Below are positions 1-64,000 of a DNA stretch of 64,000 nucleotides, in pieces (positions within the stretch are counted from its first letter, which is position 1; each line of letters begins with the position of its first letter). The DNA is from Octopus sinensis. Lineage: Eukaryota. A program made the translations under genes and the position numbers. The notes below the pieces were generated by a model, which did not search any database, was not told the origin of the DNA, and saw only the letters and a list, made by a program, of their open reading frames with translations. The DNA lies in the NCBI RefSeq assembly GCF_006345805.1, contig NC_043010.1:45942001-46006000 (forward strand). The letters are read 5' to 3'.

Positions 1-295
1 TCAACTGGTACTTATTTTTATCAACCACAAAAAGATGAAAGACAATTGCAACCTTGGCAGAATTTGAACCAAGAACATAAAAACTGATGAAATGCTGCTA
101 AGCATTTTTCCCAGCATGCTAATGAATGCCAACTTGCTGTTTTACGTACTTTTGCTATAGGCACAAGGCCTGAAATCTCAAGGAAGGGGTGCTAGTTGCT
201 TACACCAACCTCAGTGCTTGATTGCTACTTATTTAATCAACCCCAAAAGTCAACCTCATTGGAATTTGAACTCAGAACATGAAGAAATATCATCA

Positions 296-605
296 TCATC
301 ATCATCGTTTAACATCTGTTTTCCATGATAGCATGGGTTGGACAGTTCAACTGGGGTCTGGGAAACCAGAAGGCTGCGCCAGGCCCAGTCTGATCTGGCA
401 GTGTTTCTACAGCTGGATGCCCTTCCTAATGCCAACCACTCTGTGAGTGTAGTGGGTGCTTTTTATGTGCCACCTGCACAGGTGCCAGACGAGGCTGGCA
501 AATGACCACGATCGGATGGTTCTTTTTACGTGCCACCAGCACAGGGGCCGGACGAGACTGGCAAATGACCATGATCGGATGGTGCTTTTTATGTGCCACT
601 TGGCA
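296..605 (-). mobile_element. Hairpin-array retroposon (family D) with (GAT)n tail
   Basis: Reverse complement of the GGTTGGCATTAGGAAGGGCATCCAGC...CCAACCCATGCTA...(GAT)n end plus about 60-bp tandem modules; homologous copies near 4700, 28250, 38820, 40030, 54200 and 60245. Confidence 0.8.
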
Positions 606-2065
606 TGCTAACAATTCTGCCAAATTGCTGTCTTCCCTGCTCTAATTATAATAATGATTTCTTACATTAGGGCACAGTTGGAAATGTTGTTAGGCCTGAT
701 CAAGTAGAGCTATGAACAAAGGCATTCCAAGTGTGACCATCCATCATATCTTGTTGTATATCTAGGACAACATTGTGCTCTCTCTTCTGTAACCAATACT
801 CTTTTACTCTTTTATTTATTTCAGTCATTTGACTTTGGCCATGCCGGAGCACCACCTTTAGTTGAACAAATCGACCTCAGGGCTTATTCTTTGTAAACCT
901 AGTACTTATTCTATCAGTATTTTTTGCCGAACTGCTAAGTTACAGGGATGTAAACACACCAACATCGGTTGTCAAGCAATGGTGGGGAGACAAACACAGA
1001 CATGCAAACACACACACACACACACATATAACAGGCTTCTTTCAGTTTCCATCTACCAAATTCGCTCACAAGGCTTTGGGTGATCCAAGGCTTTAGTAGA
1101 AGATACTTGCCCAAGGTGCCACACAGTGGGATTGAAGCTGGAACCATGTGGTTGGTAAGCAAGCTACTTACCACACAGCCACGCCTGTGCCTTGGGTATG
1201 GTTTAAGAGAATTTGGTCTCTGCTTCTAGTAGGTTAAATAACTGTGAAGAAAGAGGCAAAACCAATTGAATCAGTTCAGGATGTTACATGTATTTTTTGG
1301 GGGGTTGTTTTTAGTGACTTTGGAAGATTGGAAAGTAAAACTTAATTATAGTAGGATTTAGACATAGAATGTTAGGAGAATAAACTAAATACATTTAAGT
1401 CTGATGTGCTGCCATGGTGTAACTCTATTTCCTAAATGAAATACTTTGTAAAAGTATTGCTTTTTTAAAATGTTGCCATTTAGCCTCAAGGCAAAGAAGT
1501 GAGTTGCTGACCACTTGCTTAACTTGCTGGAAATAGCAACCAAATCTTCTTCAAATCACACCCTACTATTTTTTTTAAACATTGCAGAAAATATTATGGC
1601 ACAAGCATGGTTGTTTGTGCTAAGAAGCTTGCCACACAAGGCAATGAGTTGGCAGAAGCATTAGTATGCCGGGTGAAATACTTAGTGGTATTTTGTCTGC
1701 CGTTACATTCTGAGTTCAAATTCTGCCGAGGTCGACTTTACCTTTCGTCCTTTCAGGGTCAATAAATTAAGTACCAGTTAGGCACTGGGGTCGATCTAAT
1801 CGACTTAATCCCTTTGTCTGTCTTGCTTATCCCCTCTATGTTTAGCCCCTTGTAGGTAATAAAGAAATAAGCTTGTTTCCCAACCACATGGTTCCAGGTT
1901 CAGTCCCACTGTGTGGCATCTTGGCCAAATGTCTTCTACTATAGCCATGGGCTGACCAAAGCCTTGTGAGTGGTTTTAGTAGACAGAAACTGAAAGAAAA
2001 CCATCGCATATATATATCTAGAGTATTGCTGCTGGAAATAAGAGTCAGAACAATTCATAGCCACA

Positions 2066-2250
2066 ATAACACAGTAACTCACCGCCTCATTTACTGACAA
2101 GGGAGACAAGGTCCCAAAGCACCGGGCATAGCCAGATCACCAGTGATTTTGTGTTTACATCAATGCGAAATCACTCGTGGTCTGGCTATGCCTGGTGCTT
2201 AGGGAGCTTGCCTCCCTCTTCAGTAAATAAGACAGTGACTTATATATTAT
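2066..2250. repeat. Fold-back inverted repeat (MITE-like)
   Basis: Arms about 2079-2151 and 2166-2239 are reverse complements at roughly 80-85% identity; 14-nt loop. Confidence 0.85.
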
Positions 2251-2307
2251 TATATTTGGGTTGAAAAGTTGCTGACAAGACACCCTATATATATGTATGT
2301 GTATTTA

Positions 2308-2340
<33 letters not shown>

Positions 2341-2353
2341 TTATATATATATA

Positions 2354-2400
<47 letters not shown>

Positions 2401-2964
2401 ATGTATTCTTTTACTCATTTCAGTCATTTGACTGGTCATACTGGAGCACTGCCTTTAGTCGAACAAATCAACCCCAGGACTTATTCTTTGTAAGCTTAGT
2501 ACTTATTCTGTCGTTTTTTTGTTTTTTTTTCACCTAACCACTAAGTTCCAGGGACGTAAACATACTAACATTGGTTGCCAAGGGATGGTAGAGGGACAAA
2601 CACAGATACACAAATTCATATATATATGTATGTGTGTGTGTGTCTTTGTGTTTGTCTCCCACTTCTGCCTGACAACCGGTGTAACTTAGTGGTTCAGCAA
2701 AAGAGACCAATAGAATAAGTACTAGGCTTAAAAAGAAAATCCTGGGGTCAATTTGTTCAACTAAAATCCTTCACGGCAGTGCCCTAGCATGGCCACAGTC
2801 AAATGACTGAAACAAGTAATAAGATAATAAAAAGGAAATGACATGACAGAAAATGAAATGGGAAGGTTACAGCTGGAATGCATACGATCAAAAGTCAACT
2901 AAATTAGAACAGAACTAGGATGATGTAGTAACCACATAACTGGCTTTATGAAATATAGGTAGGC

Positions 2965-3340
2965 ATAGGAGTGGCTGTGTGGTAAGTAGCTTGTTTACGA
3001 ACCACATGGTTCTTGGTTCAGTCCTACTGCGTGGCATCTTAGGCAAGTGTCTTCTACTATAGCCTCGGGCCGACCAAAGCCTTGTGAGTGGATTTGGTAG
3101 ACGGAAACTGAAAAGAAGCCCATCGTATATATGTATATATATATATATGTATGTGTGTGTGTCTGTGTTTGTTCCCCCCGCCCCAACATCACTCGACAAC
3201 CGATGCTGGTGTGTTTACGTCCCCGTAACTTAGCGGTTCAACAAAAGAGACTGATAGAATAAGTACTAGGCTTACAAAGAATAAGTCCTGGGGTCGATTT
3301 GCTCGACTAAAAGCTGGTGCTCCAACATGGCCACAGTCAT
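2965..3340 (+). mobile_element. tRNA-derived SINE family A (representative copy)
   Basis: GGAGTGGCTGTGTGGTAAG A-box, GGTTCAGTCC B-box, CCTTGGGCAAGTGTCTT core, internal (TA/TG)n; further copies near 805-1190, 2410-2640, 7600-8445, 20525-20890, 21797-22205, 28945-29335, 47280-47680 and 51160-51440. Confidence 0.85.
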
Positions 3341-3633
3341 GAGTGTAGTGAGTGCTTTTTACGTGCCACCGAAACGGGGACCAGTCAGGCGGTACTGGCA
3401 ACAACCTCGCTCGAATCTTTTTACATGTGCCACCGGCACAGGTGCCAGTGAAGCAACATTGGTAACGATCATGCTCGAATGGTGCCCTTTTACGTGCCAC
3501 GGGTACGGAAGCCAGTTGGCTGCTCTGGCAACGATCATAGTTATAATTCATCCTTCTGAGGTCAATAAAATAGAGTTCCAATCAAGTTCTGGGTGTCAAT
3601 AAAATAAAGTCCCAGTTGAAATATTTGGTTTAA

Positions 3634-4410
3634 CCCCTTAGCATTGAAATTGTTCTGTCAAAATAATGCATATTTATTCACATTGTTTTGAATTGACCAT
3701 GCATTATCTTGTAGCTTCAAGATTTTAACAATGTGAATGTTTATCTTTAGAATTACATTGTATTAGGTTGTTCGGAAAGTTCGTGCCAATTTTTAAAGGA
3801 AAGAAAAAGGTCAATAAATACTTACCATTACATTTTTAATCAACCAAATATGAACCATTTTGTTGCACAATGTGTCTCCATCTTTCCTTTAACTTGAAAA
3901 TACCCTCTTCCCAGAACTGAGGTGGTTTCATGGCAAAGAATTCATCAAGGTATCTTTTTACGTCATCCAAGGAATTGAAATTTTTACCATTAAGACTATT
4001 CTGCAGAGACCTGAATAAATGGAAATCTGAAGGAGCAATATCTGGTGAATATGGAGGGTGGGGTAACACATCCCAACTAAGCTGCAGCAATTTTTGTGTG
4101 GTTCCCAAAGCATCAAGTGCCGAAAATGAAATTTCTTATCTTCCATTTTAAAGGGTTACAGAATTAACACAGGTTATAGGAACATAAACCTTCTTCCATG
4201 AAAAGATAGCTTAAACTGTGCTCTAAATGGATGTGTAGTCAAATCCTATTTTATGGACTCAACTATGTTCTAAAATAAATCGAAAGGTAAGTTACTATAA
4301 ATTGGCATGAACTTTCTGGACAACCCAATAGAATAGGTGTGATAGGCTGGATCTTGCCAGTTTGAGCATAATATAGGTAGAATATTTAGGCTGATTTAAA
4401 TGCTAAAGGG
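3634..4410 (+). mobile_element. piggyBac-type TTAA MITE, interrupted by a mariner
   Basis: TTAA|CCCCTTAGCATT ... AATGCTAAAGGG|TTAA; uninterrupted copies at 33542-33762 and 32278-32490 are about 215-220 bp. Confidence 0.85.
3763..4328 (-). mobile_element. Internally deleted mariner (566 bp), copy 1
   Basis: TA TSD, about 29-bp TIRs (TTAGGTTGTTCGGAAAGTT.../...AACTTTCTGGACAACCCAA); N-terminal MEDKKFHFRHLMLWE joined directly to C-terminal WDVLPHPPYSPDIAPSDFHLF. Confidence 0.95.
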
Positions 4411-6989
4411 TTAATAAAATATGAGTCAAGTACTGGAGATTTATTTCTTTTGATAGATCCCTCCCCTAGATTTTTGACTTTGTGCTTAAGTTTGAAACTA
4501 TGAAGAGTTGTGCACTGATAGAATCCTTAGAGATTGGACAAATTTGCCATGTGGGATTTAATTCTGGTTCTTTACATTCTCAACTCAAATCCTATTAAGG
4601 TCAACTTTGCCCTCAATCCTTCTAGGGTTGATAAAATAAAGTACTAGTCTAATGCTAGGGACAATATATTTCGCTAACCCCATCCTCTAAATATTAGCCT
4701 AAAAAACATTCAAGCGAGGTCGTTGCCAGTGCCGCTGGACTGGCCCTCGTGCATGTGGCACATAAAAGCACCCACTACACTCTTGGAGTGGTTGGCGCTA
4801 GGAAGGGCATCCAGCTATAGAAACTCTGCCAGATCAGATTGGAGTCTGGTGCAGCCATCTGGTTCGCCAGACCTCAGTCAAATCATCCAACCCATGCTAG
4901 CATGGAAAGCGGATGTTAAACGATGATGATGATGATGTACCAATATTTGAAATTATTACTAGCTGAAAATGCCTTACACGATTTCTCTCAGTTCTATACG
5001 TCCTTTGCTTTTATTCTGTCTAAGATAAAAAAAAAATAATACCAGTCACATACTGGGGTTGATATGATTGACTGCTCCCTTCTCCCAATTTTTTCACCTT
5101 GCATGTATATATAAGAAATCATTTGAATGCATTAGAAAGATCATTAGAATGTCAAATAAAATGCCTTACAGTATTTGTTCCACTTCTCTACTTCTGGGGT
5201 TCAAATTCCACTAAGGTCAACTTTCTCTTTCATCCATCCAGAATTGATAAAAAAAAAAAAAATACAAAATTGAAAATTCTGTTTTTTTAGCTAAATCAGA
5301 AACTATTATTATTGTTATTATTATTAGAACACATGGCCTAGTGGTTAGGGTGTATTGCAAGATTATGGTTTCAATTCTTAGACCAGGTGGTGCATTGTGC
5401 TCTTGAGCAAGTCACTTCATCTCACATCGCTCTGCGATTACTTCTACACCTGACACATGCTACACTGTACACCTGTTCAGACCAATGTCGATTTGATGGA
5501 AAGAGCATGCTAATGTGTGGTACAAACATTTCATCGCTATATACAAATCATTTGTGCTGGTCAGTCGGCAAAAGCTGAACATTCATACACCGTCTTCGAT
5601 AAGAGAGTCCATCATCATCATTATTATTATTATTGTTATTGTCGTTGTTGTTGTTGTTGTTGTTATTATTATTATTATCATCATTATTATTATTACTAAG
5701 GCAGCAAGCTGGCTGAATTGTTAGCATGCTGGGCTAAATGCTTAGCAAGCATTTTGTCAGTCTTTATGTTCTGTGTTCAAATTCTGCCAAGGTTGACTTT
5801 GCCTTTCATTATTTCGGGGTCAATAAATTAAGTACCAGTCAAGTACTGGGATCAATGTGATCGACTAACCCACTCACCACAAATTTCAGGCCTTGTACCT
5901 TTAGTAGAAAAAATTATTATTATTATTATCAAGGCAGTGAGCTAGAAGAATTGTTAGCACACTGGGCAAAATACTTAGCAGTATTTCGTCTGACTTTATG
6001 TTCTGAGTTCAAATGCTGCTGGGGTCAACTTTGCCTTTCATCCTTTTGGGATCGATAAAATAGGTACAAATTGAAATCTGGAGTCAATGTAATTGACTAG
6101 TCTCCTCCCCCAAAATTTCAGGCCTTGTGCCTATAGTAGAAAGAATTATTATTATTAAGTCCAAATTTTGCAAGATTTTAATCAAAGAATCATCAGTTAT
6201 ATATTGAGGAATCTACTTCAATAACTACATCTCTTCGTTATATTTTGTGTCAATTAAGTTGGCAACCTTGTTGCTGTTTAATTCTAGGTGGACCCTAAAT
6301 AAGCAGACTGATCAAAAGTATTTCCATCCATCTTCACCACCAGCAAGCAACATTGTCCAATGTGTCCTTCCTCATTTGAGATGATAAGGTGCAATTTAAG
6401 AGAGATTTGGTTGCTGTTTCTAGCAAGTCAAGTGAAATACTTTATAGTCTCGATGTTCAATACCAAAAATTTAATTTTTGTGTTAGCAAAATGCAGAAAT
6501 TAACTTCATTGTTACAAATGTATAGTTGATGATTATGTAAAAATATATACTTTATATGCTGTTTTTTTGTGAGCTATATCTGTAAACAACCCCCTAAAGG
6601 GGCTCTATTTTACATATAAAATGAGAATATATTTTTTTACAATTAATAATGAAAATTATTATGGATGTTTAATTTACAAGTTGAATGTAATTCCCATATT
6701 GAAGACATTGTACTAGCAAATGAGATATTAATTCATATTATTTATAAAACATGTATAAATATTAGTAGCTTTATTTTTTTAAATTATACAATATTCTTTC
6801 TTCTTGTATCCTACTTGAAAGGTGCTGTTCTCCTGCTGAAAATTTTGTAATAACTTAAAAAATATGAGTGAAAATACAAGTGTTTATAAATTTAGATTAT
6901 AAAAGAATGTAAAGCTATTGGTCGTTCGAATGTTTTTCTTTTCATCCTTTTTTCATAAACATATATGCATGCATACATACATACATACA

Positions 6990-7020
<31 letters not shown>

Positions 7021-7109
7021 TACTTCACCAGTAAGCTATTTAAGAAGACGTAAGTACTCTTCTCATTTTACTTGGACTTAGTAACTAAGCCAAGATTTAC
7101 TTTGATGCT

Positions 7110-7436
7110 ATGAAAAAGCCCGAGATGTGCGAAAAACTCTGCTATCACATGGGAATTTTTAAACATGCCAGCATCAATCACAAGTTTGTTTCCAACCCAC
7201 AAGCATTATACAGAGAGATGAGGAAGGAAAACATTACCATTAAGAAAGCTCCCTCCCAAGAAGATCTACAATTATTCTGGTCAAAAATTTGGAACAGAAA
7301 GTGGGATTTCAACCCGAATGCATCAAAGTTATATAAAACTGAGAGTGAATACTGTACCAACACTGACAGTAAAACATACAAAATTGATGCAGAAACCTTC
7401 GCTAAAACAGTTGGCAAACTGCAGAAAGGGACCTAA
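7110..7436 (+). mobile_element. R4/Dong-clade non-LTR fragment (pre-RT region)
   Basis: NHKFVSNPQALYREM...PSQEDLQLFWSKIW...YC...YKID resembles the pre-RT region and matches the fragments at 42955-43070 and 50760-51158. Confidence 0.7.
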
Positions 7437-7731
7437 TAGAAACTGAGGATCCATACCAGCAAAGTTGTAAACTGGGGATTCATAGCAGTAATTACAGGGT
7501 GCAGGGAAAGTTTTTACTTTAGCTACATTTTTTGTGAGAAACAGCTAAGTTTCTAGCCACTGAAACATGTTCTTCCAGAGAGTGTTTTTGCAAACCTACC
7601 AACTACATGGTTCCAGATCCAGTCCCACTGTGTGGCATCTTGGCCAAGTGTCTTCTACTATAGCCTTGGGCCAACCAAAGCCTTGTGAGTGGATTTGGTA
7701 GACGGAACCTGAAAGAAGCCTGTCGTATATA

Positions 7732-8243
7732 CCATAAATCCTCGAGTATAGTCTGCCCTTGAGTATAATACGCAGAGGATTTTTAGTGGGCTGTACCTCT
7801 GAAAAACCTAAACTTTGTGTATAATACGCTCCCCACCTTCTTAACTTGAGTCAAGGAGGTCTATATAACGTCCTTGGTTTGTAAAAATGTATATGGTAAT
7901 GTCCTTTATTATTATTGTTCATATAACATAATGCAAACGTGTAACTTTTTTGTGCATTTTGTTTACAGAAATTAAATAAATAACAGTAATAATGTTTAAT
8001 AAATGTTGCTTACTGCAAGTTACGAATGATTCTTTTATGACTTCATTGCTTTCAGGTTTAGCTTAAGGTATTTTCGTGCTCGACATTACAAAATGTGTCT
8101 GAATAAACATTGCCACAGCAAATAGAGACTCGGACATTGCTTAGAAAATAATTTTCTTTTTAAACCTTGTATATAGCATGCACTAGGGATTTTGACTTTT
8201 AAATTTTGGGAAAAAAATGCGGATTATACTCGAGGATTTACGG
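7732..8243. mobile_element. Tc2/pogo-type MITE (512 bp) inserted in a family A SINE
   Basis: TA|CCATAAATCCTCGAGTATA ... TATACTCGAGGATTTACGG|TA; SINE A sequence resumes on both sides. Confidence 0.9.
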
Positions 8244-9529
8244 TATGTGTGTGCTCATGTGTCTGTGTTTGTCCCCCCAACATCGCTTGACAACTGATGC
8301 CAGTGCATTTACGTCCCCATAACTTAGCAGTTCAGCAAAAGAGACCAATAGAATAAGTACTAGCCTAACAAAGAATGAGTCCTAAAGGTGGTGCTCCAGT
8401 ATGGCTGCAGTCAAATGACTGAAACAAGTAAAAGAATAAAAGCGAGTGAAAAACAAAACAAGAATTTTGAAAGTAGCGATAAAATTAGTTTTTAAACTCT
8501 GAATGACTATGGGAGTTCACCTGAATAAAAGAGTAATCAAATGGGTCCATAGATTTTAAATGGTTGAGAAACACTGCTTTGGTCAATGTGAGAATCATTA
8601 GATAAACAGTATTGGTAATTATCATATGATGATTTCATCCTGTTCTGTAACTTTCTTATAGGAAAAAATACATTTAACTTATACATTAATAAAAAACAGT
8701 TGTATAATTTATGCAATTCTTTTGTATCTATTCGAGACTTTCAGTAATGTAGCTCTCATGTAAAACAATAGTTACTAGTATCCAGTAATTTTTGACAGCC
8801 CAGTCAGAGAAGAATGGCAAGAGCTGTGAATTTTTTATGAGATTTCAGAGACTGTTAGGAGAAAGGAGGGAGAAACTATGACTCATCAGATATCTGCAGA
8901 CCAGAAATATAATTCATTAATGGCACCCAAGGACCTGGTTTCTTAAGTGTTCTTTAACTGACCAGATCTCTATATAAACCAGTGAGGAATTTAGCCTATC
9001 ATCATCCAAGAACAAGTAGAGTCCATTTAACAAGCTTCCAAATATCAGTCACAAGGCTTATGTTAATGTAGGTTTGTACAAAAGGCGCTAGCTTAAGGTA
9101 CCATACATTGGGACTGAATCAAGAAACTTATGATGGCAGGAAGTGAACTTCAATTCATTGAATCACAACCACACTTGTGCATAGATATTTTATGCTTGCT
9201 TGTCACTCTATCTAAAAGAAAGAAAAATTGGAGAAGATAAAGAAACAAGATACCTGGTAGTATCTAGGTTATATAAGAAGACCAACCCAGTAATGTACTA
9301 AGTGAGGTGCAGAGCTGAAGGGAGTGGAGTTGCATGATCACTGACAGCTTTAGGCATGGTTCATGAAAATATGTTACATACCATGATATCTTTAATCCTT
9401 TTGATATCAACCCACACAAGCTGACCCTTGGTTCTGTGGTACAAACTTTCTATTTTAAAGTGATTTAACTTAAAATTTCCCATTAATTTTGTTGTCTAGG
9501 AAGAGTCATTATGCCAATATTTATTTCTT

Positions 9530-9755
9530 TACTACCCACAAGGGGCTAAACACAGAGGGGACAAACAAGGACAGACAAACGGATTACGGCGATTATATCG
9601 ACTCCAGTGCGTAACTGGTACTTAATTTATCAACCCCGAAAGGATGAAAGGCAAAGTCGACGACGGCGGAATCTGAACTCAGAACGTAACAGCAGATGAA
9701 ATACAGCTACGCATTTCACCCGGCGTGCTAACGTTTCTGCCAGCTCACCACCTTC
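9530..9755 (-). mobile_element. tRNA-derived SINE family B (representative copy)
   Basis: Reverse complement of GAGCTGGCAGAAACGTTAGCACGCCGGG...TGAGTTCAGATTCCGCCG...CCTTTCATCCTTTCGGGGTTGATAAATTAAGTACCAG; many copies (e.g. 1645-1870, 5700-5920, 5930-6150, 31155-31340, 34135-34340). Confidence 0.85.
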
Positions 9756-11340
9756 ATCATTATGCCAATATTATTAGCACATGCACTGGTTCAATTCCAC
9801 TCCTTTATTATTAGTCAATTAGTTAAATATCCAACTAACTAATCAATTATTTGTTTAATTTGGTTAAACAGTAAATCATTTGTTTTTGTCAAAGCACTTT
9901 CATTGCTATTTCCCATTAAAATTTTATGTTAATTTATGTTCCAAAAATTAGCTTAATAACAACAAAGTTATTTTATTATGTACTTGATTAATCTTTAAAT
10001 TAATTGAAATAAAGAGGATGTATTTCAATATAAGCACAGCAACAAAAGGTTAATCTGTAGTAAAATCCACATTTTTAAAAAAAATTTTATTTTAATGTTT
10101 GGCTTTTGAGTTTGAGTGAGATGTCAAGATAGCCATTACACTTAACTGTTATTTGAAATCATAAGTCATATTTACTTAAAATCATTATTATAGCACAAAT
10201 GGGTAATTAATATGGTGAAGCAAGGACAGCTTGTTGGGTAATATCAACAACTATAGGTACAAGGTTTGGTTTCATGAATTTCGTATCTTTTATAGTATTT
10301 TGAGGAGTCATAAATATAAGTTCTTTATTTTCCTGTTATTTTGGCATTTTCATTTACTTCCTCATCCTCTAATTATTGATAGCTCAGGTGACAAGTACTT
10401 TTTATTTTTTTTTTTTTTTACCTGTTACTTATTCTGTCAGTCTCTTTTTGCTGAACCACTAAGTTATGGGAAGATATACATAGATGAGGTGGTATGAAGA
10501 AGTTCCTGGACTTGTTTTGTAGGGCTCCAACAAATGGCAGCACGCAGTTGTGTACACAGTGAGATGAAGGTCACAGCGACCTTCATGAGGCAGTGTGCTA
10601 GCTGACATTGCTGTGTTTACTTCATAACTTGTGAAATTTGTGTTTTTGTGATCATGTGTCTGCTGTAGTCTGCGATTTTGTCATAGACAGAATAAGAAGC
10701 CAACATGAAATTTTGTGTTAATCTTGGGAAGTGTGCCACAGAGACACTGAATATACTTTGGCAAGCTTATAGGATGAGGCAATGATTGTACACAGTGTTT
10801 TGGGTGGCACTGGCTCTTCAAAAGCAGAAGAATGTCCCTGAAAGACAATGAGTGATCTGGAAGACCTGCCACGAGCGTCGCTCCTGGAAATGGGAAGAAA
10901 ATTTATCAGGTTTTGTATGAAGATCACTGGAGGAAATCAACAACGTTTTGAAGTATTTGAGGGACACATTTTGTGAAAGCTACCAGATCAGTAGTAACTT
11001 AGATTCTTCATGACGATACCAAGTTCTCCTCGCACATGAGTTCCTTGCTAAAAACAATATGGTATTACTTCTGCACATACTCTATTCATCAGATTTAGCA
11101 CCTGTGGACTTCCATCTCTTCCCCATGAGGAAAATGCAGCTCAAAAGTCGCCATTTTAACACTGTTGTCAAGATCCAGAGTGAATTGCAGAAGGTCCTCA
11201 ATTCACTTGCAGAAAATGACTTCCAGGCTGGATTCCAAAAGTGGCAGGAATGCTGGGACCAGTATATTGTTGCACAAGGTGACTATTTCAAAGGAGATGA
11301 TGTTAAAACTTAGGTAAATAAGTTACTTTTTATTAAACAT

Positions 11341-13235
11341 GGATCTAGTTGGTTTGGCTGCCAGCATCAATTCTGTTTGAACTGATTTCATATTCAGTAG
11401 AATGATGCACTTTTATTGGCTAATGAATGATGTGAAAATCGTTTTCACTATAAATCAATAAATTTTAAACTTAAAAAATAGGACCAAGTGTTTATAATAC
11501 ATTTATCACATTAAAAACCTAACATAAAAAAATAGAGTAAAAAGATAAATCAATGAATTTAAAGAGTTATTAGCAATTAAAGTTTGAAAATTTTGGATAA
11601 TTTTAGCCAATTGTAAGCAACAGATACATTCATGCCTGTTTCCATAGTAACGAGTGGAACCAAGAACTCTTTTATCTGTGAGGAAGTAAGTGTTGATAAA
11701 TTTTACATGGTATTCTGTTGGAAATTTTACTGTTTGATTATGGCAGCAAGCTCCTGTAACCCCACTTCTATGATGAGTTGAGGCACATGGCCTGGTGGTT
11801 AGAGCAGCGAACTCGCGGTCAAGGGATTGCGGGTTCGAATCTCAGACCGAGTGATGTGTGTTTTTATGAGCGAAACACCTAAGCTCCATGTGTCTCTGGC
11901 AGAAGGTAATGGCAAACTTCTGCTGACTCTTTCGCCACAACTTTCTCTCACTCTTTCCTCCTGCATCTTGCAGCTCACCTGCAACAGACCAGCATCCCGT
12001 CCAGGTGGGGAACCTATACACCAAGGAAACCGGGAAACCGGCCCTTATGAGCCAGGTGTAGCTCAAGAAGGAACAAAAACTTTTATGATGCAAACACTGA
12101 AAACAGAGGAGAATATTGTGTTGTACCTTCAAGAAAAGGGTACAGTCCGAATCATGACACACTGGAAGAATTCCTACATCACTCAATTCTTCCAGGAACC
12201 ACAATTTTCAGTGATTTGTGGAGGGTGTACTCTCACATTTCTGAAGTTAGTGGTTACAATCTTAAGCATAGAACGGTGAACCACATTGTTGGGTTTGTTA
12301 ACTTGAAAGATGGTACCCACACTCAACAAGTGGAGAGTACGTGGGCCTCTGTGAAGCGAAGTAATAAATGACTCTGTGGCACTCACCATTCTATGGGAGA
12401 TTCATATCTCTGTGAATTTATGTGGCACAGGAGATACAAAAATTGTGATTTGTTTGAGAAATTGATTGAATGTATTTCTAGCTTGCATTTTTAATTATAA
12501 AAATATTTTGTAATAGTGTATGCTTAAATGTTTGTTTTTTAAACATATTTTGTTCACTCTTTTATTTCCATATATAACATATACACATGTACATCTTTTA
12601 GAACATTGACATTTTATAAGATTTTGCTGACAAATTTTTTAAATTAACATAAACATTTATTTACATGAAAGAAAATTACTGGAGAACCTTTATCTAATTC
12701 TTCAAATCTTTCTGTTAAAACTGTATTGAAACCATTTGTGGGGAAAAATTGTAATGCGTTTATTGCAGGTAACGTGTTGTTCATCGCATTTGCATTAAAT
12801 GCATATTGAATGCTTAAAACTACTTGTTTAAACGTTTCTTTTTGTCATTGATGTGGTTGTGATCTGTGCTAAAAATAACAGCTAAATAACGTTTTTTGGA
12901 TAAATCTTTTAAGTTTGTGCTATCGCATTAAATGCATATTGAATGCTTCAAACTACAAAACGCGTGTTGTTTACAAATATTGACAACACATGCTGCTTTC
13001 AGGATATTGATGACAAAATGTATAGTTATGCACAAATTGACAACTTCCAAATCCTGTTTTCTGATTGGGTGAAAATGATCAAAGTTTAAACGTCTATAAA
13101 TGTTTAAAAACATTTATCTGGAAAAATGAAATTACTCCAGCAATTCAGCTTGGAAAAGTATATTATTATACCAAATTTTAAAATTTTCCATAAACTTTAA
13201 TTTTTGAAATGCTGGCAGCCAAACCAGTTTGATCC
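11341..13235 (+). mobile_element. Merlin (IS1595/ISXO2-related) DNA transposon, deleted
   Basis: 8-bp TSD TTAAACAT (11333-11340 and 13236-13243); TIRs GGATCnnnnTGGTTTGGCTGCCAGCAT; transposase remnant 12147-12494 PNHDTLEEFLHHSILPGTTIFSDLWRVY...HRTVNH...FV...GTHTQQVESTW...SYLCEFMWHRR with one internal stop. Confidence 0.9.
11780..12088 (+). mobile_element. tRNA-derived SINE family C inserted in the Merlin element
   Basis: GGCACATGGCCTGGTGGTTAGAGC A-box, GGTTCGAATC B-box; a homologous copy lies at 43185-43500 (-). Confidence 0.85.
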
Positions 13236-13263
13236 TTAAACATAACTATTTGATACCACCTCG

Positions 13264-13495
13264 ATCATGTTACACAATTTCTTACAGAATTTCTCAACTC
13301 CCGAGATCCTCCAGGACTTCCTCCCCATGAACTTAACTTAGAAGTCGGTTGCCCTGTCATCCTCCTATGCAATCTAAACACACCCACCCCATGCAATAGA
13401 ACTTGCCTTTTGGTCAAATAATTGATGGACCACATTACTGAAGCCCAAATTTTCATGGGACACAGCAAAAATGATACCATTTTCATTATCAACTT
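13264..13495 (+). mobile_element. Helitron Pif1-like helicase fragment
   Basis: Frame starting at 13278: FLTEFLNSRDPPGLPPHELNLEVGCPVILLCNLNTPTPCNRTCLLVK*LMDHITEAQI, matching the Helitron motif PTEFLNSL.PPGLPPH.L.LKVG.P..LLRNL...LCNGTRL. Confidence 0.85.
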
Positions 13496-15379
13496 GAAAT
13501 GACTTCTAGCTATGGGCTAATTCAACTTAAACCATCCAATAATTAAGCCAAAAGACAGGTGCATTTGAGTATGTGTGTGTGTATGTGTGTGTGTGTGTGT
13601 GTATCTTTCCATAACTTAGTGGTTTTCAAGAGCTGTAATGATGGCTCACATAGCTTAAATATTACAGTATGCTGTCATAATAATCTCAACTGTAAATTCA
13701 TATTTGTGGAAACTTGTGTTTGCTTTTATTTCTCAGTAATTAAATAATCCAGTCACTTATTTTCTTGCCCTCATCAGAGTGATAGTAACGAAGTTGAAAG
13801 CAAAGCCTTATTTGACAGGTATCTTTCATGGTAAAATTTCACAGTTGTCAAACTCAATATTAAGAACGAATGAAAATGGAAAATTTTTTACAATACTTCT
13901 GTTTTCCATCACTGTGTGCTGTTCTTAGCTGTTTACCTTTCTACTGGGTCACCAAGTTAAATGCCCTGGTGAGAGTGTTGGAGAAAAGGTGTTGAGCAGG
14001 GTTGGAAAAAAAAGTTTGAATTGTTTACTCACTCATTCAGTCATGAAGTAGGATAAATCAATAGTCTATATAAATATTTTGCTTTGTGCTTGAACTAAAA
14101 GAATTTCTATAATCCATTCCGTCCTTGTTAATATAGAGAACTGTCGGCTGATTTGCAAATATGTGTAGTTGTGGGAGACTAACTTATCTAAATTTAGAAA
14201 ACTGAAAGTCGGACAGTACAGACAAATAAAGTAACATTGTTTTATGTTGGTAAATACTGAAAAGAACCCCAGCAAAGAGAGCTTCATCACTAGTAATTTC
14301 AATATCTTATAACAGCAACCTTAACACATGCAATAATGCAGCAACAATACACTGAATTCATAAGGAGTGAAGAAATCTGATTACAGAATGATAAGACATT
14401 TCTTAAGTCAATAGCAATGTAGCAGCCATTAACACTACAGTGGAAGTCTCTACACAGGTTCTCAATCCCCATGCTAGAAATACCAGCTAAATCTACTCTA
14501 ATCATTATGCTCAATCCTTTTTTCCTATTATGCCACCTCTTAAATTCCCTCCCCACCTTCCTGCTCTTACTTTTCCAACAGTTGGTGATTAAGGAAGGTT
14601 CACGAAGAATACCTTTGGTATCAATCTTAGTAATCTAGGATGAGACCCAGTAAATAATAAAAATAAAATGGAAAGATATATTAAATAAATTTAGTCATAG
14701 ACAACTTAATACTTAAATAAAATATGGGCTGATGGGATGTTACATAATCTGGTATACAAAATTGAAGTAGCCATCTTGTGAGGTGTGGCTGTGTGGTAAG
14801 AGGCTTTCTTCGCAACCACATGGTTCTGGGTTCAGTCCCACTGCATGGCACTTTGGACAAGTGTCTTCTACTATAACCTCAAGCTGACCAAAGCCTTTGG
14901 CAGGTGCATTTAGCAGAAGGAAACTGAGAGAAGCCTGTTGTGTGTATATGCATGCGTATGTGTGTGTGTGTCTTTGTGTCAGGAGAGGGGGTAAGTCAAT
15001 TACATCAACCCCAATGCTTGACTGGTATTTATTTTATCAACCTCAAAAGGACAAAAGGCGAAGTCAACCTTAGCAGAATTTCAGCTCAGGATGTAATGAT
15101 GGACAAAATGCTGCTAAGCATTTTCCCCAGCATGCTAATGTTTCTGTCAGCTCACTGCCTTAGTGTTAGATATAATATTGCTTTCAAATTGCTTTCAAAC
15201 TTTCAAAGGCCTGCAAGTTCAGAGGAGGGGGAAAGTTTATTAATTCAACCCCAGTCCTAGTGCTCAACTGCTACTTATTTTATTGACCCCCAAAAGAATG
15301 AAAGACAAAGTCGACCTTGGTGGAATTACTTCTTTTAGAGAACACATCAAACCACCCAGTGAACTTTATTTTTAGTTTC

Positions 15380-17330
15380 TGATAATGTAAGAGTTAAGTA
15401 TATCCCCAAGAATATGAATTCTTCTCCCTGGGCCATGGATCATGATTTGATAGTTAACTTCAAGGTACATTATCTGAAAACTTCAAACAACTTATGATAG
15501 CAATTGACAGAGAAGATACACCTACAGATAGAAACTTAATAGATGCTGTAGATGATGTAGTTAAGTCATGGGATGAAGTGAAACCTTCAGCTTTGAATGG
15601 TACTTAGAGAAAATATATGACCAGATTGCTTCTGTGACTTCACAAGTTTTTTACGAGCAGAAAGTCTACACCAAATTCAGAAAGAGATTGTGGCTCTTGT
15701 ATTTGGTCATCAAGTATGAAATTTGTAGAAAAGACAAAAAAGTTTGCTAATGTTTTATAAATACAAGGAATAGTTTTATTCAGAAAATATGTACCCATAT
15801 TGTCAATACACTTTTGCCATTTCAACGGTAACTTGTCCAGCCCAGAACTGTAAAAGCTTTGCAATCCAGAGTCAATAAAATCTTGGAAGGCCTGTTTTAC
15901 AGCATCATTGGAATAAATTTTTTTTCCTATCAAAAAATTATACAAGTTTTGGAAGAAGTGGTAGTCAGTGGGGGAAAAATCAGGTGTGCATGGTGGATGA
16001 TGAAGAACTTCCAACTCCAACGCCTGTAGGTTCACCAGTGTCATTTTTGTGATGTGTGGTCTGGCGTTGTCTTGCAATAAAATAGGAGTGGATCTGTTGA
16101 CTAATCCAGGCTGCTTTTTTTGTAAGTTTTTGCATCATTTGATCCAGTTAGCTGCAGTGTACTTCAGCCGGGATTGATGAACCAGGTTTAATGAAATCAT
16201 AATGGATCACACCTGCACTAGACCACCAAACACACACCATCAGCTTCTTTCAATGAATTTTGCTTTTTGGACTGTGTTTTGGTGGCTCGTCTTTGTCCAA
16301 CCATTGTGCTGAATGTTTACAGTTGTTGTATTTGATCTGTTTCTTATCACATGTTACAATTCAGTTCAAAAATGATTCATTTTTGTGACGAAAAAGTAGC
16401 ATAATGCAGGCTTCCAAACGTTGCTGTTTCTGATTTTCATTGAGTTCATGTGGAACCCACTTATCCAACATTTTCACGTTACCAATTTGAACTAGATGAG
16501 TCAATATTATTTGCTTGCTAACACCAAACAGCAACAATAATTCACGGGCACTTTGAGATGGATCTGACACGATGGTGGCTTTCAGTTTGTCATTATCCAC
16601 CTTTGTTTCTGGTTGACCACGTTGCTCATTTGTGAGGTCAAAGTTACCAGAACGAAATTTTTCAAACCAATTTGATATTGCCTGCTGTGTAATAACATTA
16701 AAATGAAATATTTCATTAATATTCTGAGCTGTCTCTGATGCTGCATTTCCAAGAAAGAACTCATATTTCAAAACTGTACAAATTTCCGACTTATCCATCT
16801 CTAAACAAAAATAGCAAAAAACAATTTATAAATACTTTATAAGGCACAAAATGAGTTAGAATAAAGTAATAACTGTGTCAGCTTTCTAACAAAAAATAAA
16901 GTTTGTTAAAATATAAAAATGGTGCAAAATGAGCAATTGTCAAAGTTTACCATATACCTTACTTTAAATTTCATACTTGACGACCTAATAAATGATGGAG
17001 GGTTTGAAGAAGTCATAGGGGATGATGTGGTCGAGTTGCTAGTGTCCCATAGAGGAAGTTTATCTAATGACAAGTTGATGCTGCTAAAACTAGAGCAAGC
17101 TGAGAATACTGATAAGAATACAGAAATTCCACTCCACTTGAACTGACTGCAAAGAATATTGCTAACAGATTGGCACTTAAAGAGGAAGGTCTGCAAGTTT
17201 TTGTTGATAACGACTCTAATCGTGACTGTAACATAAAAATTACAAGTGGAGTTTTCAATGGTCTCACTTACTACGCTGATCTCCACAAAGTAATAAATGT
17301 ACTATAAACATCAAACAACTTTGGAAAAGT
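15380..17330 (+). mobile_element. Tigger/pogo transposase remnant split by a mariner
   Basis: VKYIPKNMNS..PMD..LIVNFKVHYL...WDEVKP left of the mariner; the reading KEIVALV|NDGGFEEV...DDVVELLVSH is in frame across the mariner TA site. Confidence 0.8.
15702..16988 (-). mobile_element. Full-length degenerate mariner (DD34D, 1287 bp)
   Basis: TA TSD; TIRs TTTGGTCATCAAGTATGAAATT / AATTTCATACTTGACGACCTAA; ORFs with WVPHEL, TCD, QDNARPH and SPTDYH, 34 residues between the second and third D; frameshifts and stops present. Confidence 0.95.
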
Positions 17331-17699
17331 TCTTCACTCTGAAGTGGATGTTGATGATGATTAACTATCATATAGAAGATAGTGGCCCTCATCCTCTCAG
17401 TAATTTTCATTTCACCTTCAACCCTCACACAGTAGACAACATCTTTTGTGGTAAGAACATAACTTATTGCAATATTATGATTTATATTTATTCCTTAACG
17501 TATTTCTCTTCAAATGTTTTTATGTATACTAATCTAAATCGTTCGAAATTGTTATTTTCAAGCATAAAAGTGTCTGTGTTGCTTGTTTGTTGTTGTTGCT
17601 GTTGCTTTTGCAAAAAGTCAGTTGGAATGTATTATCACTTTTATACAAGTGAATCTAGTTAATTCCGCAATGATGATGACATTATATTTGCACTTAAAA

Positions 17700-18235
17700 T
17701 AATATAATAATAATGAAATTATTGTATACAGTGCTCAGATGCACCACAACTTGTCAAAAGTGCATATAAAGCATGTGCCTTAATGTACAAATGTCTGGGA
17801 AGTGAACAGTGTATGAGTCAGATACATGTTTGCGTGTGTATGGAGGGGAGAAAATCAGGTGTAGTGTTGGCAAATTTCAGGAAGCATGGAAGTTTTGAAG
17901 GATGCAGTGCTCCGACAACTAACAACTGGTGCTGGCAGTTTGTTCTATGCTTCAGCAACTCTTAGCGTGAAAAAATGCTTCCGAAAGTCATGGGAACTGT
18001 GCTGTTTTCTGACTTTGTAAACATGTCCACGGGTGTTAGACAGGTGGAGTTTGAAAAGGTGCTCAGAGTTATTGTTTGTAAGATGGTTAATAATTTCATG
18101 GGTGTCTGCCAAGTCAGCTGCCGGATGTCGGAGTTGATGATATTTTTGAGCAATAAGATGAAAGCTTTCTTCCCCAATGGGATCCAAGCACTACAACACA
18201 ATGACATGTGTGGAATGCATGGAGAACTACATTGA
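17700..18235 (-). mobile_element. CR1-like LINE 3' fragment
   Basis: TRGHVYKVRKQHSSHDFRKHFFTLRVAEA, with a 3' UTR and (ATT)n tail shared with 24760-25330. Confidence 0.85.
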
Positions 18236-19001
18236 AAAATAAATCTCATTTGGTCACACTCCATGAGAGTATCTTGGTCAACCTTTGAACTTTTCAGTTA
18301 GCCCTTGTAACATCAGAAAGAAAGATTCCAACAGTTGATACAAAGCATGAGAAGCATTGGAGTATGTGAATGGAAGTTGTCATGTGCTTGCCATTCTCAT
18401 TGAAATTAGAAACACAAGTAAAATAATTGCTGTGTGTAGATATCACAAAAGATATTGTTTAGTTCTAGATCAACTCTAATTTACCAGACTCATGATCAGG
18501 GGTATTCCAACCATGACCATCCCAGCTTTTGGGAAGTTGGGGGAGGACTTTCTAGAACTATATTATCTAAGTTGTTTCTCTTCCTTAAGATGGTGATGGG
18601 AGACTTGGCTGTTATTTTTAGCAGATTGAGTGACCATGTAGAGACCTTCCTTATTGTTTCCAAATTTTGAACGTTGTTAGAACAGAGCCTACCTCTACTG
18701 TATAGATGGTATTTGTTAATATAACAACATTTTTTTATATTATAACACTGCCTTCTATTTAGAGGGGTAACTCTATACAATGATCAGACATAACACCTTT
18801 ATTAAACATATCCCTTAACATATTCTATGTAAGGTAAATTAAATGATATAGTTTGAACAGGAAATCAAAATAGCTTCAAAAGTATCAGCTTATTATGGAC
18901 TTTACTTCTACTCTAGAGCATTCACCACAACAACAATAATAATAATCCTTTCTACTATAGGCACAAAGCCTGAAATGTTGGATGAGGGGGCTAGTCAATT
19001 A

Positions 19002-19566
19002 TTGGGTTGTCCGCAAAGTCCATGCCAATTTTTTAAGGAAAGAAAAAGGTCAATAAATACTTGCCGTTGCATTTTTAATCAACCAAATATGAACCATTTT
19101 GTTGCACAATGCATCTCCATCTTTCCTTTAACTTGAAAATACCCTCCTCCCAGAATTGAGGGGGTTTCATGGCAAAGAATTCATCAAGGTATCTTTTTAT
19201 GTCATCCAATGAATTGAATTTTTTACCATTAAGACTATTCTGCAGAGACCTGAATAAGTGGAAATCCGAAGGAGCAATATCTGGTGAATATGGAGGGTGG
19301 GGTAACACATCCCAGCCAAGCTGCAACAATTTTTGTCTAGTTCCCAAAGCATCAAGTGCTGAAAATGAACTTTCTTATCTTCCATTTTAAAGGGTTACAG
19401 AATTAACACAGGTTATAGGAACATAAACTTTCTTCTATGAAAAGATAGCTTAAACTGTGCTCTAAATGGATGTGTAGTCAAATCCTATTTTATGGGTTCA
19501 ACCCTGTCCTAAAATAAGTTGAAAGGTAAGCTACTATAAATCGGCACAAACTTTCCGGACAACCCA
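19002..19566 (-). mobile_element. Internally deleted mariner (565 bp), copy 2, inside a SINE B
   Basis: Same TIRs and deletion junction as 3763-4328; the SINE B sequence GTCAATTA|CATCAACCCC is split at a duplicated TA. Confidence 0.95.
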
Positions 19567-21236
19567 TACATCAACCCCAGTATTTGACTGCTTTTTATTC
19601 CATTAACTCTCAAAGGATGTAAGACAAAGTTGACCTCAGTGGAATTTGAACTCAGAACATAAGAATGCCACTAAGCATTTTGTCCAGCAATAAAAATAAC
19701 TGTTTTTAAACTTTATACCTGGCTGTATGAGAAAGTAGTAGTTCATGTTTCTTTTTTGTTTCGAGAGTTTCAGCTGCTTACATTGTTATTTGTGGTTGTT
19801 GTTGCTATTTAACACTTGATTAAGCAACCTTATGTATTCCATATGTATTCCGGCCATAAACATGCTGTTCTTTTTTCAAAGCATAATGCATCTAGGACTA
19901 CATAATACAACATATCCACCCATTTTTAGAATGATAGGGTGTGATATAAAGAAGATTTGGTTATTGCTTCTAGCTGGTTGAGCAGCTATCTAAAGGCTTC
20001 TGTGTAAGCTCAGTTAGCTAGATACATACAAGTGAAATTAACTCACACCTGCCATAAATTGAAACTTTGTCACACTATAATTTTAGCTGAGGGGTAAAGT
20101 TCTGATGGTGTGGTTAAAGAAAGGCACAGAGAGAGGGGGGAGAGAGAGAGGAGGAGAGAGAAGAGGGATGGGGAGGGGAGAGAGTGGTGGTGGTGGTGGT
20201 GGAGGAGGAGGAAATGGCAGTGATGGTGATGGTGACTGGATAGTGGAAAGTTTATTTTTTTAATTGAACCAAGTTTTTTTATATCACCTATCACTTAACA
20301 CATGCGAATAAGTGCAATTCCATGAAATATTCACACTCATTTATGAGGCAGATATATGAAATTTAACTAAAGGTTGTATTATGTGTATGGGATATTTTTT
20401 TTTAGTTTATGGGGAAAATGGAAAAATAAGAATAAATATTTATTTTATGAGTGCTGTGTATTAAAGTCTATAAAATTGTGCATAAAGTATATTAAGTGTA
20501 TATATAAAATGCATTAAGTAGTACTCTTTTACTTGTTTCAGTCATTTGACTGTGGCCATGCTGGAGCACCGCCTTTAGTTGAGCAAATTGACCCCAGGAC
20601 TTATTCTGTGGATGCCTAGTACTTATTCTATCAGTCTCTTTTGCCGAACTGCTAAATTATGGGGACGTAAACACACCACCATCGGTTGTCAAGCGATGTT
20701 GGGGGGACAAACATATAAACACACATAAATATACATATACGTACATATATACGATGGGCTTCTTTCAGTTACCAACTCCACTCACAAGGCTTCGGTTGCC
20801 CCGAGGCTATAGTAAAAGACACTTGCCCAAGGTACCATGCAGTGGGAATGAACCTGGAACAAAGTGGTTGGTAAGCAAGCAACTTACCACACCTAATCAT
20901 TGTATTCCAATTTCTTTCACTTTTCAATGAGTACCAGATGAGCAGCTATCTTTCCATACAGACACAACACAGGCTACACTTTCAGGTTTATTGGATAAAG
21001 TTTTCAGAAATGACACTATAGATTTACCATTAAATCCATGAAATATTCACAGGTCCCACTAGTACTAACTAAACCTTCTAATCACTATGACCACTAATTC
21101 CTACAGTAGCACCTTCTATCAGTCATTTCTTCATCAGACATGAATAAATTAGAATAATACATTTACTTGTGTTTAATGTGCATTTCTAATTCTTGGTAAA
21201 GAAATCTTAAAAACCATACTCTCATGTATAACATAC

Positions 21237-21616
21237 TTACTTACTTGTACTTGTGGTGACATTCACCCTGGGCGGGTTGAGTCGGCTTCTTCCTTGGAAG
21301 AAATTTCGTGGGAATATGTGGATTTCATAAGTGGTCACCAACAATCCCACATGTAGAGACATCCTGTTTGCTGCAGATTGTCCGCAGACGCAGGGACAGT
21401 ACGACCGAGGAGCCGCCAGTTGCTGAAACAGACACTCCGAGGATTTTCACCAGAGCCCCGTCTGCCGGGTTGTGGCCCTAATACCACTCGGTGTCAGACC
21501 AATCCGCTTTCGGTGGCCCTACCAGGAACTGAAGTTCCCGACGGCATAGCTCTGACACTACCCGTTGCCAGCGTCCCCACCACGGGGGGGGGGGCATGGA
21601 CTTTGGGGATACAATA
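21237..21616 (-). mobile_element. Bipartite non-autonomous RTE derivative (380 bp)
   Basis: 10-bp TSD TATAACATAC (21227-21236 and 21617-21626); 3' end GAAGCCGACTCAACCCGCCCAGGGTGAATG plus (TAAG)n matches the RTE end at 52545-52599; the 5' part GTGGTGGGG...AGAGCTATGCCG...CCTGGTAGGGCCACC resembles RTE 5' UTRs. Confidence 0.8.
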
Positions 21617-21960
21617 TATAACATACACATTACGTTGGTGCTAAAGTAATTGCAAATTTTGTTTTGTTGACAAACAACTTTCACAATTACTTTTGTAACA
21701 TGGTTTTCATGTATAATGTACACCCTTAATTTTACTGTTTAAAAATCTGGGGAAAAGTATCTATTATGAATGAATAAATATAAAAAAATTGAACAGGAGT
21801 GGCTGTGTGGTAAGTAGCTTGCTTACCAACCACATGGTACCAGGTTCAGTCCCACTGCGTGGCACCTTGGGCAAGTGTCTTCTACTATAGCCTCGGGCCG
21901 ACCAAAGCCTTGTGAGTGGATTTGGTAGACGGAAACTGAAAGAAGCCCATCATATATATG

Positions 21961-22003
<43 letters not shown>

Positions 22004-22419
22004 CTGTGTGTCTGTTTTTGCCCCCCTAGCATTGCTTGACAACCGATGCTGGTGTGTTTATGTCTCCGTCACTAAGCGGTTCGGCAAAAGAGACCGATAG
22101 AATAAGTACTGGGCTTACAAAGAATAAGTCCCGGGGTCGAGTTGCTCGACTAAAGGCGGTGCTCCAGCATGGCCACAGTCAAATGACTGAAACAAGTAAA
22201 AGAGTTACTCAAAGGTAACTAAAAACTATTAAGCACCTACAGTGATTTCTATGCTAATTTTCCCCCCTACATTTACAACTATTTCCTAGTATTTCAGCAA
22301 GGTTTTCCATCAGTTTCATTCAAATTAGTTGACATACTTGACACCAGGATTGACCTGGGGCTAAACAACAAACATAGCAATGGCAACAAAAGAGTATACA
22401 TTGGAAAATGCTGTCCTTA

Positions 22420-23060
22420 ATACAATATTTATGAATAAAAGGCAGGATGGTCCTGCTAGAGCCGAGCTAAACAAAATGGACTTGGACCGGAAATGGACAA
22501 TGAGAAAGGAAGCGGTAAAGGAATGGTAGATGAGGACTTCAGCTGCTGTGGGAAGGTGTTTGCTAGTTACATCGGGCTGAGAATCCACCAAGGGAAGGTG
22601 TGTCAGAAGAAAGTAATTCAATAACATGGGTTGATAAGCCATAAGACATGTGGCCAGAACCCCCTGGAAAATAACCATAGCGAGGTTCATTCCACAGTTG
22701 AATTGGAACAGTCAAAAAGAGTGATAGGCGTGAAGAGGACAAAGATTAAGTGGCCGAAAGCAAATGACGCAGCGAGTTATAAAAAATTTGACAACAAGGT
22801 AGCAAGAATGATTTAAAGGGAAAAAGTTTGACTAGACAGTCAGTCACTCGCTGACACTCGACGCTACATTGAAGAGGCCAGGGAACAGAAGAAAGAAGAC
22901 ATGCACCCAAACCTCCAAAATAAGGGGTGGGGGGCTCGCCACGTCAAAACGGTAGAGGAGTAGGGGCTGAAACCAGATGTGGTTCTTCCTGATGATGTCT
23001 TGAGCTAACTGGATCCTATAAAGGAGCTTTTGTGGTAGCAGACCACAAAACACGGTTGAA
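22420..23060 (+). mobile_element. HERO/NeSL-like (RLE) non-LTR element, internally deleted
   Basis: CCGKVFASYIGLRIHQGKVC zinc finger (22544 onward) and in-frame IKWPKANDAASYKKFDNKV, followed by a short GC-richer segment containing CTGATGATGT that resembles a HERO 3' UTR. Confidence 0.65.
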
Positions 23061-23524
23061 ATTCCTCAGCTACAACAAATATCCATGTAATGAGTGTCCT
23101 TATAGCTATCCCCATCAGTAATCAGCTTCCCTGTAATCCTCACCACCATCAGCAAAACCATTATTATCGCTAATAATCATTAGTTGATAATTAAACATGA
23201 CCACTCTGAATGAGCCAAAGAAAGAGACTCTCCTTGAAAATTCAACCAAAGATCCCTAAAATCACATCCTAACATTTTTAAATGAAAGAGAGGACACATA
23301 GGATAACGTAGTCCCAGACAAAGTATGCTTGGTTATGAATGTATAGTCATTTGAAATGCCTTTGGTTATAGATGCGGTCAATCAAGGCTAACCTTGAGCT
23401 ACACAACAACTCATATAAGCACCTGTTCAGTGGCACCAGTGGGTGCAAGCCCAGGTCCAAAATCTTTTACAAACAAGGTCAATTTTTTTTTCAATCTTAG
23501 TATCAAAACAAACACAGGTATAAT

Positions 23525-23555
<31 letters not shown>

Positions 23556-24759
23556 TATTAATATATAATAATAATTATTATTATTGCATATGAAAAAGTA
23601 ATGCTTCAAGTCAGTCCAAAAATTTTTCTATGCTTGCTCATTTTGGAGATAAAATTTTCCAGGATGTCCAAAGTGTTTTCATTACACAAGCTTTTATGTA
23701 CATGCATTACAGCACATTGTGCCAGATGGTGTTGTGCCATTGTGATATAGAGTTAGGTCTTCAAATGGTGAAGTGTGTTGAAGAGACTCTCACTTGTTGC
23801 AACATAACGACATTCTCATCACAAAGGCTTGAACTAATCATGCACTATGTCGTAGGTTTGAGATTTTGGTGATCTAGTTGTTTATATTTAAAACTTTATT
23901 GGGTAGATGGTAGGCTGGACCTGGTCAGTTTGAACATAAAATCTGATACAATATTTTGGCTTGATATATCCAGCTTAAATGCTAAAGGGTTAACACCAAA
24001 TTCAGAATTCATCCAAGGTTAGGGCCATGTGCAAGATGCCCTTGCACAATTCAGGCTCACAACACATAAATTCACTGCAATACAATTTCTTTTCCTCAAC
24101 AGGACCTGTTCTATTTAATATTATCCCAAAAACAAATCAAAGAAGGAAAAGATCCCATCACCTTCAAATGATACCTGGACAAATTTCTTGAAGGGATATC
24201 AGGTAACCCAGTCAATTTACTGGGATTAATGATTGATGTAATTGGTTAATCATTTCCCAACAAATTTTTGGCCTTGTGTCTGAATTAGAAACAATTATTA
24301 TTACTAGCAAATCTACCCATCTACAATGGAGGCATAAAATGAGGGAGGGAAGTCATAACAGCAGGGTGTATTGAGAAATGAGCAAATGGACTTGATAGAT
24401 TACTGGGTGATGTCTTAGAAAAATCACATTACTGTTGGTGACACAGCATTCTGTTGCAGCTATATGACATGTGATTGTGACAAAGTGACATGTGATAATG
24501 ATTCACTCCCAAACTGAAATAGGTTCCCAGCCTCTGTATCGTGAATGGTTATGTGAACCACTCCCAATGAAAGCCAAATCTTTTTTCAACCACCCCATAA
24601 CAGGTATTAAGAAAAAAATGGTATTTAGGTATGCTTTTATTTTCATTGTTTACACTATTTTACACTCTTAAACATTCAAAGTTCACACATTTCTTTATTT
24701 ATATTATGAATCATATTCCTTTCAATAATATCAGTATGATTACAAAACATCTTTGTAGA

Positions 24760-26290
24760 TAATAATAACAATGATGAAATTATTGTATACAGTGCTCAGG
24801 TGCACCACAACTTGTCAGAAAGTGTGTATAAAGTATATACAGTAATGTACAAATGTCTGGAAAGCGAACAATGTATGAGTCAGATACATGCTTGTGTGTG
24901 TATGGAGGAGAGAAAATCAGGTGTAGTGTTGGCGAATCTCAGAAAGCATGGAAGTTTTGAAGGATGCAGTGCTCCAACAACTAACAACTGATGCCGGCAG
25001 TTTGTTCTATGCTTCAGCAACTCTCAGCGTGAAAAAAATGTTTCCTAAAGTCATGGGAGCTGTGCTGTTTTCTGACTTTGTAAATATGTCCATGGGTGGA
25101 GTTCGAAAAGGTGCTCAGAGTTATTGTTTGTAAGATGGTTAATAATTTTATGGGTGTCTGCCAAGTCAGCTGCCAGATGTTGGAGTTTCAATGTGTCCAT
25201 GCCCAGGGAAGTAAGGTGTTCAGAATATGGCAAATGCCTGATGGAGGGTATTCTTTTGGTTGCACGTCACTGAACGGCTTCCAGATGATTGATATCCTGG
25301 GCAAGATAGGGGTTCCAGACCGGTGATGCAAATTCCAGGTGAGGTCTTACCATAGCTATATAAAGCCGCAGATAGATAGTCGGAGAGCGGCTCACAAAGG
25401 ACTTGGTGAGTGATGCCAAGACACCCTCAGCTTTCTTGACAATTTTAGCGATGTGTTTTGTCCAACGCAAATCACTGTCGACAATAACACTCAGATCGCA
25501 TTCACATGAAGACTTTTTGAGATTAGTGTTGTGGAGGGAGTAGGTGGACGCTGATTTTCTCCTCCCAAAATGCATGGTGGTACATTTGTCCACAGCCAGC
25601 TTGAGTTGCCAGCCCATGATCCACTGCTGCATTGTGTCCAGGTCTGCTTGCAATAGAGATCTATAGTGTACAGGATCTGACCTCTTTATTTCGAGGTACA
25701 GCTTGATGTCATCTGCATATTTCAGCACTGTAGCATTCTTTAAGTTGGCATCTATGTCTTTTAACATATGCAACAAATAAAAGGGGGCCAAGAACAAATT
25801 CCTGTGGTACACCAGATGTCATCTCATAGGGCGAAGAGTGCTGTCTTAGAACTGTGACAACCTCTTTTCGGCCGAAAATAAAGGACTTCAAACAGTTATA
25901 GAGTTCGTCTCTTACGCCCAATGCAGAGAGTTTCACCATAAGCCTTTTGTGTGGCACAGAGTTAAAAGCCTTAGCAAAGTCCAGGTAAACAACATCCACC
26001 CAGGATCCGCGATCAGTGATTTGAGTAACATCCTCAAGAAACTCGATGAGTTGATTACAGCAGCTGGAGTTAGGAATAAATCCAAATTGTGACGGCTGGA
26101 TGAGGCTGTGAGACTTCCAGAAGTTCCAGAGGGTTTCCCTGATACAGGATTCCATAAGTTTGGTGATGCAGCTAGTAAGACTAACGGGACGATAGTTGAC
26201 AGGTGATGTGTGGTCACCTTTTTTGAACAGAGGGATAACACTGGCAGTTTTCCACTGCTCTGGAGTAACACCATTGTCAAGACAGAATTG
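24760..26290 (-). mobile_element. CR1-like LINE, 5'-truncated, frameshifted RT
   Basis: QPSQFGF, VYLDFAKAFNSVPH, SGVPQEFVLGPLLF, KYADD and VRPHLEFASPVWNPY; 3' UTR and (ATT)n tail. Confidence 0.95.
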
Positions 26291-26639
26291 GAAGAATAGA
26301 GAAAGATGATATTTTCTGTTTGGTCAGCACTAATTCAAATTACTGGAGTCCATTACTCAAATCAAAGTGACATATAATTGGCTATGTGTAAACATTGAAG
26401 TGGGTAACAATACACCTAGATGATCTAAAGTCACACCTTGTTTGCTGTGAATGCGCGAGCAGAATCTTTACAAAGACTTACTTCTCTGGATATTCTAGTA
26501 ATATGGGTTATTTTGATTGACAAAACTAAGGCGTAAACAACAGCCACTTTGATTAACCATTTCAAATCCTGCTCAAGATTGACACACTTCAATAATCAAA
26601 CACACTATATACTGACACACACTTTTACCATTTTATTTT

Positions 26640-27240
26640 TGCTATTAACTGTCCTCATGACCCCCTTCATACCTACAATGGGGCCACGAACTATATGATG
26701 AAAATTCAGAGTTACTCATGGTCAGTGAATTTTTAATAAAAATGTGAAGGTAGTTTATAAATTCAAAAATTGATATACATGAAATAATCATACTTTCTGA
26801 TTTGTTAATGCTTAAAACCTTCCTGATGACCATCTTTGTAATCCTGAAAAATATCGTAACCATTGGTCCAGCCGTGTGGCTGTGAAGAGGGAACAGACAA
26901 AGAGACGGACAGACAGATAGACATAACACCCATTAAAGTAAGATAACATCTATGATGCAAAATAAAGGGATAGTATCGCAAATCTAAACCCGCTAAATTC
27001 ACAAACTATACAAGGCGGAAATCCAGAGTAAATCCCTGTCGGCAGAATTTTAACAAAAAGAAATCAAAGTTGATTTATTAATACAAAACTCAATAACCAT
27101 ACTTTTTCACATTTTTTTCCCTAAAAATCTTCCTGATTACCTCTTTTGTAATCCAAAGACACATCAAGACCATTGGTTCAGCCATTTGACCATGAAGAGG
27201 GAACAGACAGACAGACATAATGCCCATTATAGTAAGATTA
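26640..27240 (+). mobile_element. Helitron/Helentron-type non-autonomous element with a duplicated 3' module
   Basis: Two about 120-bp direct repeats (near 26820-26943 and 27128-27238), each ending (GACA)n...CCCATTA(A/T)AGTAAGAT, resembling DINE-1/Lep1-type ends. Confidence 0.5.
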
Positions 27241-28039
27241 TCTTTGTCTTTTATCTTTTACTTGTTTCAGTCATTGGACAGTGGCCATGCTGCAGCACCA
27301 CCTTGAAGGGTTTACTTGAACAAATCAACCCCAGTACTTATTTTTAAGCCTTGCAGGCATAGCTATATAGATAGGAGGCTTCGTTCTCAACCACATGGCT
27401 TTGGGTTCAGTCCCACGGCATGGCGTCTTGGGCAAGTGCCTTCTGCTATAGCCTCTGGTCAACCAATGCCTTGTGAGTGAATTTGGTTGGTAGAACTTCT
27501 GTTGTGTGTATATGTGAGTGTGAAAGGATTTGTGGGTCCTTTGATATATTGGAGGCACGTATTTTATCAGGCTCCTTTTTGCAAAACTACTAAATTACAA
27601 AGATGTAAACAAACCAACACCTTTTACCAAGTGATGGTGGGGTACAAACCCAAACACAGACATAGAAGCGTGCACACACACACACATACTGAGCTTCTTT
27701 CAGTTTTCATCTACTAACTCCACTCACAAGGATTTGTTTGGCCCAAGGCTATAGTAGAAGACACTTGTCCAAGATGCCATGCATTGAGACTGAACCTGAA
27801 ACCATGTGGTTGTGAAGCCAACTTCTTACCCCACTGCTATTTTGCTGTTGTCTTTTTTGTTATGTTGTTTCAGCTACAAAGGCCACAAGTGGTTCTTGAT
27901 ATCTGCAGCCAAATTTGGTCTTTGTCACACAACCTCAAAAAGAAAAGTTTAATCCTTTTATCACCATGTTTCAGTTGATTTTGAAAATTATAAAGAATTC
28001 AGTTAAATAACTGTCATTATTAAGCTGGTATTTGGAGCA

Positions 28040-28677
28040 ATAAAAGTAAAGGGTAAAGACCCCCTTCGGTCATGAATGACCATGGGACTGAACCCAGAAA
28101 GTTTCCCTCCAAGGCACAAAACCAGGTAAGGTTGTTCATGGAAGACCAACAGTTGCCCATATATATCAGCCTCCCCTCTCCATGCTACTGATGTTAACCA
28201 AGGGGAAAGTAAAGGCTGATACAGCTTGGCACCAGTGACATCATAACTCAACGTGCCAGTTGCACATAAAAGGCACCATTTGAGTGTGATCATTACCAGC
28301 ATTGCCTTACTGGCACTTGAACCCTGTGCTAGTAGGGTGCTAAGAGCACCATCCAAGCGTGATTGTTGCCAGAGCGGCTAACTGGCCTCCTTGCCGGTGG
28401 CACGTAAAAGTCACCATTCAAGCGTGATTGTTACCAGCGTCACCTTACTGGCACCTGTGCCGGTGACATGTGTAAAAAGATTCGAGCAAGGTTGTTGCCA
28501 GTACTGCGTGACTGGCCCCCATGCTGGTGGTACGTAAAAGCACCCACTACATTCTCGGAGTGGCATCCAGCTGTAGAAACTCTGCCAGATCAAGATTGAA
28601 ACCTGGTGCAGCCATCTGGTTCACCAGCCCTCAGTCAATCGTCCAACCCATGCTAGCATGGAAAGCGGATGTTAAAC

Positions 28678-28705
<28 letters not shown>
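28040..28705 (+). mobile_element. Composite: antisense 3' half of a CORE-type SINE joined to a family D hairpin-array retroposon
   Basis: 28050-28250 matches 51625-51805; the join is at ...CAACTCA|ACGTGCC, followed by four modules and a (GAT)n tail. Confidence 0.75.
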
Positions 28706-28709
<4 letters not shown>

Positions 28710-29599
28710 CAACACATAGCCCAGTCTGGAAATCAAACTCATTACCTCACGATTGTGAGCCCACACTTTGGAGCGATACTTCACCTAAAGTTTATTGGAA
28801 GGTTTTAATTTTGATAACTTTAAAACAGTAAGTTTGCGTTATAGAACTAAGAATGGTGTCAGGCAGAATCATTGCTTTATCTGTTAATATATTGTAAGTT
28901 GTTGCTACTTCATCATCAAAATGAATGAACTGAAATGAATCAGGCATGGCTGTGTGGTAAGAAGCTTGCTTCCCAAGCACATGGTTCCAGGTTCAGTCCC
29001 ACTGCTTGGCACCTTGGGCAAGTGTCTTCTACTATAGCCTTGGGCCAAACAAATCTTTGTGAGTGGAGTTGGTAGATGAAAACAGAAAGAAGCTCAGTGT
29101 GTGTGTGTGTATGTGTGTGTGTGTGTGTGTGTGTTTGTCTCCCTGCCCCACCGCTTGACAACCAGTGTTGGCATGTGTATGTCCCCGTAACTTAACAGTT
29201 TAGCAAAAGAGACTGATAGAATAAGTATCAGGCTTTAAAAGAAATAACTCCTGGGTTGGATTTGTTCGACTAAAAACTCTTCAAGGTAGTGCCCCAGCAT
29301 GGCCACAGTCAGATGACTGAAACCAGTTAAGAACCAATAGTCAATACTTCTATGTTTGAAATAAACATCCCTATGACCATCCCCTGCATCACACACCAAT
29401 ACCCACCAGCACCACCACCACCACCACCAATACCTCACCACTCCCTGTAATCCATATTCTCAATATCAATAACAACCACTGATAAATTACCATTATCCAT
29501 CCCATTAGCTGTTCCTAATACAAACATCAACACAACTCCTACCACCTAAAACTTGTTCCTACTATAAGTGAAAAAAAAAGGACAGCACAGTCAGGTTTA

Positions 29600-29820
29600 T
29601 TTTACTATAAACAGTCACAGGACAAACCAATCAGGTTTTACCTATGTAGCAGTAGTCACGTGTTTTTGCTCGCTCAAAGTCATTCAGCTGCTGACAACTG
29701 TGGGTGCTGGAGCACATAGAAGTAAAGCGATCGCTGCTGACAACTGTGGGTGCTGGAGCACATAGAAGTAAAGCGATCGCGGTCATTTTCATTTGCCTGT
29801 TGATATAGCTACATGTAAGT
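29600..29820 (+). promoter_or_regulatory. Candidate promoter and non-coding first exon (possibly of the RDH-like gene)
   Basis: CpG-retaining, apparently non-repetitive island: TATAAA 29606, CCAAT 29627, GTCACGTG E-box 29655-29662, TCATTC initiator-like motif 29680, no ATG in 29682-29814, donor GTAAGT at 29815. Confidence 0.5.
29687..29780 (+). repeat. Perfect 46-bp tandem duplication
   Basis: GCTGCTGACAACTGTGGGTGCTGGAGCACATAGAAGTAAAGCGATC occurs twice (29687 and 29733). Confidence 0.97.
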
Positions 29821-29899
29821 AACATCATCTATATGTTTTGTTTGGGCGTACATGTATGTGGTATGCATACATATATGTATATGTTGTACTCTGTGTGAG

Positions 29900-30150
<251 letters not shown>

Positions 30151-32602
30151 TTAGCTTTTAAAGTTATGTGAGCAGACCCCATATAAGAATGGAAATGTGG
30201 ACATTGAAACAGTGATGTTGATGTATATGTGTGTGTGTGTGTATGTGTGTGTGTGTATGCACATGTTGTTTATGTTATATAAGATACGCTGTTTATGTTC
30301 CATATTTGTGTTTGTGACAGTGAGAGTGTATGTTATATGCATGTATGTCTGTGTCTATGTCTGTTTGTTTGTTTGTGTGTGTGTGTGTCCATGTGTGTCT
30401 AACATGTAATTTGACATTATTATTATCTCACTGTTTACTAAACATATCCAGCTATAATAATGACCCAAGCAAGCCAAAGAGGGTCTCTGTAGGTAGTCAC
30501 TTGTTCTGCTAGAAATAGCAGCCAAATCCCTCAAATAACAGCCTACTGTCTAAAAAAAGGAAGGGCACATTTGTTAATGTAATGCTAAATATAGAAAGAA
30601 ACAAGATGATCAAGGTTGGAATGTTCCTGATCTTAGGGCTTCTTGATTAGCGTCGACCTGGGCCTAAACTACAACAATAATCCAGGCATTAAATTAAAGA
30701 TATTTCTCTCTTTTGTTGGCAGAGTGAAGTGCAATGGGTGTTTATTCATGACTTTCCAATAAGCATTATAAATTAGTTTCAAATTTTGTCACAATGCCGG
30801 CAAGTTTGGGGGAGGTGAATGTTGATTACATTGATCCCAGCGTCCAACTAGTATATATTTTATTGATCCCGAAAGGATGAAAAGTGAAGTCAACCTCAGT
30901 GGAATTTGAACTCAGAACATAAAGACAGACAATATGTCACTAAGCATTTTGCCTGGCATGCTCACGATTCTGCTAGCTCACCATCCTGAAAATGCATTAC
31001 ATATTGATTAACAATAATATTAGATATTATTAGAATCACTAACTTGATCCAAAAGAAAAGAAAAACTAGGTCACTCATGAATCCTAGCAACTACAATTAG
31101 AAATTGTAGCATTTATCAGTCCATAATTTTGTAAATAATGTCACATTTCTTATTTCTTTATTGCCCACAAGGGGCTAAACATAGAGGAGACAAACAAGGA
31201 CAGACAAAGGCATTGAGTTGATTACATCGACCCCAGTGTGTAACTGGTACTTAATTTATCAACCCCAAAAGGATGAAAGGCAGACGAAATACCCCTAAGC
31301 ATTTCGCCTGGTGTGCTAGCGTTTCTGCCAGCTTGCCACTTTCATAATGTCACATTTCTTGACATATAAGCTGCATTTTTCTACAAAGAAAAATGTCTTC
31401 AAAAAATTATCTTGGGTTTACTATAAACAGTTGTCCCCAACTCACCCAACTGTTCCTGTTTCTTTGATACAAACTTTCTATATAAAGTGATCTAAATTAA
31501 ACTTCCCCATTAAAATTCCATTTTTGTTCCAATTACCAGTTTAGTAATGACTGAGATATTTTTGTAAATTCTTTATTATTTTCAAAATTAATTGAAATAA
31601 AGAGAATGTAGTTCAATAGAAATATGGTAACAACAGGGTTAAAATCATTTTTCCCTAATTAAGCGTGGCTGAAATTGTAGTGCATCAAATATGCTTGACA
31701 GTCTTTTATAGATCTTTTACTCTATCAATGGGGTCCCAATGCAAATACATATATCCTTTTTCCGGTGACAAAAAGTCACTGATCTCGAAAAAGTGTAAAC
31801 AAGCAATAATAAATCTCTGCAATAATGGCCAATCAGACTGAAAGATCATTTCAAAAGCAGCCAACAGTATTCTTAAACATAAAAAGAAGTGCTTAAAACT
31901 ACTAAAGGCAGGAGAAATCTATTAGATATGTATGAACTGTACTTGGTTTCAAAATCCCAAAAGAGGCCATTGAAGGACCTTTCATTGACAAAATGTATCT
32001 ATTCACTAGTTATATCAGTATCCAGAAGTGCATCCTTACTGGCACTGTTCTTAGAAATGAAAATGACAATTGTTGTAAGAAGAGATTATTTCCACTTTGT
32101 AAAGAAATAGATCTGAAAAAGGCATAAAAATGTGTCAGTGTATATGAGTCCTTGTTTTAGAGGTATATAAACTGGAGATGTTCTGACTATGGGTGAATGT
32201 AGGCCACTGAGAAAGACAATATGATTCAATGTTCTGAAAGTCTGAAAAGGTTCTTCTGGTGAGGAACCATTCTCTAACACTTTAGCATTTAAACTGGCCA
32301 CATCCAGCCAAAATACTCTACTTGTTCTATGTTCAAACTGGCCAGATCTGGCCTCTGCCATCTACCCTATAATGTCATTCTAAAAATAAACAATCATAAT
32401 GAAATCTGAAAGCTACAAGATAAAGCATGTTTAATTGAAAACAATGTGAATAAATAAGCAATACATTTGGCAGAATAATCTGCTAAAGGGTTAAATTCTA
32501 TTGGGAGTTACAGCAATGAATTTGTGAATCCTTGAAAATGAAAATATATTTGCCACATTTTTAACTGATTCGTTTAATAGCAGATGAAGAAATATTTACA
32601 AT

Positions 32603-32798
32603 ATTGTGAGATACAAATAAGATGATAATTTATTTTCAAAATACATAAATGTTGACAGAACAACAGAGATTGGATAAGATATCCATACAAAGCTGAAAAT
32701 TTTTTTCCACTTTGTATGGATATCTTATCCAATCTTTGCTGTTCTATCAGTGTTTATGTATTTGAGAATAAATTATCATCATATTTGTATCTCACAAT
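32603..32798. repeat. Palindromic MITE-like fold-back
   Basis: Arms 32603-32692 and 32710-32798 at about 90% reverse-complement identity; TA at both ends. Confidence 0.9.
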
Positions 32799-33169
32799 AC
32801 ACATTTCAACGCTTCTGAAACAAACATTAGTTTGTTTACATTTATTGTAATAAAATTAAAAATATTGCTTAGTTCTTGTTTTATTTTTTTTTTCTTAAAT
32901 ACTTGGGCCGTAAGTTAATGGAAAGCTTCTGGAGTGTCATATCTGAGTCATGGGTCCGTGCGTATCATGCCAGGTCGATGATGGAAAGGATGGCTTCCCT
33001 TTGCAAATACTGATAGGGCACAGAAAGTGTGTCATAAGCCAGCTGGAGAAGATGTTCTCCTGGGGCTACAAGCTACAGTAGCATCTACCCTCAGTGGTTA
33101 GCCACATTTAAGTGGCAAATATACTTCACATTGTCATGCAGCTACTGTTTATACCTCGTTCAGAGATTT

Positions 33170-33342
<173 letters not shown>

Positions 33343-36300
33343 TAAATTAGAGACAAAACCACTATTAGGCAAATCAAACAATTAATTAATATAATATTTT
33401 ACTATAAAATTGGATTCAATCCTAAATCTGATTTCTCCCTGTAAGTTTGAATTTATTCCCTAATATTTATTATATGTATATATATATATATATATTATAT
33501 ATATATATAGGCATGGCTACATGGCAAGAAGTTTTCTTTAACCATTTAACATTCAGATTTCTCTGTCAAATATAATGTTTGTTTATTTACATTGTTTTTT
33601 AATTAATCATGCATTATCTCATAGCTTTGAGATTTTGATTATGTGATTGTATAGTTTTAGAATGATATTGTAAAGCAGATGTGAGAGACAAAATCTAGCT
33701 GGTTTGAAAATAACATGCATAGGATATTTGGGCTGGATATGGCTGGTTTAAATGCTGAAGGGTTAAAACTTGAAGATTATATCATAGAACCTAGGGTAGT
33801 TTGAAGTTAGTATCAAAAAGGTTACTCAGTTTTCATCTCTTTAACTCCCAGTATCCCTTGCAGTTCTGTTTATTATTACAATGAATAATTGGCAAATGCT
33901 AGTGCTGTGTACTTCTACTGTGAATATAGCTTGCACCTGATTGTTGTCATAGCTCTTTCAAGCTAACTTATTCCAGTTACACTCTAGAACTTAATGGGTT
34001 ATGCAAATCTATTATACTAATGTTTAAAGGTGACAGAGATTAGTTTAAAGTTTTCTATTAAGTATAAAGGCAAACTTGTAGAGAATAGAGATTAAATTGA
34101 TTACCTGCATTCTTATTAAAATTCTGGTTTCAAATTTTGGCACAAGGCCAGCAATTTCAAGGGAGGGAGTAAGTCAATTACATCAACCCCAGTGTTCAAC
34201 TGGTACTTATTTTATTGACCTCGAAAGGATGAAAGGCAAAGTTGACCTCAGCAGAATTTGAACTCGGGATGAAAAGACAGAGGAAATGCCCCTAAGCATT
34301 TTGCCCACCATGCTAACAATTCCTCCAGTTCACTGCCCACATTTTTATTATAACACTGGCACCTTGAGGTATGAAAACAAGATTAAACCTGGAGAGGTAT
34401 GAGTGTAAAACTGTGAGGCTCTGCATTAAATATTGTTATAGGAATTACATAGCATGTTAGTTATCCTTTAAATTCCATTACCATAGGATTGTTATACTAT
34501 GATGAGTCTAAAAAGCACATAATATATTATGTTGGAGGCTTTTTTGACTGAAAATTTGTAATTTCATACCTATGCTTTTGTGCTGAGTCATATGTTACAC
34601 AACACATTGAAAAGTAGAAAAATATTTTTAAAAACTACATAAACCTAAATAAAAACCAAATAAATTCTATCCACAAACCTGAAAGATTAGACACCTGTGA
34701 GCACAAAGACTGCCTTAACAATGGAATCGGGCAAAATGTCTAATTTCTGTATATGTTTCTGTGTAGAGATATACACTTCTAAATGTGTGAAAATTTACCC
34801 ATTAATGTCATATGACCCAATTTTTAGAATAACAGTACCCATTCAAAGATGAATGCGATAAAAAGTAGAAAAACTAGACTTATTTAAAAATAAGTATATT
34901 TGAAACAGTTGAAATGAAAAGAAAAGAAAAGAGAGTAAAAAACTTTGTTTGGGGGATTTCACAATCATTCTTTTATAATCATTCAATGAATTTTTTTATA
35001 GCGTTGAAAATTATTAGTTGATAACAAGCAATCAAGTTACTGTGTGTCAGTAACTAAAGATAACATTCTCACAAAGCATAGTCAATATATAGAAAATATT
35101 AATATTAACAATTCATCTTTCATACTTTTGAGGATCAATAAAATATGTACCAGTTGATCATTGAGCTGATGTGATTGACTTATCCCACTCTCCAAAATTG
35201 CCGGCCTTGTGCCAAAGTTTGAAACCAATATTAACAATTCATATAATATTTAGATGTGTTAATGTAAATACTAATATATCTACTAGTCCACTTCTTTCCC
35301 ACTTTATTTCATCCATGCAAACAGCACTACTGGACAATATGGATCCCATCATTTTCTTTTTGTTATTGAACACTGTTGGCTTAGCTGTGTACTTACTTCA
35401 TTTCAGCTGAATCTTATAGACTCTATTTTTATGTACTTTGGTCTGCTTTTACATGTAACTCTCAATGTTTCAGTAGTTAGGAGGCCTTCATGCTTTAAGC
35501 ATTTAACTTTGTCCTGAATAGTTCAATGTCCTTGGCTGATGTAGTTCCTATCTCACCACAAGTAACTTTTGTACCTATAGTGCTTTCTAAGTCCCTATAA
35601 CCACCCTTTGCTAGCTTCAAAACATTTTATGCGTATTTGTCTAGTTAGTATGAAAGCAGGACTGAGAGCTGTTACAAGATTGATGGGTTGGATGTGGTGC
35701 TGATAAGAGAGCAATAACCCTTGAAATATGCATATACAACCATTACCTATTTTTCTCTCTCCTGTCACATTGTATACATAGACATATTTGTTCATGAAAT
35801 GTGATAACTTCCAGTACTAGCTCTGAGTTGTATAGAAAGTCTATAGAGAAAATCTTAATTACAAGATTGGTAAAGGGTAAACCATCTTGTTACTGTCTCC
35901 TTAAGATTTGTATCACTTGTAACTTTCACACAGCTTTCTTTTTGTTGTTTTTTTTTTCTGTGACTTAGAATTTATATCAATATTATATTTTAAAGAAAAT
36001 TTACTAAATTTGCCCAAGCCTAGCCTATGTCCAAAACTGTTTACTTTTTAACATCATGTTCTTCAAAAAACTTCACTATCACAAAACCAACCCCTAGCAT
36101 TTTTTATAACTTCCAGTTAACAGATAGGGTTACATGCTTATTCACTTTATTATTATTAGTAGTTTCCCTTAAGGTGATGAACTGGCAGAATTATTAGCAT
36201 ACCAGACAAAATGCTAAGGAGCATTTTGTCCATCTTTACATTCTGAGTTCAAATTTAATCGAGGTCAACTTTGCCTTTCATCCTTCTAGTGATTGATAAA

Positions 36301-36881
36301 TTAATTACCAGTTGAACACTAGGACCGATGTAATCAACTTACTGCTTCCCTCGAAATACCAAAATTTGAAACCATTATTAGTTTCCCTTGAAGTCATTAG
36401 GTAAAATACAAGTCTGAAAGATATCACTGAAATATCAATTAAAATTGCAACAAATGTGTTGTATTTTGTTGGTATCTATTTTCACAATGTATGCTGTGCT
36501 CTCACACTGAACCTTCTAGTCTGGCATTAGTATTAATCAAATTATTCTAAGCAAATTTAGGCTACTTTAACCTGACCTAAGCTTAGTTTCTGTGTGATCT
36601 GAAAACAAATTAATGCATGAATAATTTTTGTGAAAATCATTTACAATTTTGTTGTGTCTTGGAAAAGTTATGTTGTCAATATTAATAACACATGCACAGG
36701 TTCAATTCCACTTCTTTACTGTTTGTCAATTAATTAAATATCTATTCAACTAACAAATCAAATGCATATATACATACATATATATATGCATGTATATATA
36801 CAAATATATATATGTAGGTATGTACATATATGTATGTATATATGCATATATTTATATATTATATCCTGTACCCATATATGC

Positions 36882-36927
<46 letters not shown>

Positions 36928-37382
36928 AAAGGAATATATTTTCCATATCGGCTAACCCTGATGACTGTAAGGTTATATAGTCAGATTGCTACCTAACACT
37001 CCATTGTATTCTTTACACAAAACCAATTGGTAAGATCAACCATGATGGATATTTAATACTATACATTTCAGATAGTATACCCATCCTACTGACAGATATA
37101 CAAGTGCCTCCTTTCCCTGAGTTATGGTCTTGTTTTTGTATACATTTGATGCTTTCTTTCAAGGAATTTAATGCTCTTAGCTTAGTTTTTCCTTCGGGCT
37201 GGCCAGATTGGAGCAATCTCAAGATTATTCAGCTGAAATTGCGAGGATGATCTGGTTCTTGACTGAGGATAAAAAGCTTTGAATGACCCGTCCTTGTTTT
37301 TTGTATCGTCTATCTGGATGTTTTGTTGTCCCTTTTTGTATCACCTAGCTGTCCAGGTGTTTTGTGCTCTTGGCCCATTTTG

Positions 37383-37422
<40 letters not shown>

Positions 37423-37678
37423 GGTTGACCAAACATCACTTGACAGTAAATCAAAACCATTTAATTCCTAGATTTATTTATGTTTAACAACTGAATGAAT
37501 TTAATAAAAGCATCTAAATATGAAACATCATGAAAATTGTTCAAATTGAAGTCTTTGAGCAACACATTTTCCCACTTGAGTCAATACAGAATTACAGATA
37601 GTATTTATGGAACTTTGATTTACTGTCATATTGTTTGTTTTTCTGCTTTTATGTTACAGTTTGAGAATATTCGAACCA

Positions 37679-37835
37679 ATGTGTGACACAATGTGCCCAG
37701 TGTGCCTTTTTGTTATTGGTTTGATAATTGTGATCTACCTCCTTGTGTGGGTCTACGTGAAGTCTACTCGAAGGCATTGCACATCAGACGTTGATCTCAC
37801 TGGCAAGACTGTAATTGTTACAGGAGGAAATAATG
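37679..37835 (+). CDS. Retinol dehydrogenase-like SDR (RDH11-14/SDR7C group), coding exon 1
   Basis: ATG at 37679; MCDTMCPVCLFVIGLIIVIYLLVWVYVK (hydrophobic signal anchor) then DLTGKTVIVTGGNN; donor GTAAGT at 37836 (phase 1); acceptor TTACAG ending at 37659 implies an upstream non-coding exon. A second in-frame ATG at 37691 could be the true start. Confidence 0.92.
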
Positions 37836-39126
37836 GTAAGTTGAACAGTCCAGCCTTTTTACTACTACTACTACTACTACTATGACAATGACAATGACAA
37901 CTACTACTGCTACCACGACCACTGCCACCGCTGCTGCCGCCGCTGCTGCTGTTGCTGTTGAGCAAAGCAGTCTTCGTTCCATTATTGGGAGAAGTCTGAA
38001 ACGTGGTCCTTTGCTATTCATAAGACCCACAGAAGAGAGAACAGGTCAACCCCCCAACATCGATGGATGGATGAATGCGCATCCAGGCTCAGCGGTTGCA
38101 TGGGAAGTCGGAGACAAGAAACAAGAAGAAAGAGTGAGAGAAAGTCGGAGCGAAAGAGTACAACAGGGGTCGCCACCACCCCTGCCAGAGCCTCGTGGAA
38201 CTTTAGGTGTTTTCGCTCAATAAACACACACAACGCCCAGTCTGGGAATCGAAACCATGATCCTCCAACCACGAGTCCGCTGCCCTAACCACTGGGCCAT
38301 TGCGCCTCCACTTGCTGCTGCTGTTGCTATTACTGCCAGCCAATCTAGGCATATGCACAAAAGCAATTGAAACATCGATGGTGACAAATATTAGTCCCTA
38401 CCAAACTAATTTTATTGAAATTTTTTTGCATCCTCCAACTATCCCCCAATAAGGGGTTTCTAATTCAGGCATAAGGCCAAAACATTTGAGAGTATATGGT
38501 TAGTCAATCATATTGATCTCAGTACTTGACTGGTATTTTATTTTATCAACCCTTCAAGGAAACGAGACAAAGCAAAATGTGTGTGCCTGTGTGTCTGTGT
38601 TTGTCCTCCTGCCATTGCTTGACAACTGATGCTGGTATGTTTATGTCTCCATAACTTAGTAGTTTGGCAAAAGGGACCAATAAAATAAGTACTAGGCTTA
38701 CAAAGAACAAGTCTTGGGGTTAATTTCTTTGACTAAAACCCTTTAAGATCATGCTCCAGCATGGCTGCAGTCAAATGACTGAAACAAGTAAATGAGTAAA
38801 GAAGAATAGATACATACATACATCATCATCATCATCATTTAATATCCATTTTCCATGCTGGTGTAGGTTGGGTGGCTTGACAAGAACTGACTAAGCCAGG
38901 AGCCACACCAGATTCCATATCTGTTTTGGCTTGGTTTCTACAGCTGGATGCCCTTTGTAATGCCAACCACTTTACAGAGTGTACTGGATGCTTTTTTATG
39001 AGACACATATATAAACATATTATATCTAGAGCTACATTCTTCTGGTAAGTCAAAATAGTCTGATCTGAGAAAAATCTGGCTGTTATTTCTTGTAGCTTAG
39101 ATGACCACACAGAATTTCTTTATTCA

Positions 39127-39526
39127 TCTCTATATATATAAACGGCAGTTTGTCTGTCTGTGTGGCTGTCAGGTTGTACCCTCACCCTGACCACGGCTTT
39201 CAACCGATTCTGATGAAACTTGACACACACATAGCCCAATGTCATAATTCAAAACTAACGCAGCGAAAATTTTAAAAAGTTCCCCCAGTTCTGAAAAAAA
39301 TTGATAGATTCGACATGGGGTCGAGAATCTAAGCTTTTTATATGCAACACATTTTCTGTCGGGAGACAGCTAGGAACATCATATACATAGAAGTATTCGA
39401 GTGAAGAGAAGACATTGCAACCTACACATGCGCCTTCGTTCCCTAGAGGGAAAGAACTAGATTGGGATTAGTCGTTGCCTACTAGGGGCTCTTACATACC
39501 CGGGCAACGCCGGGCTATGCTGCTAG
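39127..39526 (+). mobile_element. Complete non-autonomous Helitron (400 bp) in RDH intron 1
   Basis: A|TC start, (GTCT)n, 3' hairpin CCCGG-GCAACG-CCGGG (39499-39514), CTAG|T end; inserted between A and T with no TSD. Confidence 0.92.
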
Positions 39527-39607
39527 TACTTAATATACCTCATATTTTCTAATGAAATACATTTCCATTTATTGAATTATTCTGTTTCTGCATGTTCTTT
39601 TTATTAG

Positions 39608-39847
39608 GACTTGGTTACGTTGCTGCACGCGAAATAGCTTCTCGCAATGCCCGTGTTATTCTAGCTTGCCGAAATGCTGAAAAAGCTAAAGCCGCAGTGG
39701 AAAAAATCATTTCAGAAACTGGAAAGAAAAACGTGGTCTTCATGAAGTTAGATGTAAGCTCTTTAAAATCTGTGAGAGAGTTTGCTAAACAGTTCCTGAA
39801 AGAAGAAAGTCGACTAGACATTTTGATAAACAATGCTGGTATCATTA
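39608..39847 (+). CDS. RDH-like SDR, coding exon 2
   Basis: Acceptor TTATTAG, donor GTAAGT at 39848; completes TGGNNGLG (TGxxxGxG) and encodes VILACRN, LDVSSLKSV and LDILINNAGII. Confidence 0.95.
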
Positions 39848-40029
39848 GTAAGTTTTACCCATTTCTTTTATTACATTTTCCTAAATCTTCCCTGAAAAAA
39901 AAAATAAACATATTTTCCAGAATATACTATGCACTCTAGCATAAGATGCATCTCTGTTTTACAGGAATATTCTATGGAAAATATTTTTTAGCATGTTTCA
40001 TCATGCACATATTGAAAAAATTATTAAAA

Positions 40030-40420
40030 ATGGCCCCCATGCCGGTGACACGTAAAAGCACCGTCCGTTCGTGGCCGGTTGCCAGCTCTGTCTGGCCCCG
40101 TGTTGGTGGCACGTAAAAGCACCATCCGTTCGTGTCCGTTGCCAGCATCGCCTGGCCCCGTGCCGGTGACACGTAAAAGCACCATCCGTTCGTGGCCGTT
40201 CGCCAGCTCTGTCTGGCACCTGTGCAGGTGGCACGTAAAACACACCCACTACACTCGCGGAGTGGTTGGCGTTAGGAAGGGCATCCAGCCGTAGAAACAC
40301 TGCCAGATCTGACTGGGCCTGACGAAGCCTTCCAGCTTCACAGACCCCAGTTGACCCGTCCAACCCATGCTAGCATGGAAAGCGGACGCTAAACGATGAT
40401 GATGATGATGATGATGATGA
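40030..40420 (+). mobile_element. Family D hairpin-array retroposon, CpG-intact copy in RDH intron 2
   Basis: Three about 60-bp modules, then GGTTGGCGTTAGGAAGGGCATCCAGCCG and a (GAT)n tail. Confidence 0.88.
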
Positions 40421-41274
40421 TATATATTAGCAACAGAGGAAATGTTAATACATTAATGACAGCGTTCAGAAAAATGGATGCAGAAAAAATTACTATTGCT
40501 TGTCAAGTAAACTACTTATTGAGCTTATTTTTGGTATAGTCTGCCACTAAACTAGTGCCCAATGAGTGAGCAAGCACTGTACACAAACAAACCAACTGTA
40601 CACATGTATGAAACAGGTAATAGTAATTTTTCCTGCAACCATTTTTCTGGATACTATGCATTAATGAGTTGATATTGAGAGCTGGCAGAATTTTGCATGC
40701 TGGGCAAAATGCTTAGTTGCATTTCTTCCTTCCTTACACAGCATTCAAATTCTGCCAAGGTCAGCTATACCTTTCATCCTTTTGGGGTTGATAAAATAAG
40801 TACCAGTTGAACACTGGGATTGATATAATTGACTTAACCCTCTCACAAAATTGCTGGCCTTGTGCCAAAATTTGAAACAATGTTTATCCCCACTTAAACA
40901 TAGATGCTCTTTTAGAACAAACTATACTGTAGTAGATATCATGAGAGAGACTCTCATATTTGCTTTTGGTGCAAAATGCATTCTTGTTTATACCACCAGC
41001 TGGGAGATAAATCCCCACAATAGTTTGCTCTAACAGGACATCCACATTTAAGTGGGGATAAATATTGATTTCAAATTTTAGCACAATGCCTGTAATTTTG
41101 GGGGAGGGCATAAGTTGATTACCTTTTCATGCACATGTTGCAGCTGTTGAGAGTATATGTTGGCTTTAGTGTTTGATTGCAGTTTAAAACTCAAAATGAA
41201 TAATACTGTGGTGATTCCACCATACACACAGACCCTCCTTCTATACAGCTCAGCCTTTGAGATAAGTTGTGGAG

Positions 41275-41976
41275 ATTCGTCCTTGTCAGTCCACTGCCTT
41301 TTGCATTGAACATTGTCATAAAAGACCCATTTTCCATCACCTATAATGATGTTATTGAGAAATGGGTCATTTTTCTACCTTGAAAGAAGACTTGTCCCTA
41401 TGGACATATGATCTTCCTTATTCTTCTCAATAAGAGTATGGGGAACCTGAACTCCAAGCTTGCTGACTTTTCCTATCTTTTAAAAGTGGTGGCAGATAGT
41501 GGATTGGGATGTGTTGAGGTCAACTGCTAATTCCCAAGTACTTTTACAAGGATTGAATTCCACTAATTCTCTTAAAGTATCATGATAAAGCCCAAAGAGC
41601 ATTCTGGTGCAAAATCATATTAGTGTCATTTCTCAATGACAAATCTCTAGAACAAAGCTTTAAAAACTAATTTCACACTTGCTGGACAGTAATGACATAA
41701 ACACTGCATATTTTCTTAGCTGTTTCTGTGACATTTTTTCCATTCTTAAACTCTCCCAACATCCTATGTTAAATATGCACTTTCAGTTCATCCATATTAG
41801 GGAAGTGAAATTTAATATTAAACTATGGTATGTACACTTTTGTGACTTAAATACAAACGACAGATGAGGTTCTTTTAAAAATGGTAATTTCTATTTCAAT
41901 TTTAAACGTTTGAAGTTCAAAATGTGTCATTACAATTTACTTCCAAAAGACAGAAATTACTTATGACTCATCCAAA
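41275..41976 (-). mobile_element. Mariner 5' half, degenerate
   Basis: Minus-strand reading KIGKVSKLGVQVPHTL...FLNNIIIGDGKWVFYDN; TIR-like TTTGGATGAGTCATAAGTAATT next to TA at 41977. Confidence 0.8.
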
Positions 41977-42104
41977 TACAATATTGTGAAAATATACTGA
42001 AATAAAATATGAAACCATAGCTTATCATACATAAAATACATTATAGGAGTACTGTTACTTAGCTTCATGTTATTTAACATTACTAGTGTAGTTGTTTATA
42101 TTTC

Positions 42105-43070
42105 TAGCATCCATGAGTGGGGAAAGAATCAAAGGCTTTCTTGTAGTTTAGCCACATTGAAACTAGGTTCCTCCTATGCTGTTGCATCTCTGACATCATA
42201 GTTTTGTTGATTAGCAATTACTTGGCACACCCCCAGACTTCCTTCTTCCTAGCTGCTTATTCTGCTGTGATGATGTTATTGGTTTCACAATAGTCCTGGA
42301 GGAAGAGGTTTAAGCATGCTGTATATATCTTATATATTAAGTTCAGGTATGCGATTGGCCAGTAGTTTTTTGCCATGTGGGTGGTTCTGTATTTGGGGAT
42401 CAATTTTGTTTCTGCCTGAGTTAACCAATGTGGTCTGCTACTATTCCCATTGAAAGCTTGCTGGTATAGATTGATAAGATATGGTCAGTTGAAGGTTAGC
42501 TTCTTGTACCAATGTCCAACAATCAAATCTCTTCCAGGTGCTTTTTCATCTTGGAGTTTCTGGATCACAGTTGCAAGAGTTTTACCATTAATGTTGTATG
42601 TCTTGGGTGTAACCTATCTATCTATCTATCCGCTCAGTCGAAGTCAACTCTCGGTTACTCGATGGATCAGTGTCCTCCAGTCTGTTCTATCCTGGGCCAC
42701 TTCTTTCAGATTGGCTATGTCCATTCTGGTATCACTCTTGATGGTGTCAAGCCAGCGGGTTCTTGGTCAGCCTCTTCCTCTCTTGCCACTGACCATTCCG
42801 AGCATGATGTCCTTTTCCAGGGATTTTCTCTGCATAATATGACCAAAATATGCCAATCTATGCTTGGTGATCCTAGCTTCTAGCCACATTTTCGGCCTGA
42901 TCTGCTTAAGAACTTCCCCATTGGTGAGTCTCACTGTCCATGGAAGAGCAATAACTTCTGATTTCTTCCAGCCACACAGCATCTAGGTTAAACTCCTTCT
43001 CTTCATCCAGATTTTCCTCCAGAAGGAGTCTGTATCTTCTCATGAAGGAGCATCTGTAATGTTCACTACT
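42105..43070 (-). mobile_element. R4/Dong RT fragment split by an RTE insertion
   Basis: FWRKIW...WLEEIRSYC | VTPKTY...KAPGRDLIVGHWYKKL...LIPK...NYWPIAYLN...WLNYKKAFDS. Confidence 0.85.
42614..42945 (-). mobile_element. RTE LINE 3' end with (ATAG)n tail
   Basis: PWTVRLTNGEVL...LAYFGHIMQR..SLEKDIMLG...GKRGRG.PRTRWLD...AQDR..WR...RVTESR. Confidence 0.9.
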
Positions 43071-43958
43071 CTTCCTCTGTATATGTGTGTGTGTGTGTGT
43101 GTGTTTATCCCCCATCACTGCTTGGCAACTGGTATCAATTTGTTTACATAGTGGTTCAGCAAAAGAGACCAATAGTGTAAGTTGTTGTTTGTTCCTTCTT
43201 GAGCCACGACTGGCTCATATGGACAGTTTCCTGGTTTCCTTGGTGTATAGGTTCCCCACCTGGACGGGATGCCAGTCCATTGCAGGTGAGCTGCAAGATG
43301 CAGGAGGAAAGGTGAGCTGCAAGATGCAGGAGGAAAGAGTGAGTGAAAGAGTCAGCATAAGTTCGCCATTACCTCTGCCGGATCCGCATGGAGCTTAGGT
43401 GTTTCACTCATAAACACACACATAGCCTGGTCTGAGATTTGAACCTGTGATCTCTTGACCATGAGTCTGCTGCCCTAACCACTAGGCCATGTGCCTTCAC
43501 AATAGTATAAGTACCAGGCTTAAAATATAAGTACTGGAGTCAGATCATTTAACTAAACTCCTCAAGGTGGTACCCCAGCACAGCCACAGTTCAAGTTAAA
43601 GATAAAAGATATTAAAATAACTAAAAATTATTAAAACTGTTGAGAAGACAAGTGAAATAACCGAAGCTTCATCCTTCTCTAGGAATGATTCTCAAAATGT
43701 TTCCATCTCTAAACTCTTTGTATTACACCTAAAACAAAGTTCCGAAAGAGCAGGCTAAGAGATTTTAAAAGGATAGCAATTAACCAAATCCCCTTAAGAA
43801 TACTATACTTCATAATAACTTTTAAGCAATCCTGATTCTCCAGAGTGATAACATCTACTTTAAGAAACAATAGACTATGTTAGAGACAACACCAAACTTC
43901 CCTTTGCCAACTCTTTGATAGACTGTTTTTAAAGTCCATGTCTTATTCTGTTCTATAG

Positions 43959-44048
43959 CAAATGATGCCAAGTTGACAGAAGACGGACTTCAAGTAACAT
44001 ATGCCACAAATCATTTTGGTCCATTCTTACTCACAAACCTTCTCCTAG
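43959..44048 (+). CDS. RDH-like SDR, coding exon 3
   Basis: Acceptor TTCTATAG, donor GTAAGT at 44049; TNDAKLTEDGLQVTYATNHFGPFLLTNLLL in frame with exon 2. Confidence 0.95.
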
Positions 44049-44497
44049 GTAAGTACATTTTTTTTTACATATTTCCTTACCTCTTAATTATTAATGTTTT
44101 CAGCTGGCAAAGATGTGTTAAATTAAATCAAGGGGAACAATGCCAGACAGAGGAACAGTACTACGAAATTTAAATACACTGGAACTACACTAATTCTGGT
44201 TCTCATGGCTAGTGAGAGTTGTACCATGTTTAATTTGTCCTTTTTCATATTCCACATCAATTTTCAATGTGTGTGTGTGTGTGTATGTGTGTGTGTGAGT
44301 GAGTGAGAAAGTGAGTGAGTGAGAGAGAGAGCGAGTGAATGAGTGAGAGAGTGAGTGAGTAAGAGAGAGAGAGAGAGAGATAGAGAGAGAGAGAGGTGGG
44401 TATGCTTCAGCTCTGTTTCTGTTGAAAAAATGTGAGACATGAAATTCCTCTCGTTAGATGTTGGTCGTAATTTTAATTTTTAAATTTTAAATTTCAG

Positions 44498-44683
44498 GAC
44501 GTTTAAAGGCTTCAGCTCCTTCTCGAGTGGTCACTCTTAGTTCTCTCGGTCATCATCTTGGAAAGATCCATTTTGAAAATTTCAAGAAACCTATGTTATT
44601 TGAAGGCTCACTGACTTATGCCTCAACAAAATTAGCTAGTATACTATTTACTTATGAATTAGCAAAAAGAGTGAAAGGAGAAG
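44498..44683 (+). CDS. RDH-like SDR, coding exon 4 (catalytic S and YxxxK)
   Basis: Acceptor TTTCAG, donor GTAAGT at 44684; RLKASAPSRVVTLSSLGH...YASTKLASILFTYELAKRVKGE. Confidence 0.95.
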
Positions 44684-44893
44684 GTAAGTACTTGAAGTTA
44701 ACTGGTTACTTTTATTGCTATTTTTTTCTTTTTACATTTCATTTAATTTCATTACATTTAAATTTTTCTGGAGAGAAAAGTACATGACTATAGGCTTTCT
44801 AATTCCTCTGGACTTGAAGATTAAATTTTTGGTGCAATTTTATATGATGCAAGTATTTTTAAGAAGAGCTTATGTATAAGAATTGCTACAATC

Positions 44894-45343
44894 TGTAGCG
44901 TGACTGATATCCTCACTGTTTGAGAGACATATTAGGAATGATCTCGTAGTTGATAACAACCATCTTTGGCTAGTTTGACCCTGTTGTGTCCACTGCTCTG
45001 ATTGGTTGGCATTTGGCGCAGTTTGTCTTTGGACTTATTTTGCGCCAGTGTGTAAGCCAACCAATCACAGCCTTTGGATAAGGTCTCGTGACACTGTTTT
45101 TCTGATGCCCTGTTTGAGCCGCCTTAACCCTATAAAAAGGCCAGCATTCACTATTCTGCGAAGCAGAGGCACGTCTGAGGAGTTCCCGCCTAACTCCCTA
45201 AAACGACGCAAGAACTGTGACGGAGTTCTGTCCCCATGCTGCACATCCGCCATCTGGGTCAAACTAGCCAAAGATGGTTGTTATCTACCACGAGATCATT
45301 CCTAATATGTCTCTCAAACAGTGAGGATATCAGTCATGCTACA
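44894..45343. mobile_element. 450-bp TGT...ACA element with 88-bp TIRs, 4-bp TSD and a Gypsy gag fragment
   Basis: TSD AATC (44890-44893 and 45344-45347); TIRs 44894-44981 and 45256-45343 differ at 3 of 88 positions; CCAAT at 45061, TATAAAA at 45131; minus-strand GDRTPSQFLRRFRELGG. Confidence 0.9.
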
Positions 45344-45736
45344 AATCTTATCTATTGTTGTATCAACTTTTTCCCTAAGTTCCCATGAAAGGCAAAAAAC
45401 TTCCTAACCATATCTATGAATATATAAAATAGTTACAGACTCCTCAAGGGGAATTCATCTGACAGTCAGAATTCCCATCTAAATTTCTGATATGCTTCCA
45501 GCAACAAGATCATGATCCTACACTTAAGACAATACTATCAGACAAGAGTGCTTTGAAAATTGTACATAATCCATAGTGCTAATATAGAATGCTAATTTGA
45601 ATATTCCATTAACTATACTGTCTATCTAGTAGAAGTCAGTTTGTATGTGACAACTCTGAAGACTAATAAACTACATTTGCCTTTGATTGACCAAAGATAG
45701 CAGTTCATTCAACTAAATTCCTTTCACCTTTTTCAG

Positions 45737-45843
45737 GGGTAACAGCATATTCTGTTCATCCAGGACTTTGCAGTTCAAATCTTTTTGATAGCTATCATCC
45801 AATTATACAATGGATCCTTTTGAATATAAATCCTTTCACAAAG
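45737..45843 (+). CDS. RDH-like SDR, coding exon 5
   Basis: Acceptor TTTTTCAG, donor GTTTGT at 45844 (phase 0); GVTAYSVHPGLCSSNLFDSYHPIIQWILLNINPFTK. Confidence 0.92.
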
Positions 45844-45919
45844 GTTTGTTGAATATACATTTCTAAATTCGATTTAATCCATTTTCAAAACATTCTTTTA
45901 CTCTTTTACTTGTTGTAGT

Positions 45920-46286
45920 GGAGGCGCAATGGCCCAGTGGTTAGGGCAGCGGACTCGCAGTCATAGGATCGCGGTTTCGATCCCCAGACTGGGCGTTGTG
46001 AGTGTTTATTGAGCGAAAACACCTAAAGCTCCACGAGGCTCCGGCAGGGGATGGTGGTGATCCCTGCTGTACTCTCTCACTCTTACTTCCTGTTTCTGTT
46101 GTACCTGTATTTCAAGGGGCCGGCCTTGTCACTCTCTGTGTCACGCTGAATATCCCCGAGAACTACGTTAAGGGTGCACGTGCCTGTGGAGTGTTCAGCC
46201 ACTTACACGTTAATTTCATGAGCAGGCTGTTCCGTTGATTCGGATCAACCGGAACCCTCATCGTCGTAACCGACGGAGTGCTTCCC
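45920..46286 (+). mobile_element. Full-length family C tRNA-derived SINE with 12-bp TSD
   Basis: ACTTGTTGTAGT flanks both ends (45908-45919 and 46287-46298); inserted in a family A SINE; related heads at 38150-38312 (-), 57090-57245 (-) and 62515-62700 (+). Confidence 0.92.
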
Positions 46287-46464
46287 ACTTGTTGTAGTCA
46301 TTTGACTGCAGCCATGCTAAAGTACTGCCTTAAAGGTTTTTAATCAAAGAAATCAAACCCAGAACATATTCTATCAACCTCTTTTGCCAAACTGCTAAGT
46401 TACAGGGACGTAAACACACCAACATTGTTTGTCAAGCGATGGTGAGGGGACAAACACATAAATA

Positions 46465-46514
<50 letters not shown>

Positions 46515-46712
46515 CACATAATTAAGGGATTAGTAAAAAGTTGCTTCACCACATACCAAAAATTTAGAAATAGCAGTCAACTACTAATTCTTTTACTACA
46601 GTAAAATAATTAGTAGTACCATGTAAATGGAATTGGTAGACAGAAACTGTACAGAAGCCCATAATGTATGTGTGTGTGTATATATATATATATACATACA
46701 TACATACATACA

Positions 46713-46740
<28 letters not shown>

Positions 46741-46746
<6 letters not shown>

Positions 46747-46960
46747 AAATACATTATAATATAAAATGATGTTACTGTCCATAGAAGCCACATGCTTTAA
46801 TGGGTCTCTAAAGTCAAACTACTTCAATAAGTATACATGCATGCTCTCGATTTCTGCGCGTGTGTAAGCTTATTGAAGTAGTTTGACTTTAGAGTCCCAT
46901 TAAAGTGTATGGCTTTTAAGGACAGTAACAGCCCTTGATATTATAATGTATTTTATATAT
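46741..46960. repeat. Fold-back MITE in RDH intron 5
   Basis: Arms 46741-46831 and 46869-46960 are reverse complements; the inner stem TCTAAAGTCAAACTACTTCAATAAG pairs perfectly. Confidence 0.92.
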
Positions 46961-47677
46961 AAAGGAAAAAAATTATATGCCTTGTATCAATTCTTTTCCT
47001 TAATTGATTTTACATGCAGGCTACTCGATAAAATCTTATTTAGTGCAGTTATCCCCCTTACATTTGCTCGAAAGAGAGCGAGCTGGTAGAATCATAAAGC
47101 ACGATGGATAAAATGTCTAACTGCATAAAGCAGTGAACCTACAGAATTGTTAGCTTTCCTGACAAAATGCCTAACTACTGAACAGTGATTTGGTGGGATC
47201 ATTAGTACCCTCGACAAAATGACTACATTTCTTGCACCTATATGTAATTTTATATATTCTTTTACTCTTTTATAATGTTACTTCTCTCAGTCATTTGACT
47301 GTGGCCATGCTGGAGCACTGCCTTTAGTCGAGCAAATCGATCCCAGGACTTATTCTTTGTAAGCCTAGTGCTAATTTCATCGTCCCTTTTGCCAAACCGC
47401 TAAGTTACGGGCACGTAAACACACCAGCATCAGTTGTCAAGCAATGTTGGGGGGACAAACACAGACACACAAACATACACAAACTCAGACACACAAATAC
47501 AATCATATATATATATATACACACACATATACGATGGGCTTCTTTCAGTTTCCATCTACCAAATCTGTTCACAAGGCTTTGCTCAGCCTGAGGCTATAGT
47601 AGAAGACACTTGCCCAAGGTTCTACGCAGCTGGACAGAACCCGGTAAGCAAGGTACTTACTATACAGCCACTCCTGC

Positions 47678-47739
<62 letters not shown>

Positions 47740-47740
47740 G

Positions 47741-47783
<43 letters not shown>

Positions 47784-48063
47784 AGAATTCACAAAAGAAC
47801 AAAAGATGAAGACAGGTGTGTATATATATTGTTGATATTATATAAACCAGGAAACCGATATGGTTAAGATGATATATTCAGAATTATCCAACTGAATATA
47901 TATCTAAATTCTTATCTTATAAGAATATTATTGGATTTATATATTAACTGTTGAATAAACAATTTTGAATGCCCAACTGAAAGGAAACCAGTAAATGTTT
48001 GGAGTAATCCCTTACTATTTTTTATCTAATGATGTCCCTTTTGCTGTTTCCTTTTCATTTCAG

Positions 48064-48240
48064 ACTATAGAAGAAGGTGCTCAAACTACTATTTATTGTG
48101 CTATTGAAAAAGGTATTGAGGAGCATAGTGGAAAATATTTCGATAACCTTCGACCAGGATGGGCCAATTCAAAAGGCTATGATGCAGGGGTTGCCAAAAA
48201 ACTATGGGAAGTCAGTGAAAATTTGACAAAGCTTGCATAA
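48064..48240 (+). CDS. RDH-like SDR, coding exon 6 (terminal)
   Basis: Acceptor TTTCAG; TIEEGAQTTIYCAIEKGIEEHSGKYFDN...AKKLWEVSENLTKLA-stop (TAA 48238-48240). The six exons sum to 957 nt with no frameshift. Confidence 0.95.
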   Translation, partial: TIEEGAQTTIYCAIEKGIEEHSGKYFDNLRPGWANSKGYDAGVAKKLWEVSENLTKLA

Positions 48241-48416
48241 ATCACAGAAATAATCACAGAAGTAAAATGTTTTCTGATGAATCTACAGCTACTGCTACTG
48301 CTAAATCACGCATTTATGAAGATCTGTCATTAACATATATTTCAGATTTTTGTATTTTTACTTTTGGAGATGAATTTTGTAAATTTACAATATGTATATA
48401 TATATATACATAATCA

Positions 48417-48469
48417 AATAAAATGAATTTAAAAAAAAAGAAAAAGTGGAAAACAAATAAACAAATAAA
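48417..48469 (+). terminator. Candidate polyadenylation signals of the RDH-like gene
   Basis: AATAAA at 48417, 48456 and 48464, followed by a T-rich tract; AT-rich context makes this weak. Confidence 0.35.
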
Positions 48470-49319
48470 AGCTTTTTTTTTTGTTGATGGCTTTATCAAC
48501 ATGAAGTACTTTTTTCCCATAAATTCTTTTATTCATGAACAAAACACTAACATGCACTCTCACATTTACACATTCATTCACTCATGCCCACTACCACACA
48601 CACACCACACACACACACACACACAGGGAGATATGCAGGAAATAGTTTTCCTCTCTATTATTTAGCTCAAGGGGAAGCTGTAGCCATGACCTCTACAGGC
48701 CATATCTGATGCATGTGATCAAGAACTGCCTATTAAATCCACTGCAATATTCTGCTTTATCATTCATGTTTTATCTTCAGGTGGTGTCCAAGATAAAGCA
48801 TCTGAAGTATGTGAGAGAGAATATTTTTCTTTCAAAATGTATGCTAATTTCACAACTGCCTGGGTCAATGAAATAAGTACCAGGTGTGTACAAGAGTGGA
48901 TTCAAATAATTATACCACCTGTTATAAGATGTGGCTTTGTGTCAATGGAAGAAATTATTATGATCATTATTGTTATTGATTATGTTGTTTGGTGGAATCA
49001 GTAGAGTGATGGATGAAATGCCTTTATGTATTGAGTTCAAATCCTACTGAGGTCAGTTTTGCTTTCCATCCCTCCAGAGTTAATAAAAGAATGAATCAGT
49101 CAATTACTGGGATTGATTTAATTGTCTGCCCCATCCCTAAATTTCAGGCTTTATATCTATAATAGAAACAATTATTATTATTATAGTTATTATTATTATT
49201 ATTATTAAGGTGGCAAGCTGGTAGAGTTGTTACCATGCCAGACTAAAATGTTTAACAACATTTTTCCTGTTTTATGTTCTGTGTTCAAATGCCACAGGGG
49301 TTGACTTTACTTGTCATCA

Positions 49320-50340
49320 TTTTGGTGTTGATAAAATAAGCACAGCGACCAATGTTCTTCTCAGTACTGGTGGTATACCAGCTAAGACAATCTTTTGCAC
49401 TTCCTGCATGGATGGTAAGCCAGAGATCATTCTTAAATAAATTTCAGTTCCTTTTTTGATCATTCCAAGTGCTCCTACAATCTCTGGTATTGTAACCATC
49501 TTGAGATGCCACATCTTTTTGATTAGCAAATCTCTATATTTTCTGAGCTTATCAAATTCTTTTGATGGGATATTATTGTCACAAGGTATGCTCATGTCAA
49601 TCAATAAACAGACTTTATTGTCTTGGTCTTTCACAAAAATATTTGGTTTATTAGCTTTGATGGTCCGGTCTGTACATACTGGGAAGTCCCAAAGAATCAT
49701 TATATTTTCTTCCTCAGTTACAACTTCTGGGTGGTGCTTGTACCATTTGTCAGCAGTTTTGATTTTATAATGCCGACACATTATCCAATGTAGATATTGG
49801 CCAACTCTGTCATGTTTTGATTTGTACTCTACAGGTGCTAAAACCTTACACTCAGAGATTAGGTGATCCACTGTTTCAATCCCATCATTGCAGTATTGGC
49901 ATTTTAAGTCTACACCATTTTTCATCACATTGGCTTCATAGTTCCAGGTCAATAAGCTCTGATCTTGAGCAACCAAGATAAAGCCTTCACTCTCTGCCTT
50001 TAGCCCTGGGCTCTGTATCCACTGATGGTTGTGCTTCTAGTCTCTGCCATTCAGAGGTTTTTGTTCCCACCTATCAGCCAATTGTTCAAATGCATTTTGC
50101 TTTGCCATTGATATCACTTTTTTGCAACTACGGTTGCCACACTTCCATCATGCTGTTCAACCTGGGTATTATGCATAAACCTACTTGAACATTTTTTGCT
50201 CTTCTTCATAACAGAATGAAATTTCTTATGTCTTTTGTGGTTTTCAACAAGCTTTAGCATCCAGTCATTAGATGCTTCAAGATATTTTGCCAGTTCAATT
50301 GTGGTGGTTTTGTAAGAGATTTCAAACTGGATCAATCTAA
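49320..50340 (-). mobile_element. R4/Dong-clade LINE C-terminus (CCHC finger plus restriction-like endonuclease)
   Basis: CQYC..GIETVDHLISEC, HDRVGQYLHW, ILWDFPV.TDRTIKANKPNI, LIDMSIP and KLRKYRDL; the catalytic PD motif reads PN. Confidence 0.92.
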
Positions 50341-50608
50341 TTTAAAGAGGTCAATTTAACATTAGTACATATAAGCCCTTATAAAAAGAAATTTAAATAC
50401 ATATCTTTTATATCAATTGTTTTAGCAAAAAACAACAAAAACTGTGATTATAACTGTAATGGCAAATCACAATGTTTTATTCTGATATATTTTATGGTTG
50501 AATTTTATTAAATAAATCACAGAAAAATTCTAAAAAAAATCTCTTTAACTTGTTTTAAAAATTTCTATGTATTTTGTTATACATGTATCTATATGTAGAC
50601 TAATGCTT

Positions 50609-50646
<38 letters not shown>

Positions 50647-50759
50647 TGTGTGTGTGTGTGTGTGTGTGAACAAAAGAGATTAATAGAATAAGTACTCCAT
50701 TGCAATCTAATCACCCTCTAACAGAAGCAAAAAGCTGTCAGTGAGAAATTCCGAGGTCA

Positions 50760-51158
50760 GAAGAAGAACAATAAACACAAAATTTAACCTCAGCCAAACA
50801 TCAGTGTACAAAGATATGACAGCAGCAATAAACATCACAGAAGCACCTTTACAAGAAAACACAAACATCTTCTGGAGAAAAATCTGGAGTGAAGAAGAGT
50901 TTAACTGAAATGCTCTGTGTCTGGAAGAAATTTGAAGTAATTATTGTCCCTGCATTATACTCAAAACATACAGTATTGATGATGATACCCCTGTGACTGC
51001 AATTCAAAAACTTTAGGATGGAAAAGAACTAGGAAGAGATTTTATTGTTGGACACTGGTACAAGAAGATTGAGTTTTATCAACTTGTACCAAGAAGCTCT
51101 CCTTGAGAATAGGAGCGTACCACACTGCCTAGCTCTAGCAGAGACAAAACTGATCCCC
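50760..51158 (+). mobile_element. R4/Dong pre-RT and RT-start fragment
   Basis: FWRKIWS...NYC...TYSID...GRDFIVGHWYKK...NLYQ...LAETKLIP, with stops. Confidence 0.75.
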
Positions 51159-51619
51159 AGGGCCGACCAAAGCCTTGTGACTGGATTTGGTAGACGGAAA
51201 CGGAAAGAAGCCCATCATATATATGTATATATATATATATATATGTGTGTGTGTTCGTGTGTCTGTGTTTGTCCTCTTCAACATCGCTTGACAACTGATG
51301 CTGGTGTTTTTATGTCCCCGTACCATAGCGGTTCGGCAAAAGAGACTGATAAAATAAGTACTAGGCTTACAAAGAATTTGCTCGACTAAAGGCGGTGCTC
51401 CAGTATGGCCACAGTCAACTGACTGAAACAAGTAAAAGAGTAATTCACTATGATTAGTTGGAAATTAGGACATTACAACACCAACGACAATACGAACGTA
51501 CAAAACCAAGAAAACCACAATACTTACAGCAGCAACAACAATAACAACAACAACAACGATGACAGCAATAACTACAATAACATCGTGCACCTGCAGTAAC
51601 AACAACGATCACAACTGTA

Positions 51620-51936
51620 ATACATATAAAATGACCATGGGATTGCACCTAGAAAGTTACCCTCCTAGACACAAGTCCGGGCAAGGTTGTTTATGGAAGG
51701 CCAGCAGTCGCCCATGCATACCAGCCTCCCCTCTCCACGCCACCAGTGTTATCCAAGGGAAAGACAAAGGTCGATACAGCTTCGCACCAGTGACGTCGCA
51801 ACTCATTTCTACAGCTAAGTGAACTGGAGCAACGTGAAATAAAGTGCCTTGCTCGAGAACACAACACGCAGCCCGGTCCGGGATTCGAGCTCACAACCTC
51901 ACGATCGTAAGCTCGACGCTCTAACCACTGAGCCAT
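51620..51936 (-). mobile_element. CORE-type tRNA-derived SINE, CpG-intact
   Basis: Minus strand GGCTCAGTGGTTAGAGC A-box, GCTCGAATCCC B-box, TTCTCGAGCAAGGCACTTTATTTCAC core. Confidence 0.85.
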
Positions 51937-51954
51937 GAAGAACACACATAATAG

Positions 51955-52184
51955 ACACGCTAGATATAACAGTATCCCCGTCACTACTGACGTTTATACC
52001 AACTACAACCCAGATCCCACCGCCAACATGAGATCATGTAAAGGTTTCCTTCTGCAAATCTCCGTAGCGACACCCGCGCTATGGAGATTAGCAGACACGA
52101 AACCATTACATGTTGGCGGTGGGATCTGGGTTGTAGTTGATATGAACGTCAGTAGTGACGGAGATACTGTTATGTCTAGCGTGT
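51955..52184. repeat. 230-nt long hairpin
   Basis: Arms 51955-52069 and 52077-52184; the outer 72 bp have 4 mismatches; 8-nt bulge; 7-nt loop. Confidence 0.95.
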
Positions 52185-52189
52185 ACATG

Positions 52190-52599
52190 GAATGAGATGT
52201 ACATGAGGAATGTTTAAAGGACACCAGTGCAAAATCACCTTCCTCCGACAAGTCATCCTAACGACAAGTCATCTGCGTTGGCTGAGTCATACCCTCCGTC
52301 GTCAACCAGGAGAATTCATCTACGAAGCAATTGCTCCAGCTCCCCTTCAGGGTTGGCGAAAACGATGTGGTGGACAACGAAAAACCTGGCTGATGACAGT
52401 CGAGGCTGAACTGGAACCCAACCTAGGCCCCCAGTGTCTACGGAGTTCGCCGCTGGAATAAGGAGTGGTTGGACATTACGCAGTCGTTAGCCTCAAATCG
52501 CCAGGCCTGGTCGGTGTTTGTGAGAGATGCAAATTTGAGGATGAATGAAGCCAGCTCAACCCACCCCCCGGGTGAATGCTGTCTCAAGACAAGAAGAAG
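52190..52599 (+). mobile_element. RTE-group LINE 3' fragment
   Basis: LRWLSHTLRR...GWRKRCGGQRKTW...LASNRQAW..FVRDA, then GAAGCCAGCTCAACCCACCCCCCGGGTGAATG and an (AAG)n tail. Confidence 0.85.
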
Positions 52600-54589
52600 A
52601 ATCTCCATAGCAATGGAAATCAACAGACAGAAGTTTTCAATTGGCAAAATTCACGTAACTTTAAATGTAATTTCTTTATTTGTTTCTAGGATGTAAAAAA
52701 AAATTTTTTTTTGAAAATACTTTGCTGAAATTTGAAAAATTTCAAGTGGTTAGAAGAAATTTAACAAGATCTGATGGTAAATTGTTCATGTAAAGAGTCT
52801 AGGGGAGGTAATTTAATGTAGCAGCCTGAAAAAAAAAAAATGAATGGAAATAGAAGAATCACCGACGAAGTTGTACATTTATTTTCTGAGTTAAACAACT
52901 TGCTTTTAAAAATATATAAATAACACCTTTGTCTTTGAGAACAAGAAAATTCTTGAACTGAGTTAGATTTAAACTATGTGCTTTGATCTCCTCGATAAAT
53001 CTAGTTATAAACTCTGAAAACATAAAAGTGAAATAAAACAATTGAATTTAAAAAAGAAAAACAAATTCAAATTCAAGGGAGGTAACTTTCCTTTTTATAT
53101 CATTCCTTGATTTGGTTGAAAATGGAATTTGTTAATCTTGTTTTAAAACTTGTAAAGATTTTTGCTTTGGCTTAAATATGTTATATTTATCTATTTATTT
53201 ATTTATATCATACCTGCTCGCTGACAAATTGAATTACATTTAAAATAGTTATTCACAATTCTTCCAAACTATTTTTTCTCCTAATTTTGGCACAAAGTCA
53301 GCAGTTTTAAGGCAAGTTTTAAGTCAATTATACCAGCCCCGGTACTCAACTGGTACCTATTTTATCGAACCTGAGAGGATGAAAGGCAAAGTCTACCTTA
53401 ACGTAATTTAAACTCAGAATATAAAAAAAGTCAGAAAAATACTGTTCAGCATTTGCCGGCTCATCACTTTATTATATAATTATGTATAATATCTATTATA
53501 TAATTATGTATAATATCTATTAACATAATTTCCAGTGACTGTAGACTTTAAAGAGCTAATTACTGTATTTTAACGTGTATAAGGAATTCCATAATTTTGG
53601 AGGTTTAAAATTTAGAAAAAAGGTTCTGTAAGGGATTATAATAGTATCTATGTAAAAGAAACTCCCATATTTTTTTAACTTAATTTTTGACAAAAAAGGG
53701 TTCCTTATACACGTTAAAATACGGTAAATTCCTTAATAATGAAATTTAAGATTGGCTTCATTTATATATAGTAGTTGTTACAAGTACCAGCAGCAGCAGT
53801 TATAGTTAAAGTTAGTTGGGTTGCTAACCAAAAACATCTTCAGTAAGAATGATAAATAGAAATTATTCCCAAGGAACAAATAGGAACAACTTCTTTGTTT
53901 TAATTTCAACAACAGCAATAGGCAGTTTAAGAACATTTTTCTTGCTTATCTCATAACTTCTTATGCCAGTAATCCCATTTTATTCTGTCCTTCACATCCC
54001 CTTCATCAACCCACTTACTCTCATTTTCTCTTCTCTCATCATCTATGTTTTTCAGTCTTCCCATTCTTTACTTTCTTTTATATTCATTTCTGATCATTGC
54101 CCTCTACTGCTTCCCCTGAACTCCTAGCCATGGTTCCAGCATTCCACATCCTAAACCTTAACTACCAGTCTCCATCAGGAACATCAAACACTTTATCATC
54201 ATCATCATCCTCATCTCCGTCATCATTTACTGTCCACTTTCTAAGCTGGCCTGGGTTAGACAGTTTGACTGGAACTGGTAAGCCAGAGAACTGCACCAGG
54301 TTCGTCATCTGCTTTGATATGGTCTCTATAGCTGAATGCCCTTCCTAATGCCACCCACTTTATAGTGTTGGCAGGTGCCTTTTACATGTCACTGACACGA
54401 GTGCCTTTTATATGACACTGACACAAGTGCCTTTTACATTCATCAGCACTGGCTGTGACTATGATTTCACTTAGCTTGACATGTTTTCTCAAGCACAGCA
54501 AACCACCACAAGTCTTTGTCATCCATGTGTAATCATACTCATCATGAGACTCTCTTTTGTGACAGTATTTTAGGGCTGGATGCTGACAC

Positions 54590-56298
54590 TAACACTTACT
54601 CTCTTGAACAAACTATGGATAGTCTTTCCACCTGACAGCAGTGTTGAGGCAATGCCTGTCCAAGCACCACTGCACATATTGCAGTTGTTCCTTCACAGAT
54701 AAGAAATTATGGTATTAAACATATAAGTTTTACCACAACCTCTTGGTGCATCAACATAGAAACAAGAGTGGTTTGGCACCTCACCTCTCCTATTCTTATC
54801 TACAGATTCAAACACGGTATTAGCAATCAGTCTCTGTCCATCAGTAAGTGTTGCAATGCCTGGATGATCGAGATCTTCATGATGGTCAAGCTGCAATACT
54901 CCAATAAGTTCAGGCAGCCCAATTACTAAACAATTAATGCCATTCTTTATGAGAATTGCATCAATTGAGTGCAGTGCTATGTTTTCTGTGTGTTCTGCAT
55001 TAAAACCTTGGTGCAAGAAATCTTCAGTCATGGATTCCTTATGAGTGGTCCACAGGTAAAGAGCATTTGCAGGTTCATATACGTGCACAGAGTAGCAAAC
55101 ATAACATGCAACTGTAAAGGCATCAAACAGGCAGCAGCTTCTAGCAAAGCACGTTCCAGTGTGTCATCATTTGAGAGAAGACCATATCTCAGGTATGCAG
55201 CCTTAAATGTTGGAAAGATGTCTCTTACAGTGCACAAATCCTGGAAGTTCACAGCACCTGAAACATGCAGCAGCAACATTCACAAGTGAAATTTTTCTTT
55301 ATCTCTAGGACTCACTGTGTATATTCAACTGATGATATTAGTATTCCTTTGCCTTGGTGTCTATGTTTTAGTTCACTCATTAAACGCATAATGAAGCGGA
55401 ATGTCAGAGTACAACTGGTTCCTTGCATCATCATCATCATCATGCTCATTCAGTTTGAACCATGCAGTGAAGGTAGTGTCAGGGTCCCTCTGTGCCTGAG
55501 TACTGCCTCTGTGAAAGTAAACTTCACAGTTTACTGGTCTCCAAGATGTACCGCAAGTCTGTAGACAGTGTGAGATGTGTTATGTAGCTTGACCTCTGAC
55601 AGTCTCCACATAACTTCCGGAGGAGAAACATATCGGCAAGCAAGATAATTAGTAATTTCCTTGTGAGCTTGATTCTGCTCACAATCTGCCACTGGGTTAA
55701 CTCCAAATGACACAAAGGAGAAAGTACAATTTTAATTTCTGATATTTCTACAGAATGAAATGGACTCTTGATCTTTTCTCTCAAATAAATTTTTTAGTAT
55801 CTCTGGATATAGTTGCAATGCAGGCATGTTCGCTTTTCCATTGTAGCAACAACTGTCATTTTCATTTCTAAACCTAGGCGCACCACAGTATTCACATATA
55901 ATGTTAATTTCTCCTAGGTTAAATTTTCCAAATTCATTAACAATAGCTCTGTTCAGCACTGGCCTCTGTCTTCTCACACGCTGTTGCTGCATCTGATGCC
56001 TCCTTAAATTGTCAATTTCACCAGCATTCATATTTTGTACTCTTTCTAGATATCTTCTTCTTTGGTTTTACTGATAAATAACCCTGTCATGTTGATTCAT
56101 GTTCTCTACTCTTTGCTGAGAAAAGTTTCTCTGCTGCTTGTGGTTCTGTGCATGCTGTTCAGTTTCTGTCTACCAAATCCACTCACAAGACTTTGCTTGG
56201 CCTAATGCTATAGTTGCCCAAGTTGTCACACAGTGGGACTGAACTCAGAACCTTGTGGCAGGGAAGCAAGTTTCTTACCACACAGCTACACATGTGCC

Positions 56299-56339
<41 letters not shown>

Positions 56340-56720
56340 ACACATACACACACATGTATGTATGTATGTATGTAAACACATACACCTACACGGAGTAATT
56401 GACATACACATATGTACACATACGCACATATATGTATGTGTGTGTGTATGAATATATGTATGTATGTAAAGTGTTTACAAGGTCACTGCCATACATATAT
56501 ACATACTACCATTATGTAAGTGGTAATGCAGTTGATAAGTGTTTCTTATCATGATGTTGATTATGATAATCATTTATATTTTCTCGTCTTATTTGTTGTC
56601 TCCTCCTATCTTGCTGCAGGTGTTCCTCGTGTTTTTCACCATCCATTGATGCTTGTCTCAAATGCTGACATTGCCTGTCTTTCTCTAGGATTTCCTGCCT
56701 CTGCTCTTCCCTGGTCATGA
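54590..56720 (-). mobile_element. Internally deleted Helitron RepHel remnant
   Basis: N-terminal charged repeats (56512-56718), CEYCGAPRF...CC.NGK finger, EITNYLACRYVSPPEVMWRL, LLLHVSGAVNFQDL, Walker A-like FYVDAPRGCGKTYMFN and WTGIASTLLSGGKTIHSLFK; interrupted by a SINE and microsatellites. Confidence 0.92.
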
Positions 56721-57246
56721 AACGTGCATAGTTAATTTAATGTTTATTTAATTTAGTGATTTTTTTAATAATATTTATTATAGTATATTTAAATTTTTTC
56801 TATATAATATAGATAATGTCTTTCACTATTGAATTGCTTAATAGAAGTTATTTCTCTTAATTATATACATGTATATATATATATATATATATAAGAATTT
56901 TTTGCATATTAAGATAAAAAACCAAGGCTGTGTAGATATATATATCACATGATCACATGATCGACCAGACCATCAAATGTTGCTACACATCGCTGGTCAC
57001 AATGTGTTCGCATTGTTTTAGCCTTCGAACGACGCCACCCCGCTGGCTAAGCGAGCAGGCCAACAGAAGAAAGAGAGAAAGAGTGGTGAAAGAGTACAGC
57101 AGGGATCACCATCCCCTGCCGGAGCCTCGTCGAGCTTTTAGGTGTTTTCGCTCAATAAACACACACAACGCCCGGTCTGGGAATCGAGACCGCGATCCTA
57201 CGACTGCGAATCCGCTGCCCTAACCACTGGGCCATTGCGCCTCCAC

Positions 57247-57283
<37 letters not shown>

Positions 57284-57288
57284 GTATA

Positions 57289-57334
<46 letters not shown>

Positions 57335-57350
57335 TATACGTGTATATATA

Positions 57351-57950
57351 TTGGGTCATCCCATAAATAATGCCGCTTTTTCAGTTGCATGAACTAAAAG
57401 TCAGAGGGGGTTGGGATAAACTACCTGCATTTACTTGCTATAAAAGCAAGTAGTAATTTTACCTTACATATTCTTAGGGCAGTTCAATTTTATCAGTTAT
57501 TTTTTCAAAGCTATAATAGAAGTGACTAAGGAGCATATTTTGCTTTATAAGTTTAATAAAGACAACAACGAAAAGGAAAGTGTTAGGAAAATTAATGCAG
57601 TATATAGTTTCAGAAATTCTGAGCTCAAAACTACAACCTAGAGGATGGGCCTTGTCCTGAAAGATCTATACTGCTCGACAAGGATATCCTGCAAACCCTG
57701 GTGGAACAAAATCCATTGTAACTGTTGAGGAATTAGCAGAGAAGTTTGGATTTGGTCATTCAATAATTCATCAACACCTGCTTGCCATCAGAAGTGTTGG
57801 CAAATTGAGTCAATGGATTCCTCACAAACTTTCCAAATCTAATCACTCACAGAGAGTGAATGTGTGATTTTCTTTGTTGTCATGCCTCACGAATGAGCCT
57901 TTTTTTGGACCGAATAGTGACTGGTGACGTGAAATGGGTTTTCTGTAATA
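57351..57950 (+). mobile_element. Mariner 5' half
   Basis: TA|TTGGGTCATCCCATAAATAA TIR; GKLSQWIPHKL and FLDRIVTGDVKWVF. Confidence 0.85.
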
Positions 57951-58027
57951 TTTATGATCTTATGATTTCAGAGTAAAACGGAGTTACAGTTACTCAATAG
58001 GAAATGTATTGATTGATTGATGAATTA

Positions 58028-58248
58028 TTGAAACCTAACTTTCCTGAAATAGAGATTATTTATTTCAGTGACTGATCATCAGCACAGAATAAAAACAACA
58101 AAAATATTTCTAATTTGATGTTCCATAAGTAGAATTTTCAGTTAAAATCAGAATGGTACTGCTTTGCCGCATCACATGGTAAAAATGTTTATGATAGCAG
58201 TGGGACCATCAAGTGCTTAACAGCGCAAGCAAGTCTGCAAAAACAAAT
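58028..58248 (+). mobile_element. Sola2-like transposase fragment
   Basis: LKPNFPEIEIIYFSD*SSAQNKN.KNISNLMFHK*NFQLKSEWYCFAASHGKNVYDSSGTIKCLTAQASLQ resembles YFSDG..QYKN...W.FFATSHGK..CDG.GGTVKR; the superfamily assignment is from memory of the motif. Confidence 0.7.
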
Positions 58249-60119
58249 GGTCTAAATTTGAAGAAGATCTAAGAACCTTCGCAACAGATACTTGTTGAAT
58301 TTCACTGGAATGACCCTATATGCTTCAGGAGCTATGATCACACTAATCTAGTTCAAATAATTGGTTGACTGCTCAGATGTGTCAAGTTAGATGTGTCATC
58401 ATAGAAAAAGCATGAAATGGTCAAAGAAAATTATGAATTCTTGTGAGATGTAGAGATGACACTTCCACAAGAAATAGCATGTCAACAGAGCTGGGTAAAG
58501 CTAGTTCGAAAAAAGAGTATTATCTATGTGATTCAGGGGAAAGATGGCTGAGCAGATAAGATATTGGACCATGTACTTATAGGCCATTTGGTTGAAATCT
58601 GCTGCTTGTGTTTCTTTGTGTATTCTACTGTGCCATAGCTCAACTGATTACTGAAAATAGATAGCTCTGATACATCAACAACATTCCATGCTATGAAAGA
58701 ATATTTAGCAACTTAAAAATATTTAGATATGTTCTGAAACTGGAGTTTTCTTAAAAGTCCCTTGTGACATATTTATAAATTTATTTATAATTAATTTTTT
58801 GCTTCATATTCTATGGTAGGTTTATATGTTTAAGGACCGTGTATACAAAGGGAAATGATATAAAGAAAGGAAAATAAACTGATAGCTTGAAGAAACTTGA
58901 CTAAATAGAAAAAGTACATAAGAAAATGAAATATGTCAGTGTATAAACAAACTGGTATATCAGAAATCTCTTAGTTTCAAGTCTGATTTATATGATTCAC
59001 CTTAAAACATTCAGTGCAATCTCAAATGACTTAAAATCAAAAACAATTTACTCTTGATTTTTTTTTTCCTGTCACACATTAACGACAGTGTTGTTTGTGT
59101 ATTTCTAGCCAGTGGAGGATAGTTCAACTTTCAAATTCAAACAGATCTGTTTGATATATAATACAGATATTGATATTTGCACCCACACTAACTGTACACA
59201 CAGAAAGAAAAAAAAGATGTAAATAAATAAACATAATGCTATAGAATAAGGATGGGTGTTATAAAATGTGGGAAGTTGGGGGAAAGATAAACAAGGAAAT
59301 AAGCAAAATCATATAAAAGAAGCAGTTATTAAACTGTTGAAATAAATGGGTGGAAGTGATGGTGAGATAGCAAAGTATACCATATCCCTCATAAAAAAAC
59401 AAGTTATTTATCTTCTAGATTAGAAAATTGCCTTTCATCAGTCCTAAAAGGGGATAATTAATTGGTCAAAGTTGGGGTGGAGATTAGGTTTCAAGTTACA
59501 GTGATCAGGTGACTAAAACTTTTAAAGGCAGGAACACATACCTCCCAAGTGGAATAAGGGAGCATTAGCTCAAATGAGACAAAGTTTGTTATTTTTTTTT
59601 TAAAGAATTGAATATGACAGCTACCCAACCCTTTGCTTCATCAGCCAAAAAATAATAAAAAATAAATTAAAATATTAGATAGGTATTTTTCAAACAAAAA
59701 TCACTGTTGATCAAGTTGTTAATATGCTTGCTTTCTGACTGAAGAATTAGGTTGTTCATAACCTGTAACTGTTGCTGCATTATATCATTTTGCAAAAACA
59801 CTTAATTCTTAATGGCTTTGTAAACATTGCTGTGAAAATAAGTACCATGATGCATTAGCCTAGTGGTTTTCAAACTGTCAAATCCCCGGCCTTCTAAAAT
59901 CTTTTGCCCTCTCTTTATTAATGAGAAGACAAAATAAAGTTTGTTTTGACATGCCAGTATGGTAAGAATTTTGCTTCCGAACTACGTGATTCTGGGTTCA
60001 GTCTCACTGTGTAGTAATGTGGGCAAGTGTCATTTATTATAGCCCCTGGCCAGCCAAAGCCTTGGGAATGGATTTGATTAACAGAAACTGAAAGAAGCCC
60101 ATAATATATATAGATATAT

Positions 60120-60530
60120 AAGAGGGTGCTGGAAAGTTCCTGGATTTAAGGGTATCAAGAAAGGCCCAACCTTCCAAGTTCTTTTACAGGGCTTAGAAAA
60201 ACTGAAGGACTGCTACAATAAGTATGTGAATCTGAGAGGGAAACATCATCATCATCATCATCATCGTTTAACGTCCGCTTTCCATGCTAGCATGGGTTGG
60301 ACAGTTCAACTGGGGTCTGGGAAGCCCGAAGGCTGCACCAGTCCAGTCAGATCTGGCAGTGTTTCTACAGCTGGATGCCCTACCTAACGCCAACCACTCC
60401 AAGAGTGTAGTGGGTGATTTCATGTGCCACCGACACAGGTGCCAGACGAGGCTGGCAAACGGCCAATCATAAGTAACTGATCGTCCTGCTTTTTCTTTTA
60501 CCCAAAGCCAAGAACTTTTTAGCACCCCAT
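60120..60530 (+). mobile_element. Mariner MITE interrupted by a family D retroposon (60245-60470)
   Basis: TIRs GAGGGTGCTGGAAAGTTCCTGG / CCAAGAACTTTTTAGCACCCC; transposase tail ...FLQGLEKLKDCYNKYVNLRG. Confidence 0.8.
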
Positions 60531-61300
60531 TTTATATGTGTGTGGGTGTCTTAGTATTTGTCACCTACCATGACTACTTGATAATCAGTGTTGGTTTCTA
60601 TACACCCCCGAAACTTAGTGGTTCAGCAATAATAAATATGAGACTTAAAAAAAAACAAAACACTGGGGTCAATTCATTTGACTGAAACCCTTCAAGGCAG
60701 TGCTCCAGCCAATGAACTGGGGCAAGTAAAAGACGGAAAGTAAAGATAATCCTTCCTTCTTTGTCATGAGGTTTAAAAGTTCAAAGCCATCTTAATTTTT
60801 ATATTAATCATGGCTATTAATCTCTATCCTTTTCAATCCTCACAGCCAGCATCCCTGAAAAACATGTAACACTAATGTGCTTATTATTTTATTTGTGTGG
60901 GGCACCTCTTTTAAAGGTTTAGTCTATCAAATTGACCCCAGTACCTTTTTCTTTTTTTAAATCTGGTGCCTATGCTATCAGCATCTTTTTTGAAACTACT
61001 AAGTTATGGGTTCACAACCAAAACAACACCAGCTGTCAATAGGTGAAAAAAAATACAGACACATAAAAAAATACCCTCACACACACACACATACATACAT
61101 AATTTTTAATTGCTTCAGTAATTGAACAGTGGCCATGCTGAGAGCACTGACTTGAAGAGTATAATAAAACAAATCAACCCTAGTATTTACTCTTCAAGTC
61201 TGGTACATATTCTATCAGTCTCTTTTGCTGACCAACTAAGTTATGAAAAGGTAAGCAAACAAACACAGTTCTATATTTAACCACTATGCCTTATGCCCAC

Positions 61301-61377
61301 GGGCATATGGCGTAGTGGTTAAGAGCATGGGCTACTAACCCCAAGATTCCGAGTTCGATTCCAAGCAGTGACCTGAA

Positions 61378-61408
<31 letters not shown>

Positions 61409-61625
61409 AATAATGATAATAATGATAATAATGATAATGATAATGATAATAATGATAATAACAACAACAACAACATTGAAAAATACCTTAGGAATGAGAA
61501 CCCAGGTTTGAAATTTCCCCAGGACACCTGAAGACGACTGGAGGATATATCAGCCAAAACGTTGTGTTAACAACAAACAAGATGAGGACAAATAACCGTC
61601 GAATGTAAATAATGTAAACAAACAC
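61301..61625 (+). mobile_element. tRNA-like head + (AAT)n + Penelope-type segment with a minimal hammerhead motif
   Basis: A-box TGGCGTAGTGG at 61308, B-box GAGTTCGATTCC at 61351; GACAC-CTGAAGA-C-GACTG...CAGCC-AAAA-CG-TT-GTGTT at 61523-61568. Confidence 0.7.
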
Positions 61626-61663
61626 AGGTTATCAAGTGGTTGGGAAACAGATACACACACATA

Positions 61664-62488
61664 TAAAGGATGATTGGGCTAAATTTGATTGTTTACATAA
61701 AAAGAAAAGAAAAGCCAATATCCCATCCAAAAATAAAAGTATTTTAAAAAAATCAAAAATATTAACTAGATAATGGCTGAAAGATTAGCCGTTTACTCAA
61801 AGTACCATCCTCAGTTTCCATCACGCCCTCAAGATGACTCTGGAACCTGATGCATATCTTCCTCACTCTGCGTCCGGGGAGATCTTTGAACATCTCCTTG
61901 ATCTTGACCACCAACTCAACCTTGTAGGCAGAGCAGTTGGTGCCTTTCTCAACTGCATCCCACACATAGTAATCTATAAGATTACAATCAGGAGAATTAA
62001 GAGGCCAGAAACTGGAGCTGCTGAAGTTGCAGAAATTCTCCAACAACTACTTCTGACTCATTCCAGAGGCATGGCAAGGAGCTGATTCCTGCTCCAGCTT
62101 CATATAGCTGTCTGAATTAAGCCTAACGCCTTGTTTCTAAAGTTGCCGGATGCAGTCAGAATGCCTGCTGTTTCTCTTCCTGCAGGTTACAACTTCGTAC
62201 TCTTCATTGCAGCTGTTCGTGTCACATTTTACAGCCTTTACAGTGTTCACAGAGCATTGAGTAGCAATCATGGTGTCAACATTTTGTAACCTGAGGCAAA
62301 TTGTCATAATATAGGTTAATTCTTTTCCAGTATTCAATTGGCTTCCAGTTCTCCATGTAAGCTAACTTTCCCTCTACTACAGCTTAAATCATTATGCTCT
62401 CCAATGCCATTAATAGTTCACAAATGCATCAAACCTTTCCTGAAGAAAAGAATCATAAATCATAGTCAAATTTAGCCAGAATACCTTG
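61664..62488 (-). mobile_element. maT-type (DD37D) Tc1/mariner element, internally deleted
   Basis: TIRs ...GGGCTAAATTTGA / TCAAATTTAGCCAGAATACCTTG|TA; QESAPCH...FWPLNSPDCNLID has 37 residues between the second and third acidic positions; N-terminal HTH segment at 62137-62337. Confidence 0.85.
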
Positions 62489-64000
62489 TATGTGTATATA
62501 TATATATATATAGGTGGAGGCACAATGGCTCAGTGGTTAGGGCAGTGGACTCGCTGTCGTACGATTGCGGTTTCGATTCCCAGACCGGGTGTTGTGAGTG
62601 TTTATTGAGCGAAAACACCTAAAGCTCCACAAGGCTCTGGCAGTGGGTGGTGGCGATCCCTGCTGTACTCTTTCACCACAACTTTCTCTCACACTTTCTT
62701 TTCTTGGCCTGCTCGCTTAGCCAGCGGGGTGGCGTCATTTGAAGGCTAAAAACAATGCAAAGCGCATTGTGACCAGCGATGTGTAGCAACATCTGATAGC
62801 CTGGTCGGTCACGGTGATATATATATATATATGACATATTTCCACACGTTTTCCACCTACCAAATTTACCCATAAGCCATTGGTCAGCTTAGGGTTATAG
62901 TAGAAGACATTTGCCCAAGGCGCATTGAGACTGAACCCAAAGCCACATGGTTGCAAAGCAAGCTTCTTTACCACAAAGTGCTTATCAAAATAATTTAAAA
63001 TAGAACTATTGTATGGCCATGTGGTTAAATTTAATGTTTAGGGTATTTTAGCATTGAAATGAGGTAATAATCCAAATAAGGCGATAATCTCCCAGTCTGT
63101 CAAATAACAAACAGCTGTGGAAAATCAGAAGCAAACAACAATGTAAAAATGAGCCTTCTGTTTACAAAGATGGTGCAACATGTCAAGAGACCCACACCTG
63201 TTTTTTCAGTAGACTCTGCCACAAGTAGATGACACCATTAGCAAATATATTGTTTACAACTAGCAAATGAACATGTGTAGACATAGAAACCTGAACTCTC
63301 ACACACACACACACATGCACACATGATGGGCTGCTTTCAGTTTCTGTCTACCAATTTCACTCCCAAGGCTTTGGTCAGCTCAGAGTTATAGTAGGTACCA
63401 CAAGTATGACTGAACCCCAAATCATCTGGTTGGGAAGTGAGTTTCTTAACCAAACAGCCATAACTAAACCTATTTTTTTATCAATAAACTTAAGGAAGCT
63501 CTTAACTTTGCTGAAATTAACAGCAAGAGAGAAAGAGGGTGTGAACCAAATAACAACACCTTAGCAACATGCAGGCCCAAGGAAACCACTTACACATCCA
63601 GCCTAAACCTACCTAAAAGACAACACTGCATAGTTACTTGATTCACACTTGCTTTTTTTCAATATTAGACCCTGCCAAAGTTAGACTTTCCTTTAGAGAA
63701 TTGATAAACATTTTCCTCTCTCACACAGGTATAGAAAGCTTTTCAGTAGACAAACTTAAGGTCTCCATCAGTTGTGCAGCCAACATAGAGAGAATCCATT
63801 TGTTGAAAATTCTTCAGGCTATTTTTGGTAGAGATTTTTTTTATTTATTCTTTTTATAAACATTTTCAAAGAAAGAAAAAATACCCCAAAATAAGGGCAC
63901 AGATTTTAGCAAGTATTTTAGATATTTTCTTTTGTTAGAAAAAAAGTATGTCTGTAATAATAGTTTTAGAAAGTAAAAGCCATTTGCTGTGGAATAAAAA

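What the first reader, a model, noticed from the sequence alone, without database searches (positions are those of the whole stretch)
44894..45343. LTR-retrotransposon parts rebuilt into a TIR element that inserted as a unit
Seen: TGT...ACA ends, 88-bp inverted termini (85/88 identical), an exact 4-bp TSD (AATC), an LTR-like promoter set (ATTGG 45001, CCAAT 45061, TATAAAAAGG 45131), an internal inverted pair (TGATTGGTTGGC / GCCAACCAATCA) and an antisense fragment GDRTPSQFLRRFRELGG..PLLR. Known: that peptide resembles the GDRKPSQ.LR.MR.LAG motif of invertebrate Gypsy gag; Gypsy integrases and the related Ginger transposases use TG/CA ends and 4-5 bp TSDs. Inference: a Gypsy LTR-gag molecule folded back to carry the same LTR end twice and was then integrated or mobilised as a miniature DNA-type element, which would be an LTR-to-TIR conversion.
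Basis: partly seen in the sequence, partly recalled or inferred. Interest (0 to 1): 0.8.

Follow-up and report, generated by a model that had tools for sequence, protein, structure and literature searches.

The report
Small inverted-repeat element built from retrotransposon parts
A 450-base mobile-DNA relic in what looks like an octopus genome combines a promoter-bearing, LTR-like end used twice in opposite orientation with a backwards scrap of a Gypsy retrotransposon coat gene. It is an interesting one-off that I could not show to be a jumping family.

Summary
Window 44894-45343 has 88-bp terminal inverted repeats (85/88), TGTAG...CTACA tips and AATC on both sides.

- **Gag fragment:** 45151-45255 (minus strand) is codons 86-120 of the DUF7041-type gag of octopus Ty3/Gypsy elements. 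That clade has TGTAG... LTR tips and 4-bp target duplications.
- **Left arm:** the left arm and the next ~170 bp (two opposed CCAAT boxes, TATA) are one contiguous unit. It is about 70% identical to the 5' end of ~1-kb solo units in Octopus sinensis. Those units have asymmetric TGTAG...CTACA ends, a promoter and a poly(A) signal, so they look like LTRs.
- **Right arm:** it is only the first 88 bp of that unit, inverted and fused directly to the gag piece.

The parts are therefore retrotransposon-derived, and the whole most likely went in as one piece through an integrase-type enzyme.

Not shown:
- that the ~1-kb units are true LTRs, since no full element carrying them was found;
- that other copies of this element exist;
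- how the chimera formed; a simple fold-back does not fit.

A Ginger-type MITE with captured filler DNA remains a live rival. Interest is moderate.

The parts
44890..44893 (.). Left copy of the 4-bp flanking direct repeat AATC (putative target-site duplication)
   Evidence: Read directly. It is identical to 45344-45347.
44894..44981 (+). Left terminal inverted repeat, 88 bp, tip TGTAGCGTGACTGATATCC. It corresponds to roughly the first 100 bases of the LTR-like unit.
   Evidence: Matches the right arm at 85/88. Homologous to the 5' ends of L003:7226..., L003:13748... (inverted) and L010:4293... (minus strand) in O. sinensis.
44982..45156 (+). Continuation of the same LTR-like unit, a promoter-like region with ATTGG (45001), CCAAT (45061) and TATAAAAAGG (45131). 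The last ~10 bases (45147-45156) overlap junction A.
   Evidence: Contiguous 70% identity from 44909 to 45120 with L003:7244-7435, E = 1e-22. By eye the match runs on through the TATA box. The same motif order is seen in X (L003) and Z (L010).
44995..45071 (.). Inverted pair GCTCTGATTGGTTGGC / GCCAACCAATCACAGC, two opposed CCAAT boxes 45 nt apart
   Evidence: pair I3, 15/16 complementary. These are the best-conserved blocks between the window element and O. sinensis X.
45147..45156 (.). Junction A, between the LTR-like part and the antisense gag. It lies about 16-25 nt after the start of the TATA box.
   Evidence: Relatives of both parents carry ATATTC or ATATTT at this point, so the crossover lies in a short microhomology.
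45151..45255 (-). Fragment of a Ty3/Gypsy gag gene (DUF7041 type), codons 86-120, antisense to the left arm and in the natural 5'LTR-to-gag orientation relative to the right arm
   Evidence: phmmer E = 1.2e-6, 2.1e-5 and 4.7e-5. blastp up to 76% identity over 34 aa. DNA identity 70-78% to eight octopus gag genes. Homology starts at the inner edge of the right arm and ends near 45150.
45256..45343 (-). Right terminal inverted repeat, 88 bp: an inverted copy of the first 88 bases of the left arm
   Evidence: Homology to the LTR-like unit stops at position 88, where the gag fragment begins.
45344..45347 (.). Right copy of the 4-bp flanking direct repeat AATC
   Evidence: Read directly.
45065..45271 (-). 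68-aa open frame that contains the gag-derived 35 codons. It is a by-product, not a gene.
   Evidence: Only residues 10-43 are homologous to gag. Pfam finds nothing in the peptide alone. The exact sequence is absent from the 15e9-protein collection.

Best explanation
The element is a non-coding, non-autonomous chimera with three parts.
1. The first ~255 bp of an LTR-like unit: tip TGTAGCG, two opposed CCAAT boxes and a TATA box.
2. 105 bp of a Ty3/Gypsy gag gene (codons 86-120), in antisense.
3. An inverted copy of the first 88 bp of the same LTR-like unit.

The molecule therefore carried the same LTR 5' (U3) tip at both ends. It was inserted in one step by an integrase-type DDE enzyme, which left the 4-bp duplication AATC.

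The most economical source is a Gypsy particle. In this scenario an aberrant cDNA began normally at U3 base 1, switched template twice at short microhomologies, and ended by copying back its own 5' end. Alternatively, two broken cDNA ends were joined head to head. The family's own integrase, which needs only the TGTAG/CTACA tips and makes 4-bp duplications, then inserted it.

**Shown:** the composition of every segment, the junction positions, the inverted arms and the flanking repeat.
**Inferred:** that the arm is a true LTR, that the insertion was a single event, which enzyme did it, and how the chimera formed.

No cellular function is implied. The element does carry an intact-looking CCAAT/TATA promoter that points through the gag scrap and the right arm.
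For: - **Structure:** arms 85/88 identical with AATC on both sides.
- **Gag identity:**
- **Gag belongs to Ty3/Gypsy elements:** RVT_1, RT_RNaseH, Integrase_H2C2 and rve follow it between 410-560-bp LTRs.
- **The clade's ends and duplications fit:** LTRs start TGTAGTGA and end TTACA or CTACA. Duplications are 4 bp: CACC and CAGT are clear, AAAG and TATA are compatible.
- **The left arm plus promoter region is one contiguous unit:** it is homologous to three O. sinensis units that share the TGTAGC tip.
- **Those units look like LTRs, not TIR transposons:** X has asymmetric ends (TGTAGCG...CTCTACA), a TATA-like box at about position 212 and AATAAA at about 743 (read from the sequence). A second, internally deleted copy keeps the same two unlike ends.
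- **Orientation:** the right arm and the gag piece lie in the natural 5'LTR-to-gag order.
- **Microhomology at junction A**.
- **Flank symmetry:** the flanks read outward match at 12/19, with an empirical frequency of 2%, as expected for a symmetric integrase or transposase complex.
Against: - No full-length element with X-, Z- or window-type units as direct LTRs next to a primer-binding site and polypurine tract was found in 207 kb of octopus DNA. All three relatives are solo, and the two X copies lack a clean target duplication.
- These units do not align with the LTRs of the four sampled Gypsy families, although those LTRs barely align with each other.
- The gag fragment is only 70-78% identical to every sampled gag gene, so its source family was not found.
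- There is a single copy in the window and no TIR-arranged copy elsewhere.
- A 4-bp flank match has a 1/256 chance.
- The proposed way of forming the chimera rests on one sequence.
Confidence: 0.42

Rival explanations
1. It is an ordinary miniature inverted-repeat element of a cut-and-paste family that uses an integrase-like transposase (Ginger2/TDD type). The 88-bp arms are the family's TIRs, the CCAAT/TATA region is the subterminal or promoter part of the autonomous parent, and the gag scrap is filler DNA copied in during abortive gap repair.
For: - TGTAG fits the TGTNR tip rule.
- The TSD is 4 bp and AT-rich.
- An 88-bp TIR lies inside the 50-180 bp range reported for Ginger2 (PMC2836005).
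- Ginger2 MITEs of 531-651 bp with TSD consensus WRTH are known, and AATC fits WRTH (PMC3845634).
- Gypsy sequence is abundant in these genomes, so it is a likely filler.
- Microhomology at the junction also fits gap repair.
Against: - The O. sinensis relatives of the arm have unlike ends. An internally deleted copy keeps those same two unlike ends. None is in a TIR arrangement. This is not what a TIR family looks like.
- No Ginger-type or other integrase-like coding sequence was found near any copy, and a Gypsy integrase and RT query hit nothing else in the window.
- The target CAATCT matches the Ginger2 preference RTATAY at only 3 of 6 positions.
Confidence: 0.28
2. It is not a unit insertion. 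Two copies of an LTR-bearing element, or an LTR and a Gypsy copy, landed head to head nearby, and a later deletion or rearrangement fused them. The matching AATC flanks are coincidence.
For: - Nested and adjacent insertions followed by deletions are common in this kind of genome. L003 shows X copies and a Gypsy interleaved, and L009 shows an insert in a Gypsy leader.
- The arms differ at 3 of 88 positions, which two separate copies could also explain.
- Only one copy is known.
Against: - It needs a 1/256 coincidence for the flanks.
- It also needs both outward-facing ends to be the exact element tip.
- The outward flank symmetry of 12/19 (about 2% by chance) is unexplained under this model.
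- Every base between the tips is accounted for by three neat segments with microhomology at the joint.
Confidence: 0.13
3. The LTR-derived inverted-repeat element is a mobilised family, a nascent DNA-type element that is repeatedly cut or copied and re-inserted by a Gypsy integrase or a Ginger transposase.
For: - The element has the same structural features as above.
- The gag piece is about 22-30% diverged from all sampled gag genes, although the arms are 96.6% alike. This could mean the chimera is older than this particular insertion.
Against: - There is no second copy in 64 kb of the source genome, nor in 207 kb of two other octopus genomes.
- No protein in a 1.84e9-sequence library matches the non-gag part of the 68-aa frame.
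- Retroviral-type integrases are not known to excise DNA (my own knowledge).
Confidence: 0.15

Closest known systems
Ginger2/TDD non-autonomous elements (MITEs), for example Ginger2_NA of Bombyx mori and Rhodnius prolixus (PMC3845634; PMC2836005)
   Same: TGTNR...YNACA tips, 4-bp AT-rich target duplication, TIRs of tens to about 180 bp, a size of a few hundred bp and no coding capacity.
   Different: No link to a Ginger transposase could be shown. The arm's relatives in O. sinensis are asymmetric, promoter-bearing, LTR-like units rather than TIR elements. The interior holds a Gypsy gag fragment fused directly to one arm.
Octopus Ty3/Gypsy LTR retrotransposons with DUF7041-type gag (copies in L001, L002, L003 and L005 of O. 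sinensis)
   Same: Source of the gag fragment. They have TGTAG... and ...TACA tips and a 4-bp target duplication. The right arm and the gag piece are in the natural LTR-to-gag orientation.
   Different: The window element is 450 bp. It has no RT, integrase, primer-binding site or polypurine tract. Its ends are inverted copies of one LTR tip rather than direct LTRs. Its arm sequence does not align with the LTRs of the sampled families.
Hypothesis for the origin of Ginger1 TIRs from two LTRs in opposite orientation (Bao, Kapitonov and Jurka 2010, PMC2836005, Discussion)
   Same: An LTR tip present at both ends in inverted orientation, giving a TIR element with integrase-type tips and TSD.
   Different: That hypothesis concerns LTRs flanking an integrase gene and producing an autonomous transposon. 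Here nothing is encoded and the duplicated part is only 88 bp.
Solo LTRs and non-autonomous LTR elements (TRIM/LARD)
   Same: LTR-derived, non-coding, TG...CA tips and a short TSD.
   Different: Those have one LTR or two direct LTRs. This one has an LTR 5' part plus an inverted 88-bp copy of its own tip.
Gene-fragment-carrying TIR elements (Pack-MULEs; GingerRoot elements carrying gene fragments, PMC6839031)
   Same: A foreign coding fragment lies between TIRs.
   Different: GingerRoot has a 6-bp TSD and TA...TA tips. MULEs have 8-10-bp TSDs (my own knowledge). Here the captured piece comes from a retrotransposon that shares the element's tip and TSD style.

Membership tests
Ginger2/TDD non-autonomous element | Tips follow 5'-TGTNR ... 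YNACA-3' | tested here: met
   The tips are TGTAG ... CTACA. The rule is taken from PMC2836005.
Ginger2/TDD non-autonomous element | 4-bp TSD at AT-rich targets (preference RTATAY) | tested here: inconclusive
   The TSD AATC is 4 bp and 75% A+T. The 6-bp context CAATCT matches RTATAY at 3 of 6 positions. It does fit the WRTH consensus of the Bombyx Ginger2 MITE.
Ginger2/TDD non-autonomous element | TIRs of about 50-180 bp | tested here: met
   88 bp, 85/88 identical.
Ginger2/TDD non-autonomous element | Same TIRs as an autonomous element encoding an H2C2 + DDE Ginger transposase | not testable with these tools
   No DNA search of the source genome is available. A Gypsy integrase query found nothing in the window and no transposase lies near the O. 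sinensis relatives. The relatives have unlike ends, which argues against membership.
Ginger2/TDD non-autonomous element | Multi-copy family with different TSDs | not testable with these tools
   There is one copy in 64 kb and none in 207 kb of O. sinensis and O. bimaculoides. Collection scans found 0 hits, but those collections are not expected to hold octopus DNA.
Ty3/Gypsy LTR retrotransposon or a derivative of one | gag and/or pol sequence of Ty3/Gypsy type | tested here: met
   35 codons of DUF7041-type gag. That gag lies upstream of RT, RNase H and integrase in O. sinensis.
Ty3/Gypsy LTR retrotransposon or a derivative of one | Two LTRs in direct orientation | tested here: not met
   The two arms are inverted.
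Ty3/Gypsy LTR retrotransposon or a derivative of one | Primer-binding site after the 5' LTR and polypurine tract before the 3' LTR | tested here: not met
   There is no TGGTGA-type primer-binding site and no purine or pyrimidine run of 9 or more in the element. The sampled Gypsy copies do have TGGTGACCCC and GAGGGGGAG-type tracts.
Ty3/Gypsy LTR retrotransposon or a derivative of one | TG...CA tips and a TSD of the length made by the family's integrase | tested here: met
   TGTAG...CTACA with a 4-bp TSD. The local clade gives CACC and CAGT (clear) and AAAG and TATA (compatible).
LTR (identity of the arm and of its O. sinensis relatives X and Z) | TG...CA unit with promoter (U3), transcribed R and poly(A) signal | tested here: met
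   X has TGTAGCG...CTCTACA ends, ATTGG and CCAAT boxes, a TATA-like box at 212 and AATAAA at about 743. Z has the same order. A poly(A)-tailed copy of the X transcribed region exists in L009.
LTR (identity of the arm and of its O. sinensis relatives X and Z) | Found as a direct pair flanking gag-pol with a primer-binding site and polypurine tract, or as a solo copy with a TSD | tested here: not met
   All three relatives are solo. X-left (TTTC / TACC) and X-right have no clean TSD, and Z's 3' end could not be placed, so no TSD could be read for it. No primer-binding site or polypurine tract is adjacent to any of them. The sample is only 207 kb and the copies are old (77-86% identical), so this is a weak negative.
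MITE (generic) | Small, non-coding, with TIRs and a TSD | tested here: met
MITE (generic) | High copy number and homogeneous family | not testable with these tools
   The source genome cannot be searched as DNA.

The most novel reading that the evidence does not exclude
A Gypsy LTR tip was duplicated in inverted orientation on an aberrant cDNA and the product became a transposable inverted-repeat family moved by an integrase-type enzyme. That would be a natural, caught-in-the-act example of the LTR-to-TIR step proposed for the origin of Ginger DNA transposons.
Probability: 0.12. Interest if true: 0.75.

Novelty: new variant of a known kind. Interest (0 to 1): 0.45.

Why it matters
Integrase-related DNA transposons (Ginger1, Ginger2/TDD, GingerRoot) share tips and TSDs with Gypsy elements. 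It has been proposed, without examples, that their TIRs arose from LTRs placed in opposite orientation (PMC2836005).

This would be a concrete intermediate for that idea: a small element whose two ends are the same LTR-like tip, that carries a scrap of Gypsy gag, and that shows an integrase-type 4-bp duplication. It would also show that an integrase can insert a DNA with two U3 ends in vivo.

If it proves to be a one-off or a plain Ginger-type MITE, it is ordinary. In practical terms it is a non-coding repeat carrying a conserved CCAAT/CCAAT/TATA promoter that could drive read-out transcription.

Tried and rejected
- **Pfam on the 71-aa antisense peptide:** no family matched.
- **Word-indexed protein search with that peptide:** no candidates. 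Only the exhaustive phmmer run found the gag relatives.
- **Exact look-ups:** the element's ORFs and six other window ORFs are absent from the gene-position index and the 15e9-protein collection.
- **Collection scans:** exact-pattern scans of metagenome and prokaryote-genome contigs for the arm and for the conserved CCAAT block returned 0 hits. These collections are not expected to hold octopus DNA.
- **Species identification:** the short-chain dehydrogenase exon gave best hits of only 60-69% identity and no named animal.
- **Extending gag homology past codon 120:** DNA identity falls to 10-27%, so the TATA box is not antisense gag.
- **An older X-like copy at the insertion site:** a 16/17 match in the left flank scores no better than shuffles (30 against a mean of 29.4), so I rejected this idea.
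- **Aligning X or the arm to the LTRs of four sampled Gypsy families:** nothing aligned.
- **Rfam at gathering and at E <= 1 on the element and on X:** only a sub-threshold hairpin match, so ribozyme-bearing Penelope or retrozyme types are not supported.
- **Other superfamilies:**
  - Sola1 was rejected on its TSD and tips as given in a paper read here (AWWT with GGACC tips).
  - GingerRoot likewise (6 bp with TA tips).
  - hAT (8-bp TSD), piggyBac and Kolobok (TTAA), Polinton (6 bp with AG tips) and DIRS (no TSD) were rejected from my own knowledge.
- **Simple fold-back:** rejected because the arms are only 88 bp of a 450-bp element and the interior is asymmetric.
- **Autointegration:** rejected because the LTR tips face outward and are free.
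- **Handling of Gypsy copies:** I examined them only piecewise (LTR ends, ORF-by-ORF domain scans). No whole element was extracted, assembled or printed.

Full report
**What is there.** Window 44894-45343 is a 450-bp element. Its first and last 88 bases are reverse complements of each other at 85 of 88 positions, and identity collapses immediately beyond position 88. The tips read TGTAGCG... and ...CATGCTACA, and AATC lies directly outside both tips. Within the window the arm pair scores E = 4e-37. A 25-nt tip pattern with up to 3 mismatches occurs only at these two places, against none expected in shuffles. ATTGG (45001), CCAAT (45061), TATAAAAAGG (45131) and the 16-nt inverted pair around the two CCAAT boxes are all present. 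The element is 46% G+C in a 37% G+C window.

**Where the window comes from.** The window is eukaryotic and rich in transposons.
- It holds a Mos1-type transposase N-terminus and reverse-transcriptase fragments.
- It holds a PIF1-like helicase fragment and a short-chain dehydrogenase exon.
- Its repeats match Octopus sinensis loci at up to 95% identity and O. bimaculoides loci at up to 91%.
- The best relatives of the gag scrap are all from Octopus.

I take it to be an octopod, probably not one of the three annotated Octopus species, because its dehydrogenase exon found no close protein. This is an inference.

**The gag fragment.**
- *Protein-level hits.* The antisense frame reads MADVQHGDRTPSQFLRRFRELGGNSSDVPLLRRI. 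Pfam and the word-indexed protein search saw nothing. An exhaustive phmmer run against 1.84e9 representative proteins gave three Octopus proteins at E = 1.2e-6, 2.1e-5 and 4.7e-5, each aligned at residues 86-122 or the equivalent.
- *The family.* Two of the three carry Pfam DUF7041 just before the matched stretch; the third begins at the matched stretch. The two full-length ones end in a CWYH...C...PC knuckle. A profile search returned 94 relatives, led by about 40 paralogues from O. sinensis, O. bimaculoides and O. vulgaris.
- *Identity.* The best protein identity is 76% over 34 residues.
- *DNA-level match.* The window matches eight such genes at 70-78% over about 100 bp. The best is L005 at E = 1.6e-19.
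- *Limits of homology.* Homology begins exactly at the inner edge of the right arm (45255/45256) and ends near 45150. Beyond that, identity falls to 10-27%.
- *Uniqueness in the window.* A tblastn of the gag protein against the whole window hits only here.

**That gag belongs to Ty3/Gypsy elements.** In O. sinensis locus L001 the gag gene is followed on the same strand by ORFs with RVT_1, RT_RNaseH, Integrase_H2C2 and rve, all between two 410-bp direct repeats that are 99.5% identical. L003 shows the same order. L002 and L005 have LTR pairs of 562 and about 430 bp. These LTRs begin TGTAGTGA(C/T)..., end ...TTACA or ...CTACA, and are followed by TGGTGACCCC-type primer-binding sites. Their target duplications are 4 bp: CACC (L002) and CAGT (L005) are unambiguous, while AAAG (L003) and TATA (L001) are compatible. 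The local Gypsy clade therefore has the same tip style and TSD length as the window element.

**The arms.** This is the main new result.
- *Contiguous unit.* The left arm does not stop being homologous at position 88. Window 44909-45120 aligns at 70% (149/213, E = 1e-22) with L003:7244-7435. By eye the match starts at the shared TGTAGCG tip and runs on through the TATA box.
- *Unit X.* The L003 sequence is the 5' part of a 910-bp unit, X (L003:7226-8135). X begins TGTAGCGT and ends CTCTACA. It carries ATTGG, two CCAAT boxes and a TATA-like box at about 212, and AATAAA about 530 nt later. It ends in a strong hairpin.
- *Second X copy.* An inverted, internally deleted copy at L003:13525-13748 keeps X 1-115 and X 806-910, the same two unlike ends.
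- *Unit Z.* A third relative, Z (L010, minus strand from about 4293), starts TGTAGCAATATCG. It has the same order of ATTGG, CCAAT and TATAAATAAGG, with a later AATAAA.
- *Evidence of transcription.* A poly(A)-tailed copy of the transcribed part of X sits in the leader of a Gypsy copy in L009.

These units are therefore discrete, promoter-bearing, polyadenylation-signal-bearing TG...CA units with asymmetric ends, which is what LTRs look like. None is arranged as an inverted-repeat element. However, all three are solo, the two X copies lack a clean TSD, none is next to a primer-binding site or polypurine tract, and none aligns to the LTRs of the sampled Gypsy families. 'LTR' is therefore a well-motivated inference, not a demonstration.

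**Anatomy.** Every base is accounted for:

| Window coordinates | Segment |
|---|---|
| 44890-44893 | AATC, left flanking repeat |
| 44894 to about 45150 | LTR-like unit, bases 1 to about 255 |
| about 45147-45156 | Junction A, where relatives of both parents carry ATATTC or ATATTT |
| 45151-45255 | gag codons 120 down to 86, antisense |
| 45256-45343 | LTR-like unit bases 88 down to 1, inverted |
| 45344-45347 | AATC, right flanking repeat |

Read on the minus strand, the right arm and the gag piece lie in the natural 5'LTR-to-gag order with about 1 kb missing between them. The element has no primer-binding site, polypurine tract, poly(A) signal or pol sequence.

**How it most likely arose.** The tips face outward and are exact, and a 4-bp repeat flanks them. 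The flanks read outward from the element are also more alike than usual: 12 of 19 positions, seen in 2% of control pairs. This points to one insertion event by a symmetric DDE enzyme acting on a DNA with the same tip at both ends.

All three ingredients can come from a single Gypsy particle: an LTR-like arm, gag in the right orientation to one arm, and a TSD of the clade's length. My preferred scenario is therefore an aberrant cDNA. The strand would start normally at U3 base 1, switch template near the transcription start into antisense gag, and then copy back its own first 88 bases. Head-to-head joining of two broken cDNAs is an alternative. The Gypsy integrase would then insert the product.

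The formation step is inference from one sequence. I put this explanation at about 0.42.

**Rivals.**
- *Ginger2-type MITE with captured filler.* This fits the tips, the TSD length and AT-richness, the TIR length and the size. I could not exclude it because no tool here searches the source genome as DNA. The asymmetric ends of the O. sinensis relatives and the absence of any transposase argue against it. About 0.28.
- *Two independent head-to-head insertions fused by deletion, with a chance TSD.* This needs a 1/256 coincidence plus exact tips. About 0.13.
There is one copy in the window, no TIR-arranged copy in 207 kb of two other octopus genomes, and no protein in a 1.84e9-sequence library that matches the non-gag part of the open frame.

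**Comparison and novelty.** The element works like a non-autonomous integrase-type TIR element and resembles Ginger2 MITEs in every measurable end feature. Membership fails on the one defining point that could be approached, since its arm's relatives are not TIR elements. It is derived from Ty3/Gypsy parts but is not an LTR retrotransposon: the ends are inverted and there is no primer-binding site, polypurine tract or pol. The nearest idea in the literature is the suggestion that Ginger1 TIRs came from two LTRs in opposite orientation (PMC2836005). I rate it a new variant of a known kind, of moderate interest. The interest would rise sharply if copies with the same junctions exist, and fall to ordinary if an autonomous Ginger with these arms is found.

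**Unexplained.** The six bases of left flank that lie 3 nt upstream of the element (GCTACA, 44885-44890) are the exact reverse complement of the element tip, giving GCTACA-ATC-TGTAGC. This resembles an abutted-ends junction but is only 6-7 nt long and may be chance.

Noticed in passing
window 44885-44899: The left junction reads GCTACA-ATC-TGTAGC. The flank carries the exact reverse complement of the element tip 3 nt away, like an abutted-ends (circle-junction-like) motif. It is only 6-7 nt long and may be chance.
   Followed up: partly
L003:7226-8135, L003:13525-13748, L010:~3230-4293 (minus strand): O. sinensis carries ~1-kb solo units (X, Z) with a TGTAGC tip, two opposed CCAAT boxes plus TATA, and a later AATAAA. 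X also has a terminal hairpin before CTCTACA. They look like LTRs, but no full element carrying them was seen.
   Followed up: partly
L009:9155-9792: A poly(A)-tailed insert in the leader of an internally deleted Gypsy copy is 75% identical over 291 bp to the transcribed part of X. This suggests X-type units are transcribed and their RNA is retroposed.
   Followed up: partly
window 15640-16798 (minus strand): Mariner/Mos1-like transposase remnants. The ORF at 16361-16798 has the HTH_48 domain (E = 2e-11). The ORF at 15640-16077 looks like the C-terminal catalytic part by eye, but Pfam gave no hit.
   Followed up: partly
window 25267-26280 (minus strand) and 49317-49976 (minus strand): Non-LTR reverse-transcriptase fragments (RVT_1, E = 1e-13 and 2e-7) and an ORF with a weak zf-RVT match.
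   Followed up: partly
window 39592-39850 (plus strand): An exon-like ORF of a short-chain dehydrogenase of retinol-dehydrogenase type (adh_short, E = 2e-15). No close protein was found in the 5.8e9-protein search; the best hit was 69% identical.
   Followed up: partly
window 54693-55088 (minus strand); L003:750-1223: PIF1-like helicase fragments, which probably mark Helitron-type elements. The window match is weak and the L003 match is strong (E = 6e-28).
   Followed up: no
window 45917-46101, 57061-57246, 38139-38312, 62514-62676, 11776-11902, 43327-43500: A repeat family of about 180 bp (SINE-like) with six copies in the window. It is also present in O. sinensis and O. bimaculoides loci at 86-92% identity.
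   Followed up: no
window 21794-22208, 2985-3339, 47257-47695, 797-1168, 20522-20884, 51156-51443, 28941-29330: A repeat family of about 400 bp with at least seven copies in the window. It is shared with O. sinensis locus L002 at up to 89% identity.
   Followed up: no
L001:16011-20675 and L001:1371-5900: A long 49-bp-period satellite array, and a large inverted duplication (arms up to 776 nt, 96% complementary) that includes reverse-transcriptase ORFs.
   Followed up: no
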